Source: Albugo candida | Taxonomy: Eukaryota | Assembly (NCBI GenBank): GCA_040437565.1 | Contig: JBDOQK010000004.1 | Location: 248,001 to 312,000 of the forward strand | Length of the DNA: 64,000 nucleotides | Direction: 5' to 3' | Part shown: piece after piece, positions 1 through 64,000 of the stretch | How positions within the stretch are numbered: position 1 is the first letter of the stretch | How the letters are laid out: every line of letters starts with the position of its first letter | Notes under the pieces: generated by a model | Seen by the model: only the letters and a program-made list of their open reading frames with translations | Told to the model about the DNA's origin: nothing | The model's database searches: none | Translations under genes and position numbers: made by a program

Positions 1-151
1 GACTAACGCGACACCAACAATATTAAAATCCCTAGCGTCACTATTCGTGTGTTGAAAGAAAATCACCATTTGTAGTTTCTATAGATAATGACGTTTCAAG
101 TATATAAAATCTCTTTAACAGCTACAATACCACTCTGGTACCGTATGGTAA

Positions 152-233
152 TGTCAGCGGTGGGATTTGAACCCACGAGTGCGAACACAGTAGAACTTGA
201 GTCTACCCCCTTAGACCGCTCGGGCACACTGAC
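152..233 (-). tRNA. trnL: tRNA-Leu, anticodon CAA, intronless, long variable arm
   Basis: Reverse complement reads GTCAGTGTGCCCGAGCGGTCTAAGGGGGTAGACTCAAGTTCTACTGTGTTCGCACTCGTGGGTTCAAATCCCACCGCTGACA. It has a 7-bp acceptor stem (GTCAGTG/CGCTGAC), anticodon stem GTAGA/TCTAC with loop CT-CAA-GT, T-arm GTGGG-TTCAAAT-CCCAC and discriminator A. Confidence 0.96.
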
Positions 234-289
234 TGGTGCTCCATGGTTTGGTGCAGTCTCATAAGTTGTTTATAAAAACGGATGAAGTG

Positions 290-3200
290 ATTATCTTGCC
301 ACGTAATCTGTCCGGTGTTGATCTTCTCTTTTTGCCAGCTGCTGCATACCTGCCCAGCAGAATACAACAAACTTTCTACCCTGTCGAAGATAATGGTTTC
401 TCTCGACATCTCAAGCCTTCCTACCGTACTTCACCGGATGCTGACCACCCGTATCCTAACAACTTGTCCGTTACATCACCGGATGTGGGTAACTTGTCTC
501 CTCGTAACTCGTCCATAGCGACCCGTTACCTGTAAAGGATGCGCCCACGTCCTCACCTAGCCCGTCCAACCCTTTACCGGCTGACGTGGTAATTGGCCAA
601 TCAGAGGCCGATATGGAGATTGAGACACCTCTCTCTCCCATTCCGATTCCTGCCAATCAGCCGGTCGCAATGGATTGTCAAGGATTTCATTACACTGTTT
701 ATCTGGTTTTTTAACTACCTTCCTTATCCTATCATGAGTCCTTGACCGTGTGAATATCACTTAAGTCTGACTTCAAACCTAGGGAGGCAGATATTTTCCA
801 AGCTTANNNNNNNNNNNNNNNNNNNNNNNNNNNNNNNNNNNNNNNNNNNNNNNNNNNNNNNNNNNNNNNNNNNNNNNNNNNNNNNNNNNNNNNNNNNNNN
901 NNNNNNTAACTACCTTCCTTATCCTATCATGAGTCCTTGACCGTGTGAATATCACTTAAGTCTGACTTCAAACCTAGGGAGGCAGATATTTTCCAAGCTT
1001 ATTGCTTGGGTGGGCTCAAACCGCTGCCCAAACTGCCGGGAATCGAACCAACGACCTCCGGCAGGGGGTCTGTGCGCTCAAGTACTTAACCGACTGAGCT
1101 GGGTACGGCACCCCAGCCGGTCGCAATGGAGGTGGATGACGCGTTGCCGTTAGCACCTCGGAGATCGGTTGAGCAAGGGAAGAAAACCGGTAATCGGCCA
1201 AGTCTCGCTGATATCCTGAAGGGTCACGAGAAAATCCGCAAGGATAAAGCGGCTTAAGAAGCAACCTGGAAGGTTGAAATGCCCAAGCCTTTAGCGTCGG
1301 ATCTACGCGCAATTGAAAAGCTGTTCGAAGAGGGCCGTCCAAGTTGGGAGGTTTTGTCTGCTCACTTGATTGCAGCCAAACGTTTCGTATTACCGAGCGC
1401 CAAATTGTCGGTTGTATTGGAGACTGGACAAGCGCTGGTTCGAACCCCACCAGCGCACATTTTGCAATCTTTTGTTCGAGATCATGATAATGTGATATTC
1501 GACGAGCTCTTTAAAGCTGGACAAATTGGCCAATTGGCAAAATTACCTTGTGGTAATTTGAGACTACTTGTTACCGAAGAGGAAGTCTGCCAGAGATTGG
1601 CCAATGAAAATGTAAAGATTCTCGGTAGCAGCTACTCCTTCCAAGAATTTGATATTCTCGGTTCCTGATTTTTTTGGATATTTTCGGAATTGTACCGGAA
1701 ATGTCCACTCAAAAACTTGCGTCGGCATTGCATCGTCTTGGTTGCGATGTTCAGTATGAGAATTTTCGCGAAGCAGTGGCTTCCAGAAGACTTTCCATGT
1801 CGACTTGGAGAGTGTACTCTTTTTTCTTGTTTCTTGCGGCACAAGCTGTCCTTAGCAGCTCAATGTTGGCGGCAAAGTGTGTGAGCGAATATGTATCGAG
1901 GGGAGATACTACTTGGCTCGAGGAAAAGCTTCTCCACTCCCGGTCGATCGGTTGAGGATGGGTCAGCGCAGTCCGCACTGCTTACTGCTGCCGGTGAACA
2001 CTCCTCAACAGAATCGGCAACAAAAAACCAAATCGGCTTCATCGGCTGCAAGTCAGCCCGTGAAGTCACAACAAACACAAACACCAGACAGAATCAACGT
2101 AAACATGCCGAAAAGTGTCTGAACAAAGTCCCACAAACAAGCTTCCAGCTCGTAAAGTCTCTTCTGTTCGAAACGTCGCTGATGAAAACGTTTCCGAACT
2201 ACCCAACTCGGATCCATCCCAACAGGTATTCCTTCTGCTGTTCCGGATGTCAACGACAATGAACAAAAACTTGCAGAAAAAGCATCGTCACAGTATACTG
2301 AAGATATGTGGACTCCAGTTCGAACATGCAACAACAAGCGCAATCGCTCGCTCGATTTCAGAGTTTACTAAGCAATGCCCCTCCAAAATCGTTGGACGGT
2401 TTTGCTACAAGCAGTTACTTTAATGTGCTTGGGTCGGTCGAAGTGGATTTCGTGAAAATCGACGTAACAATGAAAGACGAATTTGAAAGAGGTACCAGAT
2501 TGTACCATCCAAACTCGTGGTTAAAAATGATCTGGCTAATTTCAAAGAAGCGTCTCATTTCATGAAGAAAAACCACACCCGGAACGAAAAGGACGATCGT
2601 CCTACTTGAGTGGAAGAGTTGGTGGACTTCCTGATCCAAGATTTGAAAACAGCTCAAACTCCTCCTAGACCGGATACTTTACTGAAAGGGGATGTTCATG
2701 TGGCCAAAGCAAGCAAACATGTTGGATTCACCTCCAACGGAGACAGCATTCTTCAATTTGCCATGGACCATCCGATTGCACTGCATGGAGTGCTAAATCG
2801 TAGCATGAGGTCGAATGACCCATGCTTGGAGCAAGTGATTCGAATACACACCATAAACCGTATACTTGCAGCATCCGAGCCGAACTCGGATACCACGTTC
2901 AACAAAAAATGATCAAAGCAAGTCGGTGCTTCCGTTTCGGCCGTTCGGAAAAATATGCTCGAAACGGTGGACAACTGGTGGACTACATCAGTAGAAGTGG
3001 AAGCATTGACACGAGCACATACTCCCTCTCGTTCTTCGAGCTAATGTTGATGTACATGGCACCAACAATATATCATAGCGACCACTGGATCCAGTACGTT
3101 ACTGGTCAGCCGGTGTTGTGGATTCCAACTCACCACTGTCGTCTGCTTCACACGAATGTGTTGTTGCACAATTTGCGCTCATCGCTGGGTACACTTTGTC

Positions 3201-3364
3201 TCAATGAGTGGTTTGAAGCAAAGTGGGAGAGTCCAATTTTCGATGACTTGGTGCAGTTACAGTCGTCGACCCTTCTTCTTACCGACGAAGCTTTCATACT
3301 AAAGCTGAAGGAGGAAGACGGGGTTAAAAAACTCGTCGTTGAACCCCTGTCAGTTCAATACTAA
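290..3364 (+). pseudogene. LINE ORF1 (long, roughly 850-900 codons), frameshifted and interrupted by a SINE
   Basis: ORF fragments 236-535, 1279-1668, 1674-1955, 1877-2122, 2308-2565, 2610-2912 and 2822-3364 are collinear with homologous fragments in copy 2 (e.g. FxLPSAKxSVVLETGQALVRTPPA; FFELMLxxxAPTxYxSDHWIQYVTG; VVExLSVQY*). Confidence 0.8.
675..1113 (-). mobile_element. tRNA-derived SINE (about 244 bp after collapsing the gap artefact)
   Basis: Perfect 17-bp TSD CAGCCGGTCGCAATGGA at 658-674 and 1114-1130. The minus-strand head has A-box AGCTCAGTCGGTTAAG and B-box GGTTCGATTCC. 712-806 is repeated at 907-1001 across the N gap. Confidence 0.85.
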
Positions 3365-6300
3365 GGGCAGCTCAACGGACATTCTTCCGTAGACAAATAA
3401 AACCATTCTTTTCGTTAATACAAACGGAATCAAAAAGAATGGTCATCTATTGATACAACACACACTATCGAAATACGCTATTTATTGCGTACAAGAAACT
3501 CATTTTCGCGACCGTCACCACCTGAAGTCTTTCTAGTTTCACTTGGCTTCCACATTCCGACATCATCTTTTTGTCAGTAACTCGAATATTCTTCACTCTC
3601 ATCCCGTTCGGGAACGAGTAAACAGGATTATGACAATTATTCGTCACGATTTTCCCGGATCTGATTCTGCACAAGCTCTTACCTCTGTCTCCGTACCCGA
3701 CTGATATTTGGTTGTACATATGGCGATTCTTGGAGCTCCAGTATATATCCATAACGTTTATGCTCCGGTGAATCTAGCGGAACGCAAACATTTTCGATCA
3801 ACTTCCAACGGGATCTTTTGAGCAACATGCGACGCACATAGTTTGTGGAGATTTGGACAAAGCCTTGTGTCCCAGTTTGAATTGATCCAGTGGTGTATAT
3901 AGACACGAGACAAGTCGACGATCATGTTTGGAATGGCTCTACAACTTGGGTGTTCTGGATGCTTTTCGTCAGCATCATCCTGAAGCACGTTTCTTTACTG
4001 GCCCCAAACCAAGAAAAACGACTAGATTACATCCTTTTGTCGGAACCTCTATTCCAGTCTGTTTACAAGGAGTCCAGTTACATTTCACTCCCACATACGG
4101 GTGATCATCTGGCTCATGTTGTAAAGTTCGCAAATCCATCTCAACTCCAAGGTCGTGGTTATTAGAAATGTCCTTTATCATTATTCGACTCTCCAGTAAT
4201 CAAAGAAGCGATCGAGAAGGAGGCGGATCGTATCTTAGCAAAACTTCGTGTTTCTTCTCATCCTGGAACAGACTGGGAGAATTGGAAGAAGCAGACAAAA
4301 AGTTATTACAGCAAGTTCAAAAGAAGATTCGTCGACAGGAAGATTTGGATGTCAACCGCGCTCGTGCTGAGCTGGACGAAGCTGCAGCATCTTTTCAACA
4401 ATAAATCAAGAACAAGAAAAAAAGCTGTACGAAGACGCCCTTCGCTCTTATCATGGCAGGGTCAGGAGCTCGTCCAAGTATAATAAAGCCTCCATGTTCG
4501 ATTACCACTTGAAGAGCGTGGAGAAATCAACCCGACATTTCTTTCGACCAGTGGATTCAACCTCTCATCGTGTACCCTTGGAAGAAGTTCTACTTCCTAA
4601 TTCACAAGTGTCTACGAGCCCTATTGACATCACTCTTCAGTTCACAGATCACTGGGGTGGTATTATGGGAGATCAAAAAAGTTCAGCTGGACTTCCTTTG
4701 CGTCCATGCGCGACACAGCAACACACATTGCTTCACTCGATCACAGAAAAATTTTCCAGCGCTGACGAATCCTTTTTGTCCGCTCCATTAACCAAACTGG
4801 AGATGGAAGAAGCAATAAAAAGTATGCGTGGACACTCGTCACCTGGAATGGATGGATTGCCGGCACCATTCTACCAAATCGCTCCGAGTGTTTTTGGTGA
4901 ATGTTTGCAAATTGTCTTCGAACAACAACTTCGTCGAGGCTCTTTGCTGCGTTCTCAACGTAGTTCAGCAATCACGTTGCTATACAAAGAAGGATCCCGT
5001 GCTGATTCTGGTAACTATCGTCCTATTGCCCTGATATGCGTGGATGTGAAAGTGCTGTTGAAGGTACTTGCGTACCGAATTAAGCAGGTGCTCCCGAAAT
5101 TGATCCACGAGGACCAAAAAGCATTTCTTCGAGGACGTTCCATCCATCATCACATTCGGTATATGAGTGATCTGCAAGATCTAGTCACTCATCGTGATGA
5201 AGAAGCATACGCAACATTTCTCGATTTTGAGAAAGTGTACGATCGAGTGGATTGGTCGTACATGTTTGCAGTTTTATCGGAAATGAAGTGTGGAAATTCG
5301 TTCATCCAGTGAACAAAGCTTCCGTACACCAACACGACTGTATCGTTGTTGCTGAATGGAAAGCTCTCGCCAAAAATCACTCCGTCGAGGGGTGTTAAAC
5401 AGGGTGACCCACTTTCCTCTTTGCTCTTTCTCATGACGATTGAGCCGATGGGGAATTTGTTGCGCAGTAATGAAGGACCAGGAATATGCATCAATCCAAC
5501 GACTACAGCAACGAGTTTGTTTTTTGCGGACGACTCGACATTATTATCGTCTTCGCTCAGCGGAGTGGAGGCGCAGCTCGAGATCGTTCAGAAGTATTGC
5601 GATGGTTCAGGAGCAAAGCTTAACTTGTCAAAGTCCACTTTGCTCCCACTGAATCGACACCACGTAGGTCAACCGTTTGCACATGTGAAAGTAATCTCAC
5701 CGAGCGCGTCGGTGAACTATTTGGGAGTTCCATTCAGTCAATCACCCGTTGGTGATTTGATGATCGAATTCTTAGGAGATCGTTTTTATGGTGGATTCCT
5801 TCAGTGGTTTCGTCGGACCAGAACAGTTCGTGGACGATTACTGTTGGCACAAACTATAGTGTTATCACGTTTATGGCATCTTACATCTCATTTCAACATC
5901 CCGCAACATTTCGTTCGACGCTGGCAATCGATGCTCAATCAATTCGTTTTGAGTCGGAAGTATGAACGCGATTCAACACACGTTCAACTGATCAAGTCGG
6001 ACTTCTTGTACCTACCTCATTCAGAGGGTGGCTTTCAGGTTCCGATTATCTCAGCACAACTGAAGAAACAACGCTTTCAGTTTTTACAACAATTTTCACT
6101 TCATTCCAGTACAGCTTTACCCAGCAACTGGACACTTCCTGGAATGGAGACAACACGCTGCATTTTGCCCAATTTTGGGCCATATCGATCACTCGATATC
6201 CTCACGATATCACCACGTCGGCATAGGACCATGGTGCACTGGAATATAGCGTCGCAATGGTAAAAGCAGACATGTATTTGGTTTCAACAAAGTCATTGGG

Positions 6301-7510
6301 ATCTTACCAACAAAGAACTATCACAACAGGAGCGATTTCTCACGATGTTGGATGCTCCCATATGGTTTCATATAGACCCTCATCTACATTTTGAGAAGAG
6401 ATGACGGTCAACGAGTGTCATTGCTCATCGTCGATGTCTGGGAATGGTACCCGAACCAGCGCGTAGTTTTCGGATGCGCTTTGCTCAAGCGTTTCAATAC
6501 GGTCTCAACGTGACTTGTTTTGTGGAAGGACAGACTGGTTCGTCTCTGATCTCGTATTCATTTTGCGTTTTAGTACAACGGAGGTTGGGAAGCCTTCCGA
6601 TCAGTCTCAATCGAAGTCTTTACGCCGGTTGTACGTCGATGCAACGCAAATCCTGCGACGAGCTCAACCTGATGGCGTATTACGCTGTTCAGTAAGGGAA
6701 CTGGCATACGCTTATCCGGTTCAATTTGGCATTCAACTCTCGGACAAGAAGATTTTCTTTCCGACTGTACCTCGGAATAAACTTTATCAAGTCGTTGGGA
6801 AGGCATTGCTACCGGATAACCACACCCACTGTTGCTTCACGTATCAGAACGTGATCGAAGTGGGACTTCAACATGGGTGAAAGATTTTTACAAGTTATTC
6901 AAACGTCTTCGCAGACTTTTGCTACCGATCTATTCGGATGTTCAGTTCCGACTATCCTTCTGTATCCTACCAGTTCGAGCACGCTTTTGGTTTTTACAAC
7001 AATCACATCCAGAAATCATCCTGTGCACTTAGAAGCATTGTGGTGCGGTCGAAAGCTACCAGCATTTGTTTTTCGATTGCAACAGGACACCTCCAATTTG
7101 GGAAGAGCTATTTCCGTCGTGGACAATCTTTTTTCTGCTCGCCCGCGATGGTCACACATCGCGTGTGCACGGATTCCTGCACTTCGTGATGCGTTGAAGC
7201 CTTTTCGAATGGTGCTGGAGGAGCTTTGGTTCATTAGTACATTAGTCGCGGTCGCGATTCATTTTATTTGGACTGATCGGAATCGCAGACTTTTCGCCCA
7301 CGGCACTTCGACGCCAACTACCCCAGCTGTTCAGTGATTTATGGCACACTGAGTGCCCATATCCGATATCTTCAACGGCAGTGCTATGATACGGAGCAGC
7401 TCGAGCAGTTGACACAAGTATTAGCGTCTTATCAACATACTGGTTCAGCCAGGAGGTATTTCTCTACTCGGCCCAGCCTGCTTCAAGTTCGACACCGGCA
7501 GCGATTCTAA
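3339..7510 (+). pseudogene. LINE ORF2: AP endonuclease, reverse transcriptase and zf-RVT (stops and frameshifts)
   Basis: APE motifs (VNTNG, QETH, VCGDL, RLDYIL, DHLAH). RT motifs (SPGMDGLP, NYRPIAL, FLDFEKVYDRVDW, GVKQGDPLS, FFADD, YLGVP). C-terminal CxxxxC..ESYQHLFFDC. Confidence 0.93.
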
Positions 7511-7673
7511 GTCGGTGATGCGTGGCGTTTTTTACACAGTACTATCTTATTCCAGTCGTTGAACCTAGCTGCGGCTTTCTAGAGCAACATTGCATTCATT
7601 TTGTTTATTTATTGTAGTTTAGGCATTAGAGAAGTCATTTACGTCTAATTCTAGTAATCTAGACAACTTCAGC

Positions 7674-7860
7674 TAATCTGTCCGGTCTTGACACGTTGCG
7701 CGCTGAATGCGCCACATCCTACCTCTGCCGTCGGAACCTGCTCCGTTTGACGTGAATTCGGGTAAAAGAGGCGCTATGGAGATTGACAAACCTCTCTCTC
7801 TGTAGATATTTCCGTCGACCGAACGGGAGAGAGCGCTTAAATACGGAACTACGTTCATTA
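7674..7860 (+). repeat. Short fragment of a LINE ORF1 5' region lying between copy 1 and copy 2
   Basis: 7674-7691 matches 304-321 at 17/18. ATGGAGATTGACAAACCTCTCTCTC (about 7776-7800) matches ATGGAGATTGAGACACCTCTCTCTC (about 613-637). Confidence 0.65.
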
Positions 7861-7880
7861 GGTCCTTAGTTCACCAAACA

Positions 7881-10389
7881 TATCCGCACGTTTCATCTGA
7901 AGTATCCCAACTTCTCAATTTGCCAGCAGCTACGTACCTTGCAAACGTGATACAAAACCAACAACCCAACGTTTCCGAATACTATTCTCTAACAGAATGA
8001 TTTCTATCGACGTTTCGCGTTACCCGTCGTTACGTCGTCCGACGATGTCACACCTCGTGCACCATTCCCAGCGGCAAATGTTTCTTTGGATGCGCTCAAT
8101 AGCCAATCAGAATCCACGGAATCAGAAACGGTCCAATCCGACGTGACCATGACTGCTGAGCCAGCACCTAGTCCACCAAAGGAAATTCCATCCACCCCTA
8201 TGGACATTGATGACGCGGCCGCGTCATCACCTTCTGTATCGGTGGAAAAACCGACTCAAACAGGAAACCGGCCTTCCTTGGCGGATCTCTTGAAGGGTCG
8301 GGAGAAAATCCGCATGGATAAAGCGGTAAAAAAGCAACATGGAAGGTTGAAATGCCTAAGACTTTAGCTGCGAATCTCCCGCTACCGAAAAGCTTTTCGA
8401 AGAAGACCGTCCAAGCTGGGAGGGTTTGTCTGCTTAATTGACTGCATCAAAACCCTTCGCATTACCAAGTGCAAAATTCTCGGTAGTGTTGGAGACTGGG
8501 CAAGCACTGGTTCGAACCCCACCAGCGCTTTTTTTGCAATCGTTTGTTCGGGATCATGTTAACGTGATCGTCAGCGATCTCTTTGACGCTGGAAAATTAG
8601 CCAATTGGGTAATCACCTGATGGTAGTTCGAGACTCCTCGTTACGAGGCAGCCTGCCAGAAATCGGCCATGAAACCGTGACAATTCTCGGAACGAAAACA
8701 CATTCCGGGAGTTTGATATTCTCGATTCAAGATTTTTCATTGACATTTTTGGAATTGGACCCAAAAATCAACCGTTACGACTGCGTCGGCATTGCATCGT
8801 CTTGGTTGCGATGTTCGGTATGAAAACTTCCGTGAAGGAGTGGCTTCCAAACGACTTGCAATGTCGACTTGAAGAGTTGCTTTCCGTGACATAAGCTGTC
8901 CTGCGAAGCTCCTTGTTGGCGGAAATGTGTGTGAGCAGATATGTATCGAGGGGAGATACTATTTGGCTCGCGGAAAAGCTTCTCCGCTCCCTGTTGATCG
9001 GTTAAAGATGGGTCAGCGCGATCCACACTGCTTATTGCTGCCGGTGAAAACTCCTAAACCAACTCAGCACCCCAAAAAGAAACACGCTTAATCGGCCGAA
9101 AGCGATCCCATGAAGCAGAAAACAACAAAGAACAAAAACAAAGTCAACGTCACCACACTGGAAGTGTCACAATCACGACCCGAATTCAAGAACCCTAATT
9201 TTTAGGACACTTCTGTTGGAAACGTTGCTCGGATCCACCTCAGCAGCACATTCTCTCTGCTGTCTAGGATGTCGAAGTCAATGAAACATACTACCGAACA
9301 ATTCGAGTCGAGGTCCACCGAAGACATGTGGACTCCAGTTCGAACTCCAAACAAGCGTGATCGATCTCTCGATCGCTTTTAAAGTTTATTGAGCAATGCT
9401 CCGCCAAATCATTGGAAGGTCTGGCTACGAGCAATTATTTTAATGTGCTTGGCTCCATCGACGTCGACTATATAAGAATCGACGTAACCAACAAGGAAGA
9501 CTTTGGACAGAGGTAGCAGATTTTACCATCCAAACTTGTGGAGTAACGATCTGGCCAATTTTAAAGAAGCGGGTCACTTCATCAAAAAAAAAAGAATCAC
9601 ACCCGGATTGAAAAGGACGATCGGCTGACTCGTGTGGCAGAAGTGGATGACTGCTTATCCAAGATGTGAAAACAGCTCAGTCTTCTCCACGACAGGATAC
9701 GTTATTAAAGAAGGATGTTCATGTTGCGAAAGAACGTAAACATGTTGGATCCACTACCAAAGGCGACAGTATTCTCCAATCTGCAATGGATCATCCGGTT
9801 GCACTGCATGGAGTGCTCAATCGTTGCATGAGGTCCAACGACCCATGCTTGGAACAAGGGGTGCGAATACAGACAATAAAGCGTGTATTGGCAGTGTCCT
9901 AACCAAATTCGGATACTGCGTTCATGATAAAATGGTCGAAGAAAGTCGGTGGGTCCGTTTCGGCTGTTCGAAACATTTATTCTCGACACGGTGGACATCT
10001 GGTGGACTGCGACAGCTGAAGTGGAGGAATTGACACGAGTAACAAACTCGCTCGCGTTCTTTGAGCTGATGTTGACGTGCACGGCACCAACCATGTACTA
10101 CAGCGACCACTGGATCCAGTACGTTACTGGTTAACCAGAGATGTGGCTTCCCGCTCACCACTGTCGTCTGCTTAACACGAGTGTGTTGTTGCACATTTTG
10201 TGTTCACCGCTAGGTACACTTTGCCTCAGCGAGTTGTTTGACGTGAAGTGGGAGAGTCCAATATACGACGACGTGGTACAATTACAGTCATCCAACCGTT
10301 TTCTTACCGACGAAGCTTCCATACTACAACTGAAGCAGGAAGACGGCCTTCACAAACTCGTCGTTGAATCCCTTTCAGTTCAATACTAA
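7881..10389 (+). pseudogene. LINE ORF1, copy 2 (heavily disrupted)
   Basis: Fragments 8086-8367, 8438-8620, 9666-9902, 9949-10134 and 10141-10389 are homologous to copy 1 ORF1. Confidence 0.78.
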
Positions 10390-12254
10390 GGGAAGCTCAA
10401 CGGCAACGTCTTCGTGGACAAATAAGACCATTCTTTCCGTAAACACAAACGGAATCAAAAAGAATGGTCAACTTTCCATCTCACATACTTTTTCAAGGTA
10501 CGCCCTTTATTGTTCACAAGAGACTCATTTCCGCGACCGTCACCACCTGGAGACCTTTGAGTTTCACTTGGCTTCCACATTCCGACATCATCTTTTTGTC
10601 ACTGATTCCAATGGGGATCACTCTCATCCCGTTGGGGAAAGAGTAAACGGGGTTATGACTATTATTCGTCCCGATTTCCCGGATTTGAATCTGCACAAGC
10701 TCTCACCACTGTCTCCGTACCGACCAATATTTGGTTGTACGTTTTGTGATACTTGGAGCTCCAGTATACGTAAATAACATTCATGCTCCGGTGAACCCAG
10801 GGGAACAAAAACTATTTCTTGATCAACTTTCAACGGGATCCTTTGAACAACACGCGACGCACATAGTTTGTGGCGATCTGAAGACAACATTGTTTCTCAG
10901 CTTGGATTGCTCCAGTAGTGTATGTAGACACGAGACAAGTCGACTATCATCTTTGGAATGACTCTACAACTTGGGTGTTCTGGATGCTTTGCGTCAACAT
11001 CATCCTGTAGCACGTATCTTTACTGGCCCCAAACCAAGAAAAACCGACTAGATTACATCCTTTTGTCGGAACCTCTATTCCAGTCAGTTTACAAGGAGTC
11101 CAGTTACATTTCAATCCCTCATACGGGTGATTATCTGTGCATGTTGTGAAGTCCGCAAATCCATCCCAACACCAAAGTCGTGGTTATTGGAGATGTCCTT
11201 TATCACGATTCGACTATCTAGTAATAAAAAAAGCGATCGAGGAGGAGGCGGATCGTATCTTGGCAAAGCTTCGTGTTTCTTCTCATCCTGAAAACGACTG
11301 GGAGAATTGGAAGAAGCCCACAACAAAATTTTAACATCAAGTTTAAAAGAAGCTTCGTCGACAGGGAGATTTGGACGTCACACACGCTCGTGCTGAGTAG
11401 GACGAAGCTGCAGAAGCTTTTCGACAATCAAGTCACGACCAAGAAAGAAAGTTGCACGAGAAAGCTCTTCGCTCGTATCAGAACGGGTAAGGAGTTCGTC
11501 CAAGTATAATCAAGACTCCATGCTCGACTACCACATGAAGAACATGGAGAAAGCTTCTCGCTATCTCTTTCGCCCCATGGATTTGACTTGTTATCGTGTG
11601 CCTTTAGAAGAAGTTCTACTTCCCAATGGACAAGTGTCTAAGAATCCCATTGATATAACTCTTCAGTTCACAGATCACTGGGTGGTATCATCGGAGATCA
11701 AAAAAGTTCAGCAGGACTTCTTTTGCGTCCATGTGCGACACAACAAGACACATTGCTTTAATCGACAACAGCAACAATTTTCAGCCTTGACGAATCCTAT
11801 TTGTCGGCTCGATTAACCATAATGGAGATGGAAGAAGCAATAAAAAGTATGCGTGGACACTCGTCACCTGGAATGGACGGATTGCCGGCAGCAACTTGCT
11901 TCGAGTGTTTTTGGTGAATGTCTGAAAATTGTTTTCGAACACCAACTTCGTCGATGCTCATTGCTGCGTTCTCAACGTAGTTCAGCAATCATGTTGCTAT
12001 GAAAAAAGATCCCGTGCTGATCCTGGTAACTATCGTCCTATCGCCCTGACATCAGTGAATTTGAAAATGCTGTCGAAAGCACTTGCGTACCGACTTCAGC
12101 AGGTGCTTTCGAAATGGATCCACCAGGATCAAAAAGCATTTCTGCGAGGCCGTTCCATCCATCGTCACATTGGGTACATGAGTGACCTGCAGGATATGGT
12201 CCCTCCTCGTGATAAAGAAGCATACGAAACGTTTGTCGATTTTGAGAAAGCGGA
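10364..12254 (+). pseudogene. LINE ORF2, copy 2 (APE and partial RT)
   Basis: APE and RT motifs as in copy 1, with multiple frameshifts. Confidence 0.85.
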
Positions 12255-12354
12255 NNNNNNNNNNNNNNNNNNNNNNNNNNNNNNNNNNNNNNNNNNNNNN
12301 NNNNNNNNNNNNNNNNNNNNNNNNNNNNNNNNNNNNNNNNNNNNNNNNNNNNNN

Positions 12355-15351
12355 ATCACATCGACATTTCTTTCGACCAGTGGACTCAACATGTCATCGT
12401 GCCGTGTACCCTAGGAGGAAGTTCTACTGCCTACTTGCCAAGTTTCTCTGACTCCTTTCGATATCCCCCTTCAGTTCACAGATCACTGGGTAGGTATCAT
12501 GGGAGACCCATGAAGTTCAGCTGGACTTCCTTTGCGCCCATGTGCGACGCAACAACAAAAATTACTTCAATCCATCACAAAAACATTCTCCAGATTGGAT
12601 GAATCCTTTTTGTCCTCTCCCATAACAAAACGGGAGATGGAAGAAGCAATCAATCACATGCGTGGACATTCATCACCTGGAATGGACGGATTGCCCGCAG
12701 CATTCTACCAACTCGCTCCAAGTGTTTTTGGTGAATGTCTAAAAATTGTTTTCCAACACCAACTTCGTCGAGGCTCTTTGCTGCGTTCTCAACGTAGTTC
12801 AGCAATCACGTTGCTATACAAAAAAGGATCCCGTGCTGATCCTGGCAACTATCGTCCTATTGCCCTGATATGCGTGGATGTGAAAGTGCTGTCGAAGGTA
12901 CTCGCGTACCGACTTCAGCAGGTGCTTCCGAAATTCATCCACGAGGATCAAAACGCATTTCTGCGAGGACATTCCATCCATCATCACATTCGGTATATGA
13001 GTGATCTGCAGGTCTGCAGGATCTAGTCACTCATCGTGATGAAGAAGCATACGCAGCATTTCTGGATTTTGAGAAAGCGTACGATCGAGTGGATTGGTCG
13101 TACATGTTTGCGGTTTTATCGAAAATGAATTGTGGAAACTCTTTCAGCCAGTGGACAAAGCTTCTTTACACCAACACGAATGTATCGTTGTTGTTGAATG
13201 GAACGCTTTCGTCAAAAATCACTCCGTCGAGGGGTGTTAAACAGGGTGATCCACTGTCCGTTCTGCTCTTTCTCATGACGATTGAGCCTTTGGGAAATTT
13301 GTTGCGGAGGATTGAAGGATCCGGAATATGTATCACTCCAACGAATACAGCAACAAGTTTTCTTTTTTTTTTGAGAGCCACTCGACCTTATTATCGTCTT
13401 CGCTCGGGAAGTAGAGGCGCAGATCGAGATCGTTCAGCACTACTGAGAGGGCTCAGGAGCAAAGCTTAACTTGTCCAAATTCAATTTTCTCCTCCTCAAT
13501 CGACACCAATTATGTCCACCGTTTGAAGAAGTGACAGCACTCTCAGCGAGTGAGTCGGTGAAATACTTGGGAGTTCCATTCAGTCAATCACCCGTTGGTG
13601 ATTTGATGATTGAATTTTTAGAGAATCCTTTTTATATTGGATTCCGTCAGTGGTTTCGTCGAGCCAGAACAGTTCGTGGAAGACTACTGGTGGCGCAAAC
13701 TATGGTTTTATCACGTTTATGGCACTGTACAACTCATTTGAACATTCCGCAATATATACTTCGCCGGTGGCAGTCGATGCTTAATCGATTTGTTTTGAGT
13801 CGGAAGTATGAGCGAGATTCAACACACGTTCAGCTGATAAAGTCGGAATTCATGTACCTACCTCATTCAAAAGGCGGAGTACAGGTTCCTTTTATCGCAG
13901 CACAATTGAATAAACAACTATTTCAGTTTTTACAACAATTTCTATTGAATTCCAGTACAGCTTCACCCAGCAACTGGACACTTACTGGATTGGAGATCAC
14001 ACGATGCATCTTGCCCGATTTTGGGCCATATCGATCACTCGATATCCTCACGATATCACCACGTCGACATAGCACTTGTGCATCGGAATATAGCGTCATC
14101 ATGGTGGAAGCAGACATGTATTTGGTTTCACCAAATTCAGTCGGATCTTACCAGCACCTATCTATCACAGCAAGAGAGATTTTCCACGCTGTTGGATGCC
14201 CACCTATGGTTTCATATCGATCCTCGGCTTCACTTTGAGAAGAGGCAACGGGTAACAAGTGTCTAGGCTCATCGACGATGTTTGGGAATGGTACCCGAAC
14301 CAGCGCGCAGTCTTCGGATGCGATTCGCTCAAGCGTTTCACATACGGTCCCTACGCGACTTGTTTGGTGGAAGAACGGACTGGTTCGCCTCTGCTCTAGA
14401 ATTCATTTTGCGTTTTAGTACAAGTGAAGTTGGTAAGCCGTCCAATCAGTCTCAATCGAAGTTTTCACGCTGATTATACGTCGAAGCAACGCAAATTCTT
14501 CGAAGTGCTCAACCAGTTGGAGTATTATACTGTCCCGAAAGGGAAATAACACGAGTATTTCCGGTTCACTTTGGCATTCAACTTTCGGACTGGAAGTTTA
14601 TCTTTCCGCTGATTCCTCGGAACCAACTGTATCGCGTCAGTGGGAAGGCACTGCCACCGGATAAATTACACCCACTGTTGCTTCACGTATCAGAACGTGA
14701 TCGAAGTGGGGCGTCAACATGGGTGAAAGATTTTTACAAGTTATACAAACGTCTTTGCAGACGTTTCCTACCGATCTATTCGGATGTCCCGTTCCGACTA
14801 TCCTTCTGTATCCTGCCCGTTCGAGCACGATTTTGGTTTTTACAACAATCACATCCAGAAATCATCCTGTGCACTCAGAAGCATTGTGGTGCGGTCGAAA
14901 GCTACCAGCATTTGTTTTTCGATTGCAACAGGACAAGTACAATTTGGGAAGAGCTCTTTCCGTCGTGGACACTCTTCTTTTCTGTTCGCCCGCGATGGTC
15001 ACATATCGCGTGTGCACGGTTCCTGCACTTCGTGATGCGTGGAAACCTTTTCGAGTGGTTCTGGAGGATCTTTGGTTTACATTAGTCGCGGTCGCGATTC
15101 ATTTTATTTGGACGGATCGGAATCGCAGACTTTTCGCCCACGGCACTTCGACGCCAACTGCCCCAGCTGTTTCGGTGATTTATAGCACACTGAGTGCCCA
15201 TATCCGCTATTTTCAACGTCAGTGCTATGATACGGAGCAGCTCGAGCACTTGACACAAGTATTAGCGTCTTATCAGCATACTGGTTCAGCAAGGAGATAT
15301 TTCTCTGCTCGACCCAGCCTGCTTCACGTTCGGCGCCATCAACGATTTTAA
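12355..15351 (+). pseudogene. LINE ORF2, copy 3 (RT and zf-RVT)
   Basis: SPGMDGLP, NYRPIALICVD, GVKQGDPLS, YLGVPF, CTQKHCGAVESYQHLFFDC. Frameshifts include an 8-bp duplication near 13005-13020. Confidence 0.9.
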
Positions 15352-15531
15352 GTCGGTGATGCGTGGCGTTTTTAACACAGTACTATCTTATTCCAGTCTC
15401 TGAGCCTCGCCGCGGGTTTGTAAACCAACTTCGCATTTCATTTTGTTTATTTATTGTAGTTTAGGCATTAGAGAAGTCATTTAAGTCTAATTCTAATAAT
15501 ATAGACAACTTCAACTAGGTCCTTAGTTCAC
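12355..15531 (+). mobile_element. L1/Tx1-type LINE, copy 3 (RT to 3' end; 5' part lost in the gap)
   Basis: Restarts at the position equivalent to about 4526 of copy 1 and differs clearly from the equivalent part of copy 2 (11553 onward), so it is a distinct copy. ORF2 ends at 15351. The 3' UTR ends ...CTTCAACTAGGTCCTTAGTTCAC. Confidence 0.88.
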
Positions 15532-15599
15532 TTAACCGCTGTTCGAAGCCTCTACGAACTTATCTTATCTGATGTCAGCTAGGTTGCTAATCTTGATGT

Positions 15600-18060
15600 T
15601 CGAAATGTTTTGTTGGTATTAACTACGTCAAGAAATCGGCAAGCAGAAGTTTTGTTGGGATATACTCCAACTTAACGCTTTTAATTTCGAGATCAGGTAT
15701 GAAATGATGTCGGTTGTCAATATGCTTTGCTAGACTCTGATATCCATCATTTCTTGCGATCGCGATTGCGCTCTGATTATCCCCGATCAGTTGGACACAA
15801 ATGGACATTGCAATGTATTCAGCTTCAGCTGAGCTAGGCGCAATACTATTCTGTAGTCGAGATATGTATACTTATGGAGTGCCCTTTATCATGACCATAA
15901 TGCCTGATGTTGAAGGTCGATCATCACGGCTTCCTCTCAAATCTGATTGACTGTAGGCTTCTTTCAATAATTCTTCATTGTTACCTCTAAGTACCAAACC
16001 AAGTTTCGGAGATGTCTTCAAATATCCGAGAGCTCGAATACCTGCAGTCCAATGTGCGAGAAACGGCTTCTACAAGAATAGACTTTGTTCGCACACACCA
16101 AATGAAACGTCGGATCTGGTACTCATTGTACTGTAAAGAAGGGATCCAATCAATGACCGATAGGGCTTGTTCCTCGTATGTTCGTCTTCATTGATTGCTT
16201 TTGTCAGCTTTTGACTTGTGCAGTTTGGATTATAAGCAGGAGCTAGTTTTTTTGGGCGAACTTCTCATCCATCCGTTTGATAGAAGCCTTCTGTTACAGA
16301 CGTGTCACTTTGTTGCTCTTTTCGTACGATAATTCTATGCCCAAATTGAACTGAGCCATGCCGAGTATCTCCATTGTGAAAATTTACGCGAGTTGCTTGC
16401 TGACATCTTTTATCACATCAATCGATTTTGCTGAAATCAACTTGTCATCGACATAGAGTGCGAGATACACGAGTTGTTTCTGTTTACGGCGAACAAAAAT
16501 GCAAGAGTCAGAGGTGCATTGCTTGAACTCAAGATCCAAGAAAACTTTCGAGATCGTCTTGTACCATACCGCTAGTGCTTGCTTGATCCATATAAACTTC
16601 TTTCTAGTTTACATTCTTGACCGGATTGGATTTTTAATCTTCGCGGTGGCCACATGTATACCTGTTCTTTCAATATTCATTGGGAAATGCTGTATCCACA
16701 TCATACTGGTAAATATCGTATCCGAGTTGAACACACAGGCTGAGAAGTACTCTGAGTGAACTGGTTCTTATCGTGTTTTTCTGTATAGTCGACTCCAGCT
16801 GTTTGTCGAAGTGCTTGTGCAAACAGTCGGGCCTTATATCACTGAACTTCACCATGTTCATCTCGCTTGATCGCAAACACCCATTTGCACCCCATCACTT
16901 TTTGACCATTCGGAGAAGTGAGAATTTTACATGTCTTCTTTTCATCCACATATTTGAATTTTGATGCTATCGCAATTTTCCATTGGAGTGCTTCACCACT
17001 TTGCACTTCTTTCTGATACGTTGTAGGGCTATTAAATGCTGCGTTTGCTTGCTCGGACATAAGCCGCAATCGCTTTGACTCTGAATTGACTTCATGCTGA
17101 TCGAGCTGATTTCCATCTGTATACGGAAATGATGGCATCACTGAAACTACTTGCTGGTGGTGTTCTGTGGCGACGTCTGAAAACCATAGTTGTGCCGTGA
17201 TTATAAGAATACTCATCCATTTCGATTCGTCTCCTCGGCACAAAATTGTTTCGGGGCGTTGCCACTAAGTAGTAACTTGGCTAGGAGGTACTGGGATAAT
17301 TTCTCGACCATAATCTTCATCAACCTCCATAGAGGACGTGCNNNNNNNNNNNNNNNNNNNNNNNNNNNNNNNNNNNNNNNNNNNNNNNNNNNNNNNNNNN
17401 NNNNNNNNNNNNNNNNNNNNNNNNNNNNNNNNNNNNNNNNNCGGAAATGATGGCATCACTGAAACTACTTGCTGGTGGTGTTCTGTGGCGACGTCTGAAA
17501 ACCATAGCTGTGCCGTGATTATAAGAATACTCATCCATTTCGATTCGTCTCCTCGGCACAAAATTGTTTCGGGGCGTTGCCACTAAGTAGTAACTTGGCT
17601 GGGAGGTACTGGGATAATTTCTCGACCATAATCTTCATCAATCTTTATGGAGGACGTGCCTTTAGAATCGTGATCCAACGGTGCTAAGTTTGTATCGGAT
17701 CGTCCAGGTAACGTGAGCTGATGGTTTTGGTATTTTTGGCCAGCTTGATCAATTTCCATGAACTGAGGATTCTGAGACTCGATGCGCACATATGAAGTAC
17801 GATAGTCATCATCAAATGAATTTATTCTTCGAGTCATTTCAAGGTTTTGAACAACGCCTTGAACATACTTGGTCTTAATTACTGTCGTTACGTCAATGAT
17901 TTGTGAAATCTCCACTCGCTTGGTAGGTTTGTTGAATATCCGATACGCGTAAGACCCTCCACCTTGTGATTGATGGTCATCAGGGAGAAATCGATTAGCA
18001 GGTATGTGCACGCGTTGCATGCTATAATTAGGTACATACTGGTCAATCAATACAATCCGA
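15600..18060 (-). mobile_element. Ty1/Copia pol remnant (integrase C-terminus, RT, RNase H); no LTRs found
   Basis: Minus-strand motifs: SYAYRIFN; SPTTY..W..AI; VMGCKWVFAIKRDEHG; QYDVDTAF; LYVDD; SSAEAEYIA; GDNQSAIAIA..AKHID.RHHFI; LLADFLT. Confidence 0.9.
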
Positions 18061-20014
18061 CTGAAAAGAATTTAAAAGAGCGGGTTCATCAAATGCATTA
18101 CGACATGGAGGCATAACGTCATGACCACGTGAGCAGCCGAGAAACTATTCACACTCCATTCTGTGACCACACAACATTGAAAAGTGCCGCTTCTGTAACC
18201 GTACCGCAAGACCAAGAATGCCGCGTAAAGATGTACCGTGTATTTGTTTATCTTAGTTGATCCAAAGAAACATGGAGCATTGGCACTACAATTTGAGGAC
18301 AAGCTCGCTATGCACTCAATAACCTAAATATAAATACGAGGCCTTCTAATTTTGTTTGAGCTTTTGCAATCTAATTCTCTTTTATTTCGGCAGGGAGGCG
18401 GATCCGTGAAAATGACGTTATCTTGATTGAGCTACCGTGAAAATAATTTTCCACTAGGAGTAGTGGCAAATATTTCTCTCGCATCTGCGGGCACCATTAC
18501 GTCGCTCATGTGTTATTGCCAATGAACTTCCCAAGCGAAATCTAAGTGTGGTCTTGTTTTGATGGGATGGTACTGGCAAAGAGTGTGCTCTAGATGCTAC
18601 AACTCGTACACTTTAACAAAATTCGATGGAAGCGAATGATTTAGGAGCTGGGATTTCAAGACACTACGGAACTTACACTTGAAACAATCGGTAATTCGAG
18701 ACGGCTTTTTATATAACTTGATCATTTCCCCTGTACTAAAAAAGAGCGACGTGTTTCTAAAATTGCAATGTATATTAGTGCATGATTGCAAGTAGTACAA
18801 ATTGATGAATATACATTACATGTGGGTCGATCTGAAAGCTCATGATCTCCTTGGTGGACCATTAAAGCTTTATTCCGAGTTTAGAGCGGATAAAGAGAGC
18901 GGAAGTACACGGAGGCAGCGACTTCATGATACGCATATCATATAAGCAACGGGAATGATGGTGCGACTTGTGCACACTACGTGAAAGGGAATGCGAATAT
19001 TCAACTCACGTCTGCTATAGAGAAATGGTGAAGAATGAGATGTTTATATTGGTGCTGTGGTAGACACCATAGAATCAATTACCGCTTCCATTCAGCTCAT
19101 GGACCAGCCAATACAGAAATGATATGCGTAGCAGCTGCAGTTGGTAATATCGTTTTGCCCGACCACTTAAGTTTGCATCGAATGAGACTTCTACTGCCTA
19201 TTACCTCCGTTCCGACCAAAGTATCCTGATTCGATCTCTACTTCTATGAAACTGACTGACTGTACATCCTTACGTTGTATGCATGGTAATATATAACATG
19301 AGCTAGTACCTATGATTTCGCTTCCGAGATCATGATGCTCTCTTTTTTGAAATGTCAGTAGTAGATCTCATAACAATGAACCAGCCCATCATCACGCAGA
19401 ATACGTCATACAGAAAGATGTACGATTCTCAGGTCTGCAATACGGCCTTCGGTGCTCGAATCGTATAGTATGACTGGATCTACATCACAGATCTCAGATG
19501 GAACATGTCTTGGTGGTATGTGCTGGCAGAAAATAAACGATGTTCCGGCGACTGGCTTGAGAATACCTTTATCTGAAGTAACCAAGAGCGAACATATATA
19601 TTCGCAAGAACAAAATGAGTCATCTTATCGGCGCTAATCGGACTGCAGAGATTTCTTCAACATTCGGATCTTCATGTTACTAAAAAAGTACTCGAGCTCT
19701 AAGAAAACGAAGACAAAGAACAGTGATATATTCCACTGAAACCCATTGCTCCAGAAAATCGATCATTCGAAATATCGACAATATTATTAATCCATGAGTG
19801 TTGAAAGCAAGTCAGGTCCATGACGATTTACCGATGAAGAGGTCATAGTTGGGAGGAATAGGCCACCGAAAGCACAGCTGACACAATTTCGTTTCTTTTA
19901 CTAATATCAGATTTGAGATTACGGTGGCACTGAACATGCTTTATGTAAAATGAGTTGATCTAAAAGTACAATGAGGGTAAAGATGACGCTCCAAATCAGG
20001 ACCTTGAAATACCA

Positions 20015-20120
20015 TAAACAGTCACTTCATCAGAGCTGCTGTAAAGAAGATCCTTGAAAAATTCAATGAAATAGTACAAAATTCCTCTCACCGCAATGGA
20101 CCCATCCTATCCGCTGTCGA
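20015..20120 (+). mobile_element. Possible tiny Copia RT remnant
   Basis: Translates across frameshifts as SLHQ..VKKILEKFN...TAMDPSYPL, resembling the Copia RT motif LxQxxYxxKILxxF..TPM. Confidence 0.35.
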
Positions 20121-20679
20121 GCATACAACAACGAAAGCATCAGCCTCTTACAGAAAAGGCATTATTCTGAGAGTCTCACTTGTTTTAATTGCAAGACGAT
20201 CCTTGTACGTTTACAGCAAAGCTCGGAAAGCAAAGGGATCAATGTTGGGGGCAACTACGCATGATTCTTTTGTTCAAAGTCTCGTATACGTTACCAGCCT
20301 TAACGCAATGGTTATCGATTGTCAAAATGGATGAAAATGAGGTACGAGCACGCTGATAGATGTTTCTGATAGCCACATGATCATAAATTGACCATTCCAA
20401 TTAGAAAGAGTTAAACGCAACGGATTCATTCAATAGATCAAGAACTGAAGGCATGTTAACGAATCTACTCGAGTAGCCAAGACGCTATTCGCGCTTCAGT
20501 GTCATGCTGATAAATGCGCGTACGGTGTTCTATCACGCTTGGTCGGGATGCCTTACCCGCTTCAGACATGGACCAGAGAAATGTATCAAATTCGCTGCAT
20601 GTTACGCGTGTAGTGTGAGATTCATTATATAGCGAAGCGTATGTAAAAACGTCTGGGCGTTAATCATATTGGTCGTACC

Positions 20680-21290
20680 TGTAGCCGGGAAACGCGCCGT
20701 CAGATTGTGTAGGGAGCTTCTCCGATCGTCAACGCACCGTTTTTTTGCAACGGGAAATGAGATCGAGGCAGCTGCTTACATTGATTGCATTCGTTGCATT
20801 AGACGCTTTAAGTATGTCGGAAAGCGCGTGGAATTGCATACAATACTCTAGAGATTTTACTTCAGCGACGATCGCCAAATAGTGACTCCTCACCCCTCCG
20901 AAGCATCACAGCTTGACGACTCAACAAGCGAGAATGTTGCGTCGACATACTCCTTCAGGACGCACTTGATCTGATATTGCTGACTTATGAAACGCAATAA
21001 ACCTATCACTGCACTAGTGTGTCACAAATGGCATTAACTTCCTGCAAAATCTATTAAACGATTCTTTCATACAGCTTTCATTGTCTGGTCAGTTTGTGTC
21101 AGCAAATTTTGAATTGATCAATTCCCTTCTAATTTATATCCGTTAAGCAAGGGCCTTCGACGGTATTATCACGACACTAGGAAATTACCATAGGAATTGG
21201 AGAAGATGAATCATTTGCTATGAGACTTAACATAATGCTGTTCTTTTTGCTCTGTATTATTCTTTCTCCCTCTATGCTCAATCATCGGAT
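20680..21290 (+). repeat. Old dispersed repeat family A, copy 1 (homolog at about 36670-37230)
   Basis: Shared collinear blocks: GCAGCTGCTT; AAAGCGCGTGGAAT; GTGTCACAAAT; AGCAAGGGCCTTC; ATCACGACACTAGGAA; ATAATGCTGTTCTTTTT. Confidence 0.8.
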
Positions 21291-22719
21291 CTAAAGATAT
21301 GACATGAGAGTTAGATCAACAGGCAGCTTGATCTTGTGTGTTTGAGAACGAAAACATCAGTATTATTCGCTTTTTTGTAATTTTACGCTCTTGTAAATCT
21401 AACTTATGAATATTTCACAGTAGATAAGATTTTCAGGCCACACACTGGAAAAATCTATTCCTAGAATCTGCTGGAGACACAGAATTGGAATCATAAGATC
21501 TATCCTATCGGCAACTTCTAAATCCATTTTCCTGCATCATCTCATCTTCATTAGACTCATCGAAAGAGGACATCATAGTCTGGAATCCGCTACGCTCCGA
21601 CGGTAATTGGTTCGTTAGAGAAGAGCAAAAGTCTGCAGGATTGCGAGTCTGCATAAACATGTTGGTGTTTGTTCGTTCATTCCAAGGCGTGCTTTTATAA
21701 TACTGGTGATCAAGACAGAAGGCTAGGAAAATTCAACCCCGATACATCCATTATTGTGCACAAAGCTTGATAATAAAAATAGATTCTTGAATGCGTACGA
21801 GCTGCAATTTGATGTCACACTTGAGAAAGTCTTATATCTCTTCGGTCATGTACTGTGTATGCTTCACTTTTTATGATTGATTTAACAAGCTTCCTATTCC
21901 ACGACGAGTTACATTACGTTTAGTCGTGACGCTATCGACGTATCGACGACAGCGCATCATATCCTGAACCTATCTTGCATTTGCGAAAGTGCATTCAGCC
22001 GGGATTTTTGAAATTTAGGATGTGGTTCATTTGGGACTAACTAGGGCTGTTGTATTCTCTCCGGTTAGCATTCATCATATAGACCCCTACTGAGAGAGCA
22101 CTTTTTCCTCAACTTGAAGCCCTACGAACTCAGATGTCATTTGCACGGGGATACTTCTTTCTCAATAATGGATTACTTGCGTGCTCAATGACCGCTTGAG
22201 ACATGAAAAAAATTTGAGGGGTAAGACAACAGATCGTTGGGGATGGTTTCCTGCGTCTTTTAATAGCTTTGATACTGACTGAGCTGATAGATGCGACATA
22301 AGAAAAGCTCTTGCATTGGATCCAACTTTTCCTTGAGTTAGACAGAATAGCAAGACCGTCTCATGAGTACGACCGAGATAGCGGAAGAGACTGAGCACAT
22401 GCGAGCTAATTTATCTCCAGGTAAAGATGCACCAATGGCTGCGTTTTACCATCTTAATGCGGAAACGTGTCGCGAGGTTTGAGAGATTGTGTTTTCAGTT
22501 GGAAATAGGTATCTTCGATCGATTATTATACAAAGTAGGAGGACGAGGTGATCGTGGTACTATAGGACGATCACACTACTTTGTGGTGATGTGAAAGCAC
22601 TTCCAAAATCATTCGCGCATCGATGGTGACAATTTTGCCATAATCAAATCAATAAACTCGAAAAGCATTCGTGTGAGTGAGGTCGATGTTTCACCACATT
22701 CGACTCAAAAAAGGCGACT

Positions 22720-23450
22720 TTGGAAAGAGTTACGAGTGAATGCAATCTAGGTGGAAACTGTGTGCGAGGGGACAAGCGTAATTATTTTCAAAACGTTTTG
22801 CAGCGCTGAGCGCATCCCACCGCCGCCTTACTTGACTAAAAGTCATATTTATTGACTCATATACACTTTGTGTTTTTCTTAACACCTTGCAGTGATATAC
22901 TGGCGACTGCTGATATACTGGACATGACACGATGTCAGAATTAGACGTGTGCTTCCGTTATGAAATTTGTCGAAGAGGTACATTAACTAGTCCGACTTGT
23001 AGTACGCTGTATCGTATTATTCCTGAAGCTTTCTTGTATCCAAATAAAGTAGAAACCGCTGAGGATCTCCAGGCAGTCAACCTTCATGGGCTTGTAAAAA
23101 AATCAGTCAGGCATTTCTCACGGCTGAGCTTTTGCAGTATGCTCTTGTCTTCACAGCACTTCTTCTCAATCATTTTCGAATAAATAATGTCCAAGGCGCG
23201 AGTCTTAAATTCGTGTCGAATCAGCATTGTAGAAAAGGCTCACAGATCGGAAATGTGTTTGGTAGCACTTTCAGCGTTTGTGACCAAAGAGCGCACGTTC
23301 TACTGATAAACTGAGGAAAAAGTGAATGTCTACAACTAGAGTAGAGCGAACATGCTGATACCACTACATTAAGGAGACTTTGGAATTTCTAGTCACTTCT
23401 TACCCAGTCAACCTTTTCCTCCGAAGTAGATGCGCATTTTGCGTACGCGC
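22720..23450 (-). repeat. Old dispersed repeat family B, copy 1 (inverted homolog at about 61030-61800)
   Basis: Its reverse complement shares AACACATTTCCG, GAGCCTTTTCT.CAATGCTGATT, AAGACTCGCGCCTTGGA, AGAAATGCCTGACTG and AGCCCATGAA collinearly with 61260-61440. Confidence 0.8.
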
Positions 23451-24310
23451 TCTAGGTGTTCTAGATATCTGTCTATTCATATAAAAGCTTTCATTGTTGG
23501 CTTGAAGTGACATGCGAGTTGTTTCCCTCACAGGATGTATGGACCGTACTTCGTGGATTGATAACTTGTAGCGAAGGATGCTTAAATGAGGCCCTTATTA
23601 TTACACATTTCCACCATCTGCAAATAATAAAGATATCAAGCACAAGTAAAGCAGATCTTATATTTTGATCTTTAGCCATGATTGGTCTGACCGGAATGAC
23701 CGCTGGGAGAAGCACAATTAGATATCCACGATAGAGGGTGACATTTACATGTAACGCGCTCCTTGGGTCCTTCGTTTCTACGAGTCCAATTGATGCTTGC
23801 TTGCGTCATCTAAGCGCATGCTGTTGAAATTTGCTTCTTCCATTTGATTCGTCTTCAGCGCACGTGGATGTGGATACGCGTTTCGCAAATCTCCATCACT
23901 GGATCTGAGCAACGGCTTAGTGGAACTAGAGCGGTCAGTAAAACTTCTGCGGACTCCGTATAAACCCGTATACACGCTGTTTAAAACTCTTGCAAGTTGC
24001 TCCGACTCTGAGGGATTGATAATGTTACTGGATGATTTGTGACATATGCGTAATGTTAGTCTCTCTCAACCTCAGCCTCCTATGCATTAGTTTACCTTAT
24101 TTCAAAATGTATTGGGGTGTCACCGTTCAACCATAATTCATAGCTACCATCACTCCTTTGGCAGAAATTAGTCTTTCGTCATTGGCATTTGATATATCTA
24201 CTGATACCATTTTTGTGCTTTGCTTATGTCCAGACGGTAAATTTCTTGTTTGTGTCTCCTATCAAATAGAGATATTGAGCTTTTCCTTTAACGAATACTT
24301 TCAATATATT

Positions 24311-24595
24311 TTACTCTTCTGTCAGAACACGTGCTGTAAATGACCTTTCTTGTAGCTCTTCATCATATTTCCACACGCCGTTGGCGTTCGTTTTTTCTAA
24401 TTCAAGAGTAGATCTAGCTTTGAATCTCGGCTCCTTGTGATAGACAGTACCGGATGATTGTATATGCTGATTTTCAACATGTTTATTGTTGCCCGCACTT
24501 AGTGAATCATTATAACCGATACAAGGCATGATTCCACCCATATCCAAAGCCCCGAACCACAAAATTGCAGCTGGAAAATTAAGGATCGGCTTCAT
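24311..24595 (-). pseudogene. Secreted RXLR/dEER-like effector candidate, family member A (94-aa ORF, probably prematurely stopped)
   Basis: MKPILNFPAAILWFGALDMGGIMPCIG signal-like N-terminus, then ..RFKARS..DEELQERSF. An Inr/FPR-like GATCATTTTCTTTT lies about 30 nt upstream. Coding-like sequence continues past the stop (NILKVFVKGKAQYLYLIGDTNKKFTVW). Confidence 0.5.
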
Positions 24596-27002
24596 TTCCA
24601 CGTTGGGACTCGAGTGATAAAAGAAAATGATCAGTTCGTAGAAAAATATGTGATCNNNNNNNNNNNNNNNNNNNNNNNNNNNNNNNNNNNNNNNNNNNNN
24701 NNNNNNNNNNNNNNNNNNNNNNNNNNNNNNNNNNNNNNNNNNNNNNNNNNNNNNNAAGGCATGATTCCACCCATATCCAAAGCCCCGAACCACAAAATTG
24801 CAGCTGGAAAATTAAGGATCGGCTTCATTTCCACGTTGGGACTCGAGTGATAAAAGAAAATGATCAGTTCGTAGAAAAATATGTGATCTCGTGTGGGCGA
24901 TAGGTTGAGGGTAGGAATTGAGGTGATGTACTTCATGCACTGGCTCCATAGTACTTAGGAGCCAATCCTTGCGTTCTGCGCATCCTTTGTCCATCTTGCA
25001 AGCATTCGATTGGGGAGGAATGAAACGGTATATAATCCGCTTGGCTGAAAACGTTATGTGGTTCGTCCTATCGACAGAAGATATCATCATATCTTAGGTT
25101 CGTTATCAGCACATTGGTGATGTGGTGAGATTACAAAGCTTGCCATCCACGTGGGTACCAAGTGCAGGTGAGAAAAGCCTTCTTGGTTTTAGCTGGTTCT
25201 GAAGCGCTGAGCGCATCCCATTACCGGCTGATTTTGCACAAAGTCGTAGTTCTGAAGTCATCGAGTATTTGGGCATTTCTGATCCCCTCACGGCGATTTA
25301 TTGGCAACCGCTGATATGCATACGATACTCACTGAATTGGACACGCTACGATGTCAAAATGAGACGTGTTTGAGGTATGATTTCGTACAGTGACTGATTC
25401 GATATGTAGCCCAAAGCGGCCATATAGACGATTTTTACTGTATCCCATACATCCCGAAGCAGACTTTTATCCAAAATGCAGAAGAAAAAGCTACGACGTT
25501 GACATATTTTTTAAATAGTCATCTTGTGCCGATCTCTGAGAAATCAATTATGTCAAGCTCATCTTGCTTGACGAACTTGATGGCGGGGAATCAAGTCAGG
25601 CGTGTTTGGTACAGCTGAAAGTTCCCAACATGCTCTCGTCTTCACACCACTCGGCCTACTAGGCTCATATTTGGATGGGAATCGTCTAAGGCGTAAGTTT
25701 CCAGTACATGACAATCCAACATTGTAGAAAACGATCGTAAACGGACCGATTTGGTATGGTTCCCTCCTGAAGATTACTTCGATGCGGATGATAGAGGGGG
25801 AGGGCATTCTTAGCGTTTGAGGATCGGGGCACGTTCTATCTAGACTTGACGAAAATAGTGAATGCTCGCGAGTTCGGGAGAGCTACCATGCTGGCATCGA
25901 TGTATTTGAAAGACTATACATCTTAGATGTTTATAGTCACTCCTTGACCTAGTACGCGCTCTCGATGATAGGAGGTGGTGACTTGAAGTGTCAGGTGAAA
26001 TTTCTCAGACATCAGTACATGTATTGCGTTCTTTTTTGGCTGTAGACGATGCTTGGATCAGATCCTTTGTATTCTGCAACAACATACCGGCATATTCAAA
26101 TACCAGAGACATCAAATGAAGATGCTGCAAATCTTTTTATAAATGCATTGTACCCGAGACCGATTAATGCAGCAGAGAACGTATGAATAAATTGAACATG
26201 TTGGTGTCGAATTGACAGCTAGTACGGTTTCGTGATACCCAGGTTGTACAATACAGAGAAGGCAAGAAGTCAAATACAAGTTGGTTCCGAATCATTTGGG
26301 ATAACAAACCCGTTTGAGTTTAGCGGTGAAGAAAGATTTTGCAAGATAAAGTAAGCCTTCTTTTTTCATTCCAAAACATTGCCTTACAACCAAGCGTTCA
26401 TGATGCCTCCTGCGAAAGTGACCAAGAGGTACAAAACACCTGGTAACGCAGAATATCATTTTTAATCGATGCCAACAAAAACGTTCATGAATTATGAATT
26501 TGTCTAATTCAGAGAGCTATTATGTTGATATAGCCACGTCGAGCTCACGAAGTGGAACCTCCATGCCGTTATTTGAGAGTCTTGACAATTTAATACGACC
26601 ATATAGGAAGGGCAAAAATATAAATTGTCTCATCGCATGGTCAAACCTATCTAGAGATTCCAACCATATAAACATCACACGCACGTATCCTGAGTATTGT
26701 GCAATTGCGATGGTGTTGCGGAATCTAGGAGCACCGTTGCCGAAAAAACTCGCCAATTCCGTCGCTATCGTCATATTTGTTTAGATCAGACACTTACAAT
26801 GCTCTTTCAAATTTTCTCAACCATCCGCTGTAAGAATAATGAAAGAGCGACTTTCGTTGTAGAAAACTCCAGAGCCATCCATACAGAATCCTTCCTCTGC
26901 TGTCCTAATCGCCGAAAATCTCATTGTACCGGATAGTATACGAGCTGTTTCCTATGTTCACAGAACTGGCAATACTTTCTGCCTCGCTGCTGCAGCACAA
27001 AG

Positions 27003-27044
27003 AAACAATTCACATAAAAACAATTCACATAAAAACAATTCACA
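27003..27044. repeat. Minisatellite, 15-bp unit AAACAATTCACATAA, about 3 copies
   Basis: Seen directly in the sequence. Confidence 0.85.
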
Positions 27045-27600
27045 GAATGAGCGTTATTGGACTGGCTCCAGTGAAGATATTGCCTGCAAGATCCTTCATA
27101 GAAGAATGATGTCAATCTCAGTCGTTGCATATTGAAGAGAATGTCGTGAATACATCGACAAGCTAACAGTTAAAAGGGAGCACTAGATTTGCTCTTCAAG
27201 AAAATTATCAGTTTTCCGTGAAAATCAGGCATGTTTCAATAAGAGGCGCTGTAGTTTTCGGCGAATAATTTATGCACTGCACAGCTCATTTAGTCCTTGA
27301 AAGATGGGAGGTATTCGCAGTGCCCTCATGTACTTCATACAGGACTACAAATTTCGAATGCGCCCACTATAAAGTTATGATCTGGATTTGTTTTATCGAT
27401 CCGACGAACCCTACAACCATTTCAGCCACACACATCCGATACCGTTTCATTTCTCCCCAATCGAATGCTCACAAGATGGAGAAATGATGGGCAGAACGCA
27501 AGGATTGGCTGCTGAGTACTATGTAGCCAGTGCAAGTTCATCTCCTCAATTCCTACCCTCAACCTATCGCCCTACGAGATCACTCTCTCTCCTACGAAAT

Positions 27601-27616
27601 GATCATTTTCGATTAA
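27601..27616 (+). promoter_or_regulatory. Oomycete Inr/FPR-like core promoter of effector-like member B
   Basis: GATCATTTTCGATT, 38 nt before the ATG at 27639. The same position is conserved in members A (GATCATTTTCTTTT) and C (GATCATTTGCGATTT). It resembles the oomycete GCTCATTYY..WTTT consensus. Confidence 0.45.
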
Positions 27617-27638
27617 TACTTCGAGTGCCAACGTGATA

Positions 27639-27949
27639 ATGAAGCCATTTTTTTTTTATCCAGTTGCAATTTTGTGGTCCGGAGTTTTGGATATGGGTAG
27701 AATTGTGCCCTGTTTCAGTGTTAAGCAAGGGTCGGGTGCTGGCATTCATCGAGCTGCCACAGTGCGGAATGATCGACCACCATCTCTCCCAATAGTGCAG
27801 CGGCAGAGGTAATGCGAAATGAAAGACATCAAATAGTGATAAGATGACTTTTTGCTGAAGGTATAATGGGGTCACTAACGTGCTGGCGCCAGATCGTAGA
27901 CCCATAAACGAGTAAGCCGAAAGACGTTGGTAGGGAAGAGAGAAGCTAA
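27639..27949 (+). pseudogene. Secreted RXLR/dEER-like effector candidate, member B (pseudogene)
   Basis: ORF 27639-27812 reads MKPFFFYPVAILWSGVLDMGRIVPCFSVKQGSGAGIHRA...QRQR*. An out-of-frame DVGREERS follows at about 27923-27946. Confidence 0.45.
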
Positions 27950-30900
27950 TCTGGTATCCTATAGTGTAATTAGTTCACAAGGCACGGTTTACGATGAATC
28001 TGAAAAAGTTATCGCCTATTTTGTAGACACGTAAGCCATAATGAGAGAAACGGGAAAGTAATTCACTCACTATTCATTGCAGGAAAGATGAAGTATACTT
28101 GATCGCGATGACTAATGGGATTACCGTCAAATTACTGTACTGTACATCAGAATATATATGTAAGGGGGAGGGCTAAGTCTGATTATTTGTTTCTCAAGGG
28201 ATGGTGCTTTTCCGGCACCTGGAGTGGTTGCGGCGATGCAGGAACTTTTGAATAAATTATACAAAAAGAAGCAAGCGATGACACTGAATGGACCTAAGAA
28301 TACAGCCGTACAAGCAGGACAGTCATCTACGCATCTACGTGTACTGAAGACGAAGTCCAAGAATGCGGAATACTACAAATGATATGTGCGTTTTTGATGC
28401 CGGCAAGCAGTAGAATTCACTCGCGGGAAGAAGGGAAAAGAGGCTGGTAATGATGTAGTTGCACCCTTTCTCGTCGGTGTGTTGTCTGTCTTTCGCCAAA
28501 TGTTCACGATGTTTCAATCATTGCCATAGATCAGCTTGTATATTTGCTATTTTAATCCACCAACTTTTGTTTTGTTACTTTGCGAATGCTCCTATGAAGC
28601 AGTAAACATGCGCTTCGAATCGTTGGTGGAGTGCAGTATCACCATTCCCATCCACAGCCTCAATATCGAACTCAATGTTGACAAAATCTGAACAAAACAT
28701 AACACCATGATTCATATACTTACTGACAGCACTTTATCTGAAACACGCTACAAGATTGGACGATGATTTCACCGGGCCAATATGCATCGAATAAGGTCTA
28801 AAGTACCCTGGATTTACTGATGACAGCCAAAATAGCTCTTACTACTGTACCTACTTACGAGCAGCTACAACATGCAATTGTGCTACTTACATTAAAACCT
28901 GAGCGATTGGATTGGTATTGATGTTGGCAATACAATTTTCTCTGAGAATGACATTAGAGATAATCAGCAGTAGCAAAGCATATGCATTGTGCTGTTTATA
29001 GAAGCGTTTCGTTTCGATTCAATGAAAGCCGAGTTCGACAGTCGTTCCAATCGTTTCTCAAACAAAATGAGGCAAGAGCAAGTGATATCGTAAGAAAATC
29101 ACAGTAGATGATCGCAATTTCGAAAATGCATAAACCTCTCGGGCTAAGTCTTTTCNNNNNNNNNNNNNNNNNNNNNNNNNNNNNNNNNNNNNNNNNNNNN
29201 NNNNNNNNNNNNNNNNNNNNNNNNNNNNNNNNNNNNNNNNNNNNNNNNNNNNNNNAAAATCACAGTAGATGATCGCAATTTCGAAAATGCATAAACCTCT
29301 CGGGCTAAGTCTTTTCGCTTGCATTTGATAAGAGAAGTGCTCCAACAAGGATGTATCAGTCGGGCTAGATCAAACCAGGTTTCGCTAGCTTAGCAAACTC
29401 GTCTCCTTGCCGCTGAACAGCTATGATAGACCGGTACAATCACAGACTTACAATCATTATAATACTACTAAATTCATCCAACATTTCTTATTTGTTGGCA
29501 GAGCCTATGAAAGCCTGAGTATAGGAGCTTATTTTAATTTAAAGCCATTGCAAGACGATTGCCCAGTCTATGTTGTTGTGGACGCGTAACGTGATTGTAC
29601 GAGATCTAGCTGAACTCATCCAAAGAGTATTTTCGGTGAAATTTTGGATTGGTTTGGATTATATCATGTCGCTCATAAACGATCGATTGCATTCGACAAA
29701 GTTGATGGCAATTGGTAAGAGGATACGCTATATACAACTCGTTATATTCTTAGGTGAAAATTGACAAACTACATAAAAGCATTTGAATATTGACATTATG
29801 TCCGTCTAGACATCACTGACTGTAAGTTCTCACCTCTTTCGCAGGCCTCGAGATTTACCTGCCTTTTAGTGTTGTGATACCACCGACCGCGTCTTATTCT
29901 CCCGTTATATGATAGCTGATAGCTTGAGCACAGAGTATTTAGGCCTCCCGTCAAGCCTGTAATCAGAGCTGCCGATTTAGTGGAGAATGTCCCTGTAGAT
30001 GCGTTCCTACTGATCTCATCATCGATATGCGTGGAAATGTCAGTCTGCATCAAGCACTTCCGTTTGAGCTCAACAGGATGCTCTAGAACAGACTATGCGG
30101 AATTTGGAATCGCAGGTGCAAGAACAATCCTTTATTTTGCCTTCAACTGATGTGCAACATATATCTCATCTTATCCAAGAACTCCTTTTTCTGGTTATTA
30201 GGATTGAAATCGATCTATGTTCCCGCTTCACTTCTGATCGTGCTTCACTTGAAAGTGAAGCTCCACGATAGCATCCTATCGGTGCGCCATTAAAACGCTA
30301 CTATTATTCTCGATCAATTGTCATAGACGCCCATTCTCTATGAATGATTTTGGACGTACCACAACAGGTAATTCGTTTTGATCATCAATTCTCAACGCAT
30401 GAGAGAAAGACCAGACGACTATTGCAAGCCAACGTGGGGAGCGGATGGATATGGCGCAAAATTCTCAAATCCGGGCCACTAGTTGGAAATCAAGAGGCCG
30501 TCCACTAGCAGAAACCCCATGCCACCCAGCTTTCAGGAATAACTTCGAGCAGATCATGCGACATTCCATCTTGCATTTATCTGCAATCTATCAAAATTTG
30601 AAGTCGCGAAAAATAGGTTCTCCACTAATCGAATGAGACCTGACTAAACCATAAATCACTATAGACGCTATTGCAGCAAAGTCCTTCACATATCCGGCTC
30701 GTCATAATGGAGACGGAAATCACTCCAAACTGAATTTGCATATCCAGATACAACCCTCGGTCACATTTTACGCCACCCAAAAGTTTTAATTTTAACAGAG
30801 CAGAGCATCCTCGGAGATAAGTGACTACCGAGAACACTCCACTGTCAACGAAGGGAGACACCTATCTCCGTTCCTGTAGTCATCCAGTCATTACAGTCAG

Positions 30901-33584
30901 ACGTGTATCAAAGATGGAATCGTACATCTTTTGGATGTGCTCTTCTTGTGCCGGCCAAGCTGCTCACGGGGTCTTTGAAGAATCGCACTTTCGACAAGAG
31001 CCGACTGAATGGATCGGTACCTTCGTCGCTCCGTCTGCACCAAGACATACAAAGTTCTATTGCCTGTTTGTCAGTGCCTATTATTGGGGCTCAACATTTT
31101 TATGACGATTTTAGCTGATGTGACACGATAGAAAAAGGCGTCGCGTCGGAATGAGCACGCCCCAGCTTTCATGACCTTGGAATGCCATGATTTCGTAATT
31201 TATTGCATCGAAGTGAACAGAGACCACAACGCCGAGAAATGAAAATTTCCTGCAAGCCCTACTAAGGCATCAGCAGTATGCGCTCGATCATGTTGTCTGA
31301 GCTGTCGCATCTGATAAGCTGACTATCTAGCTTCAATTGTAGCATCGGTGGCGATAGACAACTCGGTTTCTCGCATTAAAGTGTCCATAGTAGCAAAATT
31401 CCGATTGCTTCTAATGAATTACGTTAAGCTTTGTCTTTTACGTATCAGATACATAAACTCTTTCCTTTAAGACCTGCCACTTCGTGGCTCTACCAGGCGT
31501 AACATACCGACTTGAACTTGACTTTTTCCTTCGTAATTATTGCATGCTATGTGATGTGATACGCTTCATGGTAATCCTGCATTTTATATCCATGCGATTT
31601 ATGCACACATGCGTAAGCATCGTTGTCGTCTAACGACAAACACCAAACGTGGTGAATTACAAACATTTGATCATATTAGAGATAACGCGAGTAATAAAAG
31701 CATGCATTCTATGTAATGTAAGACACATCTGAAATCTTGACTGTTTTGGTTACCTTCACAATCTGAACAGCTGTTCATATCTCGAACCATCTTTTGCAGC
31801 ATCGGGGTTTAATTTGCTGCAGTATCTGAGAAAATGGTATTGAACTTTTCAAAAATTGAACTCCTTTCTGAGTTCTTCGCAGGATTTAATCGTACATTCC
31901 ACTTTCTATCCAACGATCCTGCCTCGGACCACTGTCTTATGCGGATCTGCGCACGCGGTTGCAAGCTTCTTTTGCGTGGAACTTATGTGCGCCAATGCTT
32001 CTTGGATCTCGGGCTCTTCTTCTATTCACTACAGAAACAGGAACACTTATACAATCAATATACTTCACCATATTGTAGAGACTGAGATGAACTTCGATTA
32101 TTGACCTGCGAGTGACGTCGAAAGAGTGCTCGAGATCAGAACAGACTGTCCAACCAATGAGTATTCCCACACGCCGCAGTTCGGCAAAATTAATTCTTGT
32201 GCGGAAGTCAAGGGGAGATGAAAGTGGCACTTCGGTGCTTCTGTTAGGTAGATCGTCAGATCATCGGTCTCTTTACATCTATGGCTTTATAGGCCAACAA
32301 AACACCAGGGTACATGCTACCGCAACACTGACATGAGCGCGTCCAGGAGAGCAGTATGGGTGTATTCCATTCAAGCTGAGAACTCCAATTGGCGGTTCGA
32401 TAGCGAAGCTGTATGTAGCTGAGAGGATCTTGACATAGAACACGAGAAAAGTTTTCGTGCATTTTAAAAAGACTTTTTTTTCATCTATCGCTAAAAATCT
32501 CCAGCGTTACAGGTTTACAGTAGATGGGTTGATGTACCGCCACCCATACCATTTTGCGATAAGATTACTTATTTGTCAAGGGCCATCTCGCTTTTTTCAA
32601 CAAGTGCAATTAGAAACAATCTCAGAGAACCTCGCACAAGTATTTGATCTGTTACTTGCAAAAATACCAGACATTACTTTTCTCGATCAGGAAACGGGTG
32701 AAGATGGAAGTGCGAAGAATCTCACCTTCTATTTTATGTGAATCAAAGATCTCTCTTTTTTCAGAAAAATATATAGGTACCATCCATATCGTACGGACGA
32801 TGCAAGCAAGGAGGATTGTGTGATGGAGGCATGGATTGCTGACGCTTATTCAATATCAATGAAATAAGCAAACATTAGACAGAAATAGCTGCGCAGTAAA
32901 CTACGAGCCATCGACTATATCAATCCATGTTCAGCACCAGCAGCAAGTTGAAAAAGGTGAGAATAGGTGTTGGTGCAAGTGAATCTTAAGAAGCTTCAAT
33001 AATCACGGAAGAGACGGCTATCAAATCTCGGCAGGTACATGTAGGCAAAGTTGCACGTTAGGTACAAAATCCAGGTAGAGCCAGGGAAAACGCCAGTTTG
33101 GTAAACGAGAACAGTAAGACGTAGAAGAGGAAGAAGAGCTGTTGAAGAGAACCATAACCCAAAATCAATTCCGCTATCATCAACGCACCCGGCATTTACA
33201 ATACAGCATGTATGATGGGGGCCGTTCGACCAACCGAATCAATCATTTTAAGCAAATCATCAAGGTGTAGCAAACTTCCGATATGATGATTGATGACTTC
33301 TCAGAAAACTCTGCTGTGTTATATCATTGTACAAAACAGTTATTCCAGCAGGTGCTACTCAAGCGAAGCTCTTATTCAGCGAGCAGAGCGTTTATTATCA
33401 AAGCTAAATGTACGCATTACTTAGATTTCACTATCCGTACCCGCTTCATGGCAGTTTAAGCACTTTCATTCGTCGGAGCCAAAGTATATACAAGATCCAT
33501 CTTCCTGTTCAAGAAGGAAATAAGGTCTAGAGTTGAATGTTAACGATGAGATATGATTGCTAGTAAATACGCTCTGGCGAAGGA

Positions 33585-33750
33585 GAAATTAGTTCAAGGC
33601 CGAGAATTGCATGCGTCAGCTGGACTTGTAGCCACTTGGCGAACAGTCTTGTCGTTTTTTTGCCTGAAAGAGGGCAACTATTGACTCACCTCCCGTACCC
33701 AAATTTACCTTACCTAATTGAATGCTCTGCACTAATGCCCAGCCCCGCAT
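33585..33750 (+). repeat. Left arm of a diverged inverted repeat (right arm at about 34723-34885)
   Basis: 33614-33649 matches the reverse complement of 34818-34853 at 35/36. Further blocks ATTGACTCAC.TCCCGTACCCA and TGAATGCT.TGCACTAA..CCCAG.CCCGCA also match. Confidence 0.85.
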
Positions 33751-34722
33751 TATTTTCCCACACCAACGCAACCTCTCACAAATGTACAGTCTGCATGAAG
33801 GGCCAAAGAGAAAGGAGGTTCTAAGTGGAATAGATGTTGTCATCGACACGGCTGGAAGGCTGCAACCCAGAATCTGGGTCGTTAATGGATTAAAGCTGCT
33901 TCGGCTAACCGAGTTGTCTGTGGATAGGCTTGTGGACTGTAAGGCGTTGACGGGAAGTTTCGATATCGAGGTGTGCCAAGTGCGAGCTGTCGTTGGTGGT
34001 CGAGTTGAGGAGTCGGAGGCTAGGCGCTGATGAGCCAGGCGTGCGAGTCGCGTGTAATTGCGCCGAGCTGGGTGAAACGCACGGGTACGTTGTGCGGCTG
34101 ATGGATGAGGTAGCGAGTGTTGCCCACCCATCGACCCCTGACCTGTGCTGAATATAACATCAATCCAACTTACAACCCCCGATCTTTGTTTGCATAGCAA
34201 AAGGGATACGGTGCTTTCAGCCTAACATTTAATTTTTATAGTACCTTCTACTTGTTGCATAGCTTTGATTTGAGAAAATAAAGCTACTCTACTTACTGAT
34301 AAACCTACACTTATAGCAGGCTTTGACCTTGATTAAATAAATCATNNNNNNNNNNNNNNNNNNNNNNNNNNNNNNNNNNNNNNNNNNNNNNNNNNNNNNN
34401 NNNNNNNNNNNNNNNNNNNNNNNNNNNNNNNNNNNNNNNNNNNNNGGGATACGGTGCTTTCAGCCTAACATTTAATTTTTATAGTACCTTCTACTTGTTG
34501 CATAGCTTTGATTTGAGAAAATAAAGCTACTCTACTTACTGATAAACCTACACTTATAGCAGGCTTTGACCTTGATTAAATAAATCATTTTCTAGAACAA
34601 TTTGACCATCAGTACTTGATATAACATGAGCTGGTATATATGCAGAGGAAATTTCGTTGGCGTGAGAAAATAATGCGCGACCGGTGCATTACATGTTTTA
34701 GATTCCTCTAGGCGAAAGTGGG

Positions 34723-34885
34723 TGCGGGACTGGGAGTTAGTGCACAGCATTCAGTTAGGCGAAGCTGGGTACGGGATGTGAGTCAATGATTTTCCCCTTC
34801 CAGACACAAAGACTTCTAGACTGTTCGCCAAGTGGCTACATGTCCAGCTGACGTATAAGATTCTAGGCTTTGAATTACTTGTTCG
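34723..34885 (-). repeat. Right arm of the inverted repeat
   Basis: See left arm. Partly re-duplicated at 35015-35111 by the gap artefact. Confidence 0.85.
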
Positions 34886-36669
34886 AAATAAGTCGTGGAC
34901 GTGTGAAGGGCATTNNNNNNNNNNNNNNNNNNNNNNNNNNNNNNNNNNNNNNNNNNNNNNNNNNNNNNNNNNNNNNNNNNNNNNNNNNNNNNNNNNNNNN
35001 NNNNNNNNNNNNNNAGACTGTTCGCCAAGTGGCTACATGTCCAGCTGACGTATAAGATTCTAGGCTTTGAATTACTTGTTCGAAATAAGTCGTGGACGTG
35101 TGAAGGGCATTAGGCCATTCGCTTAATTTGTTTTGACGTTACACGTTCTTAGGCTAGTATGTGTCGTGTGCTTCGCTGCGGGACAGCTGTAGTGGAAGTC
35201 GAACCCGCCGAAGCACTTGAGCCCGGTCCATCTACTAGCCGGTGAAGTAGAGAAGAGCTAGCAAGCCTCTTCGTCAGCCGCTCAGCACGGTTCACTTAGC
35301 TAAACGCCATTCTCTTTAGCCATCATACAACGGCGCGTAGCCGCGGGACCCGGCCACCTTACATGCCTTACCCTTCTGACCGCCTAGCAATGTAATAGAG
35401 GCCCGCATGTAACTTGTTACCTTCAACACGCGAGCGGAAGCCGAGCTCACCATCTACTCACCCAAGACTCTCGCTACACTTATCGTCTCTCACCTTCGCT
35501 CCCTTCCTCTGCCCGCAGGTAGACCAGCAACCAAGTAACCGATCACCGACTCTTGAGCTATGCCGATGATAGCAACTATCGCACTTACAACCTACTCGTC
35601 TTTGGCCCTTGTGAGCTAGCGGAATGTTGTACAGGTATTTGAAGGACTTGTGTACAACACCTTGTCCGTCGTTTAGCCCTCTTCGTTTATAACTATTATT
35701 TTTGCCGTGCCTAAGTTAGCCTAGGCAACCAGAGAAGTCACATAGTCTAATTATAATAATATAGACACCTCCAGATGAGCTGGCGTAGAAAGTAGAATGT
35801 CTGCACCGGTCGGTTCACAAATTGCCATTTATGCAAAAAAAATTAATGAAAATGACCTATTTAAATTGAGAGGTTTAAGTAATACAGTAGTAGGATCTTA
35901 TTGTCCATTCGTGACATCCATAGTATGGGAAAAGGTTGAACTAGGAGTTAAGAAAAGTCCGAGTTTGAGAATAATTGAGGTGAAAGATTCTGTTTTCGTG
36001 TCTTTCCTTTTTTCAATAGAAGAATCAAATCTTCGGGGGTGCTTACTTCTATTATCGATGCAGAGAGATGTACTCGAAACGTAGCTTCTAAACGGCGTCA
36101 TTCGTACATACTCCTGGAAAGCGCAATTTACCAAGTGAAGCGAATGCGCTGGACGTTCGAAACGGGAGGTACGAGCATGCTGTTAAATACTTTTTTACCG
36201 TACACTGATCATCGATTCGTACATTCGACCTTAGATCGACTCGAAAGCAATATAGTATCGAATGTGGAATACTAAGGGAGGGCATACTGCTACATCCAAT
36301 CAACCAGCCAGCACACTACATGAACTTCAATCTCACTCGGATAAGTACGTGGTCGACGCCTGTCGCGTTTGGTTGGGATACCGCATTAGTTCCAGAGCAT
36401 GTAGAGGAGAAACAAATTGCCTCATTCCAACGGAAATATGTTGAGCGTGCAGTGTGGGCTTCGTCATGGGCGCGTGGCGTATGTTAACGCCTGGAATAAT
36501 AGAAAAAGGAGTATCTGGATCCGTCACAAAAGGGACAAGAGGTAGAATGCGGTGCGCAAGATGTCCACGACAACACCAATAACGCCGAATGGTGAAGAAC
36601 CAGAACAAAAAAGGCGAAAGCCAAGAGCGTGAAGTGTCTCTACATGAGAACGTAGAGAAATCCTGAAGC

Positions 36670-37230
36670 AGAGATCTGTACCATCGAAGTGTGTACGAGC
36701 TTATCCAGTTGTCAGCGCGGCATTTTGTGGTAACGATAATTCGGATCGATGCAGCTGCTTGTATTGCTTGCGTTCAACGAATGAGTCTCATCAAGAAGCT
36801 CTAAAAGCGCGTGGAATCAAATCGCAATCGATGCCTCAACGTTATACGTCAGTGATGACCGTCGATTAGTGATCTTCATCCTTCCAAGACGTTATAGCTT
36901 CGCGCCTCATCGTAACTAGAAAACGCATTCAACATATCATCACAGTACAGTGTCACAAATTGCATTGACATTCTACACAATCTCTTCCTTTCTATTCAAT
37001 AACGATTCCTTCCTAAATTCTCCATTGTTTGGTCATTCGTGTCAACTCAGTCTTGGATTGGTCAATTCCCCATCTAATTTTTCTAATCTATACCCGTTGA
37101 GCAAGGGCCTTCATCACGACACTAGGAACTACTACAGGAATCGGAGAGACGAATTCCCTGCTAAGAGAATCAATATAATGCTGTTCTTTTTCTTCTGTCG
37201 TGTTCTTTCGTCTTCTATGCTCCATTGTCT
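36670..37230 (+). repeat. Old dispersed repeat family A, copy 2
   Basis: Collinear similarity to 20680-21290. Confidence 0.8.
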
Positions 37231-37313
37231 GACTGCTTTCATTCTCAATCTCAGATTAACTTACGATAAACACCCGACAAACGACAAGAAACTCCCGACT
37301 AAGACCCACCAGC

Positions 37314-37831
37314 ATGCGCCACGTCGATGGTGGCAATGTTCCAATTCAGGAGCAGCCACATCAGGCAAAAGCTCAGCAACCTCAGCAGCCTCAGAGACCA
37401 TCAGCATCGAGCTTCAAAGACTACGCGAAGGGAGCGAGTCGCTCAAGAGAAAGATTGGTCATCTCAAGGATTCAAAGGCTCAATCAGATTCAACATTAAC
37501 GCACCAAAATGAGGTGGTATTCGAGCTCACACAAATGATTCAAATTATGACAATGCGACTTCAACAGCAAGAAACTGGGGCAGATGTACAAAATGATTCC
37601 ATTGAGAAGCTTTCCTTGCTTCTAAAAACGACTGGATCAGAACTAGGGGAATCGAACAATTAACCTGTAAAAATAGAGACTGAACTTCAATATGCAGTAC
37701 GACTACTTGGTAAATACCGACAACAACTCAAGCAAGTCGCAGCCGACATTACTATCGCTAGAAAGCGTCCTGATGCCGAAATTGATGTTGACATTTCACT
37801 AAATCTTATAAAAAGCGCAATAAAGCACTAA
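37314..37831 (+). pseudogene. Coiled-coil coding-like remnant of unknown origin
   Basis: Heptad-like ETISIELQRLREGSESLKRKIGHLKDS..LTQMIQIMTMRLQQQE. The frame continues 55 codons beyond a single stop at 37661. A Q/P-rich N-terminus lies in an adjacent frame from the ATG at 37314. Confidence 0.35.
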
Positions 37832-40800
37832 GACTCGAAAATGATGGATTACATCACAAGTGGATGGATCACGCGCAACAATTGAACACCTGCGGCGTCA
37901 GATACAGAAATTTATGTTCTACAAAATCAATCAATGTAGCAACAGCTACTTTTCATTTTAAATAAATACTCCCTTTTTCTGATTTGATTGCGGATAAAGA
38001 TTTCGTCGTGGTTTAATGTTCTCCCTGATGATAGACAGTCGACGCCGGTTAATACCGGTAAGAAGAGTGCAGCAACTCCAATCCTAGTATTACCTAGTAC
38101 TGGCTGACAAACTGTGTTCAGCGTAGTGTGGCGAACATGAATGTGAAGAACACTGTACTTTTTTATTAATGACGCACGGGGTGGGGAATACTAAAATAGC
38201 TAGAAAACTTACTTTCTACCATGCTTACAAGCAAAAGCTGGTCGAGTCTCATATTGTGGTGGGCTGAAACAGCCACAATAGAGGACTACAACAAAGGTTT
38301 ATCCATAATAGAGAATCTTTCTGTTGGCAGGCGAGCGAAGATGCGGTGGTCCAGGAAAATTGCCAAAAGTGAGGTTTTATTTTTTAGAAAATTAAAATCC
38401 TATCCAATCGTTTAAACTAAGTTCCAAGTGCGACTAGAAACCTAAAACACATTGTCAAGTTCTTTCAACACTTTCCGGAGGCGTTCTCGGTATGCATCTT
38501 TACCATTATGTGAGACAGGTTCCTATCATACCCTTGCCTTGTTACAAGAATTCATTTACCGCTAATCAATGCACAATCTTATAAATCACTCTCCTTCTAT
38601 ATTTGGAGAGATTGACTTTTGCGCAAACTGACTAGGACACATTCCGAATACGCATCGATTGACATCCTGAGTTTCCAAACATTGTATTGAGCCATGATAA
38701 CGAGTGCTTCCTGTAAAGCAAATCCTTCCAGCAGGCATATAAAGAGATCTCGCCTGCTGTGCTCAAGAAAGCCTGATTTTTATGTCATTCGATTACAGAT
38801 GTGATGCACACAACTCATTCGAAATATATCAGAACTACCGCGCAAAAATGAAAACAAATATTGCGGCATTTGTGTAATATGACACTTTCATTACCCTGTG
38901 AGACCAGTACATATATACTCACCTTGTTTGCATGCCAGTTTGCTATATTGATGTAGCATGCAGCAGGATATGATGCATATTTGTGTAGATTTGGCACTGG
39001 GGAAAATGCTCTTGTCTTGAATTTATCAGATGCATTGTCAACTAAAAAATCGTTCACCACATTGCATCGGCAAGATTTTTGACGTGAATGAACAAGCAGA
39101 GCTTTCGAAGCCAAAATTAATCTCTCGCAGCATACTACCACCAATAGAAGAAACTTCTTACCTCTCGACGAAGTAGCGTAGTAAAATTGAAAATAATCGA
39201 CGAATCTCTAGAATGCCACTGTGGTCTATTCAATACCGGTAGCAACGAAAAGGACCGGAGAAGTTCATCAAACTGATCATTAGAGGCAGAAAAAGTTTAA
39301 TATGTCTGGGCATCATAAAATACTATTTAACCCACAGAGGAATGTGCAGCTGGATGTTTATTATTAGCAAACTGATACCTCTTGTACAAATCGATTATTA
39401 ATACCAGAACCATATATCGCGAACGCTGCAAAATGTTTTGGTCAGCATCAGCAATGCCTACCGTCAGAGGATATATACCTCAATTTTTGTTTGGGTCAAT
39501 TTGTTGTAGGATAACTTGCAGCTGGTCACTTTCATTCTCCTTGAGCCGCATATTTATTCCTTCTGACCAACCTCATATGGTATACGATAAAATGTAAGCT
39601 GGAATAGATGGAACATCTTTGCTAATTGACCATCAACTACCATCGCCCAGGTACCACATCTGTAATGACAGCACGCCGAACAGCACGCTATTGATACCCG
39701 CCACCTTGCGCTGCGTAGGTGGGGACACGTCCCGTTTGGGACCCTAGTAAAATAATGATACGACAAAGCCTCATCCGACCAATTAGCTCAACTTTACCGA
39801 ATGAACGAGCAGGGAGGTTAATGCATGATTCGAAATTAAATTCAGACGATCGGAAAGATGCTTGCTGAAGACCAAGCGACACGTCAAAGCAGCTGAATCG
39901 TCGAATTCAACGAGTGTTGAAAGTACCAAACATGGAGTCGGGTAGCTCGAGTCCGAAGTGCTATCGCAGATGCGAGTATTCATGTTCTCTCTTCTCCATT
40001 GTCCAGTTCAGTCTATAAATCGGAACAAAAAGAGGCCGATTCCGAAAAGTCTAGGCTGTATTGGAGTTGAAAGACGTTTACTTTTAGTTTGAAGAGCAAG
40101 TGAGCTGAGNNNNNNNNNNNNNNNNNNNNNNNNNNNNNNNNNNNNNNNNNNNNNNNNNNNNNNNNNNNNNNNNNNNNNNNNNNNNNNNNNNNNNNNNNNN
40201 NNNNNNNNNAGGTGGGGACACGTCCCGTTTGGGACCCTAGTAAAATAATGATACGACAAAGCCTCATCCGACCAATTAGCTCAACTTTACCGAATGAACG
40301 AGCAGGGAGGTTAATGCATGATTCGAAATTAAATTCAGACGATCGGAAAGATGCTTGCTGAAGACCAAGCGACACGTCAAAGCAGCTGAATCGTCGAATT
40401 CAACGAGTGTTGAAAGTACCAAACATGGAGTCGGGTAGCTCGAGTCCGAAGTGCTATCGCAGATGCGAGTATTCATGTTCTCTCTTCTCCATTGTCCAGT
40501 TCAGTCTATAAATCGGAACAAAAAGAGGCCGATTCCGAAAAGTCTAGGCTGTATTGGAGTTGAAAGACGTTTACTTTTAGTTTGAAGAGCAAGTGAGCTG
40601 AGGGCCACTCAGTAGGGCTCCGGTATCGCCAAGTATTGAGTAAATTGTGAAATAATTGAAGCCTGAGCACAGCCAGCCACTTTTGTTAGAAACCTGAGAA
40701 TAGCATCAAGAACTGAGAAATAGGCCTTCGAAATCAAATCATCGAAGTACAAGCAACCCATATGAACAAAACGATACACTATCAAAAATAGCATACGTTC

Positions 40801-41414
40801 TTTGAGGTCCGTAGGAAGTGACAGTAGCTGAATTATTTCAATCATTTAAAGATCAGATTGTTTTTATGATCATTTATTTTGCTCGCACAAATGCATCGTC
40901 CTACTACTCCGCGGTTGACGAGATCTCTGTCAGCTATTGCAGATGAATTTCTTCAGAATCCCCGTGCATGCAACAAGTTACCTTTCTAACCACCAGGAGT
41001 CACGAGTGAGAGCAGATTACGGAAGAAAAAGTACAAGAGTCTTTAGGGGCTACCACATGTTCTACAGCCCTGACATATTAGATCAAGATGATTTTTTCTG
41101 TTTTTTCGCTAAATCCTTGCGATCAAAAGCAAGGCTTGCTGTAGGTTATTCAAGACTTGAGAAGAATTTCAATTGCAAACAGCCTTTATTAATGTTGATT
41201 CATGAACGAGATATTAAACTGGAGTTTTATTATTCGCTGATGGCGCACGAGAGTCAACGTATCAGATTGAATTTTCCAAGAACGAAATGTATGTCATCAA
41301 GGCAATATACTGCTCTTTGTTAACCGACAACAAGTATTCAATACGGTGCACGATTCTCCAAGAGCACGACATTTTCCGTGCAAAATAGAGGATTTAACTC
41401 CAAGATGCTCGTTT

Positions 41415-41573
41415 TGTAGCGGATTGCAACTTGCGTAGACGGTGGTCTTCGAACTATCTGGAAGGAGCAATAATTTCATGAGGGGATTTATACATTCATT
41501 TTTAACATTGTTTTTAACTCTTGATATAACTTTCCATTATTCAGCACTGAGAAGTAGTTGTGCTTTCGTTATA
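41415..41573 (+). repeat. Copia 5' LTR (159 bp)
   Basis: TGTAGCG...CGTTATA. Differs from the 3' LTR by 11 substitutions and one 3-bp indel (my count). Confidence 0.95.
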
Positions 41574-41577
41574 GATT

Positions 41578-44500
41578 ATGAGACCAAACACATTAGCTCC
41601 CAATGACATCCTGACGGATGACAACTATTTCATGTGGGAATTTAATGCACGCATGAACCTCGCGCGCAAAGACCTGTTAAATCACGATATGATCAAGCCA
41701 GAGCCTGCAGTGCTGCAGGAGCATCCCGAATGGAAAGTTGCCGACATGAAGGCTTTGGCTGTGCTGGTGAACCTGCTCTCTCCAACCTAACAGTGTATGG
41801 TTTGGGAATGGGAGTCGGCAATTGAGGCCTGTCAGGTTCTGAAGACGTTCTTTGCGAAGAAAAAACTTCACAACCGAGTGCAACTTCAAAAGCAATTACA
41901 TGAATTCGTGATGCATACTGATGCCGGTCTTATGAATCATCTACTAAAGCTTGATGAGCTGTGTCTAAAGCTTAGGGCTGCCGGTGACAACATGGATGAT
42001 GATGAAAAGCTGGTTTTACTTTTGGGAAGTATATCATCCGAATATGATGATATGGTACGCATTATTGAGGCACACAGCAACGTGACACTGTTGGACGCAA
42101 AAGAGATGCTCCGCCGGGAATATGACACTCTTCAGAGGAGCAACAAGAAGGAAACCGCTTTCAAGGCACAGTTTCAGCTTAATGAACCTTGACACTTTCA
42201 AGGAAATAGAGGACACCGTGGACAAGAAGAATGTAGAGCTCGCCACCAATATCTAGAAGAGGACAGTCTAATGTTAGTTTTCAAGGCAAGTGTATTAAAT
42301 GTGGGTGCCACGGTCACAAAAGATCGCAGTGTCGCAACGTGAACCATCGGGACCTGGTAATGAATTTGTATTTTCGGCATCCAGTGACGAAACAATTTCG
42401 AGTTCGACTTGGTTGCTGGATAGTGGGGCGAGTCTTCACATGACTGATGACAAGCGTGTATTCGTGGACATGGAGATTTAACTACCCCAACTTGCATCAC
42501 TGTGGTGAATGGACAGCAGTTAAAGGCACACGGAACAGGCGCAGTACGATTTATACATCAACTTGTGTCTATACCAGCGTTGACATCCCGAGGTGTGCTG
42601 ATTCAGTTTAAGCGCGATGAAGCAGTACTGGTGAGTAAAGAAGTGATTGTAGCAGTAATTAAACGAGTAGGAAAGCTGTTTGCGTGGAATGTGAAACAAC
42701 ATGTCACATTGGAGGCACACCAGGCTGAGAGAGAGTAACAATAAATGAAACTGGTGGACGTTGGCACGCTCGCCTAGGTTATGTGTCTAAAAACAAGATC
42801 CTGCAAGTGATAAAGTCTTGCGATGGTGTTTCAGGTGTCGTTGCGTCTGATGGCGGTGTATGTGATGGATGTGCACGTATAAAAATGACGAACAGTCCGT
42901 TCAGTCATACTTCATGCAGTGAAATTAAAAACAAGTCGACCACTTGAAATCGTACACACTGATTTTATGGGACCTATGAGTCCGAAGTCGAAGGGTGGGT
43001 CTCTATACGTACTCACATTTATTGATGATTACAGCTGACTTGTCAACGTATACTTGCTAGGAGCAAAGTCCTAAGTTTTGGAGCGATTCAAGACGTTTCG
43101 TGTTATGGTGGGAGACGCAAACGGATTGCAAGATCAAGTGCATCCGAAGCGACAATGGTGGGGAGTTTACAAATCATCGTTTCAACAAGTACTGTGCATA
43201 TCAAGGTATTCTCCACAATACAAGCGAGCCATACAATCCGCAACAAAATGGGTCAGCAGAGAGGATGAATCGACCCCTTGTCGAGATGGCCCGCTCGATG
43301 ATGTACCACATGGAAATGGATCGTATCTGGTGGGTGAAGCGATTATGACGTCTGTCTACACCATCAATCGAATTCCGAATACTGCGAGCTCTAATACTAA
43401 TCCGTGTGAAACGCTGTATGGTTCCAAGCCAGACCTAAGTTATTTTCGTGTATTTGGTTGTACTGGATATCTACGAGTCGAGGATTGCAAGCGAACTAAA
43501 TGGGACAGCAAAGCAAACAAATGTATTTTTCTTGGGTATTCGGACACATCTAAAGGATACCGAGTATGGGATCTGGTGAGAGAACAATTGGTAATCACTA
43601 GATCTGTTACGTTAGACGAGCGACCTCCAGTTCGGTATAAAGATGTTGTTCTTTCAAGTGAGTCTTTTGCTCAATTCCAACACTTTCATGATGAAAACGA
43701 CGAAGTGAACGTGGGCGTATCCGCTTCGAACAATCGTAGAGATGCTGAGGAATGGACGTCGATGCCACCGCTGACATGGATACGAGCTGGCAAGACATGG
43801 TTGTGGATGCGTCTGGAAATCTCAATCAGTCCCACACCTTTAAATGGTTCCGATTGAGGGGGAGGCGCACAGATATACAACCAATCAACACAACCGATTA
43901 AATCACAGATCGTACACCAAGCAAAAATGTCGTTAGAAGTGGCAATGATGTTACACACATGCTTCCAGGAATACCTGCTCCGTCACGAGCTATTGTACAT
44001 TGTATGGATTTCCGCCCTCCAGATACCCGACTTCAATTATACTTGGGGTCGAACAAAAGGCCTTACCGTTCTTCTATATCATCTCATCTACTCACTAATG
44101 ATGGCTTCGACAATGATACCACTCCTGACTGATGGATCGCCAGTGTATAGCGAATAAGTCGAGCCGGAACCCAAAGGTCAATCTGTTGACGGTTACGAAA
44201 TTTCGCTTTCTACCACTGATGTACCGATGAATTTTCGAGAAGCGTTGCAGTCAACGAACGCAGAACAATGGAAAGAAGCTATTCAAGCAGAACTTAAAGC
44301 TCATCGTGAGAACCACACATGGGATGTTTTCTACCGTCCTTCCGGTGTCAAGGTCATAAGTCACAAATGGGTATTTGGGCATAAGTACGATGAAAACGGT
44401 GATATCGTTCATTACAGAGCATGTTTGGTTTCCCTTGGATATTTGCAAACGCATGGCTTTGATTACTTCGACACATATTCACCTGTTGCATGCTAAAATA

Positions 44501-45782
44501 CGATTCGTGTGTTTTTGTCGGTTTGTTGCAGCATGCAATAGGTAATCCGACAATTTGACGTGGAAACGGCATTCCTAAATGGTGGCTTGGAAGAATAAGT
44601 TTTCATGGAGCCACCTTTTGGAGCTGAGATTGGACTTGGAATGGTGTGCAAATTACGGCACAGCTTCTATGGGTTGAAGCAAGCGGCTGCGGTCTGGCAT
44701 AAGAAAATATGCTCCGTGTTGTCTACTATGGGATTTGAACAATGTCGAGCGGACACATGTATTTTTGTTCGATGCAATCATGCAAGCACCAAATCACTCA
44801 CACACATAGTCTTGTATGTGGACGACCTCCCAGTTGGAAGCAAGTCAGATGCTGAGGCAGACACGATCTACAAGGAATTAAGTTCATTTTACTCTTTAGT
44901 CAATTAGAGCTGCGCGATTTATTTTGGGAATGGAAGTGAATTATTGACGAGAAAAAAGGGGAGTTGGTGTTAAAACAGCCCCAATTTATTGCGAAGTTGG
45001 TCTCGAAGTTTGAGCAAAGTGGGGCCTATGCAGTTCGCAATCTTATCTGAACAGGCCAGGACTTGACTCCCGAGGAGTCATACCCAATGCTTCAAGAAAG
45101 TACTGCGTACCGCAAATTGGTCGGTTCGCTGCTGTATATTGCGAACGCAACGCGACCAGATATTAGCTATGCGATGTTAGTATTGTCGCAGTACTTGGAC
45201 CAGCCACGACAGATGCACTGGCGTGCGGCCTTACGCGTTTTACACTATCTTATGGGAACACAATCGCACGGAATCACGTACAAGAAATCGGACGACAACA
45301 AGATTATGCTTCGGGCATACTGTGACGCGAATTGGGGAAATGACGAGAAGACTCGTCAATCTACATCTGGTGTATTGATTTTGCTCGGTGGCGCGGTTGT
45401 CGTGTACAAAAGCAAACGCCAAACTTCGGTAGCTTTTTCATCTGCTGAAGCAGAATATATGGCACTGGAACTTGCTACACAGGGAGTTATATGGATTCGT
45501 TACTTGCTCAAAGAGATGGGTGTCACGTGCAAGACCACGACAATAGTGCACATGGACAAATAGTCGGCAATGAGTATTGCGACGAATCAACGCTATACAC
45601 CAAGAACTAAACACATTGACATCAGGATGCTTTTTGTTCGGGACCACGTTGAACAAGGCGAGATTCAGCTCAAGCATTTCCCGTCAGCTGTGCAGCTTGC
45701 TGATTACTTGACGAAGCCACTTGGTGCACCGCAATTACTGCAACTACGAAATGAAATTGGAATTTGCGAGAGTGCAACTTGA
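41578..45782 (+). pseudogene. Copia gag-pol polyprotein (multiple stops and frameshifts)
   Basis: LTDDNYFMW (gag); WLLDSGASLHMT (protease); WHARLG..C..C; IRSDNGGEF..PQQNGSAERMNR (integrase); KWVF, FYGLKQA, LYVDD (RT); YCDANWG, SSAEAEY, TKHIDIR, QLADYLTK (RNase H). Confidence 0.95.
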
Positions 45783-45789
45783 AGGGGAG

Positions 45790-45945
45790 TGTAGCGGATT
45801 GCAACTTGCATAGAGAGTGGTCTTCGAACTATCTGGAAGGAGCGATCAGTTTATGAGGGAATTTATACATTCATTCTTAGCATTGTTTTTAACTCTTGAT
45901 ATAACTTTCCATTTTTCAGCACTGAGAAGTTGTGCTTTCGTTATA
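45790..45945 (+). repeat. Copia 3' LTR (156 bp)
   Basis: Follows the PPT at 45781-45789 and matches the 5' LTR. Confidence 0.95.
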
Positions 45946-46291
45946 CGTTTTTCATCAAGTACTAACGCAATGACTCATTTGCATCATGCAGGATGATCAA
46001 CTTGCGTATTTCGTACAAAAAGCTCAAGTGTAAACAGTATCATGATGAATCAGCACTATTTGCTTCCGTTCATAAATCTTCAGTGTACTCCAATGCAATT
46101 GCAAAAATGTTCCAAATATTCCTCGGTTATTCATTTTCAATGCAAAACTTGTGGTTGGGCGAAACAGCAAACACCTTACCTATACAGCCTGACGTCGCTT
46201 TTCCGCCATGGCTTGCCTTGTTTTGTGTTTGCTACTTATTTGTAGAGACTTGTGATAGGAAGCCTTTAGTATTCACTTACCCTATTGATGG

Positions 46292-48271
46292 CAGTGATGG
46301 TGACTTGTCTATATAGACTTGTAGACTCTTGTCAAGTAGACATTTCTGCCATTGTCAGCATCGACCACAGCCACCACTCTCCTTGTAGACATGATGCTGA
46401 CACCCGTACATATGTATGGGATCTCAGTTTCCATACAAAACACGGACTAAGCACCAGTCCTACACAACACAACAACCATCAAATTAGACAACAACAAAAA
46501 CAATATATCATCGTAATCATCATCGATCAACAAGCAACAATCATCTATCATCTATCATCTATCATCATCGAGCAACATCACCACCATGGCTCCGCCAAGG
46601 CACCGCTACAGCAAATATGTGATATTTACGGGGCAGAAATCGAATATGAAAAAGGAGTTGGTTGTCTGCAAATTGTGTAGTGAGGGTATTTCATACGAGT
46701 GGGCACTCGAGAACTCCAGAATAGTCAACAAGAAGAAGTTGGTCAAGAAACACCTGAGGAAGTACGAGTGTTATCAGCAGCTGATCGTTAGAGAGAGACT
46801 AAATCCCTCAACTAATGATGAGGAAGAAGAAAAAGAAGTAGGAGGTGCGGTTACAATAAGGAAACGGAGCTCAAGGTGTTGTATTTGTGACAGAACACCA
46901 CGACGGCGATGATAATCAACAGCAGCCGGCGACAAAAAAATCTAGTTGCTGCGGTGATCATCAAGAATGATGGTAGGAATAGTTGCAGCAGTAGCAGTAG
47001 TCGTGGCACAATGGATGGGTATGGCCTGAAACTCAGTACAAGGATCAGGTCAAAGCTAGAAAGAAGCTTGATTATGGCCACTATTAGCAACGGATGGTCG
47101 TTCAACTGGGTAGAGCGCGCAGAAAGTGTTGCAACTTATCAAGTGCTTCATCCTGGAGTGGATTTGCCATCAAGAAAAGCTCTCGCTGGTCCATTTGAAG
47201 AAAGTTCTGCTTGATGAGGAAGGCAAGATGTTTGCTTCCTTAACGGATGCAGGGGAACTGACATTGATCTATGACTCTTGGACGAGCGTGAGGAAAAAAA
47301 ACATCTTGGGTATTATCCTGTCTACCTCAAGTGGAGAGATCTTTTGTTTGGGACATCATGTACATCAGTACAGAACGATCCCGTTCAGATGAAGAGCTCA
47401 CGCCTTTTGTACTCAACTATCTTGAAGATTTGAAGTCAAGACATGACCTGCACGTTGTTGGACTGAACACAGACTCATGTGGGAGCTATGCTAGTACAAG
47501 AAGGATAGTTCAAGCCCAAATGCGCGACCTAACATACCTACCATGCTTTGCACAACAAACCAATCTTATACTGGGAGATATTTTCAAGTCAGTCCCTGGT
47601 TACAAGGAGACGTCTAAGAAAGCAATCAAAGTCGTGGCAATTTCCAATGCAAGCACTAACACTTGGGACACCTAAAGAAGCACCAAAGAGACTTCAAAGC
47701 CCCGGAACTGGCCCTGATCAAACCATGCGATACTCGTTGGCAATCATATAGGCGCATGACTAGTGCTTTGCTGAGAAGCAAAGCACCATTAAAGGTAAAA
47801 TTTTGGGGGCGTTCACAAAACTGCCATATCATCAACATGTTTCTCATCCTGAGTTCCAATCCCTTAGGCTTATGCTAATGCTAACGACCATACTTCTGAA
47901 GACGACATCATCAAACTGCCTGAAGATATCTATGACATTATAGAGAACGATCGACCATTCTGGCAGCTGCTCGACGAGTTGAATGTCNNNNNNNNNNNNN
48001 NNNNNNNNNNNNNNNNNNNNNNNNNNNNNNNNNNNNNNNNNNNNNNNNNNNNNNNNNNNNNNNNNNNNNNNNNNNNNNNNNNNNNNNCATCATCATCAGC
48101 AGCAGCCATTTTATACTAATTAGTATGAGGAATGCAGCTCTCCATACATTCTGCAGTGAAAGCTGTTGTAGACGAGGATGTAGACTTATAGACAAAGTTG
48201 ATAGATGTTGACTGGAAGTAGACAGGACACATCTACAACTCAGCTTGTAGACATGCCAGAATCCATCATTG
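46292..48271 (+). mobile_element. hAT-superfamily DNA transposon (decayed, contains a gap)
   Basis: TIRs CAGTGATGG / CCATCATTG, imperfect 8-bp TSD ATTGATGG / CTTGATAG, subterminal TGTAGAC repeats at both ends, internal transposase. Confidence 0.75.
46586..47987 (+). pseudogene. hAT transposase (BED-like zinc finger plus DUF659-type/RNase H-like core)
   Basis: VVCKLC..KKHLRKYEC; LPSRKAL; LIYDSWTS; GLNTDSCG; LPCFAQQTNLILGD; PCDTRWQS. Confidence 0.88.
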
Positions 48272-48814
48272 CTTGATAGTATTCACTCACACCCTGGTTC
48301 ATTGGCTAAAATTCACACTAATCGACATCAGACGGAAATCAACATACACTCACTTGCAACAACTACTGCCACTCAACTCACTACCACTCAATTCACTCAG
48401 TTGAAAGAAAGCTTCAGATATTCAGCTTTCTAGATCAATCAGCCAATCTCTTATAATCGCGAATACTCACAAAGAAAAAGTTAAGGTTGCTATTTTTTAA
48501 TATTAAAAACATTTTTTTTTTATTATTTTTAGAATGTTGTGTCTATAATTGCAAAATGTTTACGTCTTAAACAAAAGCCAGGTCTGGTAATATACATTTT
48601 CAAGCAAGTTTTATGGTGTATGTGCTGAGTCTATATGGTTAACAAGTTGAATTCAATTCTATAGTGTGTTTGTGCCGAGGTGAAGTTGAAGGTGAGTCAT
48701 CGCGTGTGATGAGTGATGGATTTAAGCCAGTGAATTAGTGATGACAGATGCATTTTAGCCAATAAAGCAAGCGGGTGAATGAATACTATCAAGTGAATAC
48801 TAAAGACGCCCTTA
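48272..48814. mobile_element. MITE-like non-autonomous element; its outermost left terminus lies at 46256-46291
   Basis: About 45-bp imperfect inverted repeat, 48272-48315 vs 48749-48793. The right terminus AAGTGAATACTAAAG (48791-48805) is the reverse complement of CTTTAGTATTCACTT (46264-46278). AT-rich non-coding core. Confidence 0.7.
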
Positions 48815-49409
48815 TTTTTAATTTAGATTACGTCATGCCTACTTGAATTATTACTTCCACAACTTTTTTGAAAGTAAATAAGTTTACATTCATAACTACT
48901 AGAAGTCATTTACGTCTAAGGCTAAATTCAGTAGATACAGATACCTTCAACTGAGCTAAACACCAATCACTACTAGACAATTCATTGCCATTTTGTTAAG
49001 CTATAATGCTTCGTAAAGATGCAAAAGTTATTATATACTAACGGCCGAAAATAAAATTTGTTGTGGAAAAGTTCTGCGAAGGAATAATATCTAATTTCTT
49101 ACTAACGCTTGTCCTGAAACTAAGCTTGTAACCGGAATTCTGCAAGACCGCTTATTATGGCCGCTTTTCCGCTATTGCTGCACCTGCATTTCCCTGTGTC
49201 CGATGCTCAGATGCTAAGAGTCAAATGGAAATCGTCACATAAACAGCCTATCACACAGTTGGAACGTTCTGTGTATTAGCCAATCATAAATAATTCTCGA
49301 TTGAAGTTGTTGGAGCACCAATATAGGGTGTGTATGAATGTAATTAGTTAGCAGTGTAAAAACATTTATGTATTTGCAAAAAAGAAAAAGCTGTGAGAGT
49401 AATAATTTA

Positions 49410-51440
49410 AGGGAATTGCTATTTCCACCCAGCTTTTTGCTATTTCCACCCACCAATGTATTTTTTTGACCAATCTGATTACGACGTTATTACCACAGCA
49501 ATATGACTTTCTGACCAATCAGATTACGGCGTTGTTTTCCACCCTACTTTTTACTATTTCCACCCACCTTTCTCAATGTCCTATTTCATCAATTGCAACC
49601 AATCTTTTGCCACTCGTTGTGATATCATTGAACACGTTCGCCACGTGTGTCGTGAGTCTGGCTATGTGGTGCCGATAAAACGTTCAGATGGAGACAGGCG
49701 AGTTTTGCTTGCTTGCGATCTTGGTGGGGAGTATAGGAGACGCTCTGTTGGAAACGTTGAGGGAAAGAAACGAACGGCAGGAAACAGACTGCAGGGGTGT
49801 CATTGAGAGGCTTTTGGAAAGAAATATGGAGATGGTTGCTGGAAGGTCAAAATGCGCAACAGCCAACACAATCATGAACCTTCAGAGAGTATGACTGGGC
49901 ACCCAGGATGCCGAAGAATGACTGAAGAAGAAAAGGGCCGCGTACAGGAACTCGTATCAGCTGGAGTCTCCGCATGTCAGGGATTAACACTTTTGCGTCG
50001 TGAATTTCCCGAATCACTGGCTATGGCGAAAACGTTCTACAACGCCAAAGCGCAATGTCGTCTGAAGGAATTGGCAGGCAGGTCCCCGATCCAGGCTTTG
50101 ATGGATGAACTCACATTGAGAACGTGGACGCATAGTGTTAAAACCACCGGTGATGGGCGCGTCACACATTTGTTCATGGCCCATCCGACATCCATCCGTT
50201 TAGCACACCGGTTTTGTTAGATTCTTCTCTTGAAATGTACGGACAGAACGAACAGATTCAGGATGTCTCTGCTGAGCATTGTTGGACGAACGGGAATGAA
50301 CTCATCATTTTACTTGGCTTTTGCATTTTTATCACGGGAGAGGAATGCAGATTATATCTGGGCATTTAAGCAGTTGCGAAACATGTTGGTCCAAACTCCA
50401 GATGAACTGGTGACAGATCGCGACTTGGCACTAGCTGATACCATTGAACAAATATTTCCGGACTGCGCACATCTCCTATGCATGTGGCATATCGAAAATA
50501 TGTACTTGCGAATTGCAAGAAAGAATTTGGCACGAACGAGGAATGGGAGGAGTTTTTGGAAAGTTGGACAAATGTTTGTCGACAATTGCAAACTATGATG
50601 CAGGATGGAGCGCATTCAAAATCAAGTATGCTGGAAAGTCGGACGTTGTCAGCTATTTAGAGATACCTGGATTCCGCATAAAGCAAAATTTGTGCGTGCC
50701 TGGACAGACAANNNNNNNNNNNNNNNNNNNNNNNNNNNNNNNNNNNNNNNNNNNNNNNNNNNNNNNNNNNNNNNNNNNNNNNNNNNNNNNNNNNNNNNNN
50801 NNNNNNNNNNNAATTGCAAACTATGATGCAGGATGGAGCGCATTCAAAATCAAGTATGCTGGAAAGTCGGACGTTGTCAGCTATTTAGAGATACCTGGAT
50901 TCCGCATAAAGCAAAATTTGTGCGTGCCTGGACAGACAAGTTGATGCATTTTCAAAATACTTCGACGTCGGCGGTCGAAGGAGCGCATTCAGCTATAAAG
51001 CGGCACCTGCAAACATCTACTGTAAATCTGGATCTTGTTCAGTCAAGAATGAAGCAAGCCATTGAGCACCAAGCCCGGAAGCTTGAATCAAACATCGCTA
51101 GCGAACGCATCCGAATCCCACATGTATTCCGTGGTAGTGGAAGTTATGAGCAGCTGGTTGGAAGCGTCTCCGTTTTTGCTCTGAAAAAAATCGAAGAGCA
51201 ATTCAAGAGATCGAAAGAGGATTTGAAGAATGCGTGCAGTCATACATTGCGGAGAACAATGGGATTATCATGTGTGCATAAAGTCCATGAGCTTTATAAC
51301 AGCCCCATGCCCTCAACATTGATCCACCAGCACTGACACCTAGGTGACATTATTACAATGCAATAACTGAAGGGCCAAGCAAGTTTCCATCAGGCCGAAC
51401 AACTTGAAAGCACTAGAAAGCCGCTATTTAAATTTCTAGA
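49410..51440 (+). mobile_element. Mutator/MULE DNA transposon, right end missing
   Basis: Left end GGGAATTGC with four TTTCCACCC repeats and two GACCAATC.GATTACG repeats, followed by the transposase. Confidence 0.85.
49576..51336 (+). pseudogene. MULE transposase (FAR1-like, DDE and SWIM)
   Basis: LACDLGGEY..GC..HNH (FAR1); CTDRTNRFRMSL..LAFAFL..VTDRDLAL..HLLCMWHI (MULE core); TSAVEGAHSAIK; CSH..TMGLSCVH (SWIM). Several stops and frameshifts. Confidence 0.92.
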
Positions 51441-51892
51441 CAGCTTAGTTGAAGGTGTCTATATTACTAGAATTAGACTAACTGGCTTCTCTAGTTGTCT
51501 AGGGCTAAATAACATATATACATATAAAAACGTTTCGTGAAATACCTGTGAGAGATGATAATATGTCGTCTCGCTGATAATCTCGTATCGTAGTAACCTC
51601 AGCACCCTTAATACGAGACTGTGTCCAGCTTGTAAATGCTCTAAAGTTGAAAAAGATGTAAAGTTGTAAAAATGGTCCAAAAGTACCGTGGTTTGCAAAT
51701 TGGTGTGCGCCACACTGCGGTGAGCGTAACCAGCCAACTAGGACTAGGATCTGAGTTGCACTTGCATTTTGACTTGTCTATGCCGTACCCGCNNNNNNNN
51801 NNNNNNNNNNNNNNNNNNNNNNNNNNNNNNNNNNNNNNNNNNNNNNNNNNNNNNNNNNNNNNNNNNNNNNNNNNNNNNNNNNNNNNNNNNNN

Positions 51893-54800
51893 GGATGTAC
51901 CAGATACCTATTCTCGATGCTTGAAGATGTTTCAAGAATTCAAACAGAGGTCCAAACGAGCCGGTCTGCTGGGATATTTTGAGAAAAATCCTAAAGAGCA
52001 GTGTAAATTCTCGTCAACGCGGTTAGACCTATGGATCTTCAGTTTAGAATCCGTCAAATGGTCAAGTTTGAAGTGGATGACATGAGGTCCGATCCGAAGA
52101 TGCTATTCAAACAGTTGACGAAAAAGGCAGCATAGTTCAATGAGTCCTACTTGGCAAGGAAATTTCTCAAGACCGCAACTGGAGACCTCAAACCGACAGG
52201 TTGTGATGCTGAGAAAGCGAAACGACCAACTGCTGCGACAAACAAGCCTAAATGGAAACCGAAGCAGGGATGCTGGAATTGTGGTCAAGATCACTGGCTA
52301 AGTGAATGTCCGAGCTTGAGCGAAGCTGAGAAGAAAGAACTGGCCGCAAAAAAGCGGGCCGAATTTTCCGCGAAAAAGTTACGACGTCAGAGTGACGCTG
52401 ATGCAAAAAAGTGGATGGTATCGTTTGAAATGAACTGTGGGAAGTTATCACTATTCCTGCTTGTCCAGATAACGGAGCAGATGATACCGTTCTTCCCGAG
52501 AGTTTGGTCAGAAGGTTGATCAATGCCGGAATGGAGCTCGATGTGAAGAGCATTTCGTCAAGAAAGTACCAGATAGGAAACGTGGAAGTGCTTAAAGATT
52601 GTAACCAAAAGGTGAACATGCAGTTGTGTCTGCAGACTCCAGTTGGTCCTGTACAGTTCCCGAATACGGATTGTTACATTATTTCAAGAAGCGTCGTGGG
52701 AAATACTTATCGGGAAACCTTTGTCAAATGCGGTTGGTATTGACGTCGACGAGCAGCTGCTTTCTCTAGCTGAGAGTCAGCGTTAATTTGAGAGGGATGG
52801 TGGACTCATGGAAGTTGATGAGTGTTTGGCGGAGGACGCCAATACTGTGGAATAAAAGATAGCACAGATTGTGACTGCCTCGATTAAAAATGGTCAAATG
52901 GAAAAACATCGGGAGCCATTAGTTCGTTTGCTTTCGAAATATCAATGTTGTTTTGCGACAGAATTCTTGGTTTTTACTCCTGCAGAGGTTGAGCCGCTGT
53001 CGTTACAGCTCGTGAAAGATGCACAACCGGTTCGTGGAAGATTTAGAACGTATGCTCCCTTGATGGTTCAAGTGATGAAGGAACATGTGGATAAGCTTCT
53101 TTCAGCAGGTTTCATTTACGAAAACACTAGCTCGAGGTGGAGTTCTCCCTGTTACCTGGAAAAATCAATACAGAATGACCATAGACTATCGGTGGGGGTG
53201 AACAGGATGATTCAGCCGAAGTGTGGTTGAATGCCTTATTTGGCGACAAAAGACGTTATCTTGAAGAAAATGACCACGTTTGGAATTATGGACATGTGTT
53301 CTGGTTTTTGGCAACTTCCTTTAGATGTGCACAGTCAAGAGATGCTACCGATTGCAAAGTCTGTACACCAAATCGTGTACCTCAAGTCGCAGTTGATTCT
53401 GCTTTGTATTTTCAATCAGTTATGATCAAGTGCTTTGAAGTATCATTGGATAATTCAGTTCTCATTTGGATGGACGATCTGTTGTTGTTTGCAGGAGATG
53501 AGGTCACTTTTCTCAAGGTATTAGAGGATGTGTTGAATATTGTGAAAAAATTCAACTTGAAGATCAATCCGGATAAAACCAGGCTGTTCTTGAAAGAAGC
53601 TCGATGGTGTGGGAAGATTCATGATGGAGATGGAATAAAGCAAGATCCTGAGAAGTTACAAGGTCTGCGGGACTTGAGAAGTCCGAATACAGTCAGTGAA
53701 CTACAACAGTTTCTTTGTGGAATGAACAGGTTGAGAGGGTCGATACCAGACTACGCAAGAGTAGTTCGTGTTCTTCAAGAGTTGCTGAAGGTCAAATTGG
53801 CTGGAACGTCAGGAACAAAACGATTGGGGAGAAATATGTCTTTAGTATTGAATCAGGAGCAGATGGATTGCTTTCAGATGGCTAAGGAGCTCTTAATGAA
53901 GAGTGTGAAGCTGCATCACTTGGTGGACACCGCTGTGATATGTCTCTTTACGGATGCGAGCTTGTATGGATTGAGTGTAGTAATAACACAAGTTGTGAAG
54001 TGGAATTCCTCAATTACCGTGGAGAAACAAGCACATCAGGCAGTCATATTCCTATCTGGATACTTTAGTCAAGTCGAGTTATACTGGACGGTCACTGAGA
54101 AGGAGGCGTTTCCTATTGTTATGGCGCTGGATAAGGCAGACTTCATTCTTCGTCGTTTGAATGGATTCAGAATGTATTGTGATCACAAGAATCTCATTCG
54201 CATATTTGCTCCGGACCGAAACACAAAGAAGATCTCGGTTGGAAGACTCCATCGGTGGAGCATGAAACTGATGTCATTTGAATATGAGGCTTATCATATA
54301 GCAGGAATTTTGAAGGTATGGGCGGATATCCTTTCTCGCTGGATAGAGGCACCAGATGAGCTCAAGGCGATAAGAAGGTTGAGCAGAAATCCAACTTTCG
54401 TCTCCGACCAGTACTCTCATATTGATCCATTGAGATCAGGAATCATGCCCCTCCCAACATATGAGGTTATAGGAGAGATGCAGAAGACATATTATCCCGG
54501 TGGAGTTGCCGGTTTGAAATTTTTCAAGTTGAAACAAGTTTGGGAGAAAGCGGGGCTTATTTAGATCCCAAATCAAGATGCGGAAATCAATATTCGACTA
54601 CTGAATATTGGACGCCATGGTATTGCAGGACATCGGGGCTCAAAGTCTCTATCATCCATGCTGGGAAGAATATTCTGGATACATCAGCTTCAAGGCAAGT
54701 GCGACGAATTTTGTAGGAACTGTGTTATCTGTTTACAAACCAAGGGAGGAAAAACTATACCAAGACCGTGGAGCACTGTACGTGGACACTTCAAACGAAA

Positions 54801-55923
54801 CGAGCGATTACATTGGGATTACTGCTTTGTTGATCCATCGTACAATGGTGAGAAATGGGTGCTCGTATTGAAAGATGCTTCCAGTCATTATTGTGTATTG
54901 CGTACTTGTGTTAACCCGAGTGCTGAACATGCTGCTTCGTGCATGCTTGAATGGAAATCGCTGTTTGGAATGCCGAAAATTTGGGTCAGTGATAGTGGAA
55001 CTCACTTCAAAAACAGACACTGAGCTCGCTCGTCTAACCAAATCCTCATACGAATATATTCTTGCGTATTGTCACTGGAAGAAAAGAAGTGTAGAGCGCG
55101 TCATAAGAGATTTACTACAGGTGCTGAGGGCTATGGTGGCAGAAATGATATTGGATATGAAGAAATGGCCTGATATTATATCGAGTGTTATGGGAATATT
55201 GAATTAAACTCCGTGTCAATCGCTCGGTGGAAGAAGTGCTATTGAATGTTTTACAGTATTGAAGCCGGATACTCCACTAGATCGTGTGTATATGCTTGAT
55301 GATTTGGTTAGCCCGAAAGCAGTGGAAATACGTACATGTGATGAAGAGATGCAGATTTTGCACCAGTCACTAGTGGATATTCATCTGGAGATTGCTGATG
55401 AAGCGGAGAGAAGACAACTCCAGAGTCAACTGGCTCAGAGCGTGCAACCTGCGTTACTTACTGTTGGTGATATGGTTATCTGGGCGAAAGTCGACATGAA
55501 ACTGCATTCGAACAAGCAGTGGGTCAATTGGCTCGGCCCCTATCGAGTTGAAGAATGCAAAGAATATTCATGGTGATCAAACACTTGTTCACAGGTCGGG
55601 CAAATGAAGTCCATCACGGTCGGTTGAAATTCTATCGCGATTCGGAGCTAGAGGCAACTGATGACATAGTGGCTCACGTATTAAACCAAGATTTGATGCT
55701 AAATGTGGAGTCGATCCGAGGTCATCGCAAAGTGCACGGGAAATGGGAGTTCCTGATTCAATGGCAGGGTCTCGAAGAGGTGGAGGCATCATGGGAGCCT
55801 TATGTATCTTTGAAGCGAGATGTACCTATTCTAGTCTCGAGATACTGTCAGAGTTGTGACTCAACAGAGTTGAAGACATTGAATTCCCATTTTGGGAGCA
55901 GTGTGGTGGATAATGGCGATTAA
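51893..55923 (+). pseudogene. Gypsy gag-pol with C-terminal chromodomain
   Basis: CWNCGQDHWLSEC; PDNGADD (protease); DMCSGFWQL, IWMDDLLL (RT); FTDAS, EKEAF, CDHKNL, ADILSR (RNase H); H..GH..C..C, HWDY, VSDSGTHF (integrase); VESIRGHR..WEFLIQWQGLEEVEASWEP (chromodomain). Confidence 0.94.
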
Positions 55924-56204
55924 ATGGAAACCAATCGGATCTGTAACGTACATGTACATCGTTGTATTATGGACAGTACGGTACATGTAGATGTGTGGTA
56001 CACATCAGTCTAGTTCATATCTATTGGAGATTAAACCAGTGGCTGTGCGCGAATCCTTCCTTTAGGCTTAGACTAACTAGGAGAATGAACTAAGGACCTT
56101 GGGAAAATAATATACATACTTTTTCCTTTATTTATGTAGTGCTTCCGGATTATTCCAGCCCTCTGATCACAGGCCTCGAGTATTCTAATCCGAAGACCAC
56201 CACA
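55902..56204 (+). repeat. Gypsy 3' LTR (303 bp)
   Basis: Begins TGTGGTGG right after the PPT and ends CCACCACA (8-bp terminal inverted repeat). No partner LTR in the window. Confidence 0.8.
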
Positions 56205-56344
56205 AGGTGCCGAAAAATCATCATCTCTTAAGATATGAATAGTCAGAATTAGTTCTTCCGATTAAAATATTCACTTTGATGTACAATAGTTTGACCGTTA
56301 TCCCATTAACAAAACTGGTAGTGGAAATTTGATGTTGCCTTCGA

Positions 56345-58395
56345 AGGATAGTAAGTGATTACTTTCCCATTTCTCTCCATGTGGCTCACTTTTCAAAATA
56401 TGGGCGATAATATCTCCAGATTTATCGAAATCCGTGATTTGTGATTGACCATTTATGCTACAAAGTAAAAGATTAGCTTATTACTTCCAAAGCATTGCTT
56501 TTGGCTTACAAATCTGAGATTATGTGATCTTGTGCCTCCACGCCAGTGAGCCCAATAGTAGCTTGATGACTGCCAGCACTCGACCCATCCTCAAAACCGA
56601 AGCAAGGCGTAATTCCGCGCATATCCACAGACCCGGACCACAAGATCGCAGCTGAATAAAGAATCGGCTTCATCATCACGTTGGCACTAGAATGATAAAT
56701 CGCAAATGATCAGTTCGTTGAAGAAACTGTGATCGCGTGTGAGCGCGAGGCTGAGGGTAGGAATTGAGGTGATGTATATTACGCCCTGGCTCCATAGGCT
56801 CAGAGCCAAACATTGACTCCGCGCGATTTGTCCATCTTGTGGGTATTCGATTGGGAAAGAAAGCAACGATATCTACTGTGTTTGCTCGAAATGCTGTGTT
56901 GTTCATCTTGTCAATAGAGATATCGCCACTTCTAAAGTATGTTTATCAGCACATTCGCACTATATCCCCGTATAAAGTACATGAGGGGCAGAACAAGTAT
57001 GTGTGATCCTCTCAGAGGCTAGATGAGCTGTGGCGTGCATATATTATTTGCAGATAACTACAGGACCTCGTCTCCGAGCTTAGCCAGAATTTTAATTTAC
57101 ACAAAACCTTCTTTTTTTAAAAGGGAGGTGAAGAGAACACCTAGTTATCCCTTTCGTGTTCCAATTTTTTCTCGAATATTCCAACGACAACGACATCTTT
57201 TATAGCACGCAACTATTGAGATGGGCATCAACCGTATATAAAGGGTGGAGACATAATCTATGCTAGAAATAGTTGAAGAAAGCTCATTATGCTACTTGTT
57301 TTTTAGCTACAGCAGCGAGGCAGAAGAGGTTGCTAATGCACCATCTTTTTGAAGTACTCACAAAGCCTGATTAGTGGAAATCTCAAAAAATTGAAATTGT
57401 GGATGGTCAGAAGTTGATAGTTTTGTGAGCACGGGAAGAGCTGGTATGATCTCCGGTAAATGAGATCCGTTTGAGGGTGCGACAGTAGAGGAAAGAGTTT
57501 TGTATGCAAAGCTTTATCGATTTGAAGTCGCTGTTTCATTATTGAGCAGAGGAAGCTAGATTAATAGTGCCTGATCTAAACAGCATGCCGATAGCGACGA
57601 AATTAGCCAAGTTCTGTGGACAATGCTCCCAGGTCCCGCAACAGGAAGAGGAACATCATCTCTATAACACTGTACTCAGGAAAGTGCTTCTGATGTTCCT
57701 GGAAGAGGCTACCACTTCGTGATCGCACTCAAGCTGGGTTATATCAACATATTCGATCTCTGCATCAGAAAATTCTTCCTTTGTGAACTTTCTTGTTGGC
57801 TTAAAAGAACAGATATTTTTCGTGAGTTGATGTTTTGTACTACTTGTCCACTCCAGCAATAGGNNNNNNNNNNNNNNNNNNNNNNNNNNNNNNNNNNNNN
57901 NNNNNNNNNNNNNNNNNNNNNNNNNNNNNNNNNNNNNNNNNNNNNNNNNNNNNNNNNNNNNNNGGCTTAAAAGAACAGATATTTTTCGTGAGTTGATGTT
58001 TTGTACTACTTGTCCACTCCAGCAATAGGGCAATTGTTTGATGCTTTTGCAAACAAGACAAGAAAAATGACCCGTGTGTTCAATTATTGGTGTTTTCAGA
58101 AGGAATACTCATTTCGGTATCCAAATTCAAACTCGATACCATGGAAGCTTGGTTATAAGGCGATGTCTTTGGAATGAATTTTAGAAGGCTTACTCTTTAT
58201 ACCGAAAGACCGTTGTTCGTCGCTAGATTGAAATAGGCGCATCACCCTGATTTCCTGTCCATTAATGCACAAACTTGATATGACGAACCGTAAGTGCTCA
58301 TACTAGCGGCCAATTCGACACCTACGTGTTCAATGTACTTATGTGGTCTCGTGCTGCTTTTCTCGTCTTTGAATTGGTACAATACATTTAAAATT
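56345..58395 (-). repeat. Inverted homolog of the 26140-28080 block
   Basis: See 26140-28080. Confidence 0.85.
56506..56676 (-). pseudogene. Secreted effector-like family member C (56-aa truncated ORF)
   Basis: MMKPILYSAAILWSGSVDMRGITPCFGFEDGSSAGSHQA...*, with the same upstream region as members A and B. Confidence 0.45.
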
Positions 58396-61029
58396 ATAGG
58401 GCTCAGGATGGTGTGACGAGCCTAATCGTCAGAAATGAAGACTTGACAAAATCTGCTTGTTTCTTCCTGATTTTAGATATCTCACGAGGATTTCTGGTAT
58501 ATATCACTTCCTGACTACACGATGTGTCATAGCATCAACGCGCAATCACCTCGCATCTTGGACTCACGCTCGGCAGCTGAAAGAGAATCAGTACAATTTT
58601 CTCTGTGACAAGAGCATGAAGCCAAGTGATACCAGATCGATCACCTCATTGGACGCTTTCGGTCCGCATTGTGATTTTTTAGTGTTCGATTGCTATTTTG
58701 TTATCAGGAGCAATACTGGTGATTGCGAGAAACTTTGTGTGGAACTTTTGTTATCCCCTTGGTTTATATTTGATTAACGTTTGTCACGTTAGTTTTGCAC
58801 AATCCTATCCAAGAAGTGTTGAAAGAAAGCATTGCTGATAATGCTCCGTTCATGAAATCATTCTGCTGTAAGCATAGCGGGATATGTGGTGACTGGTGCT
58901 GATATCGTCGTGTTACTTATGCTTTCCGTATTGCAGATATGTGCATGCGCCAGCCGCGCTCATTCTATTCATACGTGTCCTTTTCTCAACTGCTTCCTTG
59001 ATCCAAGGCGATCTGGGGCTCAACCTCATAATTTAGATGCTAACGTTGACTACAAATGGTATTTTTCAGCTTCAAATGCTTTACAACTTGAAGCCGAAAA
59101 AATATACGAAAAGTATCAATGATGATAGTTTTTGCGGTTTGAGGTTGCTCGATGCCATCTCAAGTATGCCATTCCGCATATCGTCGGAGTCCTCGTTGAT
59201 ATGTCACATACTTAAAAGCACTTCGAATCATTCATGAAATTGTTTTGCAATCTTCAAGTTAATGGAGCTAGCCCGTCGAGGAAACCGAACGTACTAGAAT
59301 GCGCTATGCTTTGCTGTCGGTTTCAGCTTTACTCGATTTAAAACTATCAAAGATAGAACATATTGACAGTGATACTTTTTTTCGTTCATGAAAAGATATT
59401 CAGTTGAGCTTGCTCGTGTGTTCGGGTTCACAGTTGAATCTTTAGCGACTGATTCGGAAATTGCACCCTTCTCTGTCAGCTTGTTTTCGTAACAAAGGAT
59501 TACTGGTGAGTCTTACCGTCCTGGTCTTTGACTCGGTCAATTGTCTCAGACATTTCCAGCTGATCCATTATCATACAGGAACTATTTTATGACTCATCAG
59601 GAGGCGGCGGAATTCTTCTGATACATGCACAAGTTCACTTCGGATTTATGGGCATGCCACTCGTTCCTCCGCGTGCTACAGCTTTGCTTCACCGAGTTCC
59701 TGATTTCCCGTCGTGTTGTTCGTTGCTTATATGATTCTATGCGTCATAGTATCAGCTACCATCAGACTGAAGTTTGTAGATTCACTGATCTCATAGCACT
59801 GATTCTTTATAAAGATTATCCCATATATTGCTGGAGTGTGTGCACGTTTCTCAAATACTTTTTTGTGACGCATAAACGGTACTCTGCGTCGAAAAGCTCC
59901 ATTCGATGCTTTTAGCAGCCCGTAGAAGCCGATCGCGCGATACGGTTTGGCTGCAAAAATTCCACCAAGTAGAATTACGTGAAAACTTTTTGTCTCCCGC
60001 GATAATTCTGCGCACATTACATTGATCAGCAAACCATAGGTCTAGTAACGCAAACGAAATGCAAGATTTTGCGTAATAATTTGTATCTCAGCAAATCGGA
60101 GACAGAACGAACACAATCTGATTATCCATTTGCTTGTAATCTGGGCTGATCTGGTACTCAATTGCACGTGTCGAAGGTGAAGTTTTTGCGCAAAAGAAAA
60201 AAGTCCGGATCAGTTGAGGCAGCAGAATCATGAACGCATCTTCTCATTGATCAAAATGAGCTCACAAGGCTTCAGTTAATATTCGTGTCGTCCTTGGTTC
60301 GGTCAATATAAACTCGCGAAGGAATGCAATATTTGAGCGTGAAAGAGCATCTTCGAATCATCACGAGGCGTTTGTCGCCGACAAAATGGAAAACGTCCTT
60401 AGCGTGATAACGGCTGTGTAATGGAGTACTTGAAATGGATAAAATAAATTCAGAGCTTGTCCCAAAGCACATTGCTGAGGAAGAGGGCCTCCATCACAAC
60501 AGTATTTGTTCCAAGTACTGCTCAGTTGTAAGTTTGTATGAAGGCGCTTTTCCTGGAAGATAATACGAAGACTTTTTTTAATTTTATAATTTAATCGTTC
60601 GCTACGCATTTATGTGGCGATTGTTACTTGTTGGTCGACTTGTTTCGGTACAATGATTTGATAGACGACTAAGACCTCAACCGACCGATTACGCTCCCTT
60701 TCATGTTAGAAATATTAACATGGCTTGAGCACCCATATGCTACATGACGTGGGCTTGATACTTCATTAGAAAAGATCTATGCGACAATAGTTTGAAGCTT
60801 AGTCTAATTCAGATACTCTCCAATTTCCGTGCTAAACTCGATACTAAATGGGTCCTTCCGAGTTGATGCTACCAACGCGAATATAAATAATATTGGGTCG
60901 AGTATACACCACATAGTGGGGATTTAATGGATTGTAGCGAGTGTCCACAAGGTCTATCTCAAAAGTAATCTTGAATGTCAAGAGGAAGAAGTGCCTACCT
61001 GACACATGTATATTTGCTTACAGAAATCC

Positions 61030-61800
61030 ATCCAAGTATATATGCATTGCTCCATCAGGAATAATTGATGGGACAGGAATCCGCGTTTTACTTATTGCTT
61101 CATTGTTGGACCGGATCCAATTTATTGCTACTTGCAAGCGTTCACGTTTTTCGTCGATTCCCAACATAGGACGTGCACTGTCTGGGCATAAGCGCCAAAA
61201 TTCCCTCCCCCCCCGCATTTATCGATCGCATCAGATTAGTTACCATCATGACATAATATCGAACACATTTCCGCTTTGAGAGCCTTTTCTCCAATGCTGA
61301 TTTGACACAAGTTCAAGACTCGCGCCTTGGATCCGAGAATGATCGAAGTAGGAGTGCTGTAAAGACGATAGCATACTAAATAGGTTTAGCCGTAAGAAAT
61401 GCCTGACTGGTATTCATAATGAGCCCATGAAAATTTACTGCTTTAAATTTCGTGCAAGATGAACACTTTGGATAAGCACGCGTGGGTTTACTTTGGTTTT
61501 AGATAACACACTGTTTTGGGAAGTAAGGAATGCAGCTAGGCCTTCGTTTTGCCAACTTGCACACTCATGTCAAACTAGTTACTCTACGACTTTGAAAATT
61601 TCCTTGTAGACCAGACGTATCATTTTGACATTTACGTCATGTTGAAAAAGGTGAGTACCGAGTGCCAAAGCCTAGACGACCCAAAAAATAAAATTGAGTC
61701 AAATTTAGGCGGTGCTCATTGCTTAAAGCCTATTGAAACGAATCATGCTTTTCTCACTCGCATATATTGCCCACGTAGATCTAAAGCTTTGTAATCTTAT
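61030..61800 (+). repeat. Old dispersed repeat family B, copy 2
   Basis: Inverted similarity to 22720-23450. Confidence 0.75.
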
Positions 61801-63557
61801 GATATTACGCCCCAAGCGCTTATGTGTCCCGCATGTATTGGAATCTGATCGGGGAGGACACAGTAGCCCTAGACAGTCACAAGTGATCCGCATTGTATAG
61901 TAAAGTACCAGCAAGCTAGGCTCAATGTACTTTTAGAAAAGCATGAAGAGGTCAGGTTGTAATACACCACGGTTGATGGCGTCAAGACTGGATGGAGGGC
62001 AATCTATGGTTGAACAGAAAGCTTTTCAGTTCAGTTATAAAAAAGGAGAGCATGTGGAGTACATGACCAAAGAGTTAGAAGATTTTGTCGAGTGTGGCAT
62101 CAATCTGTCCGAGTTATTTATACCCATTTTCGTCGCTCTTTAATCTTGGTCCAATTTCGCTAGTTGACCTCGGCTACAAATCGCGGCTCGTAAGCATAGG
62201 GATCAATTATGAGGCTTTTTGCACCAGAATGGAGGTATCAGGATTCAAATTTTCACTACTTTCCTGTGCTGATAGGCGACTTTATACAGCCACACATTGG
62301 AATGAACGAACAAAGTCCAACATATTTATACAGGCTCGCATTCCTGCCGATGTTTGGCCTTCTCTAGCGAGCCAAATAACCGACGGAACGTGGCAGATTC
62401 CAGACTATGATTCCGTTATTCCGATGAGAATAATAAAGATGCGATAATGCTTGGATTATCGATTTGGAATTGACGATAGAAAGATCTTCTGATCTCAATC
62501 CTTTGACTGCAGCAGAGTCTACAGATAGATACGCCTAGTGCGTGACTGAAAAGCTTATCAATTTGGATGTGATTACCTTACGAAGTAAATTCACAAGAGC
62601 GTAACGATTGCATCATAGCGAACTATGCTGCTGCTGTCGTTGTTAGTAACACAACGTCAAGGTGGTAACTGTGCCAACTATTATGTAATATGATATGCAT
62701 GGAATTTATGAGCATGTTTGCTCGTTTACGACAGTAGCAGATGTATCAAACGAGCGTTTCTGTTTTTGTGGCAGGCTGGGGAATGATTTAAAATTCAATT
62801 CCACACAGTTATGGCAACTTTTTTAGATAGGAACTCGTACCTGCGCACAGCAGCCTACGATACGAAAAAGGACTTTTTAATTAATTAACAGAAACAAAGA
62901 TAGCTTTCTCTATGATCTGCTTCTCCAGCATGACCTTACGTTCTCTTCTCTTCTCTGCAGCGGCTGGACATCTGCTCTGTCACTGTAAAACTTGAAAGAC
63001 GTTGCTCAATAAAAATGTTGGAAAAGTGTCTAATTGGAGTAAGCCCTACGCATTCTTTCTCACTTGGTCAATAATTCACTTTGCAGTGTACCATGCGCTA
63101 ATGGGGTACAAATTGTTAATACATCCAACTCACGCGCAACATGTATTTGCAAAACTCGCTTGGAGTCGATCATGTTCAATCGAGGAGAGATAGCTCACAA
63201 GAGCAATCTCTGATGCAGTGGAAGTGCTTCTTGTATTGGTGATGAAATGCATAATAAGAAGTGACCCGCAAGTAAACAACCTTGCACACAAGCTATCTTA
63301 TCTTCCTTAAAACAGATTAACGAGCGTGATTGGAGCTGCTCTCCCTTCAATCCCTCATATTCTGTTTTTACAAGTTGTCGAGTCGACTGTGAGTTGGATG
63401 GATTATGACTTGACTCGACATAGCGTGATTGTTCGTCAGGGTGCTCTCTTATAGCGTGATAATCTCGAACAACAACAATGGAACTATAACTGCACAATCG
63501 CGTCAGAGTAATGTTTATATCCGAATGGTATCATTCCTGATTATTTTAATTAACGTG

Positions 63558-64000
63558 TTACGCTGCTTGTGTAAACAAGGATAATCTGTGCTTTGATTTG
63601 CTTTCTAACTTTCTTAGTGTTGCTTGTGCTTGTAGCAAGTCCTTACTTACTTGATCATGCCACGCTTCAATGACTTCCAGTTTCTCCAAAGCGATGTGTT
63701 GCGTATTGAGCAGTATGCTCTCTGCGTACTTGAGTTTGCGCATGCCTTCGACGGCTAGGGCGGCATTGGGATTGACATAAACCAGTGTACGCCGAGCATA
63801 GTCGATGACAGCTTGAGGGAATTTAGGCGTCTTGAGATTTGCAAGCTCGGGTGCAAATTTTCGATATCGACGGTATGATTCGGGTTGTATTACGTGAGAT
63901 GCAGCATCCATAGCTCGACCAGCTTCGATTGCTAATGGATAACATCGTGTAACAAACTCATTCAACGTTCCAGTGTATTCCGGCGCGACTAAATCTGATA
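63558..64000 (-). CDS. C-terminal part of a hypothetical, mainly helical protein continuing beyond the window
   Basis: The frame is open from the window edge (SDLVAPEYTGTLNEFVTRCYP...) to a stop at 63558, about 146 codons, with protein-like composition. No recognised motif. Confidence 0.5.
   Translation of the reverse strand, partial: SDLVAPEYTGTLNEFVTRCYPLAIEAGRAMDAASHVIQPESYRRYRKFAPELANLKTPKFPQAVIDYARRTLVYVNPNAALAVEGMRKLKYAESILLNTQHIALEKLEVIEAWHDQVSKDLLQAQATLRKLESKSKHRLSLFTQAA

Follow-up and report, generated by a model that had tools for sequence, protein, structure and literature searches.

The TRE5 elements of Dictyostelium discoideum integrate 44-54 bp upstream of tRNA genes, as described in PMC5911963. 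Integration goes by way of contacts between the ORF1 protein and TFIIIB, and the elements end in oligo-A. Other non-LTR elements go to small-RNA genes in the accounts of PMC3706591, PMC4494074 and PMC4640811: in the Tx1 clade Keno is found in U2, Mutsu in 5S and Dewa in the spacer of tRNA-Leu arrays in zebrafish, and in the NeSL clade LIN15_SM and LIN25_SM of planaria are found in tRNA-Arg and tRNA-Glu. For oomycetes, as well as other eukaryotes, PMC4640811 describes Utopia, a set of non-LTR elements specific for the U2 snRNA gene, with a restriction-like endonuclease and, in the oomycete members, an RNase H upstream of the reverse transcriptase (RT). In the open literature that we searched, no oomycete LINE targeted to tRNA genes was found, only the U2-specific Utopia. 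A preliminary description of a stretch of Albugo candida DNA had proposed such a family, on the pattern of TRE5, from a run of LINE sequence beside a tRNA-Leu gene. We analyze that stretch, 64 kb in length and called the window here.

A nest of LINE copies beside tRNA-Leu(CAA)

At this locus an intact tRNA-Leu faces, head-to-head, several nested L1-like LINEs, all of them dead. The oldest of these, Z, came first; A and B/C are younger and went into Z or next to it, oriented as Z is. The features are collected in the table.

Table. Features of the window, with the evidence for each
Feature	Positions	Strand	Evidence
tRNA-Leu(CAA) gene, intact	152-233	-	ARAGORN; Rfam RF00005 tRNA
24-nt interval separating the tRNA from the first sequence that can be shown to be LINE Z	234-257	.	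Z-to-A local alignment starts at 258
LINE Z part 1, 5'UTR of an old 5'-truncated A-type copy	258-321	+	Colinear alignment with copy A
LINE copy A	322-7673	+	Pfam RVT_1; tblastn with P0001 and P0006; 18-bp duplication; 5'-start motif
tRNA-derived SINE inside copy A	675-1113	-	17-bp duplication CAGCCGGTCGCAATGGA at 658-674 and 1114-1130
LINE Z part 2, 5'UTR end and ORF1-start-like ATGGAGATTGA...CCTCTCTCTC	7692-7800	+	Score 60 against shuffles with mean 21.1, max 29
LINE copy B, 5' part	7875-12254	+	Self-BLAST; tblastn; left 16-bp duplication copy 7859-7874
LINE copy C, 3' part	12355-15515	+	Self-BLAST; tblastn; right duplication copy 15516-15531
Copia-type RT fragments just past the LINE stack	16387-16894	-	Pfam RVT_2, E = 2.7e-14
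Short element with family tail ...GATACCTTCAAC, then TGAGCTAAACACC	48890-48964	+	TGAGCTAAACACC box-A-like in antisense
Non-coding element with family tail, then TAAGCTGTCTAGA	51447-51792	-	Matches high-copy tail-sharing sequence in reads

ARAGORN finds one tRNA gene in the window. Its Rfam score is 52 bits against a gathering score of 29, over model positions 1-71 of 71, which is the full length, and the claim that an intact tRNA-Leu has its 5' end at 233 is borne out. A TTTT run lies about 43-46 nt downstream of the gene, on the tRNA strand.

Copy A starts with (T)CTTCTCTTTTTGCCAGC and has its ORF1 ATG at 613. Its ORF2, consisting of an APE-type endonuclease, an RT and a CCHC region, occupies about 3327-7507 and is broken by frameshifts and a stop at 5310-5312. 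The conserved tail of copy A ends ...GACAACTTCAGC with no poly-A, and the whole copy stands between the two copies of an 18-bp target-site duplication, TAATCTGTCCGGT[G/C]TTGA, at 304-321 and 7674-7691, with 17 of 18 positions identical. A reading in which the LINE begins with TAATCTGTCCGGT and A and B form a perfect tandem was rejected, as TAATCTGTCCGGT is the target-site duplication.

Copy B has 36 extra nt before the family 5' start at 7911 and runs into a 100-N scaffold gap at 12255-12354, on the other side of which is copy C, with a tail ending ...GACAACTTCAAC that passes directly into the right copy of a 16-bp duplication. The two duplication copies bounding B/C as a unit (7875-15515) are identical at 16 of 16 positions. 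B and C are different copies: in the 700 bp where they overlap in LINE coordinates the B-C identity is 0.833, as compared to 0.868 for A-B and 0.883 for A-C. The duplications bound copy A and B..C exactly at the common tail end and near the common 5' start.

The two parts of Z align colinearly with copy A 456-637 at a score of 101 versus 28 for the reverse strand, and the first part contains the left copy of the 18-bp duplication of copy A. The significance of the Z assignment comes only in this joint alignment across the copy A insertion; positions 234-321 plus 15 nt alone, aligned to the whole of copy A, score 30, which is not significant (null mean 26.5, max 36). A 3' end of Z was sought and not found, and the same is true of a continuation of Z past 15532 and of a second LTR for the neighboring copia-type element. 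The sequence 7802-7874 joined to 15532-15760 gives no alignment to the ORF1 of copy A above the level of shuffles (score 25; shuffles mean 22.2, max 34), and after 15532 there is no LINE similarity except a weak, unrelated RT at 22363-22703. The 24 nt between Z and the tRNA may belong to the 5' junction of Z or be additional letters; left of 258 the similarity in the global alignment is only weak.

The transcriptional orientations are opposite, with tRNA-Leu on the minus strand, all four LINE copies (Z, A, B, C) on the plus strand, and the 5' ends facing, which is what the preliminary description had said of the LINE and tRNA 5' ends. Several of its other statements change with the recognition of Z. 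LINE sequence was thought to start at about 290-300, behind a spacer of 50-70 bp. There is no such spacer because that stretch is LINE Z: 258-321 is already LINE 5'UTR, and Z, which is divergent from the tRNA, starts at most 24 bp away from its 5' end. The TATAAA-like element is present, as the string TTTATAAA at about 268-276, and it belongs to the Z 5'UTR. The supposed array of copies spaced from the tRNA is a LINE-in-LINE nest, A in Z and then B/C. Measured upstream from the tRNA, the copy A target was at 70-88 bp and the B/C target, on the ancestral locus, at 255-271 bp, so that at this one locus no insertion has the TRE5-type spacing.

The window is transposon debris throughout, with copia, gypsy, MULE and SINE sequences. 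The SINE in copy A is about 244 nt long after removing an N gap (807-906) and a 95-bp unmerged overlap, has a box-B motif at 1039-1049, and is covered by reads at about 20 times the depth of its flank. The reads are X22, raw data from a run labelled as the same species; the contigs compared are X1, X3 and X7. The empty-site joint of the SINE, 657 to 1114, is found in 87 X22 reads and in 1 contig each of X3 and X7. The window SINE and the LINE have no tail in common. For the short element at 48.9 kb, a duplication partner was sought and not found.

An L1-like family with a conserved tail

Pfam finds RVT_1 in the window ORFs. An intact relative, P0001, is 80% identical over the RT piece, contains Exo_endo_phos and RVT_1, and maps onto the ORF2 region of copy A. 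The order of domains, an N-terminal APE-type endonuclease and then RT, is that of the L1 group, and the best match of P0001 among solved structures is human L1 ORF2p at 3e-48, with R2 at 1e-20. In an alignment of 21 relatives the C-terminal CCHC residues, C1239, C1244, H1252 and C1257, never vary, and a C-terminal CCHC motif is typical of L1/Tx1. There is no recognizable Pfam family in the ORF1 region, and no RNase H was detected in the family.

The marks of target-primed reverse transcription are there, namely the 18-bp and 16-bp duplications at the element ends with no LTRs. What is missing is the A-rich 3' end, as 5 of 5 aligned tails end ...TTCA[A/G]C without an A run. The family has a conserved tail of about 60 nt ending in CAAC, with the end forms ...TAGACAACTTCAAC and ...TCTAGTAATNTAGACAACTTCAAC, and a 5' start of CTTCTCWWTTTGCCAGC. 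The family depends on this specific tail and not on poly-A.

The family with this combination (APE, RT and CCHC, no poly-A, conserved tail) is widespread in oomycetes. In metagenome contigs there are 434 relatives, of which 80 were kept, and the sole close one among those kept is L001, at 50% identity and without a 5' end. Prokaryote genome contigs give 14 loci, all at or below 39% identity, and viral contigs give no LINE relatives. As a background check, 22 distant L1-like loci contain 0 tRNA genes.

LINE tails running into tRNA-like letters

Evidence that concerns targeting is in the X22 reads. A joint from 7671 to 7910 occurs in 166 of them, with 104 start places, and consists of the LINE tail, 16 letters, and the LINE 5' start. 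The letters are ACTGAGCTAGACAGGC in 46 reads and ACTGAGCCAAAGGAGC in 26, for the 72 of 166 joint reads with letters listed. Further, 599 X22 reads exit the tail with the consensus ACTGAGCTACAGAGGC... The 14-16 letters after the tail correspond, in antisense, to tRNA positions 1-16, and in both variants, which differ at 6 of 14 positions, the tRNA-like stretch stops exactly at tRNA position 1. Outside the raw reads of this single run the joint is not seen; 0 contigs of X1, X3 and X7 have it.

Probes were made of the reverse complements. Of 7 matches of the first variant on viral contigs, 6 are exact 5' ends of tRNA-Lys(UUU), and the loose-end consensus extended by TGG is a tRNA start in 27 of the 30 tested out of 65 matches, counts to be read with the caution that box A itself biases 19-mers towards tRNAs and that three probes had 3-4 letters appended. 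Of 8 viral matches of the second variant, 0 begin a tRNA. That second 14-mer reappears, identical, after the same tail on L001, a Globisporangium-like metagenome contig; it is a single case (n=1), with the tail 1.9 kb beyond an ORF2 of 50% identity, on a contig having no tRNA by Rfam and an extra ORF without a convincing Pfam family. In the window, 0 of 4 tail junctions are inside a tRNA gene recognizable by ARAGORN, and the sole box-A-like one is the 48.9-kb junction, whose 18-mer is in a tRNA in 1 of 18 matches.

A possibility that the tRNA-like letters are a constant part of the tail was rejected given the differences between the variants and the lack of the letters in copies A and C. Those copies pass straight from tail into duplication; therefore the letters are target sequence and no part of the element. 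The reads hint that insertion at the front of tRNA genes is habitual for the family. This lends support to the broader part of the earlier proposal, a non-LTR family linked to Pol III genes in an oomycete, by way of the X22 reads with tail, antisense tRNA and 5' start, the tRNA-Lys(UUU) matches and L001; the TRE5/TFIIIB specifics gain none.

Our preferred model, which we put at about an even chance, has the family nicking tRNA genes at box A, with the tRNA restored beside the LINE 5' end through a 14-bp duplication. The endonuclease of a target-specific LINE lineage would nick the sense strand of the tRNA gene in the D-loop/box A, around positions 14-18, and reverse transcription would be primed by pairing between the 3'-terminal CAAC of the LINE RNA and the GTTG of tRNA positions 15-18. 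The other strand would be cut at the tRNA 5' end, with a stagger of about 14 bp that would duplicate positions 1-14, so the outcome would be an intact tRNA gene against the LINE 5' end and a 14-nt tRNA stub after the LINE tail. Repeated at one tRNA, such insertions would produce head-to-tail LINE arrays with the stub as the sole separator. Insertions away from tRNAs, such as A, B/C and the 48.9- and 51.4-kb elements, would have used sites only loosely like the preferred CAAC|TRAGC.

The arrangement of Z and tRNA-Leu, divergent and at near-zero distance, matches the geometry that the box-A model predicts. Counting against a 14-bp duplication, the off-target duplications are 16-18 bp. The second copy of the first 14 nt of tRNA-Leu, expected as a stub after Z, was found solely at the gene itself, and no LINE 5' start joined to a full antisense tRNA was observed. 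The tRNA-Leu D-arm is GCCCGAGCGG and differs from GCTCAGTTGG, the type that the model predicts as target; therefore a purely sequence-specific nick does not explain Z.

The leading alternative, which we consider unlikely, is chance adjacency, meaning a LINE-in-LINE pile-up in a transposon-rich island with the tRNA at its edge, no preference for tRNAs, and tRNA-like reads that come from one or two unusual loci. The debris filling the window is what it expects, as are the non-tRNA targets of copies A and B/C, the tail junctions of the window, and the lack of the joint from the X1, X3 and X7 contigs; also, the locus was chosen by a scan of many windows. Opposed to it is the rarity of the arrangement: with 314 tRNA genes in the 36.88 Mb of Albugo candida, the figures given in PMC13585763, a LINE 5' end placed at random would be divergent from a tRNA and no more than 25 bp upstream of it with p ~1e-4, a value for one locus that was picked by a scan. 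Z, A, B and C also have one orientation in common. The independent reads show the arrangement of tail, antisense tRNA-Lys and 5' start in two variants, the 599 and 166 reads exit the tail into ACTGAGC... where depth is about 930, and an identical 14-mer follows the tail in a different genus, on L001.

We find it improbable that the tRNA-like letters are something other than tRNA-gene targets, whether tRNA-derived SINE heads hit by the LINE, short 3' transductions that go back to a small number of master copies, or the product of an event at the RNA level, for example priming on a tRNA fragment or template switching on one. If the origin is at the RNA level, the stop of both variants at position 1 of the mature tRNA follows directly. 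A high-copy non-coding element with the same tail exists (550 reads with loose ends at 7643, agreement 0.97; the 51.4-kb element in the window), tRNA-derived SINEs are abundant to judge from the depth over the window copy, and the second variant has no demonstrable tRNA start. Nevertheless, the window SINE head is unlike both variants, the identity of the second variant between Albugo reads and the Globisporangium-like contig is easier to reconcile with a conserved gene than with a SINE or a transduction, and the segment is antisense to the LINE, which simple template switching does not yield.

To TRE5-like tethering, in which an element protein binding TFIIIB/TFIIIC would direct integration to a set upstream distance in opposite orientation at any sequence, we give the least credence: all copies do oppose tRNA-Leu, the copy A and Z positions are near it, TRE5 is likewise L1-like with two ORFs (PMC5911963), and guidance by a factor would account for a LINE at the 5' end of a tRNA-Leu that has no GCTCAGTTG motif (box A), but the distance is not fixed, there is no spacer and no oligo-A tail, the read junctions put the nick in the tRNA body at box A with a stub ending at position 1, unlike TRE5, and ORF1 has no recognizable family, so nothing ties it to TFIIIB. 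The tether at about 50 bp upstream on which the preliminary description drew is unsupported here, and the read junctions are more in keeping with sequence-specific than with tethered insertion.

In compact genomes dense with genes, mobile elements are under pressure to land at safe sites, and the Ty elements of yeast and the TREs of amoebae arrived at tRNA genes independently. If targeting by the Albugo family is true, it is a new safe-harbor example, in a white-rust oomycete. If the box-A model in particular is true, it would be a sequence-defined targeting that spares the gene and places a LINE promoter beside a Pol III gene; since the 14-bp duplication would rebuild the tRNA intact, insertion would be harmless to the tRNA pool. 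It would also mean that there is a natural endonuclease specific for a universal tRNA motif, would explain head-to-tail LINE arrays in Albugo through repeat hits on one gene, and would provide tRNA-locus insertion markers for comparing races of a crop pathogen. If the model is false, the locus is an ordinary transposon nest.

Comparison with targeted elements elsewhere

In structure the closest relation is human LINE-1 ORF2p (PDB IDs: 9k6g, 8uw3, 8sxt and 8c8j), whose match to P0001 residues 26-820 covers endonuclease and RT. Human LINE-1 differs in having a poly-A tail and loose TTTT/AA targets, whereas the Albugo family has its tail of about 60 nt ending CAAC and duplications of 14-18 bp.

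Going by PMC5911963, TRE5-A and TRE5 generally resemble the Albugo family in being two-ORF LINEs with APE, RT and zinc finger, upstream of tRNA genes in opposite orientation, in a compact genome. The unlike features are the Albugo start within 24 bp of the tRNA, the variable distances, the missing A tail and a nick that would be inside the tRNA body, as opposed to 44-54 bp and oligo-A. Over the RT piece, the identity to dictyostelid RT proteins is just 22-28%; therefore any likeness in behavior would be convergent.

Utopia, as presented in PMC4640811, is like the Albugo family in being a target-specific non-LTR retrotransposon of oomycetes, within a small-RNA gene family. It is unlike in its target, U2, while the Albugo family is L1-like with an APE endonuclease and no RNase H detected.

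Keno, Mutsu and Dewa, and LIN15_SM and LIN25_SM, compared here by their published descriptions, share with the box-A model an endonuclease-defined site in a conserved multicopy gene of Pol III type, a fixed junction and tandem insertions. The Albugo family differs from them in its oomycete host, in a proposed site, box A/D-loop, common to several tRNA species, in a duplication that would regenerate the tRNA, and in having many copies off target. Taken together with L001, we propose, tentatively and at somewhat less than an even chance, that an L1-like lineage extending from Albugo to Globisporangium homes to tRNA genes by a box A nick, with a 14-bp duplication rebuilding the tRNA, as a third independent targeting route beside factor tethering (TRE5, Ty1 and Ty3) and the site-specific elements that disrupt their genes.

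An L1-group LINE family and its surroundings

Self-comparison of the window gives three plus-strand stretches of one element, with 1126-5235 matching 8200-12250 at 80% and 4533-7675 matching 12362-15517 at 87%. Across the gap at 12255-12354, the blocks at 8200-12250 and 12362-15517 have about 700 bp of element coordinates in common; over that overlap the three sequences are 83-88% identical in pairs, so they count as three copies, named A, B and C. The Pfam domain RVT_1 is present in both LINE blocks. The best database relative, P0001, is a 1398-aa protein with Exo_endo_phos and RVT_1 domains, 80% identical over the RT piece; on copy A it maps to 3327-7507 across several frames, which marks that copy as dead. 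Several contigs of other assemblies in the P0001 cluster (6.6-8.4 kb) encode an unbroken 1398-aa ORF2, and hence intact, possibly active copies of the family exist somewhere, unlike the dead copies of the window. The first 750 residues of P0006, a relative with ORF1 and ORF2 fused, map to 1090-3322, an ORF1 region for which no Pfam family was found. A C-C-H-C near the C terminus is invariant among 21 aligned relatives. The top solved match is human LINE-1 ORF2p (3e-48, spanning endonuclease and RT), with R2 proteins reaching only 1e-20 in the same comparison, and the family belongs to the L1 group of LINEs but lacks a poly-A tail. Its named protein relatives belong to Globisporangium, Plasmopara, Peronospora, Phytophthora and Aphanomyces, which fits an oomycete source for the window.

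The tRNA-derived SINE inside copy A has a box B, GGTTCGATTCC, at 1039-1049, but as a tRNA it is called by neither Rfam nor ARAGORN, and its 3' end has no likeness to the LINE tail. Other copies have the SINE-free site, as seen in 87 reads of X22, a raw-read run with the same species label, and in one contig each of runs X3 and X7. SINE depth is about 20x that of the flank, and in reads the SINE is bordered by varied, AT-rich sequence (agreement about 0.4).

As a draft scaffold, the window has twelve 100-N gaps, and self-comparison finds exact duplicates on both flanks of several, which are unmerged contig overlaps. Seven of the 12 gaps have 95-393 bp, 97-100% identical, on both sides; those gaps are therefore artefacts, and local coordinates are inflated. 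The remainder of the window is transposon debris (41415-45945, 47114-47672, 49800-51333 and 52856-55920), including a copia-type element, a gypsy-type element with a chromodomain (RT, RNase H, integrase, chromo), a MULE transposase and weak DUF659 (hAT-like) fragments.

Features of the window by position
Feature	Position	Strand	Remarks
tRNA-Leu(CAA)	152-233	minus	ARAGORN; sole tRNA called in 64 kb
tRNA-derived SINE	675-1113	minus	about 244 nt, inside copy A; 17-bp duplications at 658-674 and 1114-1130
Gap-flanking duplicate	712-806 = 907-1001
Copia-type RT fragments	from about 16.4 kb	minus
Gap-flanking duplicate	17124-17341 = 17442-17659
Gap-flanking duplicate	24523-24655 = 24756-24888
Gap-flanking duplicate	34203-34345 = 34446-34588
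Gap-flanking duplicate	34818-34914 = 35015-35111
Gap-flanking duplicate	39717-40109 = 40210-40602
Copia-type LTRs	41415-41573 and 45790-45945		159 bp, 91% identical
Tail-bearing non-coding element	48890-48951	plus
Gap-flanking duplicate	50584-50711 = 50812-50939
Tail-bearing non-coding element	51447-51792	minus

Element ends and the older copy beside tRNA-Leu

Copies A and C have a common tail end, ...TAGACAACTTCA[G/A]C, and copies A and B a common 5' start, CTTCTC[TT/AA]TTTGCCAGC, at 323 and 7911, the sole two matches in the window. The 18-mer TAATCTGTCCGGT[G/C]TTGA lies at 304-321, just before the body of copy A, and at 7674-7691, just after its tail (17/18 identical), and the 16-mer TAGGTCCTTAGTTCAC is found at 7859-7874 and, 16/16 identical, at 15516-15531, just after the copy C tail. 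Both repeats are target-site duplications, and a reading of the 18-mer as the LINE 5' end, with a perfect tandem arrangement, is wrong. In copies A and C the terminal ...CAAC or ...CAGC runs directly into the duplication. The seven known junctions all open with a T followed by a purine: TAATC, TAGGT, TGAGC (three times), TAAGC and a consensus TGAGC.

The tRNA-Leu gene is full-length by Rfam, scoring 52 bits (gathering score 29), with a TTTT run about 43-46 nt downstream on its own strand. Taking out copy A and one duplication copy gives the ancestral locus, in which the sequence between this gene and the 16-bp duplication is 234-321 plus 7692-7858. From 258 to 7800 this forms one colinear block with the copy A 5'UTR and ORF1 start (456-637), scoring 101 versus 28 for the reverse strand. 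Taken by itself, the core of the alignment scores 60, and 29 is the highest score among 200 shuffles; the left piece by itself falls short of significance against the whole element and is accepted solely for its colinearity and contiguity with the core. The colinear alignment thus places the start of an old, 5'-truncated copy, Z, at most 24 bp from the 5' end of the tRNA. The 5'UTR of Z is where copy A inserted, and the B/C insertion, measured in the ancestral locus, lies 255-271 bp from the tRNA, either in Z or in something that had interrupted it. A search for the 3' end of Z did not find it, and no LINE-like sequence is seen beyond 15532. The preliminary description had LINEs adjoining the 5' end of tRNA-Leu across a 50-70-bp spacer with a TATA-like string; the intact tRNA and the divergent LINEs stand, but the spacer is itself LINE Z, and the string falls inside it in the alignment with copy A.

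Read junctions and tRNA-like letters

X22 raw reads and contigs of runs X1, X3 and X7 were aligned to window 1-8150. The LINE body is covered at a few times the depth of the first bin, and at the tail the depth is much higher (933 at position 7625). A joint from 7671 to 7910, LINE tail to LINE 5' start with 16 letters between, is present in 166 X22 reads with 104 start places, and none was seen in the X1, X3 and X7 contigs. The intervening letters, as listed for part of the 166 reads, are ACTGAGCTAGACAGGC in 46 and ACTGAGCCAAAGGAGC in 26. On leaving the tail, another 599 X22 reads show the consensus ACTGAGCTACAGAGGCCATTT... (agreement 0.52). A further pattern, 550 reads matching the last 30 nt of the tail only, with uniform upstream sequence (agreement 0.97), indicates a high-copy element with the same tail. 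The 51.4-kb element is a copy of it, and this type may be a non-autonomous partner of the LINE.

In antisense the two variants read GCCTGTCTAGCTCAGT and GCTCCTTTGGCTCAGT, each being seven letters, T, A or G, and GCTCAGT, a pattern which we take to fit tRNA positions 1-16 with box A. The likeness was tested by probe matches in viral contigs. The first 16-mer, unaltered, has 7 exact matches, 6 of them the start of a tRNA-Lys(UUU) gene; none of 8 matches to the second is a tRNA, and for the variant after the 48.9-kb element it is 1 of 18 (tRNA-Val). The loose-end consensus with three appended letters has 65 matches, and 27 of the 30 tested stand at the beginning of a tRNA (Thr, Lys, Phe or Ile). 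Since box A alone biases probes towards tRNAs, the result with the unaltered letters of the first 16-mer is the one that counts.

A metagenome scan gives one close relative, the Globisporangium-like contig L001, without the 5' end; viral and prokaryote collections give none, and no tRNA genes were found in 22 distant L1-like loci. L001 carries the family tail and, right after it, the second variant letter for letter, with an ORF2 only 50% identical to P0001. Its tail is 1.9 kb past ORF2, beyond an extra 444-aa ORF, and so may belong to a separate short element. That ORF (3145-4479, plus) is intact and matches no Pfam family convincingly; antisense box-A-like and box-B-like motifs can be picked out by eye some 150 nt ahead of the tail, with no Rfam tRNA call.

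Proposed mechanism and known systems

Because copies A and C go straight from tail into duplications, the tRNA-like letters are target, not element. The simplest model would be target-primed reverse transcription at a sense-strand nick in the D-loop of a tRNA gene, where the terminal CAAC of the LINE RNA would pair with GTTG at tRNA positions 15-18. Some 14 bp off, at the tRNA 5' end, a second cut would finish the insertion and thereby duplicate positions 1-14, leaving on the left a complete tRNA adjoining the divergent LINE 5' start, and on the right a 14-nt stub after the LINE tail. A second insertion at the same tRNA would then produce tail, stub and 5' start, the joint seen in the reads, and the family may behave in this way generally. 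Of all this, the duplications, the tail, the joint and the tRNA-Lys identity of one variant are observed, while the place of the nick, the pairing, the complete tRNA on the left and how general the behaviour is are inferred. The window tRNA-Leu agrees with this geometry, in that a divergent LINE 5' end stands at most 24 bp away, but misfits the proposed target sequence, as its D-arm is GCCCGAGCGG; a second copy of its first 14 nt was searched for and not found. The sequence mismatch leaves room for Pol III-factor guidance or chance. A link of the family to tRNA genes, resting on a single raw-read run, a single foreign contig and a single locus, is made plausible by independent evidence but is unproven.

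Full-text searches of the open literature (Repbase reports and subscription papers aside) turned up no account of an oomycete LINE linked to tRNA genes, and the words oomycete, Albugo, Phytophthora and stramenopile do not occur in PMC5006619, which surveys tRNA targeting in compact genomes. The TRE5 elements of Dictyostelium are L1-like, integrate in opposite orientation to tRNA genes at 44-54 bp upstream of them, have an ORF1p that binds TFIIIB, and end in oligo-A (PMC5911963). The window LINEs agree with them in orientation but not in distance, tail or junctions, and the TRE5-like targeting proposed earlier is not supported in that form. A closer functional analogue is the sequence-specific LINEs of small-RNA genes, among them Keno, Mutsu, Dewa, which sits in the spacer of tRNA-Leu arrays (PMC3706591), and the planarian LIN15_SM and LIN25_SM, in tRNA-Arg and tRNA-Glu (PMC4640811). 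Direct sequence recognition and TRE5-type tethering are contrasted in PMC3706591. The U2-specific Utopia elements are known from oomycetes (PMC4640811) but have a restriction-like endonuclease, whereas P0001, the relative of the window family, has Exo_endo_phos.
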